A stretch of 64,000 nt of DNA, from positions 3,423,801 to 3,487,800 of the forward strand of contig OZ316891.1 in the NCBI GenBank assembly GCA_973895155.1, read 5' to 3'. How positions within the stretch are numbered: the stretch's first letter is position 1; every line of letters begins with the position of its first letter. The notes beneath the pieces are model-generated. The model did no database searches and was not told the origin of the DNA. It saw nothing but the letters and a program-made list of their open reading frames with translations. The translations under genes and the position numbers were made by a program. The DNA comes from Marsupella aquatica (Eukaryota; Plantae; Marchantiophyta). Of the stretch, positions 1-64,000 are shown in pieces.

Positions 1-82
1 GACCTTATAGTAATCATGTTAGTGCTCGCTGACGACGTTTCAAGTCAAGTGCGTTCCCTTCATGTGTGGGATGGGATTGCAG

Positions 83-3000
83 GCTATCTCCACAGAAGGG
101 CGAGCGATGTATAATCTCGGTCAATCTGGTCTGACGTTTTGGGCTCCGAATATCAACATTTTCCGAGATCCGAGATGGGGAAGAGGACAAGAAACACCTG
201 GAGAAGATCCGTTCTTAACAAGCGCTTATGCTACTGCTTTTGTGAAAGCAATGCAAGTGATCAACTATGCAGAAGAAGGAAGCAATTTTTCTACTCCGTT
301 TGATCGACAGTCGGGTAACTTAGTGGCGTCAAATCCCTCGTCAAATCTCTCGTCAAATACTGGCGACTTTGATAGCATGTTGAAGACCTCCGTTTGTTGT
401 AAGCACTTCACAGCGTACGATCTGGAAAACTGGGACGGTTACGATCGTTATCACTTCAATGCCGAGGTAATGTACTCCTCCCAACATAGTGCACCATTGA
501 TAGAAGGGAGGACCGAGCACTTTTTACTCTCACCGTTGATTGAACAATTGGATACCGTTGAAGTATCTCTCATCTAGTTTCTTAGCAACTCGTTTGTAGG
601 ATTCCCTCTTCTTAGAAGGAATTGCACTTTAGAAATTTGCTTTTCAGTGAGGAATGACTGCACTTTCTACAGGTGCAATAAAAGTGCCAATGCCTGCCTT
701 AGGGCGTGGCTCCATCTGAATTTCACATAGGCGAAAAGAAATCTTTAAAAGAAATAAAGAATTCGTCCCGTAATCCTCATGACAAGCAAACTAAAAGCAG
801 TAGAATTCTAAAGATTTTGTACTGACCGTCTTGATCTGAATACTTGGTGATGGCTTTCCAGGTGTCCAATGAAGATCTGGAAGACACCTACAATCCTCCA
901 TTCCAAAGCTGTGTTGAGCAGGGACAAGCGAGTAGCGTAATGTGTTCCTACAATCGTGTGAATGGCGTTCCTGCATGTGCCGATTACAATTTCCTCACAG
1001 TTACTGCGAGGCAGCGTTGGGGGCTCAATGGGTATAGATCCAAAATCTAATACGTGGAATCTTCTTGCTAAATCCGGCTCCTCTGTTTTCGCTGCTTTCC
1101 AATTCATAAATCTGATCAGTCGCTGTACTCACACTCAGCTGATCGAAGGTCTAACGAGCCTCCTGCCGCACTAGCTTAGAAGCTGCACCAATCCGGTTCA
1201 AATTGGAAATTCATGGTGTGACAGAATTCTTTGTGGGATATCGGTACGGACCACGTTCGATGTGATCGAGAGTGTGATGTAGAACAGTGAATTCCTCTAA
1301 ACGATTTTTCTGTTTTCAGGTATATTGTATCGGACTGTGATGCAGTAGAGCTCATTTATGATTCAATAGGTTACGTCCCTACTGGAGAAGATGCAACTGC
1401 TATCACATTCAACGCTGGTAAGCAAGCAATTGACGAAGCTACGCGGCTTACATCTCTCACAAGAAGCGCCTAACCTTACAAAGTATTTATGACATGATAT
1501 GCACCACAGGTCGGAGACAGTGACATAGGTTCAGATCACTGTCCAGTGCTCAGTTGACTTCATATAATAACAGGCAGGCATTTGATTTGATGTTCTATTA
1601 TTGTCCGTAAGGGACAATTAGCCCGGAGATCTTTTGGTACCAATTGCGATTCCCAGTTAATGTACTTGAACAGAGCGATTAATGTGCGATTGATTTGTCT
1701 ATCTTTGCGCTTAATAGATATGATTATAGTTTGAGTGGTTTGGTATGATGCATTTTGATATTAGATCGTCCACAAAACTAATTGTGACCAATGATCATCT
1801 ACAGGTATGGACCTTAATTGTGGAACGACTGCAGCAACTTTCGGACAGTCTGCAGTTGACCAAGGAAAACTCAACGAGACAACAATAGATGGCGCCCTTG
1901 TCAACCTGTTTCAGGTTCGGATACGCCTTGGGGAATTCGACGGCGATCCCCGGTATCAAATTTACGGTTCTTTAGGTGAATCAGACATCTGCTCATCTGC
2001 TCATCAACAGTTGGCAGTTGAAGCTGCGACACAGGGTATTGTGCTGCTGAAAAATGACGGGAATACTTTGCCCCTGCTACTTGGTGACGTTCAGTCTGTA
2101 GCCGTGATTGGTCCTAACGCAAACGCAACGCTTACCATGCTCGGAAATTACGCTGGTACTTCCCTCTGAACTCACAAGTTGGATATGATCCCAAAGTGAT
2201 CACCAACTCTCTGCACTGTGCTTCTAGCTTGTTTGCGTTTCAAAAACTGAGATTATTGCACTAGCAGAAGATTGGAAAGCCAGCCATGTTGAATGAATCT
2301 TGTTAACAAGCATGTATACCGGTTGACATTCTTGCAGGAACTCCGTGCGGATACATAACGCCTATCCAGGGATTGCAGAAATACGTCAGCTCTGTACAAT
2401 ACGAAGCAGGATGTGCAGACATTCCGTGCGAATCAGACCAGTTCATAGATAACGCGATTCAAGTAGCGGACGGGCCGGATGCCACGATACTTGTCGTCGG
2501 TCTCGATCAGACACAAGAAAAGGAAACTCTGGACAGAACCCACCTGCGCTTACCAGGGCAGCAGGAGAACCTCGTTTCTGCCGTTGCGAACTCGTCAACC
2601 GGGCCTGTCATTCTCGTAGTAATGTGCGGGGGAGCAGTAGACATCTCCTTCGCTAAATACAACCCCAACATACAAAGCATTATCTGGGTCGGCTACCCAG
2701 GACAAGCAGGAGGAGAAGCCCTCGCAGACATCATCTTTGGCCACAGAAATCCAGGTGCAGTACATGGTTAGATCTACATTCAAATGTACCCATAAGAAAA
2801 ATATTAAATTTGGTGAAAGATTATCAAAAGTATGTTCTTAGAAGGCTAAATAAAGTACGCTTAGTACATAATATTAGCAGAGAAACATCCCCCTCAAATC
2901 ATTGAAATTCTATGAAGTACCAAAGTCGTGAATCAATACTCCTAACGCTGTACTTTGAGCTTGGATATTTGGAATGATTTATCTCTCGAGGCCCCTTAGA

Positions 3001-3646
3001 CTAAGTAAATTTGACCGGCCTCTTCGATGCAGGTGGCAAATTACCGGTATCCTGGTATTCAGAATCCTACATCAATACTTCTATGCTAAACATGGGCATG
3101 AGGCCCGATCCAGCTTCAGACTATCCCGGCAGAACATACCGGTATTACACTGGACAGACCGTTTATAATTTCGGGGATGGTATGAGTTACACCAACTTCT
3201 CCCACTCACCCCCACAATGTCGTTCATCTCGGATCCAAATTCCGGGTCGAAAGCAGTTACGGTGCTTCCACCACCCGTATCTGAGAAGGGAATGCGCAGA
3301 TGCGGCCAAGGAGGCACTCGAAGGGGAAGTAACCTGTGACGACGCAGCTTTTTTTGTGAGAGTACTAGTGAAGAACGAAGGAGTACGACTGGGGACGAAT
3401 GTGGTTTTGTTGTACTCAATGCCGCCCAACCGAGGTGTCCATGGAAATCCGTTGAAGCAATTATTGGGATTTCAGAGCGTGCAGCTTGATGCCCAAGAAG
3501 AAACCGAAATTGGTTTCCATGTTCTTCCCTGCAAGCATCTGGCCACGGTTGGGAAGAGCGGATTCAAAGAAGTGCAAGAAGGAATTCACACTTTTGTGAT
3601 AGGAACCGAATACTCCTTGGCACACAAAGTGTTATTTTATTTTTGA
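83..3646 (+). CDS. BXL: Glycoside hydrolase family 3 beta-D-xylosidase/alpha-L-arabinofuranosidase (5' end outside window); exons 83-466, 862-1031, 1320-1417, 1805-2155, 2338-2754, 3033-3646
   Basis: GH3 motifs [45 protein letters not shown] (nucleophile Asp), [17 protein letters not shown] and YPGRTYRYY. All introns are GT..AG and keep the frame; stop TGA at 3644-3646. Confidence 0.95.
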
Positions 3647-5810
3647 CGCAATCACCCACTGGAGAAAGAGCTTTGACATTCTAAAACGTACCAACCAAAA
3701 GAGAGTTTAAGCTCAACTCTACATGTATTCAGTACCCGGATGGGCACCGTATCACTATTATATAATAACCTCTGAAATAAATTCGAATACTTCAAACTCA
3801 AGACAATGTCTGAAGCTACTTGTATGAAAGCATCGAAGACTGTGCAACAGAAAGAACTCTACGAAGCAGGCTGGCCACCACTGACTGATTAGAGAGGTGC
3901 GATTGCACTGCCATGGCCGTTGATTTTCAATGGCATCGATACGGTCCTCATTTTCCGGTAATTGGCCAAGAAATATATTTATTTATGTATGGGAAAGCAA
4001 CTTCGTTCGTTGAATCCATACACCCATGGATCAAAAACGTATTTCAGTATTTGATTGTCAGCGTCATAGGCGACGGCAGTGATATCCGTGAGTCATGAGC
4101 GGCGAACGCACTCCTGCAGCTACAGAACACTGGTGATTAGGCTTCCATGCTAACAACGTACTGACTAGGTATCTAGATAGTGCCTAGTACAAGGTTCCAC
4201 GCTCACAGCTAGGCAGATAGACAGCAACCCATCGTTCGTAGCCAAAACGACCATCACAGATAGGAAGGCGTCAACGGTGTTGAAGCCTTCCACTAAGCCA
4301 CTCCATGGATCGATCAAGATTTCATCAATATAGTCTCCTCGATCACGTACCGCTGTACCGCCCAGAAGAATGTACATTCGCGTACTGGATCAGTACTGTC
4401 TGTGTACGCAGTTGCCCGGCCTTCCAGCTTAGATTTCGCAAAAAGGAATCCATCTTTAAATATACTAAGTTACTAAATTGTTCATCCCTCTATCAAAACA
4501 ATGCAGGTGCGCGCGTTGACAACCGATTACAGCCGAATGTTTGTGCACAAATCTTGCAGAGTCTGTTTCCACACTTGAATCGCATTCTGCGAGCCTGTTT
4601 CCCACATGAATTGCAAATCTGCGAGTATTGAAGCGCTCGATGTCCCGTTCCCAAAGAACCATTCTAGTGACCTTGAAATCGCACGGCTGGTTACACAAAG
4701 CTGAACATCCTTCACGACTCAATCTGCACGCCTGAATTTTTTGTCCACGAAATTATCATTGAGTAGAGTCTCTAGGCTCCACACTTTTTGCATGTGAACC
4801 TCAGTGGAATCATGAGACTGCTGGCGAGATTGTTGGCATACATCATTCAAATCCGATATTCTCCGGAGAGGGCCCCGAAAGAGCTAAGCATAGCTACTGC
4901 AGTACTCTCAGAATGATTTGAAAGGCTGATTGCTTCTACCATTTATGCAATGCCTGGATGGTCCAACGTCTTGTTTAAGTGTATCATATCAAGAAGTTTC
5001 CGGTCCATATTGTCGTACCCAATTTTGCATTAAACTTCTATACAGACCACTATGCTAGTAGTCATGTTTCGTTATATCTAAACACTGATATGGGGAATAA
5101 TATTCAATCCAACTCGTCTGTTTACTTAATGTTGGTGACAATCGGCTCTGGGTGACTGTGTTTTTTATAATACCATTAGATCACTCCATAACGCAGTTAA
5201 ACCTTGAGTTTTAAAACAAGATCATAGAAACTTTGAAAACACTCATCAAAACACCTATATGTTGGATCCATGAGATGCATGTGCTAACAAATGAGATGGT
5301 GGAACAAAACAAAGGAGATGGTGGAACAAAGGCAATGGTGGAGGATGGCGGGTGGCTACTGCATGCAAGGGACGCGCAGGCCTTTGGATCTTTCATTCTG
5401 ACAAATGCGACTAGATTAATTTTGATCATTATGAAACTTGAAATAACCACTATGATGGAAACTCTGTCAAAATCACTATTGGAAAAATTTCAAGTTTCAC
5501 TAGTTTTAAATTAATGATCTTTTGGTAATTATTATATATGCCATTTCCACTGTGCCATTCTATGCTATTGAGGGGTACATAAACTTTGTGATGTTTGGCT
5601 TTAAAGGAATGGCCTCTTTTATAATAGTACTTTATTATCCTCTTCATGTTAAGTCCTAAGAATGTAAAACCCTTCATGTGAAGACTAGAGGCCTTGGGCC
5701 CTCAGTGTTAACTAATATGGGAAAACTTGTGAATGCTCAAAGGATGGATTTTATGGCTCCTGGTAGCCCTCTAGATAGTGACCCCAAAGCCATAATAACT
5801 ATTTCAGGGG

Positions 5811-6094
5811 CTCGGGGGCTTCACTATATGGGGACCTCTCTATCATCTGCAATGTTTGGGACCCCCTAAAATGTAAGAATTTTTTTTTAAATACCCCTAT
5901 AAAGTTGGAATATTCTTGGAATATTCCAAAAATTGGATTAAAAAGACCCTAATGTTATTATAAGTCCTCAAAATTAAATTTAAAAGATACTATTGTTCTT
6001 CTACAAAACTTTTTAGGTTTTCTCTTAGAACCATAAAATAACACTATCCTTGGTCACACGTGATATGTCATTTTTGTGAAAATAAAACCCCGAG
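5811..6094 (+). mobile_element. MITE family B (CTCGGGGG-type TIR), older copy
   Basis: Starts CTCGGGGGCTTCACT, ends AAACCCCGAG. Body (GGAATATTCTTGGAATATTCC...CACGTGATATG) is the reverse complement of the copies at 15361 and 58596. TSD degenerate. Confidence 0.75.
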
Positions 6095-7357
6095 TTTCAA
6101 GGAATTGTGCTAGACTTTCTCTAATTTTGGGTCCAAGCAGACAACATGTATGTCCCCATTAACATAAAGCAAAGGGTGTTTTTGTGATCCTAGAAAATAT
6201 TTATCTAAGACTTACATACTCTCATATGCTCAGTACGTATCTGTTTGCTCTATATGCTAGAAAAATATATTAATATTTGGCTTGGCTTGACAAAATGATA
6301 AACTCCTTGAATGTGTCATCAATCTTGGGATCAGTCTATCTAGAACCTAATGTCTGTAAATTTGTATGCTATTTTTCCAGGCCACCGTGTCAACTCTAAG
6401 GAGAGTCCCATATCACTGATGCAGTTCTTAGAATAAAGACTCACTAACCATTAACAAAAAAGATAATTAAATGTTTTATGTTCGTAATTATCAACTTTTT
6501 AAAGAATTTTAGTAATATTCCCTAAATTTTCTGAATTCTGATTTAATTTTTTTTCTGAATTTGGAATATTTATCTCGGATGGACTGAAGGGTTTGTTCTG
6601 CTCATCGATGCATTGTGTATATAGCCACCATCAATTTTTACCAGGGGAAAAAAGTGACCGACTGTTTTTGGATGGACTCCTCACTTTTACTGATGACACC
6701 TCAAGTAATTTTTGTAGGCACCTTCACCAAGTGAACCAAAAACTGCAAACTTGTGCAATATTGAACAATTTTTGGATATATATTAAATCTCAATATTCCT
6801 AGCATGTTCTCTAATGTCCAATCTATTACCTCAAAAAGTTTGAATGCTGGAATCAATTTCTCCATTTTTGACAAGCGCAAAAATGACCAGATTGTTATAT
6901 AAACCAATTGCCAATGGACAATTTATTTTCGGGGAGGACGTCCCAAGTAGTTTGGCATGAGCAACAAATATATGATCACTTTTGGGAAAGATGCCCGAGT
7001 AATTTGCGCAAGTTAGTTACCACCAAGTGAACTAATTAAAACTGGTCAACTCCAAATGGTTTGGAGCACATTTATAGGTCAAATTTCAATCAAAACTGTA
7101 AAATATACATGCAGCTACGGAGTCTCTTTGGAAATCCAGTACATCCAAGATTTGGAAATCCACCACGGATTCCGAGAAAATCCCTTAGGTCCATAGGGGC
7201 TTTATTTTCCTGAATTTGATTTAGAAACCTTAGTGTTAGTTATTCCAGAAAGAATTGTAAGTGTTTAAGCAATTGATAAATTCTATACTTGCATGAAGAT
7301 GGGAAGAAAATACTGAAGACTCGGTTACATTCTGTCAAGAAAATCTTGTATTCAACT

Positions 7358-7653
7358 CTCAGGGGCCTCACTCCAAGGGAATCTCATATTATATACAAAG
7401 TTTTCAAATAGTAAACACCCTAAAACTTAAGAAAATAAAGTAAAATTTTAGTAATTTTTCCCATAAATTTATAAATTATTCTAGGAATATTCTCACATTT
7501 GGTATTAAAAAACCTTATAGTTCTCAAAATTGGATTAAAGCACCCATATATTTCTTCAACAAAACTTTTAAAATCTTCCGCATAATTGAATTAAAAAAAC
7601 CCTAACCTTTTTTTCATGTGATGGGTTAGAAGAAAAAAAGTGAGTACCCCAGG
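7358..7653 (+). mobile_element. MITE family B, diverged copy with 8-bp TSD ATTCAACT
   Basis: ATTCAACT|CTCAGGGGCCTCACT ... GTGAGTACCCCAGG|ATTCAACT (TSD 7350-7357 and 7654-7661). Confidence 0.8.
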
Positions 7654-9407
7654 ATTCAACTCTGGCAAAGTAAGGAATACCAAATGTTGCACAGTGTTTT
7701 TCCATCCAAAACAAACAAATATTAGTTATTGAAGAAGTTATAAAGTTTTTGAACGGCCAAGTTTACAAGGCAAACACAAATCTTTCTCATTGAAGCACTT
7801 CAAATAATTATGTGCACTTTTTTTTAAAGTACTTTGGAATGAGGTGGAAATTTTTAAATGAGAAGCAAATGATTGAGATGTAAAATTTTTAATATATACT
7901 GGAGATGCGCGCGTAAAGTTTTTGCACACACTTGATTGACATGCATGATGTGAATTTTTTTATTAGAGGTATGTTTTAACAAAGATGACAAAATAATGCA
8001 CCCCTGCAAACATGGAGCCAATGAGAGTTACTGAATTTTTGTCAAGATACTATGGTTCTAGGAGTGGAGTTATGAATGATCAATACATATGTAGCATATA
8101 TACAACATTAAATAAGTACATATGTATAATTTTAAATAATATATATAGGGTTAAAACTGAGACAGAGTTTGACAATATGGCACCTTAAGTTTACAATTTC
8201 AACAACAATGTGACCTATGAATGGTCTTTTTACTGTTTGTAGCCTATTTCTGCTAGTTTACTTGGTGGGAAGTCACTGCTTATATGCTCAATCTAGTAAG
8301 GGCATTCTTAGCAAAAGTGAAGCACCCATTTTCAGTTGATTTATAATATCTGACACCCTGGCAAATCACTAACTCTAATAAAAATGCCTAAACCCCTATG
8401 GACATATGCATCTCAAGCACCCCTTATTGTATATTTTGATAAAGTAATCATTGAAATCTTAATAGAGAAAATTTTCCAAATTAAAAGTACCCTTTGAGCA
8501 TATAATTATAAGAGACTACTCAATGTATCCATTACTTATCTGCTTTATTTATTGTAACTATCGGTGAGGCCACAAAGTCATGTGCTCTTGAAAGAAAAAT
8601 TGACCCATTCCCACATATTGGTCAATCTCCCACTTATAGACCATTTTCCCTAGTAATCCATGCTAATTGACTAAAACAAGAAAAGTGCAAAGTGTATAAA
8701 GAGGACACAATCCCACATTAAAGCATATTAATAGGAAATACCCCAAGTTTCACTATTGACATTTAACCAAGTAGGAAAATGTATTGGAGAAGAAGCTAAA
8801 GAACATAATTAATTTATTACAAACAAAGTTTACACTTTCATTTCTTCCTTGTGCAATTTCATTTTGTAAATACAATACATGCATATGCCTGAATACATGG
8901 GCTGGTTTTATGGACAGTTTTGGTGAGTGTACGTAAAAATTAGTTTATGGACCCCCATCTCACTGCCAGGGCAAACATCTACACGGAGACCATAGAGCCG
9001 CAGCCATTATAAAGTAGAAAAAGTTGAGGTATAGCAAGTAGGTCATGATGAGATTTTCAATTTTTATTATGACATTTCGGTTGCACGATGGCAATCATTG
9101 TAAATTAATTGTCAGTAAAGCATTTGAAGAAATGGAAGTTTGCTAAAATTCGCGTCTCCGGAAATTCTGTTTGACAAGCTTGAGGTAGAGTCCTCGGTTT
9201 TCTATGGTCTTCGTGACATTGTATAGATGTGTGGATGCCGCACTTGTGTCATAGGTACTAAGTAGAACAGGGACAACTGGCCGACCAAATTCCTCTAGCT
9301 TTCGTTCCATGAAGTCGTCGTAAACCGCGCAGAGAGGAGTAAATGTACAACAGTCCCGCTAAGTCTCTTGAAAGTTGGAATGAAGCTTCGTCTTTTGCAG
9401 CCCCCTA

Positions 9408-9554
9408 TTAACGGAAAGCATCAGACAACATCAACTCCTTGAACTCCTGAAAGTCCACCTTCCCATTACCGTCTGCATCGACTCCCTTGATCATCTGCTG
9501 ACACTTCTTATAACTATGTCCTTCTTTCATGCCCATGCTCTTCAACACCATCTG
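9408..9554 (-). pseudogene. Calmodulin-like (CML) C-terminal EF-hand fragment
   Basis: Manual translation QMVLKSMGMKEGHSYKKCQQMIKGVDADGNGKVDFQEFKELMLSDAFR* has a canonical DxDGNGxVDFxEF loop; no upstream EF-hands found. Confidence 0.75.
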
Positions 9555-11665
9555 CACGTAGATGAGGCCCTTATTGAACCCTGCTAAGCTTGCTTCTCTT
9601 TTGTTCGCTCGTGCCTCATGCGTTGGAAAATCTAACAGTAGCGAGAAGCATCATCGAGTTAGGAATTGCAATGATGACGCCATGGAAAGGAATGTTGAGT
9701 GATCCAACATAGAATCATGTCCACTTCTTCCTTTGTGGCAGTAGAAGGTCAAGAAAATTGTCACGATTACTTTGTCATCAGATCAACTTGCCAAGAGAGA
9801 TTTAGTTGTTATTCAATTGAAACACAATTCAGAATGCGGGTGGGCATCGGTTACTCAGGGTTAAAAAAACGGAAGGTGGGCCTCCTACTAATTGAACAGT
9901 CTATTACCTAGGGTAAATAAAATGGTTATCTTTCAAACATTTTACATCAAGGTTTACGGTATGGCGTCAATTTTACCAAAATCATGCCACAGACACGAAT
10001 GTTGAAGCAATTTTATTTTGTAAACCAATACGTACCTGTTTGCGGCGCATCTCAATGATGTGGCACACTGTGGACTCGTCTCAAATTTTGGAAGGGACCT
10101 CTAGTGGGGTCTATAAATAATCTACAACCCTCATATGCATACAAATTAAAAATTACGTTAAATATGAATTATGATAGCCATTTAACAGATCCTACAGATC
10201 ATAGTATATATATGGGGCTAAGGGAGAGTTTGGAATCGATCATTTCATGGCCCCAATGTCAAGTTGTAAAGTAAGTGAGCTCCAATAAATGCTGGTAAAC
10301 CTAAAAGTGACGTACTTGTTTAATTGGCTAGGCCCTTGACAAGAGAAGATATATTGAGGGGCATGTGGGTCCACTTTTAATGTAAAAAACTGAGAATAGG
10401 AATGGGGCAATAGTTTCACTGCTCAGGGAGCCAAAAAGGACACTCAGGCAATGCGTTAATCTACCAGCGATCTTGTGGAGAGACATCAGTCAGAGACCTC
10501 CAACTGAAGAGAGGTGGTATCAAACCTAGGACAAAAATGTGCTTCAGATTCATCTATTCATAAAGTAAATTACTTTCCTTCAAAGGCGAGGACAGTTTGG
10601 ATATACTCTACCTTCAAAAATGTAATCCATGAGTACATGTCGCACCCTGGGCCCCCACTCCTTTCTAATACGGGGAGGACGTGAGAACCGTTCAAGGGTC
10701 ATTTTTATCCCTTCAACGGTAATTTTTATAATTTGCTTACAATTCCGCAACCTCTGCATATATACCGAAACCACTTTGTAATTTTGCAAGATCCCTTGAA
10801 ATGACATCCTTCTTACTTTTGCGGTAGGGTAAATCAATAGGTAGCAACATGCAACATCATATTGTTGGTACACGTGTCAAATTATAATTGGTACATGTGT
10901 ATTATCCTTACAGTATCCATATCTCCTTCATAGATTAAAATGTTAATATTGGCAGCTATGCTAAGCCAGAAAAGTTTTGAAGGGAGGATTGGGGGCGATC
11001 CCGGGGGCGATGGGTGATGGACCGGGTGTGTGGAGTGAAATTGTAATATATGAAGGATAATTATTATTGCCCAATTTAACTCCCTTTTGTAATACACTGA
11101 AGATACTTTAATAAGAGGAAATTTTTGGTTTTTATAAAAAACAAGGATAATCTCTATAGGAGAAAAATTAATAAGAAGGGGTGCTTGTGTAGGGGAGGCT
11201 CACCTGAAGGTATGATTGTATAATATACAAAGAGTGAGAGCCCAGGGATGTCGCACCCCTAAGCCGGGCCTTAAATCCAGTTTAGTTCCATGGGGCGACC
11301 TCGACCACCAGTAAGGGTGAGGGTTCGGGCAAGGAGGTGTGTAATGGCCACGATTAGCCCTAAGTTAAGCTAAATCAATATACTTATCGGTATAATATTT
11401 ATGCAACTCCTACTGGTCATAGGTATATTTGTTTTCCACCGCTGGAATATTCCCACAGTTAGTGACTCGGACTAACTCCCGGCTTGGGGCTTTCAAGCCA
11501 TCAACGCGATAGAACCTTGTGACATGCAATGGATGGCAATCCCTACCATTAGTCCGCACTTGGTACCTCGCCTGGTATGTCCCTTGAAATGGCGTCTTTG
11601 CCCAAACAAAGCATGCACACAACACCAATTACTCGCGGAGACATTAGAGGGAGAAGACTACATTT

Positions 11666-12034
11666 GGTCAAGTGCAAGCTAGAGGGGTACTGAAAGGATC
11701 TCCATTTTCTCCACCAAAAGGACATAGGTCCTTGGTAAAAGCAATCACTAGAGGACAAAAAGACCAAAATGTTACATGGAATGGCCAAGATTGTTTTGGT
11801 GAGATTGAAAGGTAAGATCTTGCATGCCAAATCTTTGGAAGTGTGTCCACATATTTTGGAATTTAAGAAGAGTGCCCAATCTTTTTGGAAGTGTGCACAA
11901 TCTTTTTGGAAGTGTGCCCAACCTTTTTGGGAGTGTGCTCAGCTAAATCTTAATGACATTTATACTCCTTTCACTCTCCTTTTTGAGCTAGTCCTTGGGG
12001 ACTCCTTTGGTACCCCTCTAGCTTGCTTTTGACC
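11666..12034 (+). mobile_element. MITE family A (GGTCAA...TTGACC TIR), 369 bp, TSD ATTT
   Basis: TIR GGTCAAGTGCAAGCTAGAGGGGTAC / GTACCCCTCTAGCTTGCTTTTGACC; ATTT on both flanks; internal 21-bp tandem units. Confidence 0.92.
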
Positions 12035-13274
12035 ATTTACTCAGCGAAGAATCAGGTTACATAGTTGACTCGACTTCTAAGGGGGTCAGCAGGCCCAACG
12101 ACAGTCGATGCCCAGTCTCTACGAGGCCCCGCCTTGCACTTGCCCAACAAGCTCAACTCTGGCTCTCACTCCTTAGTGCATCTGACCCTGCTCAGGTCGG
12201 GACTCCCCGTGCCTCCCCTTTTCTTGCGCTGAGATAACTAAGCCTTCCCCCTCCCCCACAGAGGGAGGGGAAGCCTAATACTATGGTTGCAAAAAGGAAC
12301 CGGAAGATACTACCTTCCGGGGTAATGCCTACTGACTAACTACCTTCTGACTAGCCGGCCGTACTCCTCGACCGGTTGACCGTTGACGGCAAGGGTGCTG
12401 ACCGGGATGGCAGCAGCTAAGTCTACTGACCAAAATCTAGTCCGTTGATGGACTCTATCATACGTTGGCTAATCCTAACTGATCCTGTCCTCATTCTTCC
12501 TACTGTGCTGCTACTCGGTGCCTAATGACAACAATTCTGTCGTTAAGCCTAATCAAAAAGATGTCGCTAACTCAACTACCTTGCGCGGCGCTTGCTCCCA
12601 CCCTTAGCTAACCACCCCTTACGTGTGTGCTGTGGTCGGACCAGGGTACGTTTGTCCCCCTGTCGGGGCGAGACCTCAAGCCGCCTTGATCAGAGGTGGG
12701 CCCAGGTCTGGCCCGTTGGAGGACTAGTAGAGTAACGCGGTCCTGCAAGGCCTTGTTATCTTGGATCGCCTCCTCTGCCTCGTTTGCCACCTCATCAGCC
12801 TCTACTTGGAGCCAAGCTACGTCTAGATTGAGCTGGTTAATGGAGTCACGATGGGTCTGGTCGTGGGCCAACAATTTATCCCGTTCGGCGGAGAGACTAG
12901 CCACTTGCTGAGCTGCCTGCAGGAATTGGTTGTTGAGGTTGGTCAGGCTGGTAACCCGAGCCGAGGATTCTGAGCGCAATTGAAGCATGGTGTCATCCAG
13001 CTTCTTGAGATCCACTTGCGCCCCGCTCAACTCCTGGGTTAGTCCATCCCGCTGTTCGACGGTGCGAACTAACTCCTCACGGCGGGTAATGGCCTCCTCC
13101 TCGAGGTGTTCTACCAGCATTTGGAGGCACCTGATCTCGTTCCCCTTCGCCATGAGTTCTTCCTCCAAGCGGCTTACAATCCGTGGTTGGTGTTCTAACA
13201 TGAAGAAGGCTGGTTGAAAGTACGCTGAAACTTGTTGTCCGATGTACGTCGCCAGCTCCCTTGACAGAGTCTGA

Positions 13275-13643
13275 GGTCAAAAGCAAGCTAGAGGGGTACC
13301 AAAGGAGTCCCCAAGGACTAGCTCAAAAAGGAGAGTGAAAGGAGTATAAATGTCATTAAGATTTAGCTGAGCACACTCCCAAAAAGGTTGGGCACACTTC
13401 CAAAAAGATTGTGCACACTTCCAAAAAGATTGGGCACTCTTCTTAAATTCCAAAATATGTGGACACACTTCCAAAGATTTGGCATGCAAGATCTTACCTT
13501 TCAATCTCACCAAAACAATCCTAGCCATTCCATGTAACATTTTGGTCTTTTTGTCCTCTAGTGATTGCTTTTACCAAGGACCTATGTCCTTTTGGTGGAG
13601 AAAATGGAGATCCTTTCAGTACCCCTCTAGCTTGCACTTGACC
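13275..13643 (-). mobile_element. MITE family A, 369 bp, TSD CTGA
   Basis: Near-identical reverse complement of 11666-12034; CTGA at 13271-13274 and 13644-13647. Confidence 0.92.
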
Positions 13644-14716
13644 CTGACTAAACGTTTGGACCAGGTCGTAGGCCATGGTCCCCAAGGCTACTTGGTAGTC
13701 CTCCATCCTCTCGGGTACCGGCAGTTCCTCGGGCGGGGCAGCAAGCTCCTCCGTAGTCTGCAATGGGGAGGGGAAGGTTTCTTCAGGTGGTGGAGGGATT
13801 GGAGGTGGTTGTATTGGGGGTAGCGGAGGCTCGACGGAAGGGGGCAGCGGAATTTCAACCCGGGGAGGTGATGGAGTATTAGTCGGGGCCTCTGGCTTGG
13901 GTTTGCTCGAGGTGAGGTAGTCTGCTCGCTTGGGGTAGCCTCCTCCGTAGCGGGAGTGACCTTAGTCGGGGCTGAGGTGGCCATATTCTTTCCCCTGGCC
14001 TCCCGCCTTGCCTTGTACCAGGCGAGGATGATGGCGATATGACTTCCCAGGTAAGTCTCCCCCCCGATAGCCATACCTCCCTGAGCCCGCTTAAGCTCCC
14101 CCGAGAACCTACGATAAAAGAATTGGGCCCAGTTCCGCCGCTTGTACTGTTCCACCTGTATGATCGTGCAGAGTGAAATCTTGGATCATGGCTCAATCAT
14201 GTGTAGGGTAGTCCGTATGAAGTTAAGCCGCTCCATACAGATTAAGTTGGTGCACGACCCCTGCTTGTATCCGTTGTCTGTCTTACCCTCGGGTTTGAAG
14301 TGCCGAGGTGTATACTCCTTATCCCAAATTTGGAGTTCAACCGACACCGGCCTGATTGGCAGACAAAAGATCTGTGCTAGCCGATGCTCCGTGAGTGATA
14401 AGGTCTGCCTTGAAACCTTGGTGGTCGATGCGTCAGTGTCAAAATTGGAGATGAACTCACAAATCTCCTTCAGCCCGGCTGCGCACGGTTGGTTACGCGC
14501 TGCTTCCCATTGTCTGCTGATGTCTTCTTCATATTTCTCGGCTGCAATCTGCTGGTCGATGTATCTCGAAATCTTGTTGAACTCCGCTGGAGTCAGTCTC
14601 TGGCTGCCCCTCAGCCTAAAGAACTTTGCGGGGACTTCAAGAATCACCACTGCCACCGATCTGAACCCTTCCTCACTGATATATAGCTCGGTGATGTAAT
14701 CCCGCAGCTCGTTGTA

Positions 14717-15064
14717 GGTCAAAGGCAAGCTAGAGGGGTACCAAAGGAGTCCCCAAGGACTAGCTCAAAAAGGAGAGTGAAAGGAGTATAAATGTCATTA
14801 AGATTTAGCTGAGCACACTCCCAAAAAGGTTGGGCACACTTCCAAAAAGATTGGGCACTCTTCTTAAATTCCGAAATATGTGGACACACTTCCAAAGATT
14901 TGGCATGCAAGATCTTACCTTTCAATCTCACCAAAACAATTCTGGCCATTCCATGTAACATTTTGGTCTTTTTGTCCTCTGATGATTGCTTTTACCAAGG
15001 ACCTATGTCCTTTTGGTGGAGAAAATGGAGATCCTTTCAGTACCCCTCTAGCTTGCACTTGACT
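14717..15064 (-). mobile_element. MITE family A, 348 bp (one 21-bp unit fewer), TSD TGTA
   Basis: TGTA at 14713-14716 and 15065-15068; terminal base changed (TTGACT). Confidence 0.92.
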
Positions 15065-15360
15065 TGTAACTGGAATCCCTGGTGATGGCCGTCTTCTCAC
15101 AGTTAACCTGTGCTACCTTGGTCACCAGCTTCGCGTATCTTCGTTCGTAAGCGGCTTTCTCGGGGCAAGAGTACCAGTAAGTCTCGGAGAGTTTAGCACC
15201 AACCTCGCCAAACAAGGTCCAAAATCCCAAGGCTGTAAGGATCATACTAACCTCTGAAGTCTGGTTCGTCGAGTCCGAGTTCCTGCCTGGCCAGTCCGCT
15301 TGTTGGTGGAGCACCTGAAAACTTTACATTTTACCAGATATGAGTTCACCTCATTGTCAC

Positions 15361-15662
15361 CTCGGGGGTTTCACTTCCACAAAAATAACACATCACGTGT
15401 GACGAAGCATAGGGTCATTTTATTGGTTCAAATTAAGGGAAGACTTAAGAATTCTCTGAGAAGAACAATATGGTTTTTTAAATCAAATTTTGAGACTTAT
15501 AACTTGAACATTAGGGTCCTTATACCCAAATTTTGGAATATTCCAAGAATATTCCAACAACTTATAGGGGTTGAAAAATATTTTTTTCTTACATTTTAGG
15601 GGGTATGAGGCCTAAAAACATCGCAGGTCATGGGGAGGCATTCATATAGTGAGACCCCCAAG
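15361..15662 (-). mobile_element. MITE family B, 302 bp, 8-bp TSD ATTGTCAC
   Basis: ATTGTCAC|CTCGGGGGTTTCACT ... AGTGAGACCCCCAAG|ATTGTCAC. Confidence 0.88.
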
Positions 15663-16123
15663 ATTGTCACTCTCTAATTAGTCAGTTTGGCCTCCAAGTG
15701 AACCACAAACAAGTTGTTGGAAAATGAGTGGACTTATGTACTAATGCAAAGAACCACTTCTCGGGGACATATGTACCACTCTCTTGACCTCAATTCCTGA
15801 TAACTCTTGGTTTTTCAAGAATAATTGGAAAATGCAGTGAGTCGATTATGTCTGAAACGTGATTCCATCTGCTGAAAATGATAACCATCTATTAAACACA
15901 TCTAGACCTTGTTGTGTGATTGTTCAAATTTCGTGACTAACCCCCTCGGTCACAGGCCTTGTTATATATTACCTTAGCCTTAATTTATAGTTATAGATTT
16001 ATTGGGCCCATACAACACTAGGCTGTGCAGTCCTAGGTGCATTGGTGGTGCTAGAGCCATCATGGGCGTAGTAGTAGTAGACTTAGAGTTCCAGGTGATG
16101 GGTTTTGTGGAGTGAAGATAGCC

Positions 16124-16437
16124 CTCCGGGGTCCTCACTTGTTTCCTTAATTTCTACCCATCACGCAAAAGTAAGTATATAGGGTTACTTTGTTTATTGG
16201 GTTGAGAATAATACTTTTAAATTTCTAGAGAGGAACATTTGGATTTTTAAAATTCAATTTTGAGAATTATAGGAGAAGATAGGGTTTTATAAATAAAATT
16301 TGGGAACATTTTTAGAATATTCCAAAAATATAGAAGTAGAAAAATAGTTCAAAAAATCTCTTTTTATATTTTAGGGTGTTTAATAGCTAAAAATATCAAA
16401 CTTGTTATGAGACCCCCTTCAGAATGAGGCCCCTGAG
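16124..16437 (-). mobile_element. MITE family B, diverged copy
   Basis: CTCCGGGGTCCTCACT ... ATGAGGCCCCTGAG ends, similar AT-rich body; flanks share ATAGCC. Confidence 0.6.
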
Positions 16438-18863
16438 TATAGCCTTAGCTACTGTAGCTGGCTGTGGAGGGACAAGGGAGAAGAAGTGGGAGTTTACCCC
16501 CAACAAAGGTGGCTGGAGGGGTGGATACAGTGTAGCATCAGGCTTGGATGGGAGTTTGGAGGAGAGTCAGGGTGGCAGGAGGTAGAAGCAGAATTGGCCA
16601 GGGGTTACCACTATGAAGGGCTGCCATGAGTACGTATGTATGTTGATAGCCTAGCTGGGTGGAGGATTTGGGTACCGGGTGTTGAACATGTCGGGTAGGA
16701 CTTTTTGAACCTCTTGTGAATCCCATTACATAGATTATAATTCCTTCACAGCCTTGAGAACATGTATTCAGTAACTTGCAAGTTTTTTTTCTTCAAAACA
16801 TTTTCCAAAGCAAAATAATAGGTTCACAAAACACTTTTGATGAACTGAATATTGCTAAAGTAGCAGAGAAAAAACATCCAAATATGGTCAGGTGAGAAAT
16901 ACGTTGCAAGACTATTTATTAGTATGAGAAACAGTTGCAAAGCCAATAACATCAAAAATGGGTTGCGATGTCGTCAACTTTGCAAGGGTGATTTGCAGGA
17001 CTTAGAGCATGGGATATTGTGATGTCCCGTCCCTTCAAAGTATGTGAAGGCGATTTGACCTAGCAAGACCTTTCCTGCGTAAAAAAAAAGCTTTGCAAAG
17101 GGACCAATATCATGCAGTAGTGATCTGTGATCTGGGTGCAGGGGGCCGGGTCATCCTAGGAGGGGGCTATTGGGAGGCTTACAAAGGAGAGAGCCACAAG
17201 GGAAGCTCCCAGGAGAAGGTACGTAAGCTGCGGAGTGGGGCTGGGAAAGGAAGTCACGGAGAGTGGCATCCACGAGGAAAGTTGCCAGGAGAAGGTGACA
17301 AAAGAAACTTGGGTACCATTAGGAGGGCTCGGGATGCCACAAGGAGGCTGGCGGGTGGCAAGAGGAACTGAAGGCCTGGGCGCCCCCGCATTAGTTGAAT
17401 ACTGGGTGAGACGATCTCCCACGTACTGTCCCCAGTTCCCTTATTGAGTCTTACACGAATTCCGAAGCCCCGCATCTGAGTTAATTTAGGCAACTGGGCC
17501 AGATGCACCAGGAACTAGAAGCCTAGCTAGGTGTCAGCATACTGGTGGGAGGAACTGGACAGACTGCAACCTAATCTCCAAACAGGAGGAATGGTTGAAT
17601 GATGAACATCCAACCTTTGAGTTTTTGTGTCTGAGGGTGCACTGTCTGGTGTTACTTTGGTGTCACTGTCATATCTGGTGTCATGTATGTTAAGCTACAA
17701 TATCCTACTATACTAGCTGTAACTCACTGATTGTGACTATAGTCGCTCCCCTTGAACCAAGAAAACTACCAAAAAACCCTGCCTCAAAACTCCCGATCAA
17801 GGGTAAAATGACTATAAATAAATACATAAATACTTATTTTTCTTGGCTCGATTCCAACCTGCCTGTAGCTAGTCACCCATAGGTTATTTTGTTTGAACGT
17901 CAGAGTTCAGTGGTTAGTAGGCTGGGCTGGGTGTACTCAAAAGAAAGTGGCTACACAAGGCAGATCTATCCCCTTCCCATGTGGGACATACTCCCATTTT
18001 GTTGAGGTTTCTCCTATCATTTTGACAAATAAGTAGGAGAACGCGCAAAGTGGTAGAATTGCATACATTCCCACTTCTGAATATAGGAGCTTCTCCGAGT
18101 TCTGATTTAAAGTGGGACCCCACATTGGAATTAAATTTCCCAGTATGTTATGTAGTAATTCCTGAGGATATCTTTGGGTACTTTTAATACTTTTAAGTGG
18201 AACAAGGCACGTGTATTGTTTATGTAGACTGTTAGGTAATGATTCATGCATCATTACCCATTTAGAATTCATTGACACAATTTTTATAGCCCAAATTGAT
18301 GCTCTGGTTGAAGATTTATGAGCAGTTTTAGTGTTTGTAGGTAAGTATACAAATTCCTGTCTGAACACAAGAGAATTGGCAAAAACCCACGTATTACCAA
18401 AGGAAAATACAAATACTCTACTATTGTCTTTTTTGTAAGTAGGACTTAAGAACACCAATAACAAACTAGGTAAAAGTCACACATAAGGTAGGATAAATTT
18501 GATTTCCGACAGGGGCATGTGACAGTTTTTCCCTGTGCTAGTCACATGACTTGCTGACTCTGCTCTATTAGATAACCACGTACAAAATAATTCTCAAAAA
18601 ATTAAAGAGAGACAAATTAATTAATCTATCTAATCTTCGCATCAGCCCGTGCATTTTATATACAGCCCTCGGAGACCTACTGACGGAAAAGGTGAGCTAG
18701 ATAGGATTTCTTCTTTGCTTTTCTGCCAGGCCTGCTCAACCAGGCGACCTACCTCCTTGATTCACTGGCATGAGTGTTAGTGTACAGGCAGTCATGCCTT
18801 GGAAATACAACAAATCGATCACTGCTCAATCCCCCGTCCATCTCCGATTCAAACCAAAATGGT

Positions 18864-18958
18864 GATCCAGGAGAAGAAGATCGGACGCGGGGCAGCCTAG
18901 TGACAGAATTATTGCTAGTCACTAGGCTGCCCCGCATCCGATCTTCTTCTCCTGGATC
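18864..18958. repeat. Inverted repeat: 41-bp arms, 13-nt loop, one mismatch
   Basis: GATCCAGGAGAAGAAGATCGGACGCGGGGCAGCCTAGTGAC-agaattattgcta-GTCACTAGGCTGCCCCGCATCCGATCTTCTTCTCCTGGATC. Confidence 0.95.
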
Positions 18959-19311
18959 CTCCCATCCGGGGCCGGGTATGTGGTTCCTTCTGGACTATAT
19001 ATGCCTATGTTAGCAGTAAAGAGCTCATTATCTGTATTGCGCTCCGAATTGACAGTTCTTCCAAGTAGAGTCTTTCACATCTGCCTGTCCGCTCATGTCA
19101 AGGACCCGGGTCTACAAGGCAACCAAAAATCTGCCTCAGAGAGTAGAAGCTTCAGGCACGATATGACCTTGGTGTTGTAGTGGCCTAGTTAATTTCTTTC
19201 AGAGTTTCGGGTACTTGAGAGAGTTTTCCAGAGATTTGTGCTGTCTCCTTGCATACTTTGACAAACTCACAAACGCATTTGGATCCAGAGAAAGTTCAAG
19301 GCAAGTAAGTT

Positions 19312-20527
19312 ATGGATGCGCAGTGGGAAGAACGTGAAGGCAATTTCGTTGCCTCAGTGAAAGAAATGTCTGAGTGGGACTCAAGCAAAAAGGGGACATT
19401 GCGAAAATTAATCGTTGAACCTGAAGATCCCAAGAGAGAAGAGGGTGAGGAAGCAGTTGAAGAGGCCGAGGAAGATTCAGTTGAAGAGGTTAACGACGAT
19501 CCAGTTGAAGAAGTCCTCCAGGAGAATGAGTTCCACGAAATTTTTAAGTTGATCGCTCGGGATGAATTGACGAACTGTGATCTCAAGAAGGCTTCAAGCT
19601 TCCTAGCAAAGGAGCTATCTGGTCCTTCAAGAGAGTCTGCAGTGCAACAGTCTGTGAAACCTCCCAAGAGAGAAGAGGGTGAGGATGCAGTTGAAGACTC
19701 TGAGGAAGATTCAGTTGATGACGATGACGACGATCCAGTTGACGAGGCTGAGGATTCAGTTGAAGAGGATGAGGACGATCCAGTTGAGGAGGTCCTCCAG
19801 GAGAATGAGTTCCACCCAATTTTTAAGTTGATCGCTCAGGATGAATTGAAGAACTGTGACCTCAAGAAGGCTGCAAGCTTCCTAGAAAAGGAGCTATCTG
19901 GTCCTTCAAGAGAGTCTACAGTGCAACAGTCTGTGAAACCAGTCTCGGTGAGCCTTTGTATATATATATATCCTACTTAGTTATTACTCTTAGTTCCTGT
20001 GGTGGTTGCTGATCATTTCTATTACAGTCAGGAGCTCTCTACTTTAGTTGTTGCCCGTCTTTCATTCAAGACCTAATTGATCGATCTATGCTTTCGTTGT
20101 CTTTTGACTAAAGTATTTCTTTATTTGTGCTTAATTAATTGTCTGCAACTGAAGAATAGGATACGCAATGGGTCCGGTTGAATGGATTTTTAATGGTTTT
20201 GTTGATCCGATCAATAGCTGCATGTTAGTGATATTTCTGTTCCCCAATTAGCAGGCTGTGGTGACTGCTGGAAAGACGTACATCTGTCTTTTGGTTAATG
20301 TCTAAATTTACCGTTTTCTTAAATACGACCAGAATTCTGATGCGGCCTAATTAAGTCCTAACTGTATATTAACCAGATGTGTAGATTTAGACTAAATTTG
20401 CAATTAATGTGTATTCTTTCATGTCATGCAGACTGTTGAAGGATTCACCAAAAGGAGAACAGAATCACCTTTAACATCAGGACAAGACTGGAAAAGACGC
20501 AAAGCACCCTCCCAATCCGAAGAGTAA
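19312..20527 (+). CDS. Uncharacterised acidic-repeat protein, copy A (243 aa; exons 19312-19947, 20432-20527; 2 repeats)
   Basis: ATG 19312, donor TCG|GTGAGC, acceptor TGCAG|ACT. Exon 2 TVEGFTKRRTESPLTSGQDWKRRKAPSQSEE*. Same structure in copy C. Confidence 0.65.
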
Positions 20528-22535
20528 TTCGGAACCGCAATTCATAGATGGACGCCTTTGTTAGATCGATACAGCTCCCAGAAAGGCTGGAGATCGAAAA
20601 GACTCTCGTGATCTGAAGCATAATTGATTTGAAACCTTAATTCACAGGCGGATGGCTGCAATTGTTAGATATCTCCCGGAGTATCCTAGAGGAAGTGTTT
20701 CACTTACAAATTAAAACGCGCACAGAGTATAGAAGCTACGGGAGAAGCCATATGGGTAGGCAAAAGCCGCAAAATATGGCTTATTACATGTATGACATTG
20801 GAAACTGCCAGTTCATTTGTATATTGACATGTCCACAAATTTGGGAAAACAACTTGCTGAAGAAACAAGAGATATTTGTCACTTTCGCTAATGTTTGAGA
20901 CGCTGTTGTAAACATCTTGTCCACAAACACCAGTACCTAGATAAACATGTATAAGTATAAAATAGAGAAAATTTTGATATCAATCCCTTCCGCCCTGTCT
21001 CCTTCCCGCCCCCTTCCCGCACCCCTACACCCACATACAGATAAAATCCAAATACAAAGCAACTCCCCCAGCCCCTCCCCCTTTCTCAAATTAAAGAAAG
21101 AAACCAAATAATAAACAAGACCTCATTCCACCCCCAAATTAAATCCCTTTCTCGTCAGTGCTTTGTCCTCCGGCCGATCATAAGTCTTAGAAGATCAGAG
21201 AACAACAACAGGAAGTAACTTTCAAGCCTAGCAACTCACAGCCAACACGCAGATGATCCGATATAATGGAAGCAAGCTGTATATAAGGTGGCAATAATAG
21301 AGGGAGAGATGGAGCGGGTACACGGGAATATATTGGACCGAGCAAACTAAATAGAAAGGCATATATATAAATTGCCTGGTCTGTATGAAGTCTGAAAGCC
21401 AGAGATCTACCTTAAATTGTTAGTGCCAAGGGTGTGACAGAGACTAGCTAGTACGTAAGTCATCAGCTTATTTGTTTTTCTTGATGTGAAACCATACCAG
21501 CCACCCTACCAGCGAGGCACCAAGTGTGGTAAATTCTTCACTCCTAGTTAATTCTGCTGGCAGGATTGGTAATTTTAGGTTGCCCTTGTTCAACTCCAAC
21601 TTGCCTGACCTAGAAATCAACTACCAACATCCCTACGGTAAAGAATGGGCTTAACCTTGGTTGGCCCTAGTTCAACTAACTTTTGCTCACTCCTTTCAAC
21701 CCGCTTTCAAACAATGATCAAAACCTGTCAATTTTCTCTTTAAAGATACACAAGAGGATTCATCCAATCCTAATATTGCACTCCATATATTACATGTGGC
21801 AAAATGCATGCACCACACGGTGCACCATCCTTGTGGTTTCTGTCTATGCATCGGTGTCACTGTAAATTCTATACTAGCTAGTTACTTACTGTAAATCACT
21901 GTACCATCACCTAGAGCTAAATTTATCGAGATCAGTGGTAAGTAGGCTGGATATATGTACTGAACAAAAATGACCAGTGGACGCCTGGCTGATTCTGCTC
22001 TCATTAACTCCCTCAAGAATAATTTGGAAACAAATTTAAGACATAAAACTATCTATATAATCTTGCCCATGTACTTGACATTGAGTCATAAGTAGCTAAC
22101 CCACAAAATGAAGAGTTTACTTGGGCCAGAACTTGGTAGATGTTTTTGATATTGCTTCTTCCAGGCCTGCCCAACTAAGGCACCTTACCTTATTATTGGC
22201 TGGCAAGAGTGGCACCAAGTGTGAGCTAGCCGTCATGCCTTGGAAATATAACCAATCACTGTTCAGCCCCCCATCGATCACAACACATTGCTGAGCATAC
22301 ACTCACGAACCCCCGCCCCTAGCTAGAACCCACATAATTTGGTCATTTTGGCGTCCGCGCATCTGGTCTTCTTCTTCTGGATCCTCCTCCCATCTATCCG
22401 GATATGTGGGTCCTTCTGGACTGCATATGCTTATGTAATTGGCTGGAAATTAATGGTTCATATATTTTCTGTGTCGGGCTCTGAGAGCTCTGCCAAGAAA
22501 AGTGTTTCAAGTCTTCATGTCAGCTCATATCATAT

Positions 22536-22839
22536 ATTGAATATAAATCTACCTCAGAGGGTAGATGCTTTAAGGTATGAGGATCTTAGAGTTTTAGCTA
22601 TATCATTGAATATAAATCTACCTCAGAGGGTAGATGCTTTAAGGTATGAGGATCTTAGAGTTTTAGCTGCTTACCTTCTGTTGTTTCTGATACTAGTTTT
22701 CCAGAGCTCTGTGCTGACTGATGATCGACAGAAAAAGCTTTAATTTGTCTCCAGCCATAGAAAGTTTAAGGGAAGTAAGTTTTGAGAAAAAGCTTTAATT
22801 TGTCTCCAGACATAGAAAGTTTAAGGGAAGTAAGTTTTG
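22536..22839. repeat. Two local tandem duplications (69-bp x2 at 22536-22668; 55-bp x2 at 22731-22839)
   Basis: Direct repeats read in sequence; single-copy in paralogues A and C. Confidence 0.9.
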
Positions 22840-22994
22840 GATGGTACGGTAGGCGTGAAGATAATGAAGGCAATTTGTTTAATTTGACTCAGTGAAACAA
22901 GTGTCTGAGTGTGACGGACTGTATCAAAAAGGGGACGTTGTAAAAATTATCCATTGACCCTAAAGATCTCGAGAGAGAAGAGGTTGAGGAGGAA

Positions 22995-24470
22995 TCAAGC
23001 AAGATCAATGCACTCAATTGCTGCAGCATTGACCGAAGTACTATTTTTGAACTGAGAAATGCATAGCATACTCCATAGTTCTGGCCCTTTCGGGTCACCC
23101 CTCCGGCCAGCGTTTATGAGCACAAACTGTCTAAGTTTGACTTCCAACTCAGAAGTGGAGGTACTTACTGGCAAGTTCTTGATATAGACAGTCTGTTCAT
23201 CAGCTGCTGAAGACGAACATTTCTTCACCTTCTCGAGCACTCGCTGGGAAGTGGTCAATTCTCTGGGAAGATGCGAATGTGAAGCTTGAGAATTATGCAC
23301 CCCGAGGTCCTGTGGTATATGAGGAAGTAGCCGATGGGGTGCTTGGAAAACGTAGATCTTGCAACCTCTTTCACCCTTAAAACAGATGCATAGCTCCAAG
23401 AATGGCATGGTCAAATCTCTTTGGAACTTCTTCCAGCGTCTGATCAGTTGAGGGATCAGGGACCAGAAGTGGGATAAACTGCTCGTCAATAACTGTAGTC
23501 TGCGCTGGATTCCGTGATTCTTGAATATTATCATCTTCAGGTGTTAGAGCTTGCATCACAGCCACCAGTTCTGACGTATTTGCAGGTTGTTGTCGAGCTT
23601 TCTTGCTCGTGGCCAGCTGAGGTAATGATTTTCTTGGCCACAAGCTCGAGCTCTAGGTGTTGGAGAGGTTGTTCCCAACTTCTCTTGCTCAATTTTCACC
23701 AACCTGACTATTTCCTCCGCGGCAAGCTCCATCTCTGGCAGGTGTAGAGGCTGGCACCAACTCTACCTTCTAAGCTAACGGTTTCCTTAGCCCCAACGTT
23801 CACATCTGGTGTAGAGATTAATGGTGACACTTCCTGCTCAGTACGTGCCCACAATTTCTTCCACCGCTGCTTTCACCCAGAGTGGAGGGGTTGCATTGTC
23901 CCCTGACTTATGACTTAATTTTGTCCACCACAAGCCGTTGCATTCACTGCTTGATCTTTGAGTTTGGGAGACAAAGAGGAACCTGATTTTGGGTAGTGGA
24001 AGATAACAGAGTCATCAGCTGCGGCAGTCTCAAAGCTCATTGTCTCAGAGTCTTCCCTGTCCAGGTACGTAATTAACGGAAGATGTCATTTTGGACAAAG
24101 TATCCTACCTCCTGATGAGGGACCAAGAAGAAGGTATGAACAAAACTCCTTTTGTTATGCCCCAAGGAAGTTGAGCCTGTCACGTTGACGGGCATTCCCA
24201 CAGTGAAGATATCGGTATGAAAGCAGTAGTCTGGAGCTTCTTCTCAAAACCATCTACTGACATCTCGAAGCCCACTGTCCCATCATTTCCTACCTCAGCC
24301 CGAGTGATTGTGCTTGAGGCTCTGTAAAATGTGTTAAGCACCAACTCTGGATTTTGTCTTAGAGTTTTGTAATAGACATTCACAAAATGACTTGCAACCT
24401 GTTAGTAGCGAGGACATCCAAACGTGCCCAAACTATTCTATGGCTAGAAGAACTGCAGTAGGTACCTGAT
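22995..24470 (-). pseudogene. G3BP-like (NTF2 + RRM) pseudogene
   Basis: NTF2 motifs HFVNVYYKTLRQNPELV and KRSFVHTFFLVPHQEVGYFVQNDIFR*; RRM-like TVYIKNLPVSTSTSELEVKLRQF; stops and frameshifts. Confidence 0.8.
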
Positions 24471-27400
24471 GGGAAAGAGAGAGCAAAAACAAAACTAAAC
24501 TGGCATAAAGACAAACGAGTGAAACGAAGAAGGAAAGGTTTGCAAATTAACAACCAGTCCACCATGCCAAGCCACGGAAGAGAGCCAGCAACATGTAGAG
24601 CCGAGAGATCTAGGAGATCAGCAAGAACAAGTTTCTAATATGCCCGATGATAGTACCTGATTCTTAGTTATTAGTTAAACTACTGTGAAAGAACGGGTGG
24701 GCAGTATGGAAAATGAGTGGGAAGATGGAGCAAAACCTACCCCGCACAAACACTGCGAATACTGCTAGCTAGCTAGTGACAAATTGTGACGGACCAGGTA
24801 CATGGCAAGTAAGAAGTTGAAAACCCTAAAAGGGACAAGTCCAGGTGGAGCGCTGAACACTGACAGCCAATCACTTTGAAACAAGTGGCATATGTTGAGG
24901 ACAAGGGATGGCTGGTTCAATCAGGCCCAACCCAATCCAACTGACAAAGGACTTACTAGCAACACGTACTGACTTTGAAATGACTAACCAGGAGACACGG
25001 CTTACCCGAAGGCTCAGCTGGACTGAGTACTTATAACGATTAGGCAGACAATTAGACTTAATTAATCTCAACAACTAAGTACTGACCCTACTTACTCGGG
25101 GACAATAGTGGAGGATATGAAGGGACAAAATCTGTTCTATAGTCATTCTTTAATAACTTAGTTTAATACTATGCTCTAATCTCAAACGTTCAAGCAAAGG
25201 CATCTTATACAAAATAGACCTGTTTACCGTACTGCATGATATTAGGGGAATCAAGTGAACTTCAAAATACATGAAAAAATCTGTTTGAACAAGGGGTTTG
25301 TGAAGGAGGAATTTACTTTGTCTCTAGAAACAATTAGTGTAGACTAATTGCAATTGGGAATCTCCATTGGAATTATGAAGATAGGACAAAAGAAGCACTA
25401 GCTAAAACTTTAATCTATATATGTCTTATGGAAGGGCAGAAGAGATCACGGGTAAGCAATTTCCTGTATATCAATTTCCGTTGCAATTAATTATAGCATT
25501 ATTTTCTTTGCTATGCCTTTCTTATACACTTCTAATAGTTGTACCATGTTTATTGGTTTACTGATTTTGTTGATCTGATCAATAGCTATTTCCTTTCCCC
25601 AATCATCAGGCTGTGGTGACTTTGCTGAAAGACATATGTACTTTGTTAATTTGAAATCTAAGTCTACCAATTTTTAAAATACCAATTATAGGTATTTGAT
25701 CTGTACTACCAAAGTCTTAAAAGTCTTAAATTGTATCTTAACCATATAGTGGGACATGTAAATTTTAATTTTATCCAGATCTATAATATTGAATCCCGCT
25801 CATTTTGGTCTTTCATCCCGTTACAAAATACATTTGGGCGGGAATGAGTGACATTAGATCTTTTGGGTAATTTTTTGTAACCATTTGATTATTAATTTCA
25901 TGGCCAAGGTACACTAACACATAACCGACGGCATTTGGAACGACATTGCAATAATAGAGTACATGGGAACAATTGTACTTGAGAGTACAATTGAATTGTA
26001 CTAGATTGTCATGTCTACTCTCCTATGAGGGGACTATAATTCTACAAGGATGCAGTGATTATATTATATTATACTAGATCATAAAAATACAAAGATAAAG
26101 CACAATCCAAAGATCAGGGAGAAGGTGACAAAGAATTGGCACGGGGGAAAGAAAAGAGGGGAAAGAAAAGTGAAAGATGTTCTCTCATTGACAACCCAGA
26201 TTGACAAGTTTTTTCACACCGCCACCTTTTATTCACCTTGACATCTTCGATCTGTGCAACACACAAGCTAGCATTGGGCTAGTTCAAGCATAATTTGCTA
26301 TCATGTGCATTCTAGCTTTTGTGTGATGCAAACCTACTCTTGAGGACAGATTCACCAAAAGAAGAGTAGCTTACATCCTTGGGCATACATTACCTTGCAT
26401 GAGCCTTTAAAAAGGCTGCAGATTTAAAATGCAAACCACTCCGCAAAGTACTGTCTTATATCTGAAGAGTATTATAATTTGAAACCCCAATTCAGAGGTG
26501 GATGCCTTGGATAGATACAGCTACCTTCCAAAGTAAGCTCTATAGGATACACATACATCTTATGAAAGCCAGGGGAGAAGCACTGGGCCCTCAGCTTACA
26601 AAATAACAAAACATAAGTGCAAACGTCTGATGGGTATTAAATATCAAATCCGCAAATAACACTCTTCTAAGCAACAAGGTCCTTGTTTATATTTGCAACC
26701 AATTAGAAGAGGTGAAGGGATTTTAAAAATGTGTCCCAAAGTTAATGAACTAAAGGGCCATGGTAATACCTAATGACACGCGTCACTTGTTCATTGGACC
26801 ACGTGTCATCACACCAATGGATTAGGGGGTTCTAACTTCAAGAAGGACAATAGTATTTGTATTTTTTGCTCTCAGTTTTCATAAGTGGATGCTCCCATCC
26901 CATATGTATGGAGCAACATTAAGAATCTGTGGCCCAATAAGATGTCTGGCACTTTACAAACGGGAGTAGTGGATGACTTCTTTGGCTTGTTAAGTGCAAT
27001 GTCACCTCTAATGTCTTGTAGTGAGATTTTGTTGGAATCTTCTGGAGAACTTTGATATGTAGTCCCATATGTAGTTTAAATTAGATGTTTGTGTGCTAAA
27101 GCCCCAATGGCTTTCACACATTACCAAATATTATATGGAAATATGTTTGTTTAGTGTACTTGCCACTTAATGGTACATTAAATAAAATGTGCATTCATGA
27201 TTGAATCTCTTCACAAAAGATTTTTTTTATAACAAATGAAGGGTGTTTTAAATCTCCAAATCTATCTGATTATTATAACATAGGTAAGTTTTATATAGGA
27301 CTGAAATTTTATTTTAGAACGAACAAGATACATTTTAATGTTCTTCTAAAATATAACAAGGGGTATTTGGGGGGCCTTCGGTCACAGGTATGTCTCATTA

Positions 27401-28799
27401 CATTTCCCTTAGTGAGGGCCCAGGGGGAGAAGAGATCATGTGTAAGAAATTTCCCTTTTTAGAAGGCAAACTTTTAAGTTTTTATGGACAGGTGGCTCAC
27501 TTATATCCAATTTATTGAGAATGTGAATTTTCATTAAAGTCTACTAAACTCTGGTAACTATCACCTCAAGGAATCCAAAGATATAACTTACAATAAACCA
27601 ATTAAACTTCTTTTGACATGTAATAACAAGGTCAAAACCAGATTATACGCTTGTTTTTAACACAACCTAGGTTTATGGGCAAACCATTTGCCAACTTTTA
27701 GGAATTTAATTTCAATTTAAGAAAAAAAATCTTGCAACTCTTTTAAGAATTTCTTTTAATCTTACATGGAAAAGAAAGGGAAAACCAAAATCACAATATG
27801 ATTCAAAGTCTATATCTATAAGCTCGGGTGACACAACTTTTGTGTAATAGACAAGGTCCACATTTTTATATTGATTAAGAAGTTGACTACAAAAAATAAT
27901 TATAATTTGAAAAAACCCTGGGCCCCCAGCCTTTGTAAACTAAAGAGGTATACATGCGTACACGCCCCTCCCTAGTACCCCTTATTATTTTTGGAAGTCT
28001 ATAAAAATTTCTCTTGTTATTCTTAAAAACTTAATTTTGGAGAATAAATCTGCCCCTTTGAGATATTATAATTTCACATTTTACACCATTTATGAAAGCC
28101 TTATAAAGTTATAAATTCATCAATGTGTGGAAACGGTTCTAAAACTGACGGGAGTGTTTTGGAAGGGTTTTGGGTACAAACATTTTTGTGTTCGTGACCC
28201 TTTAGCCCCAAACTTCAACTTTGGGGCATTTCTGAACCACAGGGCAGGTCAGGGTTCAAAAGCTCCAAAGTCTTAAACTACTCTGAATCATAGATGTTGC
28301 AAGCATAATTATATGTCATATACACATGTTCCAATAAAGGGTGGTCACAAGGACCAATCCTATTGTGACGCGTGTCACATCCATATTACATCACCTTTTG
28401 AAGCATATTAACTTGGGCGACATTTATATAAGCCTATATTAGTTAGAAAAGGTTCTTTGAATAAAACCATCCCTCGATATTCCTAAGCCAATTATAAAAA
28501 TTAATCTCAAATCAGATATTTTGCACCCTTCATCCATTTGCACGTCCAGCCCATTATTAATAATGTTGGGGCCAGGGGAAAAACTTGGGCTTTCATTTAA
28601 AAAATGCAAAATCAATCATATAGAAGGTTTGGTTTTCTTATTTTTCCAATAAAATTTAAAAATATTCCTAAATAAATTGTAATTTTTATTTAGAATATTT
28701 ATTAGAATTTTATTAAAAATCCTACAAACCTGGCTTACCTAGTTTGGCTGTAAAGCCTTATTGAATCTGATGAGTTACACGACGGACTAGTCTAGCAAG

Positions 28800-31382
28800 T
28801 CTTTTTTGCTTTTCTGCCAGGCCTGCCCAACTAGGCGACCTACCTCCTTGATTCACTGGCATGAGTGTTAGTGTACTGGCAGTCATGCCTTGGAAATACA
28901 ACAAATCACTCATTCCCTCATCTCCCATTCAGAACACAATGCTGATCCCACCGAGCTAGCAATAACTCTGTCATTAGGCTGCCCTGCATCCGACCTTCTT
29001 CTCCTGGATCCTCCCATCCGGGGCAGGGTATGTGGTTCCTATATATGCCTATGTTGGCAGTAAAGAGGTCATTATCTCTATAGCGCTCCGAATTGAAAGT
29101 TCTGCCAAGAAGAGTCTTTCACATCTGCCTGTCCGCTCATGTCAAGGACCCGGGTCATAGAAGGCAAACAAATCGGCCTCAGAGAGTAGAAGCTTCAGGC
29201 ACAAGATGATCTTGGTGTTGTAGTGGCCTAGTTAATTTCTTTCAGAGTTTAGGGTACTTGAGAGAGTTTTCCAGAGATTTGTGCTGACTCCTTGCATACT
29301 TTGACAAACTTACAAAGTAACGCCTTTGTCTCCAGAGAAAGTTCAAGGGAAGTAAGTTATGGATGAGCTGCCTGAAGAACATGAAGGCAATTTCGTTGCT
29401 TCAGTGAAAGAAATGTCTGAGTGGGACTCAGGCAAAAAGGGGACATTGCGAAAATTAATCGTTGAGCCTGAAGATCCCAAGAGCGAAGAGGGTAAGGAAG
29501 CAGTTGAAGAGGCCGAGGAAGATTCAGTTGAAGAGGATGAGGACGATCCAGTTGAAGAAGTCCTCCAGGACAATGAGTTCCACGAAATTTTTAAGTTGAT
29601 CGCTCGGGATGAATTGAAGAACTGTGAGCGCAAGAAGGCTTCAAGCTTCCTAGCAAAGGAGCTATCTGGTTCTTCAAGAGAGTCTGCAATGCAACAGTCT
29701 GTGAAACCTCCCACGAGAGAAGAGGGTGAGGATGCAGTTGAAGACTCTGAGGAAGATTCAGTTGATGATGATGACGACGATCCAGTTGACGAGGGTGAGG
29801 AAGATTCAGTTGAAGAGGGTGAGGACGATCCAGTTGAAGAAGTCCTCCAGGACAATGAGTTCCACGAAATTTTTAAGTTGATCGCTCGGGATGAATTGAA
29901 GAACTGTGAGCGCAAGAAGGCTTCAAGCTTCCTAGCAAAGGAGCTATCTGGTTATTCAAGAGAGTCTGCAGTGCAACAGTCTGTGAAACCTCCCAAGAGA
30001 GATGTGAAACCTCCCAAGAGAGAAGAGGGTGAGGATGCAGTTGAAGACTCTGAGGAAGATTCAGTTGATGACGATGACGACGATTCAGGTGACGAGGCTG
30101 AGGAAGATTCAGTTGAAGAGGGTGAGGACGATCCAGTTGAAGAAGTCCTCCAGGACAATGAGTTCCACGAAATTTTTAAGTTGATCGCTCGGGATGAATT
30201 GAAGAACTGTGAGCGCAAGAAGGCTTCAAGCTTCCTAGCAAAGGAGCTACCTGGTTCTTCAAGAGAGTCTGCAGTGCAACAGTCTGTGAAACCAGTCTCG
30301 GTGAGCTTTGTATATATATTATATCCTACTAAGCTATTACTCTTAATTAGTTCCTGTGCTGGTTGCTGATCATTTCTATTACAGTCAGGAGCTCTCTACT
30401 TTAGTTGTTGCCCGTCTTTCATTCAAGACCTAATTGATCTATGCTTTCGTTGTCTTTTGACTAAAGTATTTCTTTATTTGTGCTTAATTAATTGTCTGCA
30501 ACTGAAGAATAGGATACGCAATGGGTCCGGTTGAATGGATTTTTAATGGTTTTGTTGATCCGATCAATAGCTGTATGTTAGTGATATTTCTGTTCCCCAA
30601 TTAGCAGGTTGTGGTGACTCTGCTGGAAAGACATCTGTCGTTTGGTTAATGTCTAATTTTACCGTTTTCTTAAATACGACCAGAATTCTGATGTGGCCTA
30701 AGTCTTAAACTGAATATTAACCAGATGTGTAGATCTAGACTAAACGTAACTTGCAATTAAAGTGTATTCTTTCATGTCATGCAGACTGTTGAAGGATTCA
30801 CCAAAAGGAGAACAGTATCGGGAACAGAATCACTTTTAACATCCGGAAAAGACTGGAAAAGACTCAAAACGCCCTCGCGATCTGACGAGTAATTCGAAAC
30901 CGCATTCATAGACGGACGACTTTGTTAGATCGATACAGCTCCCAGAAAGGCTGGAGATCGAAAAGACTCGTGATCTGAAGCATAATTGATTTGGAACCTT
31001 AATTCACAGGTGGATGGCTTCAATTGTTAGATATCTCCCAGCTAGAGTATCCTATAGGAAGTTTTTCACTTAAGGGGTCAATGCCGAGAGGATCAAAAGG
31101 GGCATCCCAAAAGATCATAGATTGGAGGCAAAGATGAAGGTACAAATTAAAACGCGCGCCGAGTATAGAAGCCACGGGAGAAGATATGGGTAGGCAAAAG
31201 CAATATCTGTAGGCAAAATATGGCTTATTACACGTATGACATTGGAAACTTCCAGTTCATCTGTATATTGACATGTCCACAAAATTTGGGAAAACAAATT
31301 GCTTAAGAAACAAGAGATATTTGCCACTTTCCTGTAATGTTTGAGAAGCTGTTATAAACATCTTGTCCACAAACACCAGTAC
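28800..31382 (+). repeat. Tandem segmental duplication unit C
   Basis: Colinear with 18710-20950; homology resumes at 32879 after the LINE-like insertion. Confidence 0.9.
29359..30892 (+). CDS. Uncharacterised acidic-repeat protein, copy C (349 aa; exons 29359-30300, 30785-30892; 3 repeats)
   Basis: Same splice sites as copy A. Exon 2 TVEGFTKRRTVSGTESLLTSGKDWKRLKTPSRSDE*. All indels versus copy A are in-frame. Confidence 0.65.
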
Positions 31383-32878
31383 GTATGCTCTCGTATATCG
31401 AGCTGTTATCTGGCTAAAGTCTTCCACACCCCCATTGCCACCTTCTCAGCTGCCACATTCAATTGGTTCTATCCGTCACCAACTACTGCTATCGTCACCA
31501 ATGCTTGGTGTTGTTCCAGTTGGCCATATTTTGGTTCTGTTTTCCACCGTAGGCGACTCCTTCCCCCGGTCTCTCACTAGGGCTCTCGTCAGGCCTCTCT
31601 GCTCAGGTTGAATCTGTTTCCCAGTTCCATATCAATTATTGCATTACTAGTACCAGCGTATCTTTTCATATTTTGTCTTCCGCTCGAGGTCAGGTATATC
31701 AACAATTTTTACAGGTATTATCAGGGTCTGGCCGGGCTGGAACTTGTAGAATAGATACATCGGTAGGTGTCGAGTAGATCAATCTTGCTTAGGTTACTAG
31801 CAGCCCATTGGGTCCAATTGATTAATTCCATAACCTCCTGGCTCTTGTATCTGTTCTCAAGTATTGATCTTCCGGTTTGGGCTGACCATGGGTGTTACGT
31901 CCTCCTCTCTCTGCCGGGCTGGCTTCGTTCGGCTCATCCGTCCTACGTGACTCACATGGATTGATATTTCTGGTGGCATCCATTCTGGAAACGGTGTCCT
32001 ATACCTGGGGAGAAGATTGATATGTAGGTAACGCAAGGCGGACTGGATTGGCTCCTCTGATTTCACTGGCATATCAGCATTGGCTCAGACAACTGGTTAA
32101 CCTACTGGTTTTTATGCATTCTATCTAGCATGCACCTTTGGCGGTGGTTACAGGTTGGCGCCCACTGGGGCTATTCGTATATTCTAGCCTACATCGATCC
32201 CTGGCCTCTTTCCTTCTAGCGCAGCCGCTATCTTGCGCGGCTTGAACGGGAATTCTGGTTGCCACCTTCTGCTCCTAATCTGCTTTTATCTGAGGGCCAC
32301 TTTTGGGCCCCTATCGGAAACTCTCGCCCTACTATGCATTTGCCCGGAGTAGAATTGGGGTCTCTCGATCTTCTTCTCCCTGGTTCCAATCTCCTGGTTT
32401 TCTCCATTCTCCGGAGATGGTAGCCGATCTAGGGATTTGGGCTTCGGCAAAGGTGCGGTTGGTGCTGAAGGAGCGGATTGGTGGCTGCTAGGATTATGGT
32501 CCTCATTTCGGCGAGGCTGGTCTCATCGTTTGACGTGGATGGTCCGGAGGCTTGGTCGGTGGTGATGGGGGGATGGACGCTCACTCTAGTTGGCTCTGAT
32601 TGGATTTTCTTGCTGGGTTCGTGATTTTGGCGTCTGGTTCTCGTGGTGTTTTTTGGTTGGTTCCGACTGGCAGTCTCCCGCTTCTGGGGTCCTTCCTCCC
32701 TTCTCTTGCTGCCTTCTTCTCTTAGGCAGTTGGGGGGTCTGGTCCCTTTCTCCTTTCTCTTGGTGTGCTCCTTCTTCTAGCCCCCTTATTTTAGGTTGGT
32801 TCTTCCCTCGTCTCCTCTCCTCAGACAGGTTCCTTTGAATAAAGTGGTGTCCGTTTTCCACCAAAAAAACAAAAAAAA
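31383..32878 (+). mobile_element. 5'-truncated non-LTR retrotransposon (LINE-like) insertion
   Basis: AATAAA at 32838, A-rich tail 32863-32878, TSD CAGTAC (31377-31382, 32879-32884). Paralogue A shows the empty site CACCAGTACCTAGATAAACAT. Confidence 0.75.
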
Positions 32879-33369
32879 CAGTACTTAGATAAACATATAA
32901 AGATGTTTAAAACCATGTCATTTATGTACAATCTTGAGAGGAAGAGTTGGAAAATATACAAGACGTTAATATTTAAGTAATGAGCCAAAGTCCCAAGTAT
33001 TATATATTGAAGAACCCAAGGCTGGAATGGGGGTATGATGCATTTACAACCAATTTAGAGCACCATTTTACAACTATATCTACAAAATATAATTGCACCC
33101 GAAAGAAACCAAAGTCTTAATCTTAGTAAAAAAATACTCACTCACTAGAGTCTTTTCCCTTGGGTTTTTACTGCTTGTGATACTACATTTTAAGTGGGGA
33201 ATATTTCTTAGCTTGTAATGTGAGGTTGTGTTCAGTGTACAATGCCTCCCCAGATATAGAGTTAAGAAAAATAATTTAAAGCTTGCTTGGACTATAAAAA
33301 GGGGAGTAGCTGAGTTACTTAGAAAAAATCATATTGATGGTACTATCCTGCTTGCTTTTTTACCTGGCC

Positions 33370-33645
33370 TTTCTCACTATCTGGAGGTCTCCCTATCTCC
33401 TGTGCCGTTTCAGTTCGTGGATCCCCTAAAATGTGAGAATTTCTAAATTTTTCTACCCCTGTAAAGTAGGAATATTTTTGGAAATAATCCAAAATTTGAT
33501 TGAAAAGGCCCTAATGGACCTATAAGTCTTTAAATTATATTTAAAATACCATATTGTACTTGTAATTTTTCTCTTAGAAACAATAAAATGAATATATCGT
33601 TCCTTATATATGATGTATCATTTTTGTGGAAATAAAACTCTGAAG
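33370..33645 (+). mobile_element. MITE family B, degenerate copy
   Basis: CCCCTAAAATGTGAG...GGAATATTTTTGGA...CCCTAATG...TGATGTATCATTTTTGTGGAAATAAAAC matches 5811-6094; termini eroded. Confidence 0.6.
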
Positions 33646-33981
33646 ATGGACATAAAAAATGAATATAATGGACCATAATCATAGATATTATATATTCATT
33701 GAGAAAGCCAAGGATGGGTATGATGCATTGTCTAGCAAACTTAGTAGAACCTAAGACTCTTGCAAGGTATAACTCCAGATAAAGTAATGAGCTAAAATCC
33801 CAAGGGTAATTATTGAAAAGGCCAAGGATGGATATTTCATATGCATATATGTCCAATGCTCAACTACATAAGTGCCACCTATGACCAATTTTAAAAGTCG
33901 TCTACTTTCAGCTTTGGTTTATTTTCGTTCATGAGTTGTACTTCCAGTACAAGTGAAAGAGTACACTTTCCTTCTCTTTCT

Positions 33982-35406
33982 TTAATAAGCCACAAGTATC
34001 TTCCTACCAGTCTTCATAATCCTCACCAGTACAAGCGCAGCCACTGCAGCACAGAAACCAACCCCTACGAATATGATCATGCCCCTATAGTCTCCTTGCT
34101 CCCTGTCAACAAGCAGTCCACCAATCGGAATGCCAGTCAAAATTCCTACAGAGGCAACGGTATATGCTGTGGCCACATATCTTCCAAAGTTTTTGGTGTG
34201 GCACAGCTGCCCGATGCAAGCCGGACCCAGAGTATGAACGCTCCCGGATGTAAATCCGAAAGTAAGTGCGAAGATCACAAGTCCTGCTTTAGTCTGTCCC
34301 ACAATTAGCCAAACCCCCAGGACAGACACGATGATCAGGACCGTCATCAGAATGAGACTGTTGAAACGCCCAATTCTATCAGAGATGAGGCCTGGAAGCC
34401 AGCGCCCGAAGATGGACCCCAGGTTCAAGAACACCAGCATCTGGGAGGCGAAGGCGGAGGAGAAGCCATGGTAGAGCGCGTAGGAGCTGATGTAGACAGT
34501 CGGAACGAAGAAAACCCACCGAAGCAGAAATATGGCCAGGACAGTCACTGCAAAGGCTCGGTCGTCAAAGATGCTGAAAACCAGATTGGCAGTCGCGTTC
34601 TTTGCCGGGGGAAGACGCGAGCGTATGAAAGTGCAGGCGATCACGCAGACGAATAAGTAGATGCAGCCTATAACTCGGGTGCTCCACGCAAAGCCTACTT
34701 TGGGAATCAGATTCTCGAGTAGCAAAGGAAAGATGACGCCTGCAATTGCACTACTCGAGACCGCAATGCCCATAGCATTTCCACGCGCTTTGTGAAAGTA
34801 ATGCCCCACAACGGCAACCGAGGGAGTGTAAAGGAGACACGAGCTTCCGCCTCCCAAGAATGCAAAGACTACCAAGAATTGCCAATAATGGTGACAGATC
34901 CCTATCAGGAACATGGACGAGCACACCCCAAAACTCCCCGCCAGGATGAGCCACTTCGGGCCATGTTTATCGAACAGAGGCCCTATAAAAATGCTTCCTC
35001 CGAAAGCCAGGAACAAATAGATGCTGAAAATCCAACCGATTGCTTCAGGGCTGGACGAGGAGAGCTGGTGCGTGCTGAAATACGACTTGAAGGCCCCGAA
35101 GTTATTCGCCGTCCCGAGAGCAGCCATGTTCCCACAAAATGCACCGAGAACGACAAGCCAAGCGCCCAAGCCGCCTTCCGGGTACGTGGTGACCTCATCT
35201 TTCTCATCTTTCTCATCTTTCTCGGGTGAGGTTGGAATTGCAATTGCGCACTTCGAGCAGAGTGTTGGCCAATTACTTTTCGCCCTTAAATCTTCTATGC
35301 CATCCGGTCCCGCCTTAAGAACTGGCACTGAGAGTACCCATGATTTGTTGCGTGCACCCGACTCAAGTACATCGGCAGGTCCTCCCGGGACTTCTGGTCC
35401 TCCCAT
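33982..35406 (-). CDS. MFS monocarboxylate-porter family transporter of fungal Mch/Mch5-like type, intronless, 474 aa
   Basis: YPEGGLGAWLVVLGAF, GPLFDKHGPK, VVGHYFHKARGNAMG, GFAWSTRV, GSIFGRWLPGLISDRIGRFN; about 12 hydrophobic helices; uninterrupted ORF. Confidence 0.9.
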   Translation of the reverse strand: MGGPEVPGGPADVLESGARNKSWVLSVPVLKAGPDGIEDLRAKSNWPTLCSKCAIAIPTSPEKDEKDEKDEVTTYPEGGLGAWLVVLGAFCGNMAALGTANNFGAFKSYFSTHQLSSSSPEAIGWIFSIYLFLAFGGSIFIGPLFDKHGPKWLILAGSFGVCSSMFLIGICHHYWQFLVVFAFLGGGSSCLLYTPSVAVVGHYFHKARGNAMGIAVSSSAIAGVIFPLLLENLIPKVGFAWSTRVIGCIYLFVCVIACTFIRSRLPPAKNATANLVFSIFDDRAFAVTVLAIFLLRWVFFVPTVYISSYALYHGFSSAFASQMLVFLNLGSIFGRWLPGLISDRIGRFNSLILMTVLIIVSVLGVWLIVGQTKAGLVIFALTFGFTSGSVHTLGPACIGQLCHTKNFGRYVATAYTVASVGILTGIPIGGLLVDREQGDYRGMIIFVGVGFCAAVAALVLVRIMKTGRKILVAY

Positions 35407-37299
35407 TTGTATTGGAAGTATATCGAGCAGAATCTGTTCACTGGCGACTTTTGAGGGTTTACCTGAAGACGAGCCATTGAAAGTTCAACAACCCGAAGTA
35501 CAAAGTGAGCTTTTAGATACTAATGTGCTTAGTAATACTTTCAGTGTTGAAATGTAGAACTGTGGAAGCTTATGAGTGCCAATCGGGACAACAGACAAAA
35601 TCGTTGATAGTTTTTGAGGGAGGGCAACGCTCGAGTGCACAGGTGCAAATGTCTAACACAAACGGTTTCCGCATGGGGATGCCTGGTCTACAGTGAATAC
35701 CCGGACATATATAGATTAGGAGGAAGCTCTCAAGAGATATATAGACAAAGTATACCCACATCGGGATGCCTGATCAATATTCAACATCAGACCTCGACGA
35801 GGAGTTTTCAAAGTGAACGTACAAACAAATTAATTATACGTGAAACCTCCCAAAAGACTCATCTGGAAGCAAGACACAGACATGTACATCTTAAGGACTC
35901 CAATCTCCTCCGTTTAGGGTTTAGTTGATCTTGTTTCTGAGCCAAGATCACAAAGGGCGTGTGAACAACTGATAGATATCCAGGATGAATTAAGTTAGTG
36001 TGGTGGCCACATTCTAGCTTCATCTTGCAGTCGATCTGACCATGCTTGGAGACTGTGACTAGAAAAGCACGATCGAGCCAAGAAACCATGCATAGTTATC
36101 TCAACCAAAACATTATTATAACAAGTTTTGTTCCACGAATGATGATTACTGAACAATTGCTTCAGTTGATCGACTCTGCGGGAAGGAAACTAAGACTGAT
36201 CGACCGGCTAAAATTGCTTCAGTTTACTATGAGGAAATCAACAAAGAACTGATGGGCTACGAACCCGTAAAGTGAATAGGAGAGAATTAGTACGTACCGG
36301 AGTGGTACCGTCGGCGGTTTGAAGTGAAGAAGTCAACAACTGCGGAGAATGCACAGTCGGGAGCAGGACGGTTAGCAAAGAGCGATGAGACAGTGCATCT
36401 GTAAACTAGTGATCCCTTACACACGCACTGATCAGACTGGACCAGAGCGGAAAGGAAAAGGGTGACACAATGTGATGAGCTATGAATGTCAAGTATCACT
36501 TTCATATGTTAGAATGGATTGCTTTAGGTCGACAAGCACCCTGTGGAAAGGAAATAGAGCCTGATCGGTCACGACTATAAAGGGTCAGCCTTTCATACCT
36601 TAGGAACGGTCGAAGTTGAATGTGATATGAGTATTTCTTCGTCTTCTTCGACTCACAAAACCGTTGACGCTGTCGAATGAAATGAATAAGCCAACAACTG
36701 CGAATGACTCCACGTCCGGAGCAGGGATCGGCATGTAGAGGAAAAAGCTGATGAAGAAAGAAATGGAAACGATTGGCTTATACACTTCAGTAGCACGTCT
36801 ATAGACTCGGTCACCCCTCTGTCAAGTTATTTCTACTTCCATACGACCAAGTTTTTCTAGACTGCTTTTTAGGTTTTTGATAAGACCTAGCGGAATCATG
36901 TACGCTAGACCTATTTCGACAGAAGAGAACACCATTTCACCCAGAATTGTGTTATGTAGGTTTTTTATTGAGGACTCAAGGCAAAATCATCGATTCTCTG
37001 TCGCGTCCCTATCTGTTAGCAGTCTGGATGTCCCCATTTTTTCTCTTAGTAGGGTGTCTCAATAGTGAGCTGTGGGGCCATCCAATAAAACCGGCTTACA
37101 GGACCCTAATAAGGGAATTCAAATATGGGGGGAGGGAGGTTTGACCTGCCCCAAAAGCTAGGGTTTGCTCTAAAGCCCGTTTCAGTTATGCTAACCCTTC
37201 TCCTTCCGGCTCGGTAAGCCCTAGCTGGTTATCAACATTGGTGATACTTAGATAACGCACCCGTTGGGCAGCTTGTTGTTAGCATTGCAAAGTTGTTTA

Positions 37300-38640
37300 T
37301 TTTTGAGTTGCCAGATCTTGGGAAGGGAGTCCAAGCACGTGAGGGAACTTGAACATCAGCCAAATCTTTCTCCCAAGCTCGGCCTCAACCACTTTTTTGC
37401 TGCATTAACTAGGACAAACCTCCTCCACCACAAATAGTCATCCCTAACAACATGTAAACACTCTTAGAGTAGAATGTTGTTAAGTCTCCAATACTCCTTC
37501 ATAGATCAAGACCTCATCCCCAGTGTGGATTGGAGTTGGCCTCAAATAATGGGTCTTGTCAAACTAGTTGTTCTTTATTCTTCTGCGAGCCTTTTCTAGC
37601 CTCAGTAACGCTTCCTCAATCTTCTGGCTAAAATGCTCCAACAACTCTTCTAGGGATACTCCATCTTGCCATTCAATTGTTCTCATGCTTTGAACATTTT
37701 TCTCGATTGGTATCAAAGGCAAATATCCAAAGACTATTTTGGCGTGTGCAATTACCCAAAAATTTACCCAAAGAGCAAATGGTAGAAGGTTGGACCAAAG
37801 CAAAGGTTTTTGTTGGCAAGATTTCATTAAGGCATTCACAATTGATATATATCCTTGCTAAATCTTCTTATTGCCTTCTGGGTTGTAGGCAATAATAAGT
37901 TTGAGCTTGATGTTGAACTGGTCAGAAAACCTGCAGCCTCTTTAGAATTCAATTGTCCTCTATCCGCACTCATTTGCACATCTTACACAACCATGATGTG
38001 CTGTAACATCTTCAAGTATGAACCTGCATAGTGCTTTAATAGTGTTAAAGGTAAAAGCCCTTCCTTCTACATTGATAGGAATCTGATAAGTTTTATCTTG
38101 CAAGGACAAGGTATTTTAATTTGCACTGCTATTCTCATGGCATGTGCCCCACATCTACTGCCCACTATGAATGCAAAGAAAGGGATGCAAAAGTAGGATT
38201 AAGTCCATATCTAAAACCAAACTTTAAAGAAATATTAAGTAGATTCACAAGACCCAACGTACATAGCATTTTACATCCACACATATACAGTCATGTTTGA
38301 TGGACCACCAATACTATCTTTGTACATTTGAGGTAGCTCTAACTCTTTCATACCCTAGTACTTTCATAACATCATGAGTCCCATGAGACTTTTTTTTCAT
38401 TGTATCAAGAACTCTACAAGGAATAATTATGCTATTTATTCAATTAAAAATATTCCGCATAAAACACCATCATTTAGCATAATTGAACTTGTAAATCTTC
38501 TTCCATTATTATTGAAACTCGTCTTTTATGTATCATTCTAACAGACCTTAAATAAAGAATACTAAGGTACCTTCTAATCAAAAAGCAACTCTCTATAATA
38601 GAGCTCCTCTCAAAATACTAAGACCTCAAACTCCCCATTC
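37300..38640 (-). mobile_element. Degenerate Ty3/Gypsy integrase remnant
   Basis: Fragments AYNPEGN and WSNLLPFALW resemble the integrase core C-terminal motifs; many stops. Confidence 0.55.
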
Positions 38641-39359
38641 ATTACTTGAACCACCTCCATTTCAAATGTTATGATGATATGGGGCTCTTCAAAGCATATA
38701 TTCTTCTAGATTATCCTTTCTAGCAGTGTGTCAAAACTCAAGATTGATGATCCTAATAAAAGTTACCCAACATAGCATAGCAATGCATCTGAGTGTTGTA
38801 ATTAATAGCAATCATTCCTAAGTAAAACACAAGGAGGATATGTAGTGTTAGGAGATAGATTACAGAGGTTATCTAGGTTAATTAACCTCAAAGTGTACCC
38901 GCGCCTGTTTACTGTATTGTATAAGGTATTTTCCCCTGTTAAGTAGGGGACCCAATCCCCTTGGCATGGAGGTGTCGGTATGCCCCTAAATTTCCTATGT
39001 ACCTTAGGGTAATGTGTGAAGAAGCCTAACTGCTAGGTGGAATTCCACAAGTTTGTTTCCCCTGACTACTTTATAGAAGAAAATGATGAAATCCCAAGAG
39101 AGGGAAACCAAATGCAACAATGTACAAAACAAAAGTACGCTCAGGTAAATGGACTGTGCGGTCCTTCATATATAAAATCACAGTGTGTATTACAATGTAA
39201 CTCTACGTACATACTTCTCATGCTATATACAGCTTGCTCCTGAGTTGCCAAATGAATCCCTAGCTATATACACCTAATCAGAATCTGACCGAGAACTGTC
39301 ACTTGCGAATAAGTAGGCAATGTCTTCTCGTGCTACATCCTATTTTCTCACACCACCAT

Positions 39360-40246
39360 ACATAATCTGACCAATCATCCTCCGCTTCTTGTTCTGCACA
39401 ATCAACACAATCCACATTAAATGCAGTCAAACTAGCAGGTTAATAATAAAAGCCATATACAAACAATGCACACTCAATCTAATAGTTAGTACAGGGAATT
39501 ACCTGTAGCTTCAATATCTTCACCTCAATGGAATCCTTAAATAGATATAAACCGTACCACAGTGACTGGTTTTGTCTGCCCAATTATACGATGTGCCCGG
39601 TCCACAGCTTGGTCTTCCACACAGGGATTCCATCACTCGTCTACTAGAATTACATGATTTGCGCAAGTTATGTTGAGACCTGTAGATGTTGCCATCAAGG
39701 AAAGCATAATGATGCTCACCTACACAGTCCATAGAAAACATTGGTCATTACAATTATAATGTGAAAGTATACATGAATTAGCTGTCTGAAAATGGACAAA
39801 TTTGACTCACCTCAGGGGTCCTACTGAACATGTGAAGCACCTTGTCTCTCTTTTTTGGGGCCATTGACCCATCAATCCTTCCGAACTGAAGGCCAGCCTT
39901 TGTGAGGTCTGGCTCAAGCAAGTCCAGACATTTTGTCCATTGCAAAAACACAAGAGCCTTCTCTCTTGGATGACATTGTTCCTTGGTGAGTGGCTTTGTG
40001 TATCTTTTGGGATACCCTTCAAGTATGTCATGACTGCATCAAATTTGGCAGAAGAGGTTGCCGTTGGAATGGTTTGAATAAACTTCAATCCATCTAGGAC
40101 GTCACCATCACCCTTGGTGCTTGACAAGTCTACGTTCTTGTCGAGTTTTGCAACGCCCACCTTTCTCCTACAATTGGGGAACTTGCAAGTGAAGATTTCC
40201 TTCCGCCCTCAAACCGCGCAAGACCCACAGTTAAAGTGGCCACAGC
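39360..40246 (-). pseudogene. RAD5/RAD16-like SNF2-RING helicase pseudogene, 3' part (RING C-half + HELICc)
   Basis: CGHFNCGSC, SSAKFDAVM, EKALVFLQWTKCLDLLE...[43 protein letters not shown]; in-frame stops and a frameshift. Confidence 0.85.
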
Positions 40247-40279
40247 CACTAGTAGAAACCGGGGGGTATTTAGACCCCA

Positions 40280-40640
40280 TTAAACGACTATTCAATACCG
40301 TATAGGACTTGGAAACGACTGGGAAGGACTCTAGTCCTTTATAGGACTGCGAGTCGTATGTTTTGTTACTATAATCAACTGAGTCCTTTATAGAACTGGT
40401 TTATAAGTCGTTTAATAGACTGGATTTTCAGTCTATTTTAGTCTTTGTGTGGGTAGCTTTGGTGAGTCTTTTTCAGTCTTTTATGGGCTGCGATGGTGAG
40501 TCGTTGGGAACAACTCAAAAGGTTATGGAGGGTAGTCTTTAAATATACTTTGTGGGTTTATAAAATGACTAAAGTAGACACTTTGTGGGGGTTTATAAAA
40601 CGACTAAAGTAGACACTTTGTGGGGTATGTACAAGTCTTT
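40280..40640. repeat. CACTA subterminal repeats (GACT/AGTC motifs, short tandem duplications)
   Basis: Dense GACT/AGTC motifs in both orientations; similar cluster at about 57110-57270. Confidence 0.7.
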
Positions 40641-41147
40641 CATGTCAACTGGAAATGAATGATGAAGACCCCACTATACTACTTGGAATGAACTCACTCT
40701 TGTGCACAAATAACACATTTCATTCATGTTTTATTGTGTACTTGGAATGAACTCACTCTATAAGGTCACCATTCACCATGTTAACATTAGAACCTCACAC
40801 AAATTTTCAGAAAGCCATCTTCTATACCATGTACACTAATATGAATTCACAGATTCAAACATCATAGACTACAAAGAAGGTCACAAAGCATTCGTCTATA
40901 CCATACACACTAATACTGAATTGATACAAAACAGATTCAAGTATCATAGACAATCACCATAGAGCCATAGTTTGACATCAATCACTTGTTTCATACATAC
41001 AGAATTCAGAAATATCAATGTCACACACAACGGCTCCTTCATCCTCTTTACCAAATGGAAAAATTGGTACAGATATTTCTTGGATTTTTCCAAGGCAATG
41101 TCAAAATGTAACACAATTCACATGATTCTATCTACACTTGTATTCAG

Positions 41148-44100
41148 TCACTGCAGACTAACACACTCTGATGGCCAGAGCACAAGAGATCCTACTGCAT
41201 CTGCAATTATTTCTTGAGGTGGATCATCGTCTCTATTCGGAAATGGCAAATTACAATCAGATACAATCATTGTAGTCAACAACACTACTACATGGTCATC
41301 CGGGACCACTTTGCCATGGAATTTAGCATGATCCGGTCGCAAAATGCCTGTACCCACACATACCTGCGAGTCATTCTCCCATGATAGAAGATTATGGACT
41401 GGCTCTGCTGTGGCTATCACCTCCACCTTACCCTGGCTGTTTTTCTTGGCTTTCCTGGGTGGCTTATACATGACATTATTCATACCTTGGTTGCGAGTCA
41501 TGACTTTGGCACGAGTGTTTTGTGCTGGTGATCGAGAATTGGCTACACTCTTCTTCAAAGAATCTGCATCCATATTTGACACTTCCGATTGTGTAGCAGG
41601 ATTTCCCTGCGACATCATCTCAGTATCTGCTAACATTGTACTTGCTTCAATTGAAGCATCTACAATCTTACTTGCATCCAATGTTGCTCCCAAGTTTCGA
41701 CGTCGCTTCACCCTGCTCCCACTTGGTTGAGAGTCTGTCAACTCTGCATCAACTACAATTCAATGCATTGTCCAACATAAGTGAATCACTCATCACATGT
41801 GCGCCATGTACATGTCACCATCCACAAAGTTGTCACTATCTCCTTACCATTATGAACAGCCTTCTTCCCCTTCTTTGCCATTGCCATATCCTCCATGTCT
41901 GCTTCTGCTGATCAATAAACAGACCACAAGATTCAAGTTCAATCTATTAACCACTGAATTGTTTCTCAACAATGGTAGGAGAGGAATTTAAAGCATCAGC
42001 TTACCTGATACCTCCTTGGCTATGGTCACTGAGGCACTGGGCACATCTTTTTCATTGCTCTTTGAATCACCTGATACATCAATCATGATGTCACTTCAAT
42101 TCCCAGTTTATCCAACCAATTCTTACAGAAAAGATTACCTCCAACCGGCTTAAGCTTCACAAAACTCCATGCACTTTTCAAATGTAATGTACTGGATCAT
42201 AGCAGGTTACCTGTCTCAGCAACCTTTTTGCCATTCTGCTTACCGATTACAGGGTCCAGGTTCTCTGCCTCCACTCTTCCTGCATTCAAACCATTCACTC
42301 AATTCATGAAAACTTACTTCTAACATTTGAACATAGGACACAATGAACAATGGGCCTCTCTTGTTTCAAAATCCTCATTGCATACCTGTGTCAGATTTGC
42401 CAATTCCCTTTTTTGTTAACAAGGGCACACTTTGTACAATGTTGCCCTCATTGTTTGGTTGGGAACCACCCAATTTTTCAATCACAAGCTTGAAATTAGA
42501 TTCCACTGATGCAAGAAGGTTCGCTACAGATGCCTCCACAATATCCAAACGATCAGCCAATTTACTTTCCACTCGAGGGAGTCCACACTCTAATGACTTC
42601 AACCGTTCAGACATCTTTGTGAGAGTTGTAACAGTTCCCTGTCATAACACAGTTTACATATCTCAGATAATTGTCCCCAAGAACTGGTTGCTTACTTCCT
42701 ACTACAATTCTTTCTGATGCTCAAGGCCAAATAGTCACAGAACATATAGAATTACAACATAATCACCTGTTTGGAAGTCACACTTGTCACCTCACTCCTT
42801 TGTTTCATGAACTCCTCTCTCACTTCTTGTGCTGATGGTTCTTCACCTGTCAATTTCTTCTGCAGTCCACATCAACATACATATGAATGAAACCAAGTGT
42901 TGATTGTCAATGAAAATGTAATAATGGTAGCAAGATGATAAGTTTGAGGCTTACTATTAGGCATGTCACTGCCTTACCAATTGTTCTTTCACTGGAGCAT
43001 AACTTCCTCTCCCAGCCTGTGAAAGGTGTTTCACTTTGCCTCGAGCATTTGACATCAGTTCACTCTTGCTCTGTCCAGCCTCCGACATGAACCCTTTGAT
43101 TAACCGTGTCCATTGATCCAGTTCCAATGATGGGGGTGGTGGCATTCTCCTGTTAGAACCATTGTCTATCCACATCCTTTTCAACCTATGCCTCTCTTGT
43201 TTCAAAATCCTCATTGCATAATCTGATATGCAATCTTCAACTGGGCCCTTACCATCATTACCAACATAGTCCCACCGTTCAAGAATGTCCTTGCAGATAG
43301 CAGCCCAATCAGCTTTGTTCTGACTCCTAAACTCTGTAATGCTCAAATCTAACCAACGCAATACTTCTCCTCTTAGGTCAGAATGCCAACGGTTCTTACC
43401 ATCACATGTGGGAGTTATCCAACCTTCGGAATTCACTTCTACTTTACCAAATTTGTTACTGTCTCCTGCCTTGGTACTCCCTGAAGCGCTACTAGGTGTC
43501 CCTCCACGGCCTGGTGTCCCCCCACGGCCTGGGGTCCCTCCACGGCCTGATCTCCCCCCACGGCCTGGATTGCATTGTCCAAACCTCCCTGGAGTCCCTG
43601 CACATTTACAGGATCCATTTACAGTCACTTACATTAGGTAAGTATGAATCATAAATCCTGCTGCCAAATATACACTGGACTTCAGAGCAATTCTGCAATG
43701 ACCAAGTTACCTCTCCCTTGGCGCATAGATGGTTCTGGACCACCTGTCCTATTGCTTTGTCTTGATGAATTAGGGCCGTTTCTCCCGCCTGTGAATGATT
43801 GCCGCCTATCTGAACGTGGATGGCCTTTGTTGTTTTCGTGATTGTCCCAATCAGAGTCTGCATACCAACAGGTACATGCCACACTCATGGACCTGTAAGA
43901 TAAACTCTTTGCCCTAGCTACACATCAGATAAGTCCATATTGAGCTAAATCTCTACTACCATCACAAAATCACTAGCACAAGGCACTTACTTGTCCAATC
44001 ATCCTCCTCACCTGTCCATTGCCCTCTGTACCCGTCTCTACCACGCTCTGGGTGTTCATATTCATCCCATCCATCTTCTGCTCCATCATAGTCATCATCA

Positions 44101-44333
44101 TAATTATCAGGCGTCCCTTGCCAATAACTCTGGCTCCTTCTAGGGTATGGATTATGTGATTTCTCTCTAGCTGCCCACCTACCTGGGACTTGATGAGGGC
44201 CCTGTGCATCCTGCACAGGTGCATTTTTCTGTGAGCCCCCTGCATCTGGGTCTCCATCCATATCCAATCTTTCCTCTTCACCCCACTCTCCAAGCCCCAT
44301 GTCTGTCTCCATGTCATCACCCTCTTCCCCCAT
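41148..44333 (-). CDS. CACTA TnpA-like (ORF2, Ptta/En/Spm Transposase_24-like) multi-exon gene
   Basis: Exon ORFs 43962-44333, 43682-43888, 42966-43628 (W..L...F.SE..Q.KSE..S.ARGK.KH...AGRGSY), 42375-42614, 41148-41741 (C-terminal GTG..FHG..VP....VV...LPFP...DAVGSLVLWP); GRGGTP repeats. Exact exon borders not all resolved. Confidence 0.75.
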
Positions 44334-44510
44334 AGCTTCTGCACAGCACCCACAACCAAACAGGGAGAATCAGCACACTAAATTCAAAGTATCAATCAAT
44401 TTCATGCATATCCAACTATCCTAAACATCATTCCAGGCAGCAATTCCCGTTCTGTGACTCTGTGCAGGTAGTCATCCTCAACCTCATACTTGCCAATCGC
44501 CAGCTGTTGC

Positions 44511-47500
44511 CTATTGCAAATCATCAACCTCATCATATTCCATTTGCCCAGGTTCATCATATGTCTCTCTCAATGTTAAGGGGATGTAGTCAGTCCCTGC
44601 CCGAGTTGGAAGTACAGTCTCATGACTAGGATGCTCGAATGCAGCATGGTCATCCAAACTGAACTCTACTTTACTTCCATCCATCCGCCTGTTCCGTGCT
44701 TGGCTATGGCATACCACCCTCCAGCCATGTGACTCCTCCACATCTGCAAAGAAAGCCTGTTCAACTTGGCTAGGGAAAACAAAAGGCTCAGACCATTCTG
44801 GTACTCTGGACCTAAAATTGGCCAACAAGAACCCATCATGATCACGCTTCATGGTGGCCCTTGGTCTCTGCCACTCTGATTTCACCCATGATCCCTTCAT
44901 CAATATCACTGGGACACTTGTGTTACCATAATTCAACACCCAAATGTCGGTCAACTCCCCCACGTAACCCATCTTCATCCACCCCCTCTGTTCTTCAGAG
45001 GTTCTCTGCTCAAACACAGAAATCAAACCACAATCATATGATACACAATGGTCACCCTGCTCATCCCTCACTCGATAATGATTTCCATAAGCTCTCATCC
45101 GTTTGTAGGTCAGAATAGACAATCGTGGTGGCACAGATAGAAGATACAAATCCTTCTCCATATCTGGGTGATGTCTACTATGCTCTCGAATTGTCACCCG
45201 AATCCACTGCTCGAACTGTGGGAAGGGATCCTGCTGCCCAGAGTGTGCAGCTTTTTGCATATCATATTCCCTGCAATATGAGGTACAGGCATAGTTAGGT
45301 CTAAACAACACATGACAACCTAAGATCACCCTTGGAATAGACAAGAAGCATCACAACAAAGGCAAGTCAATTCAATCACTCACCTCCACCATGGTTGCAT
45401 AGGCTCTGTGTTTGCCAGCACATATGAATGAGCCTTGTCTCGAATCGCAACAGGCAGCTGAACAACACGTCCCACACCTTCAACAACCTCGCCACTCACT
45501 CCATCATCTTCACCAGATTTCCAAACTCTTGTCATAGCTTCACCAGACCCAGCCATGTACTCTGTTAGGAATCCCAACGTCTCATCCTTAATGTACCCCA
45601 ATGCCATGGAAGCCTCTGGCCTGTAGTATGTTCTCACATGACCTTTCAACAACTTCATGTATCGCTCCATAGGGTACATCCATCTGGTATTGACTGGCCC
45701 ATACTGCCCTAGCTCTTCTACCACATGGATTAGGAGATGAGTCATAACATCAAAGAAAGCAGGGGGGAAGTATATCTCCAAGTCACAGAGGACATAAGCA
45801 GCATCCTGCTTCAACTGCTCCAATCCTTGGGGATCCCACACTTTCACACATATACGGCGAAATACATTGCACAGTCGAAGAATGACATTACGGACTGGTT
45901 TCTGCATGAGACCTCTGAGGCATAGGGGCAGAATGTGCTGCATCAACACATGGTAGTCATGTGTTTTCATACTGCCAAGTTTATTCTTTGTAATATGCTT
46001 CTTGAAGGCACCAGCATAGCCAGAGGGCACTTTCAGACAGCTCAATCTATACAAGAATGTCTTCCATTCATCCTGTGTGCACACATAGGGAGCTTGGAAC
46101 TTGAGAAGTACATTGGGATTGCTTGCATGGGGCTTCAACCAAAGGTGAGGGCGAATCCCCTTCTGTTGCATATCAGCTCGAACTGCTCCTGTATCTTTCT
46201 CACCCGACAAGAACTTCAGCAAGCTCTCACAAATATTTTTCTCAATGTGCATGACGTCCACATTGTGTTTGCTGGGCTCGAATTCCTGCACTCCACAAAG
46301 CAAAGAATTCAACAACAGAAACACTAATTAACCACATAGGAGGATTGTAACCAACATCAATCCACCATTGCTCCAATCTAAAATTGCAATCATACAGGGG
46401 CTGGAGGCTAAGTACATTACCCTCCAGTACTCCAACTCCAAGTCCATCAAGGTCTGTCTTTTCACACCGTGTTTCACCACTGGATCCTCAGGTTCTCGAT
46501 CAGTGGCACTTCTCTTGTCCCAATCAGCCTTCCTGGCTGCCCACCTCAGGACTTGCTCTCTGGTGACCCTCTGTGGTGGGCCACGAAGCTCTGTTTTGTT
46601 GTTGAAGTGTGCAATTTGAGACCGTGTGTGCCTGTAAGGATGATCAACAGGCAGATACCTTCTATGCCCCTGAAATTTCATACTGTGCAGGGCATGCGAC
46701 CACTCACTTGTCACATTTTTCCCACATGGTGTGCACCCCACATAGCCCTTTGTCACTCGTCCAGATATGATGCCATGGCCTGGGTAATCTGCTATATCCA
46801 GCAAACAAATTGCATGCAGTCTAAAGGGGCTGGGTCGAAGAAGCCCCTTCAGAACATCATGGGTTAACACCCCTTCTATCCACAAAGTCTTCCACTCTTC
46901 CACTGCTGGAGCCAACATGATATCTATGAATTGCTCGGTCACAGAAGCTGGTCCAGGGATTAACAGCACCATCATGACAAAAAACCTCTTTGTAGTCATC
47001 CATGGGGGAAGGTTGTAATTTAGCAGCGTAACCGGCCAACATGAATAACGGTTGTTTTTGTCTCCAAATGGGTTTACTCCATCCAGTGATAGACCAAATC
47101 GAAAGTTCCGCTTCTCTGCAGCAAACTGTGGCCACCTCTCATCAACAAATTTCCAATGGTTGGAATCTCCAATGTGACGCTGCAGGCCATCACTGCTCTT
47201 GTTATCAGGAGTCCATGTCATCAGCTTGGAAATGGCAGGGCATCTAAACAGACGTTGTAGTCTAGGAATGAGAGGAAAATGACGAAGAACCTTGGCAGGG
47301 TGTGTACATTTCCCTACATTCTTGTACCTGTGCTTACCACAATGAGGGCATGTCAATTTATCTGCATGCTCTTTGCGAAAGAGAACACACCCATCAGGGC
47401 ATGCGTCAATAGACACATAGTTCAGCCCAAGGTTAGACATCAATTTCCTAGCCTCGTACATATTTTTTGGAATTGAATTACCATCTGGTAACACATTTCG

Positions 47501-48211
47501 GCGCAGGAAGGTCAACAACTCTGTCACAAATATATTGGGAACATTGTGATTGCCACAGATGTTCAACAACAACACGACAAAACCCAGCTTGGAGCAGTTC
47601 GACCCCTCGTAGATAGGAATGCAAGCTTCTTTGATGTGTTTTGGGCCCCCAAACACCCACTCCCTCTCTGCTGCACCTTCCCCAATGTCAAAGTCAGGTT
47701 CAGCTTGGCCGTCGCCAATGTGTGGCTGCGGTTCATTGTCCTCTTCTGATTCCACTGTGTCGTAAAAAGCATCAAGGTCTTCAAAAATCTCTTGAACCAT
47801 TCTTGGGACATCCATCCCACCGTCCTCAGTGACTGCCTCTGCATCTCCATCTTGGTCATCCACGTTCTCATGTTGGACCCCAGGACCATCCTCTGCACAG
47901 TCTATGTCCTGCTCTACGTAGTCTCTACGCCTAGCTGTATTAGAATCCACAAAGTCAGCTCTCCACTCTTCATCAGAGGAGTCTTCTTCTGCTGGTACAT
48001 TCCAAACCCTCCACCGAGGGTGCCTTTCATGCCGCAGCAGGTGAAGGTGCACAGTGTTCAAACTCAATGACTTGAATCCTTGGCACTGTGTGCATGGGCA
48101 TCTCATCCTCCTACTCCTACCTTGGGCGGCCCGGGCTTGTTCACGCATCCACAATTTAGAATCATGATGCCTAATCCTAAATGGGTTGTGAAGAGGCAAC
48201 CTTGGAGCCAT
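44511..48211 (-). CDS. CACTA TNP2/TnpD transposase, 1150 aa; exons 48211-46421, 46285-45384, 45270-44511
   Basis: MRCPCTQC, IDACPDGC, RFGLSLDGVNPF, YSCWPV, YNLPPW, DYPG, HNVDVMHIEKNICES, FPPAFFDVMTHL, WMYPMERY, EPFVFPSQVEQAFF. GT-AG introns join an open frame with no stops. Confidence 0.93.
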
Positions 48212-48538
48212 CACTATACACACGCACTCAGCACCCTGTCATTTTATTATGCAAGTGAAAAATACACTTCCTGTTAAGGATTTCACCCCCGACTGTACTT
48301 GCCAAAATACGTAACGTTCCAAAAAAACCAAAAAACAAAAAATATAGGTGCCTGAGTCATGTACCTATTCTCAAGTGAATGAGACAAAATTCCTAAATGT
48401 TTGAGGATGTCAACTCCTCCGCTGTCCTCACATGTACTGCCTCTGCACGTACATCCATGACCATATCAGAGTCCAATCATGTATAGTCATAGACACAGGT
48501 GCCAGGTGCGAGACCGGGTGTGAGATGTCCTCATCTTA

Positions 48539-49072
48539 CTACCACATCAAATACGGATACCAATCTTGTTGTCGATGCCACTCAGCCCTGAGGTACTCAG
48601 GCATGTACATTAAGTCATCAAGGTCTAAACCCTGCTCATGCCATGGTGGTCTTCGATCCGTGCCTACAAGCAGTGGCAGCAGTGCCCTCCATGGTGCACA
48701 TGTTGCTACCAAGTCCCTCCACTGGGTACTAATTAGTCTATATTTGCAGATATCTTGTGCGCCAGACACCACAAGAACCCTCGGCCAGACATGTGTAAGA
48801 ACTATATCATCTGCCAAATCAGGCAACAAGGAACCACCTACAGCATCGTGCTTGTCTAACTCATCTGCTGAAAAGTAAATGTCCTCTTCCGACTGTGCAT
48901 CCTCATTCACCACAGCATTCACAACACATCCAAGGTCTGCAGGCATTATCTCGGATGGAGCTACACTCTGTCTGGTTACCAATCCACACAAGTAAGCCCA
49001 AGCAGTAGCCATGCACGATGCAACCCGTAGGAGGACCCTACACAGGGCCTGACGGTCTGGAAGAGGCAGCAT
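48539..49072 (-). CDS. CACTA cargo: F-box-like protein lacking a substrate-binding domain
   Basis: LLPDLADDIVLTHVWPRV...CKYRLISTQWRDLV matches the F-box consensus (LP.LPDD......RV....R.VS..WR.LV); start codon uncertain. Confidence 0.55.
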   Translation of the reverse strand: MLPLPDRQALCRVLLRVASCMATAWAYLCGLVTRQSVAPSEIMPADLGCVVNAVVNEDAQSEEDIYFSADELDKHDAVGGSLLPDLADDIVLTHVWPRVLVVSGAQDICKYRLISTQWRDLVATCAPWRALLPLLVGTDRRPPWHEQGLDLDDLMYMPEYLRAEWHRQQDWYPYLMW

Positions 49073-49248
49073 ACCCACCAAAGTCTTCAGCCAAACAGAG
49101 CCCAGCAAGTAGATTCACAGTCACACCCCACGCAGCAGGAAACAACAATCACTTCAACTGCGACCAACCATGACAAGATGAGTTAGTTCAAGGATCACAT
49201 TTATTACAAAATTGTGATTTATACAAAAATATGAGGGACTCCTACTCC

Positions 49249-50097
49249 TCACTCTCTCCCACCTTTGCTAAGCATACATCTCCGCTGAATCTTGGAGGGC
49301 CAGGCCTCAAAAATATCAAAGTCCCAAGCATTCTGTCGCTTCCCTCTAGCTGCTGATTCCAGAAGCCAATCAGGGGAAAGCACCCAAAGATTGTTGTTCA
49401 TGACAAAATCACGCACTGTTGTCTTAAAGATTTTTCTGCATATTTTCATGTATGACAGACCTACAACATGAGTGGAGGTTTCTGTTAGACTCTCCTCCAC
49501 TGTCCCACCTAGCTCAACAACTATAGACTTGTACAGTCTGCACTTAGTCTCCCCAATTCCTTCTTCTGCAAATACCACACTGAACCCCTTCATAATGGTA
49601 TTTCTCTCCTTGCCATGCTCATTCAATATAGCATCTGCACGCATAGGATGGTGTCCTATGTTGACAACAGGTCCATATTGGACAGAAGCAAAGTTGGGTT
49701 TCTCTGCCGCTGCTTCATAGGCTTCCTTTTCAGCCAAAGCCTCTGCAGTGGCCTCCTCACTCTCCCACAACTCATATTGCTCAGTACTCTGTACACACCT
49801 ATGTTTAACAGAATCGGTCAGCCAAGAGACTTCAACTACTTTTAGACCTTGGTTGGTAATGGCAGAATCAATGAAGGACCATGACCACTTGTTCATCACA
49901 TCCAGCCATGTCCCCGCAACAACATGTGTAGTCTGTGGAGTGATGTCCTTGACTTCAGTCCCATGGAACTCTGAGAATCGTTTTTGTACGATTGGCCAAC
50001 TCACTTGGGTGAACCCATAGTGGCCAGGAATCAAAATGGCTTTGATTCCAGCCAACAGAGGCGGGTGGTCAACATTTGTACGTTTCCTAGAGGCCAT
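49249..50097 (-). CDS. CACTA cargo: tandem BRCT-domain protein (DNA polymerase lambda-like BRCT)
   Basis: Two repeats, each with G....THVV...W(L)..S: TTHVVAG...VEVSWLTDS and LGGTVEESLTETSTHVVG...LSPDWLLES; intact intronless ORF. Confidence 0.8.
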   Translation of the reverse strand: MASRKRTNVDHPPLLAGIKAILIPGHYGFTQVSWPIVQKRFSEFHGTEVKDITPQTTHVVAGTWLDVMNKWSWSFIDSAITNQGLKVVEVSWLTDSVKHRCVQSTEQYELWESEEATAEALAEKEAYEAAAEKPNFASVQYGPVVNIGHHPMRADAILNEHGKERNTIMKGFSVVFAEEGIGETKCRLYKSIVVELGGTVEESLTETSTHVVGLSYMKICRKIFKTTVRDFVMNNNLWVLSPDWLLESAARGKRQNAWDFDIFEAWPSKIQRRCMLSKGGRE

Positions 50098-50697
50098 GTA
50101 CACACGGGCCACCTAATCACTGCAGACCGGAAGATAATGCGTTCACCTGATAATCGGAGGGCCCTTAAAATGCTGCGTTTATAACTTGGTCCAGTCCAGT
50201 CGTCTGGTGAGTCTCTGCTCCGATTCCAAACGGGAGAAATATTGGGACAAACGTACTAGACACCTGCAAGCATGCACTTCATAGTTTGAATATGTGCCTT
50301 CACAATATTGAAGGTGACAAGTGCAATTGTTTTGTGATGCCACATACAGATGTTTCGTATGGGGGCAGACATTCAATGAGAATACAAAATGTTGGTACAC
50401 TTTAAGGGAATTCTCGCAAATTAAATAGCCTTGTAACTTATATGCTCATAATGAGAAGTCCTGATTTAATTTAAGCAGTGTCATGTAAGTCGTGATCAAA
50501 ATGATTGCAGAGTTAAAAAAGTTCCTAGAAGGCTTAAGGGGAGATTTTGAAGGCATGTACCCAGGAACAAGTAATGAACTTAGGGTACTTGTTGCCTAAG
50601 CATCCTCTCCTACAGAGGTCCTTCTTCTCAAAATTGGAATGTCTGCAATCTCCAAGGTATCCACATCAGGTGCACTATGCATGTACATTATTCAGGT

Positions 50698-51378
50698 TCA
50701 AAGCCAAGAAATGTGATCTCTCATGGGAGTGTGCAAAGTAGGATCTATGGCATGGCGATGACAATAGAAGATCCATCGATCAACACCATGTGCAGAGTGA
50801 TCATAGATGTGTCTGTCACAAGCATAGCCTTCTGCTTGACGCTCCTTCAAACAATGAAAGTGCCACATGGTGGGACACCTAACACAGTGGACTATGTCCA
50901 CCCAGAAATCTTCATCGTGCTGACCACATGCCTTGCACTTATGAAGTGGGCAAGCTGTGGCAAGATCGGGCAAACATGAAAAACAAAAGAACCTCACACA
51001 ATATCTGTCAGGGCATTTCCTAACAAGTGGTGGAGCATCAACAGAGCCCTCATAAGACCCCAACTTCCCACACTGTGCACACTTAGCCTGCTTCTCCAAA
51101 CAATCAGTGCACATCCAGCCTCCTTGGTGTGCTGACGGGAGGCCCACCCCTGGACAGTTGTTTTCTGCAGCAAGGTCAGACTCCGGGTTGAGGTGGAAAT
51201 GCCTCATGCAAGGGCCCTCACATATGGCTAAGTCACCACCATCGTCACAAATGGCACAACAATGAGCTGCCTTCTGGAAAATCTGACTTGCGGAGAAGTT
51301 ACTACCATCTGGCCCAACTACACCTGTGTTGCTCACCTCTGTCCCCCGCTTCTTGGCTCGGATTTTAGGGCGTGCCAT
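50698..51378 (-). CDS. CACTA cargo: stand-alone EDM2-type composite PHD-finger protein, 226 aa
   Basis: CAICDDGGDLAICEGPCMRHFH...CPLHKCKAC...CVRCPTMWHFHCL...FYCHRHAIDPTLHTPMRDH follows the EDM2 PHD pattern including the terminal YCxxHxIDxxLxTPxRDH; basic N-terminus MARPKIRAKKR. Confidence 0.85.
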   Translation of the reverse strand: MARPKIRAKKRGTEVSNTGVVGPDGSNFSASQIFQKAAHCCAICDDGGDLAICEGPCMRHFHLNPESDLAAENNCPGVGLPSAHQGGWMCTDCLEKQAKCAQCGKLGSYEGSVDAPPLVRKCPDRYCVRFFCFSCLPDLATACPLHKCKACGQHDEDFWVDIVHCVRCPTMWHFHCLKERQAEGYACDRHIYDHSAHGVDRWIFYCHRHAIDPTLHTPMRDHISWL

Positions 51379-52047
51379 GCCTACGCATGAGACAGATAGT
51401 ACAATTTAGCAGAGTGCACAGACAATACAATTTAGTGCAGTGTACAAAAAGTACAGTGTAGCATATAGACTAGAGTGGCAATTGCTACTGCAATGAAATG
51501 TTCACACACATGTGCAGAGTAGACATACTTTTTGGTTTGTTGAGCCCACACTAAAAACTGATCCCCTCGTACAATAGCTCCACCTACACCTCAATTTTGT
51601 GGCTATGATTCACCAAAGGAGATCTGCAACAAGATTTAATGCATTTGAATCACATATAACAGTCGTGACATGTAAAACAGGCATTTTTTGAACAGGATTG
51701 GTATCAAGCAGTGTGATCAGGGTTGTAATTTATACATCCTAAATAGGCTATGATAGTGAATGAGACAAATAAGTTAGGCATAAATCACTTTTTCCAGGTT
51801 ATCACATGGCCCATTAATTCCAGTCTTTGAAAGGAGACTTTTAAGTGAGCTTGCTAGCCTCTTAAATTAGGATATTGTACTTAGTGCAGCCATAATAGGA
51901 TAAGTTATGTACTGTTGACCCTAAACCCTGGACCCAAAATTGGTCATAATTCAAAATCTTAAGTAAATATCCTCTCTGTTCAAGTCAAAGTGTTAAGTTA
52001 TAGGTCAATGGTCTCTGGTTTGTGCATGCGGTGTGACAAGTGGTCCT

Positions 52048-52497
52048 CTAGAGCGTGTGATCCAAACATGTGTAGACACCAAAGTGACCGGTGGTGGGGT
52101 CTGGGAGGGCAGGACAAGTGACATTGCCAGGCACACTGCAGGATGGCGAGTGGTTCCAGATGATACATTGTGCTCTGTGAAAAAACCGACATCCAAGAGA
52201 ACGGTCATCCAACTCTAGGCCAGAAGCCCTACAGGCAGGACAGTCATATTGGCAACTGTGCACACACCCTTGGGCCCTAATTTGTGGCGGGTCATGTACA
52301 AGAGACAGAAATACCAAGGATGTTGGGAAGGGTGGAGAAGCAGGTACAGGCCGACTGTAGTTGTTCCTGGCAACAACTGGGTACTCAAAGTACCATGCAG
52401 ACTGGGCTGGAAGGATCCCAAGTCTGACATACTCAAGGCGCAACATCTCTGCCTTGCGTGCAAGCCGCACATGTTCAGCGTTGCGGGTCCTCACCAT
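52048..52497 (-). CDS. CACTA cargo: possible Cys/His-rich small protein, 149 aa
   Basis: ATG-initiated ORF co-oriented with other cargo; CVHSCQYDCPAC...CRFFHRAQC...HSPSC; no family recognised. Confidence 0.3.
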   Translation of the reverse strand: MVRTRNAEHVRLARKAEMLRLEYVRLGILPAQSAWYFEYPVVARNNYSRPVPASPPFPTSLVFLSLVHDPPQIRAQGCVHSCQYDCPACRASGLELDDRSLGCRFFHRAQCIIWNHSPSCSVPGNVTCPALPDPTTGHFGVYTCLDHTL

Positions 52498-55400
52498 AAG
52501 TGTTGCTTTTGTGGAGATGTCGTGTGTTCACGTCCTCTGATAAGCACCTTCGATCAACAAGGTGAGCAGGAGCTGTACTTGCCTCACCAACAGCAACCAA
52601 CCTTAAATTATCAGTTCCCACTCACTGTGTCATTCCATTGGTTCCAGCTAGGGGTCACAGTGTAAACATAGCATGAAACACTCCTAATCAACTTGCTTAC
52701 AAACTACAATATCCAGAAAGAGTGAAAGTCTCACCCTCCAGTGAGCAGCAGAGAGGTAGTTCACTAGATGTGTTGATGTGCAGTTAAACCTCCACTATTG
52801 CTTACTTCTGGTGTATGCTGCTCAGAAGAAGACATATTAGTAGCAGCAAATTGCAAATAATGGCCATAAGCAAACCGTGAGAGTTTGCAAAATGCTACGA
52901 CAAATCCATCACAGCAGTGCTCCACAGGAATGAAACCAAGCAAAATTTGGTGACCTCGGCCAATGACAAGGCCAATGTAGTGAACAATCCTTGACCGATC
53001 ATGATATGGATTGGAATTACAATTAGTCAGCTCTTCTTCTTTGTTTTCTAACTCTGGGGGAAATGAGCATGACCAGGGAATTCTCTGAGAAATAGAAGTG
53101 CACAGGGAAAATGAAATTGGCTCATTCAGCTCTGCAAGATGGACCATTGCAGCATACTTGGACAGTTGTTCCGCAATACATAAAATACCCTAACTTACAT
53201 GCAATTGATACAATCTGCTTCTGTTGGCTGTCCTACAGCTCATGGCAGTGCCGTTGGGACAGGGTAAGTGAATATTGCCATAGCTGAAGCACATTGAGCT
53301 TGCAGCAACAAGTGAAGGAGCATGGCCAAAAGCAGAAAAGACAGACAGGTTTTACAAGAAGAAACTAACAACCGCCAATCTGCTCAAATCCGCTGCATAG
53401 ATCAAACCCTCCGAACTACACAGCCCTCCTTTGAAAACAATCCAATGTGCTTTGGCTGGTGGATGACAAGGACTGGGAGAAGAGGAAACGTCTGCACAAT
53501 CAATCCAAATGACGGTACACAGAGACCAGGCACAGAGAGGATTTGTGCTTAGACAAAAACCACAAATTGTAGCATGGGCGCCATAGCATTCTAGACAAAG
53601 CACAAAACATAGAATCTATGAATCTATGACTCATGGACTAACAAAATGATTGGGTAGCATGGCAAAAGGAAAGACAAATTTCAAAATGACAACATGGCCC
53701 GTTTCCACCATTCATTTGACGTTGCTAGGTGTCCGTAAGATGACTGACCCACAAACAATCCCGACAACCTCATCCGACAGACTGCTTTTCTAGTGTGAAG
53801 AAATACATGATTACAAGCAACACCACGCCTCATCCAAGCAGGGAATTGAAAACATAACCATGTCATTCCTATATTGGACAGTGTCCTCTGCCATTGCACT
53901 GCATAGTTGTTATTCCATGTTGGTTGTCAACAGTTTGTTGGCTTGCCACAACCTAGATAGAACAATAAAATATTGTACATGAATACAACAAGAAAAATCT
54001 GCATACAGCGATGGCCCGGTCACTTGAGGAAAAAACAAAACTAAGAAGGCAGGCACACGGGCAACCGAGAAAAAAAGCTAGTGGCGCCTCGCGGAGAATC
54101 CAGAATGGTAATGCCCTCGCCCAGAAGCTTGGGAAACAAAAGAGAAAAAAGCAAAAACGAGCTACCGACCACCGTCTTGACCAGGCCTGCCACAAGGTAT
54201 GGCTGGAGGCTGTGGTCCCCCCCTCAGTAAAGAAAAGGATGCAGGTTGGAGCACGGGGCACAAGGCATGTTTGGATCCAGGAGGAGCAAAACAGTAATGT
54301 CAAGCAGGAAGTGTGGAGAGACCAATCAGTAAACAAAAATAGGGGAGAACAAACATACATCAGCAGCAACAGGAAACGAGAAAGTTGATTTAGGAGGGAT
54401 TGTAGGGAGAGAGCTTTTGGTGGGCTCGGCTGTGCGTGAAATATCGGGAGATAGATGCGCGAGAGAGTGAGGAGGGTGGCAAGCGGAAGACGGGTTGGGA
54501 CTGGACCCTTGGTGCCGGTGGGTAATATATGGGGTTTCAGCAGACTTGGGGCCAGTTTGAGGAGGATTGAGAAGCGCGCACCCCACGTTCTTGGGTGGTG
54601 GTTGGGTGGGGTTTTGTTTGATTGAAGAAGAAATCACCATTCTCTTCTAGAAGAAAGAAAATCACAGGAAATAGTGGACGGGAGAACAAGGCATGTAATA
54701 GAGAACAACAAGGCATGTAATAGAGACAGTGCGCAGCTCAGCTCCGAGGTCACACTTTACGATGCACAGGGGGTCCTTGGTTGCACGTAGGAGAAGGACT
54801 GAATCACTGTGGCTGCTCTTCCGTACTATCGAAGCACCCGGCTGGCAGCTCCGCAAACACTGATCGTAGCTACAATCTCTACACCGTTGATTGAAGAGCA
54901 GCTGCAGCACAGTAAGGAGCTCCCACAGCCTCCCTCTTCAAAGCTCGGTTGACCTAGCTCTACGATCGACGGAGCATGGGCGCCAGACAAAGCACAAACT
55001 GTACCATGGAGCTGGAGAAAAACACAGAGTAATTGAAGCCTAACAATACCCTTCTCAGCTCCTGATTGAATGAGGAAAAACACATTACAAGACACATTGC
55101 AGGCAATAGGATTTTAACAATGAAGTCTCGCCTGTGCTGACAGAATACCTGCTTACAGCCACGCGTTGCTCATCCTCCCACAGTTCGGTGGCACACTATC
55201 CAGATGGCATGACGCATGCCTTAACTTATGACGATTTGCGCAGCTCAAATCAAGTAGGTTGTCCCCACAAAAAGACAGAGGACAACAAAGAAAAGCAATG
55301 TAGCCGTGATGTCTTACCAGCCCTGACAATGGGAGCTTCAAAGGCGGTGCACTATGGCTGAAATGGCAGCACGCTGCTCGAACACTAAAGCAACACAAAA

Positions 55401-55819
55401 CTTGGACTCTCACCTTATGCAACTCCTGGCTTGTATTCAGCTGGCGTTGGCCCACTCTAAGCTCCTGCGCCGCTCCGACTGCCAGTCGTTCTGTAGACGG
55501 TCTGTATCCTCCCTGACTGCAGCTCCTCCCCGCCCCCAGCTCGTCACCCGCGTCTTCTCCCCAATTTGTGGTGAGCTCCTCCTCGACCACAGCACCCTAA
55601 ACTGCTTTGCCCAGCCTCTGATGGCCTTCACGTTGTTACCGATTGTCGCTCCCCACAAAGTCCACAATCCATAAACCAGGCAGATAGTGCGCCCGTAGAA
55701 CAGATGCAACCCGCATGCAGCTTCACCAGCTCAATGGCAGCTCAACAGCTTAAGGGTGCAGCAAAAGGGCGTTGAATAGGTTGTCTCACCTCACCCTTCG
55801 AGAGCCGGTCATTGCAGCA

Positions 55820-56035
55820 TCCCTAAACTCCCGATCCCTCTTCTCGGATTCCACAGAGCCGACCACAAGAAAATGGGAACACTAAACCTCACTGTAGAGA
55901 CGTTCCCACCAAGATTACACGGAAAACCTTGCTCCGATCCCTAAGCTCCCAATCCCATCGAGAGAACACGATAAAACCTTGCTCCAATCCCTAAACTCCC
56001 GATCCCACCAAGAGAACACAATAAACCTTGCTCCG
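55820..56035. repeat. About 50-bp tandem repeat (AAACCTTGCTCC.ATCCCTAA.CTCCC.ATCCC) in the CACTA 5' region
   Basis: Units start near 55923, 55973 and 56023, with a partial unit at 55820. Confidence 0.75.
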
Positions 56036-57303
56036 CAAGTTGGGAATGTGGCGGGATCCCTAAACACATCAACAACCTGCTAAGTGTAAGCAAAGTTGCA
56101 TAACCGGCTTGTTCCCTTCCAACGGTCGCGCGACTCGGGTGTCCAAACGGTACTGCAAGCGGTACAGGCCCCTAGCTTGGGATACCCTTACCAAAGTCAC
56201 TGGTGTTGCCGACATGGTAACGGCAAGATTATCCTGACCCTCCATAAACCCCCTCCATTCACTCAAGTGTTGTGAGTGACAACTTAGTGTAGTGTCGCTA
56301 AACAAATACTTTGGCCTTAGCAAATATCTGTGGTGATCGAACTTCATTAAACCAAACCTCTTTTGGTCACAAATAAGGCCATTTAATGAGTGATGCCCCT
56401 TGTCATCACCCTCTTAATTTATGCAATTACCCCTCCTGAACACAATTGAACGTTGTCCAAATTGCCTACCCTCATGAATAATTTGTCAATTATCTTTCCC
56501 GACATATATGATGTCAATGGACATGATGGGGAACATGATGTCAATGGACATGATGCCAACGATCCAATGGTTCCTAAACCCCCATCCCCTTAACATGCAA
56601 CCCCCGACCCTTGACATCAAACCCCCCTAAACCCCCTTTAGTGAAAACCCAGCCACCCCCTAGCCTTGACATATAAACCCCCTAAACGTCTTCACAACTC
56701 GACTGTGGCCAGACTATCTTTGCAATGCCAAGGGCCATTTTTAGAGTGCATGCCGCTTGCAAGCTCAGGCTCTCAAGATCCTCCCAAGGCAGCAAACAAG
56801 TTAGGGTCCCTAAACATGTTCCTTTACCCTAAACCATTGCGTCACTATTTCAATCGAGTGTTCTTTGCCTGGACAACCCCCTAACCCTAAACCCACACCC
56901 CCTTGAGACCGGTACAAATCTACCTTTGTGCATCTTGGCCTTTTATTGATGGAGTTAGTAATCGATCCCTCCGTAGTCCACCCTCCATGAACCTCACTCC
57001 AAAACCTTTTTTGTCACAAATAAGGCCATTTATTGAGTTATGCCCCTTGCTATCTCCCTCTTTACAGAATTACCCCTCCTCAACATAAGTGAACATTACC
57101 CATGATGTGCTAGACTATTCACCGTTCACAAAGTAGCAAGGTTACTTCTCATAGTCTTTTAGTGAACCATAAAACACTAATAGTCTTTTGTAGTCTTCAA
57201 CAAAACTGGTGCAATGGGTGCGAGTCGTTTCAAGTATGGAAAAAGGACTTAGTGAGCTTAGTCCTATAAGGTATGGTCTAAATTGCCCCGGTTTCTACTA
57301 GTG

Positions 57304-57925
57304 AGCGAGAAATCTGTATTGGACCTCCAACATAATTTGACTGCACAAACAAACGTCCAATGTTACCATTATGAACACCATGCAGGTAGGAACAATCGCT
57401 CGACCAAATTGCCATTCGTACCCCAATACCCCACTCATACCCCAATACCCCACCGCACTTAGAGCTAAGATACTTACCTTGCATTCTGTACAAGCACTTT
57501 GCATGTTGGCTGATTGGAGATCTGCCAATAATTTGATTTGATCATGTTGATTGAGAACATCTCTTAGGAGCGACGCCGTCAGAGTTCTTCTTATCTTCAG
57601 TTGCTTGCAGGAAAGAAAGGCTAGGGTGCACTGCATATTGACGTAAACGGAGAAGTACGGACAACATATTTTGATCGGGAGCCTCCTCGATGCCCTCTAT
57701 ATATTTCTACAACAGGAGAAAGAATACAAGAAAATTAAGTAGGTTAGGATCTTAGATGGGATGCAAACTGAACAACATTGGGTACGTAGTCACTTCCAAA
57801 GCGCCTTACCCTAAATATTGTAGCAATCTGCTCCTGCATATCAAAATAGGCATCACGTTCTGCTTCAGTCCTCCATTCCACTATTACCACCTGAGAGTGC
57901 TTTACCGGCAACTGAAGAATGCCTG
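57304..57925 (-). pseudogene. RAD5/RAD16-like SNF2-RING helicase pseudogene, 5' part (end of SNF2_N + RING N-half)
   Basis: ILQLPVKHSQVVIVEWRTEAERDAY, NMLSVLLRLRQYAVHPSL, CTEC, GPIQISR; joins 40243 in frame after removing the CACTA. Confidence 0.85.
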
Positions 57926-58595
57926 TACATGAACACAATGAGACCATCAGTGCATCATTTGCTAACAGAGTCAACCTAACGGACAAATGATGTCAACAAC
58001 GACAACATACATGTCAACCCGTGCTTGCAACCACTTACCCGAAAGATGCACCCCGTGCACGGCTCGGGTAGTGCGTTTGGCCAAGCGTTGACACCCATAC
58101 ACGAGATTCACACATATGCACACGCACAAGCATACAATCTCGATTTACACAAAGGAAATAATGGGAAAGGATTTTACTACATAGGGGACATACACGTACA
58201 CTTAGTTGACCTGAAAGCTCTTGAATGAACAGGTCCAAGGCCGAGGGTGTACACTACAACGGAGCTCGGCTCCGCACTCGCCCAGCAAGCTTAGTCCTAC
58301 CCCCTCCCCTTGGTACTCTTTCACTCATAGAGGTCGGGACTCCCCGCACATACCGCGGATGTCCAACTCTGAGACTAAAAACCCCCTACCTCTACCGAGG
58401 GGTGCACTAAATACTAAGGGCCAAGGTCCGGAGTGGCCTTGAGCCCAAATATTCACTAACTAAGATCCTAACTAAGTTGGCTGTCAGGCCGAAAAACAAC
58501 TTGTCTTATTAGAAGATTCTAATCTACGCAGGCTAGATAGTATGGCAACACCGCTTTAACTAGGCAGGCGCTTGTCCCTATAGCCCGATTTAGCT

Positions 58596-58893
58596 CTTGG
58601 GGGTTTCACTTTCACAAAAATGGCATATCACGTGCGACGAAGGATAGGGTCATTTTATTGGTTCTAAGGGAAGACTTAAGAATTTTTGTAGAAGAACAAT
58701 AGGGTCTTTTAAATTCAATTTTGAGACTTATAAGAACATTAGGGTCTTTTTAATCCAATCTTTAGAATATTCCAAGAATATTCCAACTTTATAGGGGTTA
58801 AAAAATAATATTTTTTTCTTAAATTTTAGGGGGTCCGAGGCCTAAAAACGTCGCAGGCAATGGGAAGGGTCCCCATATAGTGAGACCCCTGAG
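58596..58893 (-). mobile_element. MITE family B, 298 bp, 8-bp TSD ATTTAGCT
   Basis: ATTTAGCT|CTTGGGGGTTTCACT ... AGTGAGACCCCTGAG|ATTTAGCT. Confidence 0.88.
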
Positions 58894-58933
58894 ATTTAGC
58901 TACTCCTAACTCTATTTTAATCCTACTCTGCCG

Positions 58934-60816
58934 CTAATGTCTGGCACGCTTGCCAGAGCCGCCCGAGTGGGAGCAACTATCCCGCTGCCTCCTGAGCCTG
59001 TTGGCATCCTGCTTGAGTAGCTGGACCTGGTCCAGCAAAGAGTTGTTCTCACGCTTTGCCGCGTCCATCTCTTCTGCGGCCTCTTGACATGCCTCCTCTA
59101 GTTGCTGGACGTCGCTCGTCAGCTTATCCACCAATTGGGTTTGCTTCGTGGCTTCTTCTTGAAGCCGCGCCACCTCTGTCTTCAGGGTGTCAATCTCGGC
59201 TGCATCCTGCTAAGACCGAGAGTCAGCTTCCTCCAGATCTTTCTTCCAAATGACGGCTTGTCCCTTCAAACCGTCAATCTTGGTCCAGAGCCGTGCGATC
59301 TTGGAGTCCTTTTCGAGCCCGGCCTGCTCTGCTAAGGCTGCCGGGCCTTGGCCTCGGCAACCTGATCCTCCGTGGCCGTTACCTAAGGTCGTAGTTGCTA
59401 GAGTTCAGTCTCCAAGGCTACCACTTTGTCCTTCAGGTAGACAGATTCAACCTGGTACCGCTCTATTCTCTACGCTGTCTCAGCTTGCGCATGTCCTGAC
59501 TTTACAGCCGCAACCAACTCCTCGTTGAAGAAGTAGGCCACCTTCCGTGCCATGTATTCCCCGGTATCCCGTGTGATTTGTTGAGAGAAATCTCCCAACA
59601 ACCCGTTCAGAAACGTGCCCGGCGTAAAGAGTTATGGGTGATCCAGACTATGCCCATCTGGATTTGGGCACAGGCAGACCCCATCCCGCGAGGGAGTAGG
59701 AGTGGAAACATGCAGCCCTTGAGGTAAGTCAGTCAAAGGGGCTGGTTCCCCTGGGGCTGGGTGGTCCTCCTGCACAGTCGTGGGAGGTGACGGGATTTCC
59801 TCGGCCATTGTAGTATCGGGTTCGGGTCTGGCCTCAACCGGCCCGACTTTGATTGTGTTGACCTGGTTGATTGCTTCCAAGGTCGCGATAACTGTGTCCA
59901 TGGGTACGCTTGGCGGGGCGGTAGCGGCTGGTGGCGGGGTCGGGGAAGCAGGTCTTGCGACAGCCAGGTTGTGGGCCTCGGGCTGCGGTCGCCTCTCCTG
60001 AGCCGGGAACACCCACTTTGACGGATTCAATTCCGTCTCGTTGCTACAGGGAAGGCTTTGGCGGTCAAAACGGGCATACCACTTGATGATGATCTTGATA
60101 TGGCTCACGAAGTACGCCTTTCCGCCAAGGTATAAGGTCTTCCTTCTCCGCTCCATCTCCTCGTGGAACTTTTTAACAAAGAAGGATGCCCACTTCCTAG
60201 GCCGAAAGTTCTCTACTTGTATGACCTGGGCGGCGGATATTTTGCCCCATGGTTCCATCTTGTGGAGGGCATACCGCTGGAACTCCAAGCGTTCTTCTAC
60301 CTCCGGGATGAGGCACGTCCTCATCAAGAATCCATTGTCCACTGCTCCCTTGGCCGGGAAGCTAGAGGACTGATATTTAGCTCCCTTGCCCCCAGGAGCC
60401 CGAGACTCTACCCGGTTTATCCCCTCGGGTAGGCCAAAAATCATCTTCAAATGTGCCTCATTGAGACACATCACTCTCCCGTGCGCCCGGGTTTGTTGAC
60501 GGGCCTCATCAAAGTTCTGAATGAACTCCGTCATATCCTACCCGTAGTACCTGCTTCCATTCTAAGGGAGAGAGGCGAGGTGCTCAAACCCTTGGGTCTT
60601 CAGGTAGCATGCATGCTTGGGGTGGAGGATATTCTAGTGAACGTTCTCCCCCATGCGATGCATGGTCAGCTTGGCCACTGCAGCCGTGGCTAAAGGCAAC
60701 CCGGATATAGCTGTAGGTTCCTTTCTCTTTCTACCCCGAGACTGATTCCCGGGGTGACTAGAAGAGGGGGACATCTCCCCATCCTCCCGGTCGGGCGGCG
60801 GTAGTGCTACTGCCAT
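58934..60816 (-). pseudogene. Decayed ORF of the GC-rich mobile element family, paralogue of 12608-15314
   Basis: EFIQNFD..LNEAHLKMIFGLP / EFISNFD..LTEHRLAQIFCLP; QVENFRPRKWASFF / QVEQYKRRNWAQFF; SHIKIIIKWYAR / SHIAIILAWYKAR; C-terminal coiled coil. Downstream non-coding motif AGGTCGGGACTCCCCG is shared (about 12195 and 58330). Confidence 0.7.
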
Positions 60817-61370
60817 GAGAAATTTGGTGTCGGGGCCGCTAGAGTCACCGTGTTATCCCCTCGGGCTTGCTGGAGTGGCGCCGAGTTGCTTGGCGCCTGT
60901 TGAGTCCTACCTCGCGACCATTGATTCAAAGGAGGGTGAGCTTCCTTGTCTTTGGAGCTAATATTCACCGCATTTACCACGGATCGTACTCAGAGAGGTG
61001 GTGCTACCGATGGTGGAGATCGACTTGGCTGAGCCGAGGTAGTGTTGGTGCGATCACAAATGGGTTGGTGCCAGTTGCGGCTGGTGGAGGCGCCATGAGA
61101 TTCAAGTAGTCCTTGGGGAAGTCGAGTGATGTTAGGATAGGAGTCTCACTTGTTTGAGCAGGGCCAAACTGACAATTGATGGAGGCTTGAACCTGGGTGG
61201 GAATATGGTCGTAATGGTGTGACTGCAAGTCTATTGTGCCCGGGAGATGGTAAACCTTGTCCGAAAGCCGAAGAAGTGCTTCCCAAAATCCGACGTACTT
61301 CTCGTCGACAAAGAAGTATTTGCTGTTTTTGTCGACTTGGCAAAGCTCACTCTGAAAAGGGAGGGCAAAG

Positions 61371-61716
61371 GGTCAATTGCAAGCTTGAGAGGGGCAAAAA
61401 GGATATCCAGTTTCTCCACCAAAAGGATTCTAGTCCTTCCCAATTTACAAGGGGTGGACAAGGTGTTACACCAAATGGCTAGGATTAGTTTGTTGAGATT
61501 GGATGGTGAGATCTTGCATGCCAAGTCTTTGGAAGTGTGTCCAGGCTTTTAGGAAGTCCCAATCTTCTTGGAAGTGTGCACAACAATTTTGGAAGTGTGT
61601 CAAACCTTTATGGAAGTGGTGTTCAACTAAATCTTTATGATCTTTGAGTCCTTTTTCTCTCCTTTTTGAGCTAATCCTTTTTGCATCCTTTTCCCCCCTC
61701 AATCTTGCAATTGACC
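61371..61716 (+). mobile_element. MITE family A, diverged subfamily, 346 bp, TSD AAAG
   Basis: AAAG|GGTCAATTGCAAGCTTGAG ... CTCAATCTTGCAATTGACC|AAAG; body alignable with 11666-12034. Confidence 0.88.
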
Positions 61717-62731
61717 AAAGTCGTCGTTATAGTGATTTCGGCCGGCTAAACGAATGGCTCTCTCGTAAGCTCGTTTGGTCTCGTATTGGCGCGGGTTGAC
61801 TTTGGCTAAGGACTTGGCTAAGTGACTTCCTACGAATAGGAATTGCAACCAACATCAAAGGGCCAAACTAGACAATATCGTGACAGACATCCAGGAGTGA
61901 CGGTGGGCAACTAAGGAGGGACAAAGTGGCTGAGGTCGAAGCTAGTGCACGGAATGGAGTGTGAGTGTAATGCGAGAGAATGGCCCTCCTTTTATACTCT
62001 GAGGGCTCATCGTCCGACCGGCCCCTCCTCCCTTCCAATAGGCCGAGATTTTCACGCTCATAGTGTACTAGCCACTCGCGGGTCCGGTTCAGAGCGTGTC
62101 AGCAGCCACCTCCAAGAATTTGTTATACGGACCCAAGTGTCCCCTTACACGCTCGTAACCTGGGAGTATGAATGACGCTCCGCCACCATCCCGAACGTAA
62201 ATGCCTCTTATTAACTAATGATTCCCTAGTCATAAGTACTACCTACTTAGTGTCGTTATGCTAATAACTACGACCTACGGTGCCCCTAAAGGGGCGCGCT
62301 AAGCACGACTAGGCCGAATCAATCATTAACCGCCGTGCTGGTAGCGTCACATAATCTAAAGTATAAGTCTTTGGGTTGGATGAACCTTACAGCTCCAGAC
62401 CACTCAAAGAACAACAACATAAACCTAATTTGGACCGGTATGTCATACCATATCCACTCACAATCGTCTGGGCGAATGGCCCTCTTGTTGATCATCCCTG
62501 TTGCAGCTAAAATAATACAAAGATTTTCTAAACCCATAGCTTCATTAATTTCAATAGCATTCTGGGATACTACTTCTATTCCGTGAATACACTTTAGAAA
62601 TTCACGCTCACCTTCTTAAGTTGTTCCAACTTCTTCTTGTGCACCGGATCAGCTAGTGCGCATGCCTCCTTCAATAATTTAGCAACCATGGCCGCCTCAT
62701 CTCTCAAGCTCTGTACTTCCAGATCCCAGGC

Positions 62732-63100
62732 GGTCAAGTGCAAGCTAGAGGGGTACTGAAAGGATCTCCATTTTCTCCACCAAAAGGACATAGGTCCTTG
62801 GTAAAAGCAATCACTAGAGGACAAAAAGACCAAAATGTTACATGGAATGGCCAAGATTGTTTTGGTGAGATTGAAAGGTAAGATCTTGCATGCCAAATCT
62901 TTGGAAGTGTGTCCACATATTTCGGAATTTAAGAAGAGTGCCCAATCTTTTTGGAAGTGTGCACAATCTTTTTGGAAGTGTGCCCAACCTTTTTGGGAGT
63001 GTGCTCAGCTAAATCTTAATGACATTTATACTCCTTTCACTCTCCTTTTTGAGCTAGTCCTTGGGGACTCCTTTGGTACCCCTCTAGCTTGCTTTTGACC
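62732..63100 (+). mobile_element. MITE family A, 369 bp, flanks do not form a TSD
   Basis: Near-identical to 11666-12034; left flank AGGC, right flank TCTA. Confidence 0.9.
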
Positions 63101-64000
63101 TCTAGCATTTGAGACTTTGAAGCTTTCCTTATATGTCCTTCAAAGATCGATAAAAGGACTTGTCACGCAACGAGTCACATCATTTCAGGACTCGAAAGGA
63201 CTCTAAAACTTGCATTTTAGACAATGAAATTTTACCAAGGCATGCATACTAATAGAATAATCTTATATTTGAAAACTCAAATATTGACACACACTAAACC
63301 TTTATGTATAGGACAAAAATAATCAGTAATTTTGGCTTATTTAGGGCCATCAATAATAGGATCCCTTAAAAAAGATAAAAACTTGATTTATCTACATGGT
63401 GAGGTAGGTTACACCATGTAAAATAGTCTTGTGAAAAAATTAGACTTAAATGTCTTGAGATAAAATCATGATGAAGCTTTTTCCATGTTACAAAAGTCAT
63501 TTTTCACTAAAAAAACATGTTTTTGAGTCCTGAAAGTGGTTCCTGTGAGGTACACCCAATTGTGAATGAGGCCATTTCAGCTTCTAACATCTTTGAAACT
63601 TCCTTTGTTGAGTCCGTTGTTGAAGACCCTAGCATCTGTGGTCCAAGGACCTTGTCTGCATTCACTTGATACATAGTTTCAATCATTCTAGTGCATTGTA
63701 AACAACAGAATAGATTCAATCATTTAATGTTTTTGACTGATGACTATAATGTCCTATAAAACTAGGCCGGAATGATAGATAGTTCTCTATCATTTTATTG
63801 TTAAAAAGTTAGACTCCTATTTAAGTAATTTCCCCAATCACATTAATTGACTTGGTTTTGCAGTGTCTAGTGGGCTTGCACAATAGTGTTAATTATGCAC
63901 TCTTGTGTACATAGCATTGTGTGTGTATTATGAATGTTGTTTTATGTCTTGAATGGTGTATATCAATGTGAGTTGTGTATGGATGTGTGTACTCATGAAA

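Follow-up and report, generated by a model that had tools for sequence, protein, structure and literature searches.

Why does a CACTA transposon in the liverwort Marsupella aquatica carry a row of small genes that resemble pieces of host nuclear proteins? The window that we analysed (64,000 nucleotides; contig OZ316891.1, positions 3,423,801 to 3,487,800 of the forward strand) had been read in an original prediction as holding an element whose cargo comprises an EDM2-type PHD reader, a Pol-lambda-like tandem BRCT protein and an F-box-only protein. The question is whether these genes are the debris of one copy or a selected part of the element, and what they may do there.

The element is intact. 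A perfect 18-bp terminal inverted repeat (TIR) starting CACTA lies at both ends, a 3-bp target-site duplication (AGC) occupies 40244-40246 and 57304-57306, and the interior holds a spliced TNP2-type transposase, which confirms the assignment to CACTA. Its parts and its immediate surroundings, in window coordinates, are as follows:

40247..57303, minus strand, whole CACTA/EnSpm element, 17,057 bp, intact, all genes on the minus strand
57286..57303, minus strand, 5' TIR, begins CACTA
52498..57285, no strand, 5' non-coding or variable region, summed contig depth below the rest of the element
44511..48211, minus strand, TnpD/TNP2 transposase, exons 46421-48211, about 45384-46285 and 44511-45270
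41151..44369, minus strand, probable TnpA-like spliced gene, Transposase_24 E 0.002, under cut-off
40247..40264, plus strand, 3' TIR, with short subterminal repeats beyond it as far as about 40625
39540..39945, minus strand, broken host SNF2-type helicase fragment, Helicase_C E 9.5e-9, beside the insertion site

The transposase matches Transposase_21 (E 1.3e-59), DUF4218 (E 1.9e-27), DUF4216 and Transpos_assoc. Its exons join at GT-AG sites, in six splice combinations, into an open frame of 1,145-1,150 aa that carries C(2)C and H(3-4)H motifs; the TNP2 gene is intact as predicted once spliced, but in three exons and not as a single ORF. The probable TnpA-like gene, with open stretches at 43965-44369, 42969-43628, 42378-42641 and 41151-41759, includes the sub-cut-off Transposase_24 match. 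Short repeats lie near the element ends. The 5' region has a summed depth of about 18-27 times that of the flank; none of the 13 open frames tested in it matched Pfam under E 0.04, and no Rfam match was found. Host pseudogenes riddled with stops had been described nearby, and the flanking Helicase_C fragment does contain an internal stop (E 9.5e-9 with X at that one stop; a second piece, E 0.012). A wider pair of CACTA-like ends at 5822 and 58882 was rejected as a single element because the target duplications do not match.

Upstream of TNP2, on the same minus strand, lie four ATG-started intronless ORFs:

52048..52497, minus strand, ORF D, 149 aa, Cys/His-rich, undescribed family
50698..51378, minus strand, ORF C, 226 aa, EDM2-type PHD module standing alone, its N-terminus basic and H3-tail-like
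49249..50097, minus strand, ORF B, 282 aa, two BRCT domains, PF00533 E 8.6e-14 in two stretches
48539..49072, minus strand, ORF A, 177 aa, acidic patch and F-box-like motif

Open intronless ORFs thus lie between the 5' TIR and TNP2, as had been claimed, about 4.8 kb from the TIR and not adjoining it. Four ORFs of at least 149 aa occurred in none of 500 second-order resamples of 48212-52600 (mean 0.19, maximum 2). No chromatin- or DNA-modifying enzyme family was found among the Pfam matches of A, B, C and D, and D has no assigned family.

Judged by profile comparison, ORF C is an EDM2-type, atypical 2.5-finger PHD module with a C-terminal motif. Pfam models of NSD-type PHD fingers match it under their cut-offs (E 1e-5 to 6e-3). 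Its five relatives are 38-82% identical to it. The ORF C profile scores 97.6 bits on L002 over profile positions 33-215, as against 45.1 bits on NSD2 over positions 12-170 only, which bears out the EDM2-type label. We take L002 to be EDM2-type from its RFD plus PHD and NPPF motif, a name based on architecture. A 21-residue deletion and a ligand changed from H to C are common to all six C-type proteins, which a 100/100 branch sets apart from three EDM2-type sequences. Within the family, 24 of 38 Cys/His positions are invariant, as against 29 of 188 other residues. The RFD and methyltransferase-like (ELP) domains are absent from ORF C and its five relatives, which stop right after the module. 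The lack of a catalytic partner had been read as the architecture of decoys or adaptors, but PHD-only EDM2-like proteins also occur outside the C family (L001, L003 and L005), so such a lack is not in itself the mark of a decoy. Acidic residues before the first Cys, present in AIRE and L002, are missing from all six C-type proteins, so their histone reading may differ from that of EDM2. Four of the six begin with A-R-x-K-x-x-A/S-x-K, a spacing like that of a histone H3 tail; the first 20 residues of ORF C had no PDB match. A metagenome scan returned nine loci, eight EDM2-type and one an unrelated multi-PHD protein, none of them from this element.

For ORF B, the tandem BRCT part of the earlier description stood and the Pol lambda part could not be borne out. 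PF00533 matches two stretches, and the two halves resemble each other (E 2e-6), but no Pol lambda chain appeared among its PDB matches to E 10. The TdT BRCT matched repeat 2 at E 0.15, ranking below ligase 4 (E 0.005) and BRCA1. Pol X enzymes are known with a single BRCT domain, and ORF B may resemble plant Pol lambda. Relatives of ORF B (P0006/P0020) are 61% identical to it. ORF A has two relatives, 51-56% identical over the full length, and has an F-box-like motif too weak to confirm the F-box label it had been given: PF00646 reaches E 0.06-0.1 in ORF A and 0.0011 in relative P0018, all under cut-off (13-19.3 bits against 20.5 in 4/4 sequences tested). ORF A had no F-box match in PDB, no substrate-binding domain was seen in it, and its structure model has too little confidence to be usable (pLDDT 35.8).

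ORF D adds a protein family without a known fold. It had no match in Pfam, PHROG or PDB and no likeness to ORF C, and Foldseek found nothing below E 1.4 for its model (pLDDT 66.5; best Z 4.3). Eight full-length relatives (28-55% identity) share invariant C78, H80, C86 and C89, and ORF D is probably metal-binding; three of 11 matches were dropped (P0012, P0014 and P0015; two repetitive, one a partial match of 5,907 aa). We note that no other cargo ORF has as large a family as this one, which the original prediction left unexplained.

The cargo extends well beyond a single copy. Its four ORFs are equally represented in runs X1, X2, X3 and X5. In X2 and X3, with contigs of two organisms, the median summed depth of the cargo is 209 and 236 times that of the flank, and the ratio of cargo to transposase median summed bin depth is 1.32 and 0.80; neither measure is a copy number. 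In X1, TNP2, A, B and C are all covered by near-identical contigs at a depth of about 1,800. Runs X8, X10 and X11, in which the cargo appeared only as short low-depth pieces, were left out of the counts. All four ORFs have full-length diverged relatives (28-82% identity), mostly with an identical start and a similar end, on short contigs without gene context; among the contigs listed, none bridges a cargo ORF and TNP2. Run X6 has high-depth contigs inside C and TNP2 (2,107 and up to 3,527) and mostly less than 20 in the spacers, which weakly suggests a relative that is both diverged and repeated.

Such abundance could also arise if captured host pieces or retrocopies were open only through recent amplification, their distant relatives being host genes. 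CACTA elements are reported to capture host DNA, most of which decays (PMC13317346), the near-identical X1 contigs point to a recent burst, and deletions in A and D do occur. Some copies have a 43-nt skip in ORF A (depth 8,173 in X3 and 42.7 in X5), read as a deletion because it lacks GT-AG ends, others a 123-nt skip in A (X1 depth 195) or a 772-nt deletion reaching into D; a 91-nt skip in B (X1 depth 1,799) is ambiguous in nature. Yet the four ORFs are complete with conserved starts, and the best-supported variants listed carry signs of purifying selection in place of the frequent frameshifts that decay would bring. Synonymous changes make up 10 of 20 listed cargo substitutions, as against 22% expected (p 0.005), in a small test on the best-supported 40 of 1,187 and 40 of 288 substitutions; both substitutions listed in ORF B are non-synonymous. 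One of 10 listed indel clusters falls inside the ORFs, although these fill 57% of the stretch (p 0.003), again a small test, on the best-supported 12 of 140 and 12 of 24 indels. ORF C is only 27-33% identical to L002, with 36-82% identity inside its own family, and the X6 pattern weakly points the same way. Of the outcomes that were to refute the original prediction, confinement to one copy, frequent frameshifts and a lack of excess synonymous change did not materialise. Passive carriage is unlikely on this evidence; the cassette is probably family-wide and under selection, and not the debris of one copy.

The same data bear on whether the four genes belong together. They might have been acquired separately, with roles that are unrelated or benefit the host, and not form one working module. 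Accessory genes of Plavaka elements are described as moving between transposon families (10.1101/2025.02.11.637652), the cargo families differ in depth and size (D eight, C five, A two, B one cluster), and in X6 C is high against low B and D bins (19.2 and 13.5). The searches varied in sensitivity, however, so that family sizes cannot be compared, and all four ORFs point the same way, sit close together and have equal representation in four runs; we regard separate acquisition as improbable. Observed/expected CpG is 0.25-0.38 in the cargo and 0.28-0.35 in TNP2, unlike two host-like genes (0.78 and 0.85), so the cargo appears to have long shared the element's methylation history. The low CpG content also means that no escape from CG methylation is seen in the element.

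EDM2 is reported to bind H3K9me2 and to alter transposon silencing, and a complex containing it to secure full-length transcripts through heterochromatin (PMC7529245, PMC9910501, PMC3632883). We put at about even the chance that the four accessory genes are old and selected and act as enzyme-free adaptors or decoys on host nuclear machinery, keeping the element expressed and mobile. By binding chromatin, or proteins that partner EDM2 in the host, ORF C would change how the element is silenced or how full-length transcripts are processed there. Where excision or insertion leaves a break, ORF B would dock on proteins of the DNA-damage response. ORF A would bind SKP1, either occupying SCF complexes or using a short conserved tail to recruit one target. 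ORF D may be a metal-binding partner or a DNA-binding unit. The cargo genes probably derive from host genes, as intronless copies made long ago.

The evidence of conservation would also fit a selected cassette of transposition helpers, in which C would hold the transposase complex at one type of chromatin and so choose insertion sites, B would aid repair and silencing would be untouched. Accessory factors are reported to modulate integration preference as well as silencing (PMC13547354). The element likely has a TnpA-like gene, and TnpA is already anti-silencing in Arabidopsis Spm (10.64898/2026.08.24.746577); CG depletion indicates that the element was methylated. Against such helpers stand the F-box-like gene, which has no obvious targeting role, and the donor EDM2, which acts on silencing and RNA processing. 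This account is somewhat unlikely, though the strongest of the competitors to adaptors or decoys. A bolder form of the adaptor reading is unlikely in its entirety: a virus-like effector cassette in which an EDM2-derived reader with its own H3-tail mimic, a BRCT break-repair adaptor, an SCF decoy and a new metal-binding fold would together rewire host silencing, repair and protein turnover without an enzyme.

Accessory cassettes in giant CACTA-group elements are already known, from red algal Plavaka and from fungal elements with TET. The giant Plavaka elements (EnSpm/CACTA superfamily; PAG1-3) are likewise abundant, 17-19 kb long and equipped with a conserved, chromatin-linked multi-gene cassette; PAG2 and PAG3 are enzyme-like (DNA methylase, SET, 2OG oxygenase), whereas no catalytic domain was found in the cargo here, and the text of that account does not mention PHD, BRCT or F-box (10.1101/2025.02.11.637652). 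Fungal EnSpm and other DNA transposons with TET/JBP carry an accessory gene proposed to aid escape from silencing, but this is one enzyme (PMC12730594), as opposed to four non-enzymatic modules. VANDAL elements, of the Mutator-like superfamily, are also plant DNA transposons with separate accessory genes, VANC and KIU, some of them conserved and made of host domains, and VANC is a sequence-specific DNA binder with a demethylating effect that has been shown (PMC10398659, PMC13317346); no homology of VANC or KIU to the cargo proteins was seen. En/Spm belongs to the same superfamily, and the present element has an intact TnpD and a TnpA-like region; TnpA derives from the transposase, whereas the cargo genes come in addition and resemble host genes, and the main text of a survey of 962 Spm proteins names other accessory domains and no PHD, BRCT or F-box (10.64898/2026.08.24.746577). 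ORF C shares a collinear 2.5-finger PHD module and the C-terminal motif with EDM2 of the ASI1-AIPP1-EDM2 complex (PMC7529245, PMC9910501), but lacks its RFD and methyltransferase-like domain and has the 21-residue deletion and a new basic N-terminus. Pack-CACTA elements similarly enclose host-derived sequence between CACTA ends (PMC13317346), but are non-autonomous and carry recent host fragments, in contrast to the whole, old and constrained cargo here; the intact transposase and whole ORFs with distant relatives argue against that identity. The combination had been called undescribed, and we found no account of such an enzyme-free set in the literature covered, with Repbase and most subscription journals outside its scope.

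The counter-measures known from transposons are either DNA-binding factors (VANC, TnpA) or enzymes (TET, SET). Conserved bare interaction modules, if true, would be a different strategy, closer to that of viral effectors, and one of the modules would derive from a host protein that regulates transposon chromatin. Because the genes are small and intronless, each is directly testable, and their study would bear on how CACTA families have become very abundant in some plant genomes.

A scan for inverted ends starting with CACTA delimited a CACTA element of 17,057 bp, with an 18-bp perfect terminal inverted repeat at 40247 and 57303 and AGC flanking both ends; on the left it is flanked by a fragment of a broken SNF2-type helicase. 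Gene types mark the host as a plant, perhaps one of a seed-free lineage. The transposase gene has three exons on the minus strand and Pfam matches to Transposase_21, DUF4218, DUF4216 and Transpos_assoc; joining the exons via natural GT-AG sites gives an open frame of 1,145-1,150 amino acids. The open stretches downstream, among which a weak Transposase_24 match falls, are probably a TnpA-like gene. Upstream, four intronless cargo ORFs run head to tail into the transposase gene:

44511-48211, minus strand, TNP2 (TnpD), CACTA transposase
48539-49072, minus strand, ORF A, 177 amino acids
49249-50097, minus strand, ORF B, 282 amino acids
50698-51378, minus strand, ORF C, 226 amino acids
52048-52497, minus strand, ORF D, 149 amino acids

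The original prediction of open, intronless ORFs on the transposase strand is borne out; none of 500 resampled sequences contained as many ORFs as the cargo stretch. The A-TNP2 spacer (48374-48388) and the D-C spacer (51755-51769) contain the same 15-bp motif (E 0.001), possibly a shared regulatory or binding site. Telomere-like CCCTAAA words occur inside tandem repeats in the element's 5' region (55904-56035 and 56587-56700).

Part of 48000-53000 was present in 11 of the 13 sequencing runs listed, and at least half of its words in four. In runs X2 and X3, median summed depth in cargo bins, which is not a copy number, was 1.32 and 0.80 times that in TNP2 bins and more than 200 times that of the flank. 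This excludes a one-copy capture; cargo confined to this copy would have counted against the original prediction. Run X1 gave near-identical contigs at a depth of ~1,800 in TNP2, A, B and C; in X5, which carries a third organism label, the cargo was covered at a low depth equal to that of the rest of the element. High depth in X6 fell within C, A and conserved parts of TNP2, with loose ends inside C, weakly hinting at a diverged repeated relative. None of the contigs listed bridged a cargo ORF and TNP2. The cargo is common to the whole family.

Searches restricted to near-length proteins found five full-length relatives of C (38-82% identity), two of A (51-56%) and a single cluster of two for B (61%); for D, 8 of 11 matches were full-length relatives (28-55%). 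Start positions are largely shared between the cargo ORFs and these proteins. The 15 relatives checked (14 Logan proteins and one JGI 'hypothetical protein') lie on contigs of 0.9-2.9 kb.

ORF C encodes an EDM2-type PHD protein, as predicted: its family profile scored 97.6 bits, C-terminal motif included, on a metagenome protein of EDM2 architecture (L002; a frame of 1,305 residues containing RFD, PHD fingers and an NPPF motif), versus 45.1 bits on NSD2 at the same search size, with that motif unmatched. A 21-residue deletion and a change from His to Cys are common to the six C-type proteins, in which 24 of 38 Cys/His positions are invariant. These proteins are 25-33% identical to three EDM2-type rows, from which a 100/100 branch splits them in an unrooted nine-row tree with two long branches. 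They have no acidic residues before the first Cys; AIRE and L002 do, and such residues bind H3K4. In four of the six the N-terminus reads A-R-x-K-x-x-A/S-x-K, spaced like the H3 tail, at a shuffle probability of 0.006-0.02 each in a test made after the pattern was spotted. The pattern is missing from two members, two of those that have it are 82% identical, and residue 8 is never Arg; alternatively, this basic start could be a plain nuclear localisation signal. Metagenome contigs also carry PHD-only EDM2-like proteins (L001:541-1662, L003 and L005) lacking RFD or a methyltransferase-like domain, an independent short form.

For ORF B, predicted to be a Pol-lambda-like tandem BRCT protein, the two BRCT repeats were found; the Pol lambda label is unproven because PDB matches were weak, ligase 4 and BRCA1 ranking first and TdT reaching E 0.15. 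ORF A is F-box-like, scoring under the cut-off in all four sequences tested, and has an acidic patch and a C-terminal tail that are both conserved. A variant of A with a 43-nt deletion (48864-48906), common in run X5, keeps the F-box-like part within a 151-codon open stretch. ORF D has invariant Cys/His residues; a search with its medium-confidence predicted structure found no fold match.

Among the rows with the best support in much longer tables, 10 of 20 cargo substitutions were synonymous versus 22% expected (p 0.005; A 2/4, B 0/2, C 7/13, D 1/1), as were five of eight in TNP2 exon 1. Sixteen indel rows from such tables for 48212-52600 formed ten clusters, one of them inside an ORF (p 0.003). 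Counted against selection, in some copies A carries a deletion of 43 or 123 nt, or a 772-nt deletion reaches into D. A 91-nt skip in B, found at high depth in X1, would also count against it, although an intact contig of equal depth spans the site. CpG depletion is the same in cargo and transposase. The cassette is very probably under some selection; that it is passive we hold improbable.

Elsewhere, the window contains:

23-3646, plus strand, spliced glycosyl hydrolase family 3 host gene (one exon matches at E 1.9e-7)
5822 and 58882, two ends from a second CACTA-like family that share a 13-bp inverted match and have similar subterminal blocks
11666-15063 and 61369-63104, LTR-like repeat of 250-380 bp, several direct and inverted copies surrounding ORFs for coiled-coil and proline-rich proteins
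18702-20266 and 28793-30619, pair of diverged copies of a duplicated gene, 10 kb apart, encoding acidic repeats of ~95 residues
33982-35484, minus strand, intronless MFS transporter ORF, ~474 amino acids from Met (closest to PDB monocarboxylate transporters, E 7e-18)

The ends at 5822 and 58882 have no matching target duplication. Two frames tested from the ORFs among the LTR-like repeats gave no Pfam match below E 0.15, and the acidic-repeat pair gave no convincing one. The transporter ORF (GC 51%, slight CpG depletion), which we take to look fungal, is possibly horizontally transferred or foreign DNA.

Accessory cassettes in giant CACTA-group elements are already known, being conserved in red algae (10.1101/2025.02.11.637652) and fungi (PMC12730594); the present set is real and well conserved. 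VANC (PMC10398659) and TnpA (10.64898/2026.08.24.746577) are proven anti-silencers, co-opted host domains are reported for Arabidopsis EN/SPM accessory proteins (PMC13547354), and the capture of transposon domains by nematode F-box genes is the subject of PMC12062965. PHD, BRCT and F-box, present or candidate here, went unmentioned in the comparison texts searched for them. The literature searched gave no description of this cassette; supplements of the Spm protein survey may bear on novelty.

The anatomy of the cargo fits accessory genes retained for the element's benefit. EDM2 binds H3K9me2 and, with ASI1 and AIPP1, yields full-length transcripts across heterochromatin (PMC7529245, PMC9910501), and it alters transposon silencing (PMC7529245, PMC9910501, PMC3632883). 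The bare PHD module of C could compete with or redirect the EDM2-ASI1-AIPP1 complex. BRCT domains are known to bind repair proteins, and F-boxes to bind SKP1. There is about an even chance that the cargo proteins act as adaptors or decoys that would keep the element expressed and mobile; that they serve targeting and help transposition we judge unlikely, and that they are genes with unrelated roles rather improbable.

Follow-up and report, generated by a model that had tools for sequence, protein, structure and literature searches.

We describe a complete CACTA transposon from the liverwort Marsupella aquatica that carries, upstream of its transposase, a gene for a protein built of two BRCT repeats. 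The window analysed here is a 64,000-nucleotide stretch of contig OZ316891.1, and all positions given below are positions in it. The 282-residue protein may act on host break-repair factors as a non-catalytic decoy or adaptor, a tentative reading to which we give a probability of roughly 45%. With no catalytic part in the protein, its anatomy leaves only docking. The nearest solved single domains are ones that recruit repair enzymes to damage, and for this reason we favour a decoy role.

The element itself is a regular CACTA member; the novelty lies in the accessory BRCT gene. It spans 17,057 bp (40247–57303) and carries its genes on the minus strand. Both termini start with CACTA and are identical over 18 bp, and they were the sole pair to emerge from a scan for CACTA ends. 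One terminal inverted repeat forms the 3′ end of the element (40247–40264, plus strand) and is followed by short subterminal repeats; the other forms the 5′ end (57286–57303, minus strand). The 3-bp target site duplication AGC flanks both ends (40244–40246 and 57304–57306). Read along the minus strand, the genes begin with a stand-alone open reading frame for an NSD-type triple PHD protein (50698–51378; PHDvar_NSD 1.2e-5, PHD-1st_NSD 3.5e-5, PHD_NSD 0.005, all below cut-off), followed by the tandem-BRCT gene (49249–50097) and a weak F-box-like frame (48539–49072; Pfam F-box E 0.082). Then come the TnpD exons, with a Tnp2 (Transposase_21) domain (46328–48211; E 1.3e-59), DUF4218 (45380–46327; E 1.8e-27) and DUF4216 (44511–45350; E 1.8e-5, below cut-off), and last a likely TnpA-like exon (42966–43628; Transposase_24 E 0.014, below cut-off). 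This domain set is plant-like, and the rest of the window holds no second copy of the element's open reading frames. The initial annotation had called the BRCT protein transposon-encoded, and the gene does lie within a complete element.

Several further features lie upstream of the BRCT gene. The PHD frame lies directly upstream of it and stops where the PHD domain stops. Overlapping Cys/His-rich frames occupy 52048–52665 (159 residues on the minus strand, 148 on the plus strand), with a weak FYVE match (E 0.009) on the plus strand. In sequencing run X1, contig depth over 50566–52913 is roughly double the depth elsewhere in the element, so this segment may travel in other elements too. Over 53500–56435 depth is several-fold lower in all four runs and several joints skip parts; the 5′ region of the element seems to vary among copies.

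Contigs of run X1, 650–1,640 bases long, match the element with 0–3 differences, which places this copy near a common, probably young form. In the same run, contig depth is about 2,450–2,560 in the bins over the BRCT gene and about 1,830–2,520 over TnpD, compared with 36 at a flank site, where contig depth is not the same as copy number and the runs were themselves found using this very region. This is consistent with the BRCT gene being part of a multicopy element, and we give it little weight. Coverage of the BRCT frame in runs X9 and X11 is scant. The sequencing runs listed for the region include no RNA, so they have no bearing on expression.

Elsewhere in the window there are other features of interest. 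A single-frame, 500-codon MFS transporter gene (33982–35484, minus strand; MFS_1 E 2.7e-38) lies outside the element and has a G+C content above that of its surroundings. It resembles fungal transporters of the monocarboxylate-permease type and may have arisen by horizontal transfer or as a retrocopy. Inverted arms of 384 bp, 98% complementary and 1,210 bp apart (11666–13643), with further copies at 14716–15063 and 62732–63102, probably mark another small mobile element. Two related frames about 10 kb apart (18702–20266 and 28793–30619) have internal repeats of about 280–300 bp and encode an acidic repeat protein in which no Pfam family scores above cut-off. Finally, an exon at 3005–3646 (plus strand) encodes an Fn3-like domain (E 5.6e-8) and probably closes a host gene for a GH3 glycosidase.

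The BRCT gene is a single frame on the minus strand, running from an ATG at 50097 to a TGA at 49249, and its product begins with a short basic leader. The product matches Pfam BRCT in two stretches (51.9 bits against a cut-off of 21.3, E 9e-14). An AlphaFold model built from 10 aligned sequences contains two BRCT folds, with pLDDT of about 76–92 beyond residue 30, a lower value in the loop 27–30, a helix at 114–131 and a low-confidence linker at 133–164; the orientation of one domain to the other in this model is unreliable (pTM 0.44). The alpha/beta fold of the BRCT domain appears both in the models and in the fold searches. Repeat 1 covers residues 13–112 approximately (49762–50061), the linker helix residues 113–131 (49705–49761) and repeat 2 residues 165–265 approximately (49303–49605). 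The hallmark helix-3 tryptophans and G-G turns (W92, W244, G46 and G198) are invariant in all eight full-length members of the family. Pfam detects no polymerase or lyase domain in this frame or in the frames downstream of it, the next of which are the F-box-like frame and Tnp2. Both of these points, the two repeats (including the repeat-2 peptide that had been singled out) and the absence of a polymerase domain after them, had been proposed from a first reading of the letters and are borne out.

An in-frame stop lies 5 codons 5′ of the ATG and is followed by a possible splice acceptor; homologues begin at a similar methionine. It is possible, from these signals, that the frame is fused to upstream exons by splicing. 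On the other side, an AATAAA (49200–49205, minus strand) 44 nt 3′ of the stop codon is a possible, weak candidate for a poly(A) signal.

The protein belongs to a small family. A HMMER pass over 1.84 billion representatives returned 16 proteins at E≤1e-3, ranging from 62 to 313 residues, and cluster look-ups for 10 of these 16 added 7 further members, full-length versions among them. When the window protein and the hits other than P0016 (15 of 16) were scanned against Pfam, every one matched BRCT and no polymerase family was matched. Identity of full-length members to the window protein is 18–61%. In some members the basic leader is weak or absent, the first 12 residues containing 0–4 K/R. Word-based searches for homologues yielded 1 hit from 766 candidates, 2 from 5,110 and 5 from 7,997 scored, the last being weak matches to long proteins, none of them named Pol lambda; these numbers are weak evidence of absence. 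Pattern matches in viral contigs (39, 25 and 52) included no relatives.

Can the BRCT gene be tied to the transposase beyond this one element? In one scan of metagenome sequence, an alignment of five sequences picked out 26 stretches, two of which (L001 and L002) encode relatives. L002 is 7,038 bp long and was located by its BRCT gene alone. It holds an intact gene for a 269-residue tandem-BRCT protein that is 25% identical to the window's and ends 375 bp upstream of a Tnp2 frame in the same orientation, with DUF4218 and DUF4216 frames after that. The Tnp2, DUF4218 and DUF4216 frames are 41, 55 and 45% identical to those of the window. L002 represents another branch of the family, its BRCT protein being 51% identical to P0005. 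The same BRCT-before-Tnp2 layout in so distant a locus points to an old, element-borne accessory gene and not to a freshly captured host fragment. Both the open frame and its place beside Tnp2 are kept in L002 at 25% protein identity. Conserved linkage to Tnp2 rests on this one independent case, one of the two loci, and as far as sequence comparison goes it shows a BRCT gene that has travelled with its transposase over a long time. The other locus, L001 (1,404 bp), is too short for gene context. The tandem-BRCT relative encoded at its positions 2–940 is 98% identical to P0022, but an in-frame stop interrupts the linker, which marks it as a decayed copy.

Where did the two repeats come from? 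Profiles of repeat 1 and repeat 2 match each other with an HHalign probability of 98.8% (E 1e-16, 100 columns), and both repeats of the window protein match the first repeat of BRCA1, not its first and second respectively. The simplest explanation is that one BRCT domain was duplicated, and not that a host pair was captured. In the branch of P0010, P0020 and P0021 the tryptophan-rich helix-2 patch most like that of the window's repeat 1 sits in the second repeat, which suggests a separate duplication or rearrangement.

The initial annotation likened repeat 2 to the BRCT domain of DNA polymerase lambda. Part of this stands. A four-sequence repeat-2 profile places the human Pol lambda BRCT in row 1 of 66, at 33.2 bits compared with 27–28 for BRCA1 and 27.6 for REV1. 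The match to 2JW5 extends over 90 residues (E 2.4e-7) and has G-I-G, L60, G-G, W-L and the closing I-F in register. As a mark of Pol lambda, however, the pattern is not diagnostic. Human Pol lambda comes first in one of eight PDB sequence searches and is listed in four. With the full-length profile it is in row 20 of 71 by summed score, in a list that BRCA1 tops, and the scores per domain are about level (Pol lambda 31.1, REV1 30.7, BRCA1 27.6–29.3). It falls to row 43 of 57 with the repeat-1 profile and to row 28 of 87 with the merged-repeat profile, behind REV1 (33.8 domain bits). The four single-sequence PDB searches do not list Pol lambda, and their top rows are BRCA1, BRCA1, REV1 and PARP4. 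Nor do the fold searches single it out. In the VIA structure search PARP4 leads (Z 16.0, rmsd 2.2 Å, 96 aligned) and Pol lambda ranks 22 (Z 11.1, rmsd 2.2 Å, 94 aligned); with the repeat-2 model Pol lambda ranks 44 in Foldseek and is not among the 50 matches listed after VIA re-ranking. No plant Pol lambda appears at E≤1e-3 in the HMMER pass over the 1.84 billion representatives, which sets an upper bound on its similarity to the BRCT family. Our impression, all the same, is that land-plant Pol lambda BRCTs resemble the window repeats more than the human one does.

The resemblance to Pol lambda, as judged by these sequence comparisons, is thus real, yet it fails to separate Pol lambda from other repair-enzyme BRCTs. 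What the best single-domain PDB matches (Pol lambda, REV1 and PARP4) have in common is that they are mostly N-terminal BRCTs of repair enzymes. Like Pol lambda (2JW5, 9G9L), the window protein has a basic leader and then a BRCT, and its repeat 2 has G-I-G, K/L/Y and G-G in register. Unlike Pol lambda, it has two repeats and not one, it lacks the Ser/Pro, lyase and polymerase domains, R57 is replaced by K with a contact pair that is not family-wide, and identity in structural alignments is 18–19%. The N-terminal single BRCTs of REV1 and PARP4 match equally well or better in other searches, but the REV1 segment between strand 3 and helix 3 is shorter and neither protein is tandem or transposon-borne. 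A Pol lambda origin of the repeats is plausible.

Human Pol lambda contacts Ku through its helix 1, which sits between Ku70 and Ku80; R57 and L60 are the residues reported to matter most (PMC12056208). In repeat 2 of the window protein, K185, L188 and Y189 (49545–49531) are in register with human R57, L60 and F61, and K in place of R57 is conservative. Repeat 1 has S and I at positions 57 and 60. Across the family, the contact pair (a basic residue at 57 with L, I or M at 60) occurs in two of ten second repeats (the window protein and P0001) and two of fourteen first repeats (P0011 and P0014), in a register counted back from the G-G turn that is approximate where the loop has indels. In these counts the near-duplicates P0013, P0017, P0018 and P0007 were counted once with their partners, the truncated P0006 was dropped, and P0010, P0020, P0021 and P0016 are absent from the alignments used. 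L002 carries E and H at the pair positions. P0004 carries R at position 60, a residue described as damaging there in human Pol lambda (PMC12056208).

Conservation is centred elsewhere. The family-specific residues, each found in at least seven of the eight full-length members, are W64, S72, W73, T117, K124, Y216 and R229. They lie away from helix 1, on the helix-2 region, where W64 and the W71-S72-W73 patch (49887–49879) stand out, and on the linker helix, where T117 and K124 are each invariant in seven of eight relatives. This points to another binding surface. Because the family does not keep the Ku-contact pair and its conserved residues point to a different surface, we consider a strict mimic of the Ku bridge unlikely on these alignments, and we rate an adaptor in chromatin or the transpososome above it.

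That adaptor is the strongest alternative to a repair decoy. In this case the protein would serve the element's own toolkit: its tryptophan patch would bind the transposase, the PHD protein, the F-box-like protein or a chromatin factor of the host, and its role would lie in anti-silencing or transpososome assembly and not in end joining. Conservation of the patch, the linker helix and R229, and not of the Ku-contact helix, fits such a role. A chromatin role also fits the flanking NSD-type PHD and F-box-like frames equally well. There are precedents: VANC and TnpA are described as transposon-encoded anti-silencing accessory proteins (10.64898/2026.08.24.746577), and the Arabidopsis chromatin regulator ROW1/BARD1 is reported to unite a PHD with tandem BRCTs (PMC4316744). 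However, a tblastn search of L002 at E 1 found no PHD or F-box-like match in the 874 bp of upstream sequence that the contig covers or in the downstream gap, and solved BRCT matches are mostly DNA-damage proteins. We regard the toolkit adaptor as a genuine but lesser possibility.

Could the gene have no function at all? Host DNA captured in the Pack-CACTA manner would be a neutral passenger, and CACTA elements are described as capturing host fragments (PMC8978399). The internal stop in L001 would suit a passenger, as would the variants among near relatives. Across four runs, 40 of 72 variant sites on the BRCT frame are listed, and taken singly these are 11 synonymous and 29 amino-acid changes with no stops; the three listed insertions cause no net frameshift. 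Purifying selection among these near relatives is undetected (silent share 0.28 compared with a neutral 0.22, p = 0.25, 40 sites), in a test that is weak because the sites are unphased and subfamilies are mixed. Repeat 1 contains six of the 40 sites and repeat 2 contains 19; none of the sites hits K185, L188 or Y189. At larger distance the picture is that of a selected protein: the window protein and P0001 are 68% and 64% identical in the two domains but 35% in the loose linker. This pattern, together with the open frame and its place beside Tnp2 in L002, argues against a passenger, as does, weakly, the lack of a close host donor in the word-limited homologue searches. We consider a functionless gene improbable.

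A tandem BRCT protein might also read phosphorylated damage-response proteins, in the manner of BRCA1, BARD1 and MDC1. BRCA1 is the sole family that the whole single sequence of the window protein finds in the PDB (all 18 rows, best E 0.11), its summed score is the highest with the full-length profile, and in repeat 2 a W-V-x-S-x-x-W stretch lines up with that of BRCA1. The details do not follow. Both window repeats match only the first BRCA1 repeat, and the spacing between repeats, read from alignments, is 136–152 residues compared with about 119 in BRCA1. We take the phosphate pocket of BRCA1 to be S1655 and K1702 in its first repeat, that is an S/T-G after strand 1 and a lysine on helix 2. 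On that assignment of roles the pocket is missing from repeat 1, where the window protein has Y26 and W73 and the family has the serine in one of eight members and the lysine in none of eight, an invariant tryptophan replacing it. A phosphopeptide reader is accordingly very unlikely. Marginally less probable still is a mimic of the ligase IV C-terminal tandem BRCT whose inter-repeat helix would clamp XRCC4 and act as a dominant-negative of ligation: the long linker does contain a conserved helix and, when the whole model is searched with Foldseek, tandem BRCT chains of ligase IV come first (E 2.4e-11), but that match (TM 0.28, rmsd 23 Å) reflects spacing only, ligase IV is middling by sequence (E 3e-4 to 3e-5 at best) and the repeats look like one domain duplicated.

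We return to the reading we prefer, a decoy or adaptor in break repair. How might it work? We infer that a BRCT of the repair-enzyme N-terminal kind was captured long ago and duplicated inside the element; Pol lambda is the best single guess as its source, with REV1 or a PARP-type protein close behind. The protein would be nuclear and produced while the element is active. It would fill a docking site on host repair factors and bring no polymerase with it; should the kinship with Pol lambda prove right, that site would be the Ku bridge or XRCC4-Lig4. End joining would then be slowed at the empty donor site, more copying back from the sister chromatid or homologue could follow, and the element would gain copies.

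The steps of this mechanism have parallels in other systems. A catalytically dead form of the human enzyme Pol lambda reportedly lowers gap filling and radiation survival, an effect reversed by R57E (PMC12056208); a dead polymerase with an intact BRCT, dominant-negative in human cells, is a precedent for a decoy. For Arabidopsis Pol lambda, BRCT-mediated binding of Lig4 and XRCC4 is reported, as is a role at transposon excision sites (both as cited in PMC4444747). Its N-terminus is described as a 13-residue nuclear localization signal followed by a 96-residue BRCT (PMC4444747), a layout that the window protein shares in its basic leader and first repeat. Homology-directed repair of excision sites can turn cut-and-paste transposition replicative, as reported for mPing in a yeast assay (PMC10288884). 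A more specific history can be told, in which a plant CACTA lineage took the Ku-docking BRCT of Pol lambda, doubled it and long kept it as a polymerase-free decoy that blocks end joining, its contact helix evolving fast against host Ku and cut-and-paste movement being turned into copy gain. We think it doubtful that all of these parts are correct together.

How does the element compare with known systems? CACTA/En-Spm elements are described as encoding TnpD with TAD, Transposase_21, DUF4218 and DUF4216, a TnpA/Transposase_24 protein and sometimes Peptidase_C48 (PMC8978399). The window element resembles them in its CACTA termini, its 3-bp duplication, the order of its TnpD domains and, at the strength of a match below cut-off, its downstream Transposase_24-like frame. 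It differs in its separate upstream tandem-BRCT gene, which is kept in a distant element. The only extra domains named in the available part of that description are Transposase_24 and Peptidase_C48 (PMC8978399), and 'BRCT' is absent from the main text of a 2026 preprint survey of 962 Spm proteins. No BRCT gene carried by a CACTA element turned up in the literature searched, from which most subscription journals and Repbase reports are absent.

The protein shares with BRCA1 and BARD1 (ROW1) its two BRCTs, its likeness to the first BRCA1 repeat and a PHD nearby, as in the plant protein. Unlike them, it has no phosphoserine pocket in repeat 1, a longer spacing and no RING, and the PHD is a separate gene of the NSD type. 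It resembles VANC of VANDAL and TnpA of Spm in being the non-catalytic product of a DNA transposon that would act on the host. Those two are sequence-specific DNA binders with an anti-silencing role, whereas the BRCT protein appears to be a pure protein-docking module.

Even if the role proves to lie in chromatin, the gene would represent a CACTA accessory gene family for which we found no published report. If the protein does damp end joining, it might find use in plants as a small tool to increase homology-directed editing. For the biology of the elements themselves the issue is broader. Cut-and-paste elements gain copies only if the donor break is repaired from a template, and this is usually deemed the host's choice. 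An element-borne gene that consists of repair-type docking domains alone is a concrete candidate for the means by which an element might steer that choice.

What the first reader, a model, noticed from the sequence alone, without database searches (positions are those of the whole stretch)
50698..51378. Stand-alone EDM2-like composite PHD finger with NLS encoded by a DNA transposon
Seen: a 226-aa ORF consisting almost entirely of the EDM2-type PHD cluster, from CAICDDGG to TPMRDH, with a basic leader. It lacks the other EDM2 regions such as the C-terminal methyltransferase-like domain. Known: EDM2 acts with ASI1/IBM2 and AIPP1/EDM3 to allow full-length transcription over heterochromatic introns and to modulate TE silencing. 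Inference: it could let the 17-kb element be transcribed through its own heterochromatin, act as a dominant-negative of host EDM2, or guide integration.
Basis: partly seen in the sequence, partly recalled or inferred. Interest (0 to 1): 0.8.

Follow-up and report, generated by a model that had tools for sequence, protein, structure and literature searches.

The report
Transposon reader protein with histone-mimic tail
A complete plant jumping gene carries its own small, conserved zinc-finger gene related to the chromatin reader EDM2, and the protein begins with a stretch resembling the tip of histone H3, so it likely acts as a histone look-alike that would help the element resist being switched off.

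Summary
Observation confirmed. Window 50698-51378 (-) is an intact 226-aa ORF: a basic leader plus an EDM2-type triple-PHD cassette (24 of 24 zinc-ligand positions filled; AF2 pLDDT 89). It lies inside a complete 17,057-bp CACTA element (perfect 18-bp TIRs, AGC target duplication, intact 1150-aa transposase). It is not a stray captured fragment: 31 stand-alone homologues were found, the 19 rows put in the tree form one clade (100/99), and variants among copies are enriched for synonymous changes (17 of 40; 9.7 expected) with no stop or indel listed in the ORF. It is not EDM2: RFD, acidic and methyltransferase-like regions and a PHD2-3 insert are gone, and a His ligand is Cys. The 'NLS' reads better as a histone H3 1-9 look-alike: 24 of 29 leaders carry [AST]-R-x-K, mostly followed by Ala7 and a basic residue 9; only 1 of 5000 reorderings of the H3 residues fits as well. 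Best reading (inferred): a chromatin adaptor or decoy that helps the element against silencing. Not shown: expression, histone binding, transposon context of the homologues, exact origin in the EDM2 tree.

The parts
50698..51378 (-). 226-aa ORF: H3-tail-like leader plus EDM2-type triple PHD cassette
51349..51375 (-). Residues 2-10 (ARPKIRAKK), in register with histone H3 residues 1-9; fits the M-z-R-x-K H3-mimic rule
51381..51382 (-). AG two bases before the ATG, after a pyrimidine-rich stretch: possible splice acceptor (5' leader intron inferred)
   Evidence: no transcript data
51100..51258 (-). PHD1 (C41-C93), C4HC3 with the long EDM2-type loop; acidic run before it is lost
50941..51081 (-). 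PHD2 (C100-H146); His ligand replaced by Cys132 in 22 of 22 family rows; C135-C143 linker 7 aa against 12-43 aa in 50 non-family rows
50752..50937 (-). PHD3 (C148-H209), C4HC2H
50704..50730 (-). C-terminal TP-x-RDH-x-x-W motif shared with EDM2, followed by the stop
40247..40264 (+). CACTA terminal inverted repeat (3' end of the element relative to its genes); AGC at 40244-40246
57286..57303 (-). CACTA terminal inverted repeat (5' end); AGC at 57304-57306
40282..40605 (.). Subterminal cluster of AGTCBTTT, 8 of the 24 window matches
   Evidence: motif picked by eye from this region
57153..57249 (.). Subterminal cluster of AGTCBTTT, 4 of the 24 window matches
44511..48211 (-). TNP2/TnpD-type transposase, three exons (48211-46421, 46285-45384, 45270-44511), 1150 aa without a stop when spliced at GT-AG sites; Transposase_21, DUF4218, DUF4216
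   Evidence: splicing predicted
41148..43628 (-). TnpA-like region; weak Transposase_24 match (E 0.014) in 42966-43628; exon structure not worked out
49249..50097 (-). Second cargo ORF, 282 aa, two BRCT stretches
   Evidence: PF00533 E 9.1e-14
48539..49114 (-). Open frame with a weak F-box match (E 0.082)
52048..52497 (-). 149-aa Cys/His-rich ORF with a basic start, no credible Pfam match

Best explanation
This is an intact, conserved accessory gene inside a complete CACTA transposon, and its product likely works as a two-ended chromatin adaptor: the EDM2-type PHD cassette is predicted to dock on histone tails, while the N-terminal H3 look-alike would act as bait or decoy for host enzymes and readers of the H3 tail, helping the element resist silencing. 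Shown: the ORF, its place in the element, the zinc ligands, the clade, purifying selection among copies, and the sequence match of the leader to H3 1-9. Predicted: the fold. Inferred: initiation at this ATG and Met removal, histone binding by the cassette, recognition or methylation of the leader by host proteins, and benefit to the element. My odds per step: functional protein 0.9; leader is a true H3 mimic 0.65; role against silencing rather than another role 0.5.
For: Intact element and transposase. All 24 ligand positions Cys/His in the query and in 11 of 21 aligned homologues. AF2 mean pLDDT 89, pTM 0.83; fold matches are PHD cassettes, many solved with H3 peptides. Clade of 19 rows, 100/99. 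Of the 40 variants listed in the ORF (31 more not shown), 17 synonymous against 9.7 expected from the same mutation types (P 0.005), 0 stops, and the 3 listed indels lie outside the ORF. Leader: 12 of 29 have M-z-R-x-K, 12 more have [AST]-R-x-K a few residues in; among these 24, position 7 is Ala in 18 and position 9 Lys in 13 or Arg in 6, positions not used to pick them. H3 1-9 (sequence) scores 498 against a permutation mean of 319, sd 32; 1 of 5000 permutations reaches it, and it beats the 33 other 9-mers of the H3 tail. P0157 matches H3 at 7 of 9 positions. PHD-only EDM2 paralogues nested among flowering-plant EDM2 also start M-A-R-x-K (P0031, P0043, P0079, the only 3 of 133 non-family proteins; L001, L003), a likely second origin. 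PHD1 keeps acidic 45 and 54 and aromatic 88 in 21 or 22 of 22 rows, which align with AIRE PHD1 (role of these positions in H3 binding recalled). Precedents: VANC and TnpA anti-silencing, RAG2L PHD, viral and cellular histone mimics.
Against: No binding, expression or functional data. The 29 leaders are related, so the permutation result reflects one inherited motif, not 29 trials. A MAR start is also found in full-length EDM2 of liverworts, a lycophyte, Mesotaenium and Chlorella, so part of the match may be inherited. Positions 3, 5 and 6 mostly differ from H3 (Pro 12, Val 7, Lys 14 of 24), and 5 of 29 leaders lack the motif. In 12 of 24 the motif is not at the N-terminus, which would hinder canonical PHD binding that needs the free Ala1 (PMC8166343). 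PHD1 has lost the Asp three residues before the first Cys (Asp in 89 of 128 non-family proteins, Ala/Pro/Thr in 27 of 27 family proteins), so H3 binding by the cassette may be changed or lost. The AG before the ATG allows an upstream coding exon, which would make the motif internal. Transposon context is shown only for this copy; homologues sit on contigs of 0.8-5.5 kb whose neighbours I could not see. 15 of 31 homologues are cut or frame-shifted.
Confidence: 0.42

Rival explanations
1. The leader is a built-in brake: it folds back into the protein's own PHD pocket, as the BAZ2B linker does, and the released cassette would guide the transposition complex to chromatin with a given mark, as RAG2 PHD does.
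For: Best-matching window begins 25-46 residues before the first Cys, a reachable distance. The acidic run before PHD1 was replaced by the basic leader. The AF2 model keeps residues 5-11 out of its lowest-confidence segments, with a bridge at residue 7 (block pLDDT 49, weak). Precedents: PMC5663869 abstract, PMC10629977 passages.
Against: Half of the motif-bearing leaders are N-terminally extended. No link to the transposase was seen. One insertion site only.
Confidence: 0.22
2. A mini-EDM2 that recruits ASI1/AIPP1 homologues so that the element's long, same-strand gene array would be transcribed through its own heterochromatin.
For: Cassette and C-terminal motif are EDM2-type; all element ORFs lie on one strand over about 11 kb; the AAE complex promotes distal polyadenylation over heterochromatin (PMC7472560 passages).
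Against: RFD, acidic and methyltransferase-like regions and the PHD2-3 insert are absent. It does not explain the conserved leader. Which part of EDM2 binds AIPP1 could not be read (papers not held).
Confidence: 0.13
3. The cassette is a selected reader or protein-binding module, but the leader is only a basic import signal grown on an inherited MAR start; the H3 likeness is chance.
For: MAR start in 9 long EDM2-type proteins among 133 non-family proteins. Leader is lysine/arginine-rich. Positions 3, 5, 6 differ from H3.
Against: Only 4 of 29 leaders match the classical NLS consensus. Order and spacing, not composition, carry the match. Ala7 is kept across proteins about 40% identical while the following linker varies freely.
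Confidence: 0.15
4. Dominant-negative competitor of host EDM2.
For: Reader module without the other EDM2 regions.
Against: 35% identity and remodelled surface; edm2 loss in Arabidopsis mostly increases H3K9me2, though its effect on single TEs goes both ways.
Confidence: 0.05
5. A neutral captured host fragment (Pack-CACTA type) with no function.
For: CACTA elements capture gene pieces (PMC13317346 passages); 15 of 31 homologues are cut or broken.
Against: Single uninterrupted frame, family-wide start and stop, ligand retention at 33-82% identity, synonymous excess, family-specific fixed changes.
Confidence: 0.03

Closest known systems
Arabidopsis EDM2 / EDM2-like plant proteins (AAE complex)
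   Same: Same triple atypical PHD cassette in the same order, and the same C-terminal TP-x-RDH motif; best-scoring long relatives.
   Different: No RFD, acidic, methyltransferase-like or proline-rich regions; PHD2 His to Cys; PHD2-3 insert deleted; basic H3-like leader; encoded by a transposon; about 35% identity.
NSD1/2/3 PHD1-3 cassette
   Same: Best solved-structure sequence match for the family profile (NSD2 651-801, E 5.5e-12); Pfam NSD-type PHD models.
   Different: No SET or PWWP domain; NSD-like proteins score far lower than EDM2 (about 1e-9 against 1e-20 to 1e-24) and lack the EDM2 C-terminal motif.
RAG2L of RAG-like transposons; Rehavkus PHD
   Same: DNA transposon that encodes a PHD finger, in RAGL as a second gene beside the transposase; SpuRAG2L-B PHD binds H3K4me2 (PMC10629977, PMC6446971 passages).
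   Different: Other superfamilies, animal hosts, PHD attached to a kelch domain or to the transposase; no histone-like leader in the passages seen.
VANC (VANDAL MULEs) and TnpA (Spm/CACTA) anti-silencing proteins
   Same: Extra transposon-encoded protein that counters silencing; TnpA is from the same superfamily.
   Different: Those bind DNA motifs and lower DNA methylation; this protein has histone-reader folds and no recognised DNA-binding domain. The element also has its own TnpA-like region.
H3 N-terminal mimics (H3TMs such as VRK1, PCLAF), G9a ARKT, influenza NS1 ARSK
   Same: Meets the M-z-R-x-K sequence rule; likeness extends to positions 7 and 9.
   Different: Those are host or viral proteins; here mimic and PHD reader share one small transposon protein; binding untested.

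Membership tests
EDM2 / EDM2-like proteins | Two and a half to three atypical PHD fingers in tandem | tested here: met
EDM2 / EDM2-like proteins | C-terminal N6-adenine methyltransferase-like (ELP) domain | tested here: not met
   ORF stops 17 residues after the last ligand; same stop across the family; feature from PMC7529245
EDM2 / EDM2-like proteins | N-terminal RFD domain and acidic regions | tested here: not met
   No PF12047 in the ORF; mean 1.4 acidic residues in the 12 before PHD1 against 4.9; an unseen upstream exon is not excluded
EDM2 / EDM2-like proteins | Phylogenetic nesting within EDM2 | tested here: inconclusive
   Family is one clade; placement unresolved: best tree has it on the outgroup side of all EDM2 with support 77/7, and grouping with liverwort-type paralogues is not rejected (p-AU 0.48)
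EDM2 / EDM2-like proteins | Binds H3K9me2-bearing tails; associates with AIPP1/ASI1 | not testable with these tools
   Needs peptide arrays and co-IP
CACTA (En/Spm) transposon | TIRs beginning CACTA and 3-bp target duplication | tested here: met
CACTA (En/Spm) transposon | TNP2/TnpD transposase | tested here: met
   PF02992 E 1.3e-59, DUF4218, DUF4216; 1150 aa open when spliced, three acidic-residue motifs present (motifs recalled as catalytic)
CACTA (En/Spm) transposon | TnpA-like gene and subterminal repeats | tested here: inconclusive
   PF03004 only E 0.014; repeat clusters at both ends
H3 N-terminal mimic (H3TM) | Starts iM-Z-R-x-K with a small Z residue | tested here: met
   Query MARPK; 12 of 29 family leaders
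H3 N-terminal mimic (H3TM) | Binds H3-tail readers, or is methylated at K4 | not testable with these tools
   Needs peptide pull-downs and methyltransferase assays
NSD methyltransferases | SET and PWWP domains | tested here: not met
Classical monopartite NLS | K(K/R)x(K/R) (consensus recalled) | tested here: not met
   0 matches in residues 1-40 of the query; 4 of 29 leaders; other NLS classes not tested

The most novel reading that the evidence does not exclude
An old lineage of plant CACTA transposons encodes a dedicated histone-mimic protein: an H3 1-9 look-alike fused to a remodelled EDM2 reader, which docks on chromatin and lures or soaks up the host's H3K4/H3K9 writers and readers. That would be histone mimicry, known from viruses, used by a transposon as counter-defence, and it would point to a self-regulating H3-like N-terminus in EDM2 proteins of non-seed plants and in the PHD-only grass paralogues.
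Probability: 0.35. Interest if true: 0.9.

Novelty: new variant of a known kind. Interest (0 to 1): 0.74.

Why it matters
Known plant transposon anti-silencing proteins (VANC, TnpA) are DNA-binding and act on DNA methylation. A transposon that keeps a histone reader with a histone look-alike tail would attack silencing at the histone level. The protein is 25 kDa, single-exon and confidently modelled, so the idea is directly testable with peptides, and it offers a compact handle on the EDM2/NSD PHD1-3 cassette, for which no EDM2 structure appeared in the searches here.

Tried and rejected
No whole genome is held, so copies could not be counted or aligned in full. No RNA holder was listed; expression is untested. 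Complex prediction of residues 27-226 with residues 2-31 gave no verdict (score 0.16, mark 0.34, alignments not used); it is no evidence either way. First AF2 run on 6 sequences was poor (pLDDT 51) and was replaced by the 66-sequence run. phmmer of the 22-aa leader against the PDB found 0 matches at E 10, as expected for so short a query. Metagenome scan: 9 loci of 221 candidates; the 8 that could be read are host-type EDM2 or grass-type PHD-only proteins, none of this family. Viral-contig scan: 0 of 121. ESM Atlas gave no answer. Run X8 laid 0 contigs. Summed contig depth was not used as a copy number. The first FastTree (131 of 156 rows kept) placed the family beside streptophyte EDM2; IQ-TREE and AU tests (62 rows, chosen by hand) showed that placement is unresolved, so I dropped any claim on the donor. 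The residue-shuffle test could be passed by any basic cluster, so it was replaced by the permutation test. The BRCT ORF had 0 PDB sequence matches at E 0.01. Literature: nine searches listed no paper on an EDM2-type PHD gene or a histone mimic in a plant transposon; one search found 0 papers with all four terms; the library lacks most subscription papers and Repbase. Lei 2014, Duan 2017 and Tsuchiya 2013 were not held. Earlier findings of the scan: nothing.

Full report
1. Observation. The minus-strand frame 50698-51405 is open from stop to stop and gives, from the ATG at 51378, a 226-aa protein MARPK...DHISWL. Pfam finds three NSD-type PHD models in order, all below curated cut-offs. Mapping to EDM2 gives 24 zinc-ligand positions, all Cys or His. 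AlphaFold2 on a 66-sequence alignment models residues 31-226 at block pLDDT 82-97 (mean 89, pTM 0.83), with the leader largely unstructured. Foldseek and VIA-align return PHD cassettes at the top (PZP domains, NSD PHD-C5HCH; best Z 5.5, rmsd 2.6 over 75 residues to NSD2), modest scores that confirm fold type only. The family profile hits NSD2 651-801 at E 5.5e-12.

2. The element. A perfect 18-bp inverted repeat starting CACTA lies at 40247-40264 and 57286-57303, flanked on both sides by AGC: a 17,057-bp CACTA element. Its genes all run on the minus strand: a Cys/His-rich ORF, the PHD ORF, a two-BRCT ORF, a weak F-box frame, the TNP2 transposase and a TnpA-like region. Two predicted GT-AG introns of 135 and 113 nt give a 1150-aa transposase with no stop, so the copy looks autonomous and young. 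CpG is depleted in the element (observed/expected 0.37, PHD ORF 0.29, against 0.84 in the host glycosidase gene region), as expected for long-methylated DNA (inference). Public contigs show a multi-copy family: 1125 contigs of run X1 lie on 881 bp around the ORF, 423/297/259/146 in the 99+/95-99/90-95/under-90% classes, and depth falls sharply outside the TIRs (not a copy number; X1 may be the window's own source). Run X5, labelled as another organism and study, covers all 30 bins around the ORF and long pieces of the transposase; X6 covers 18 of 30 bins; X8 none. No listed piece bridges ORF and transposase.

3. The family. Three word-index searches and one full HMMER search returned 31 short homologues that I assigned to the family by eye, 33-82% identical in the 21 aligned. 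Those whose sources were shown come from Logan, ENA, JGI or unnamed NCBI records. 16 of 31 span PHD1 to the C-terminal motif in one frame; 15 are cut or frame-shifted, a mixture typical of transposon copies (inference). The 19 rows long enough for the tree form one clade, 100/99. Fixed differences from EDM2: PHD2 His to Cys (22 of 22 family rows against His in 50 of 50 others), a 7-aa linker where others have 12-43 aa, loss of the acidic run before PHD1, and a stop right after H-I-S-W in most. Among the 40 best-supported variants in the ORF (31 more were not shown), 17 are synonymous against 9.7 expected for the same mutation types (P 0.005); none makes a stop (1.6 expected); the one in a ligand codon is silent; the 3 listed indels are outside the ORF. 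This is a selected gene.

4. Origin. The only longer hits in the word-index search are EDM2 of Selaginella and Cynara; in the HMMER search the best long hits are EDM2-type (E 1e-20 to 1e-24), among them Calypogeia, Riccia and Marchantia proteins, and NSD-like proteins follow near 1e-9. The C-terminal motif is shared with EDM2 only. The tree does not fix the donor: the best tree has the family on the outgroup side of all EDM2 with support 77/7, while grouping it with the liverwort-type paralogues that lack the methyltransferase-like domain is not rejected (p-AU 0.48). The capture is old. The host is a plant, likely a non-seed plant (inferred from the nearest named hits; not established).

5. 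The leader. After Met removal the protein begins A-R-P-K-I-R-A-K-K, against A-R-T-K-Q-T-A-R-K of H3 (sequence). It meets the H3-mimic rule M-z-R-x-K, met by 48 human proteins (PMC8166343, abstract, introduction and start of methods read). Of 29 family leaders, 12 have this pattern after a Met, 12 have [AST]-R-x-K a few residues in, and 5 have neither. R2 and K4 are selected by the pattern; positions 7 (Ala 18 of 24) and 9 (Lys 13, Arg 6) are not. Scoring all leaders against H3 1-9 gives 498; 5000 permutations of the same nine residues average 319 (sd 32) and 1 reaches it; the other 33 H3-tail 9-mers score lower. P0157 matches at 7 of 9. The linker behind the motif varies in length and sequence. 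Only 4 of 29 leaders match the classical NLS consensus, and the query does not. Against: the leaders are related; T3, Q5 and T6 are mostly not kept; MAR starts occur in full-length EDM2 of liverworts, Selaginella, Mesotaenium and Chlorella; and an AG two bases before the ATG leaves room for an upstream exon, although a Met at or just before the motif across the family argues for a true start. Grass-type PHD-only paralogues, nested among flowering-plant EDM2, start M-A-R-x-K as well (3 of 133 non-family proteins and loci L001, L003; P0079 named from Eleusine), which suggests the pairing arose twice.

6. Mechanism. I commit to an adaptor/decoy model (0.42): cassette on nucleosome tails, leader presented to host H3-tail enzymes and readers. 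That half of the leaders are N-terminally extended fits SET enzymes and chromo/BAH/Tudor-type readers, which do not need a free Ala1 (recalled), better than a canonical PHD pocket. The brake-and-targeting model (0.22) has precedents in BAZ2B (PMC5663869, abstract) and RAG2L (PMC10629977, passages). Mini-EDM2 read-through (0.13), plain import signal (0.15), dominant negative (0.05) and neutral capture (0.03) follow. None was tested functionally.

7. Comparison and novelty. Transposons with PHD fingers are known (RAG2L; Rehavkus, PMC6446971 passages), as are plant transposon anti-silencing proteins (VANC; TnpA, bioRxiv 10.64898/2026.08.24.746577 passages) and gene capture by CACTA (PMC13317346 passages). 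Nine paper searches (listings and abstract starts) showed no EDM2-type gene and no histone mimic in a plant transposon; the library is incomplete and supplements were not read. Verdict: real feature, new variant of transposon-borne chromatin accessory genes, with a credible histone-mimic reading; interest 0.74.

Noticed in passing
window 49249-50097 (-): The same element carries an intact 282-aa ORF with two BRCT stretches, next to the PHD gene; could link the element to DNA repair or phospho-protein binding.
   Followed up: partly
window 52048-52497 (-): 149-aa Cys/His-rich ORF of no known family in the element; its start (MVRTRN...LARKA) is also loosely histone-tail-like.
   Followed up: partly
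window 50698-51378, residues H39, H194, H222: Three histidines outside the 24 PHD ligands are kept in most family rows; a possible seventh metal site, unexplained.
   Followed up: no
L001:679-1431, L003; proteins P0031, P0043, P0079, P0112, P0138: Grass-type EDM2 paralogues reduced to the PHD cassette, several starting M-A-R-x-K; whether they are host genes or transposon cargo is unknown.
   Followed up: partly
proteins P0006, P0015, P0017, P0019, P0020, P0033, P0038, P0107: EDM2-type proteins of liverworts, Selaginella, Mesotaenium and Chlorella start MART/MARV/MARA, while most flowering-plant EDM2 start with an acidic MASSDD-type sequence; liverworts also have a paralogue ending after the PHD cassette.
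   Followed up: partly
window 33982-35484 (-): Intronless 500-codon frame for an MFS transporter (PF07690 E 2.7e-38), not CpG-depleted; it looks like fungal monocarboxylate transporters (recalled resemblance), a possible horizontal transfer.
   Followed up: partly
window 23-3646 (+): Exons of a host GH3 glycosidase (beta-xylosidase-like) gene.
   Followed up: partly
window 11666-15063 and 61369-63104: A roughly 380-bp repeat in four to five near-identical direct and inverted copies with internal 21-bp units; probably another mobile element family.
   Followed up: no
window 18700-20270 and 28790-30620: A duplicated region about 10 kb apart with acidic repeat ORFs of about 95-aa units, partly inverted.
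   Followed up: no
window 43190-43220 and 42354-42384: A 31-bp exact duplicate inside the TnpA-like region of the element.
   Followed up: no
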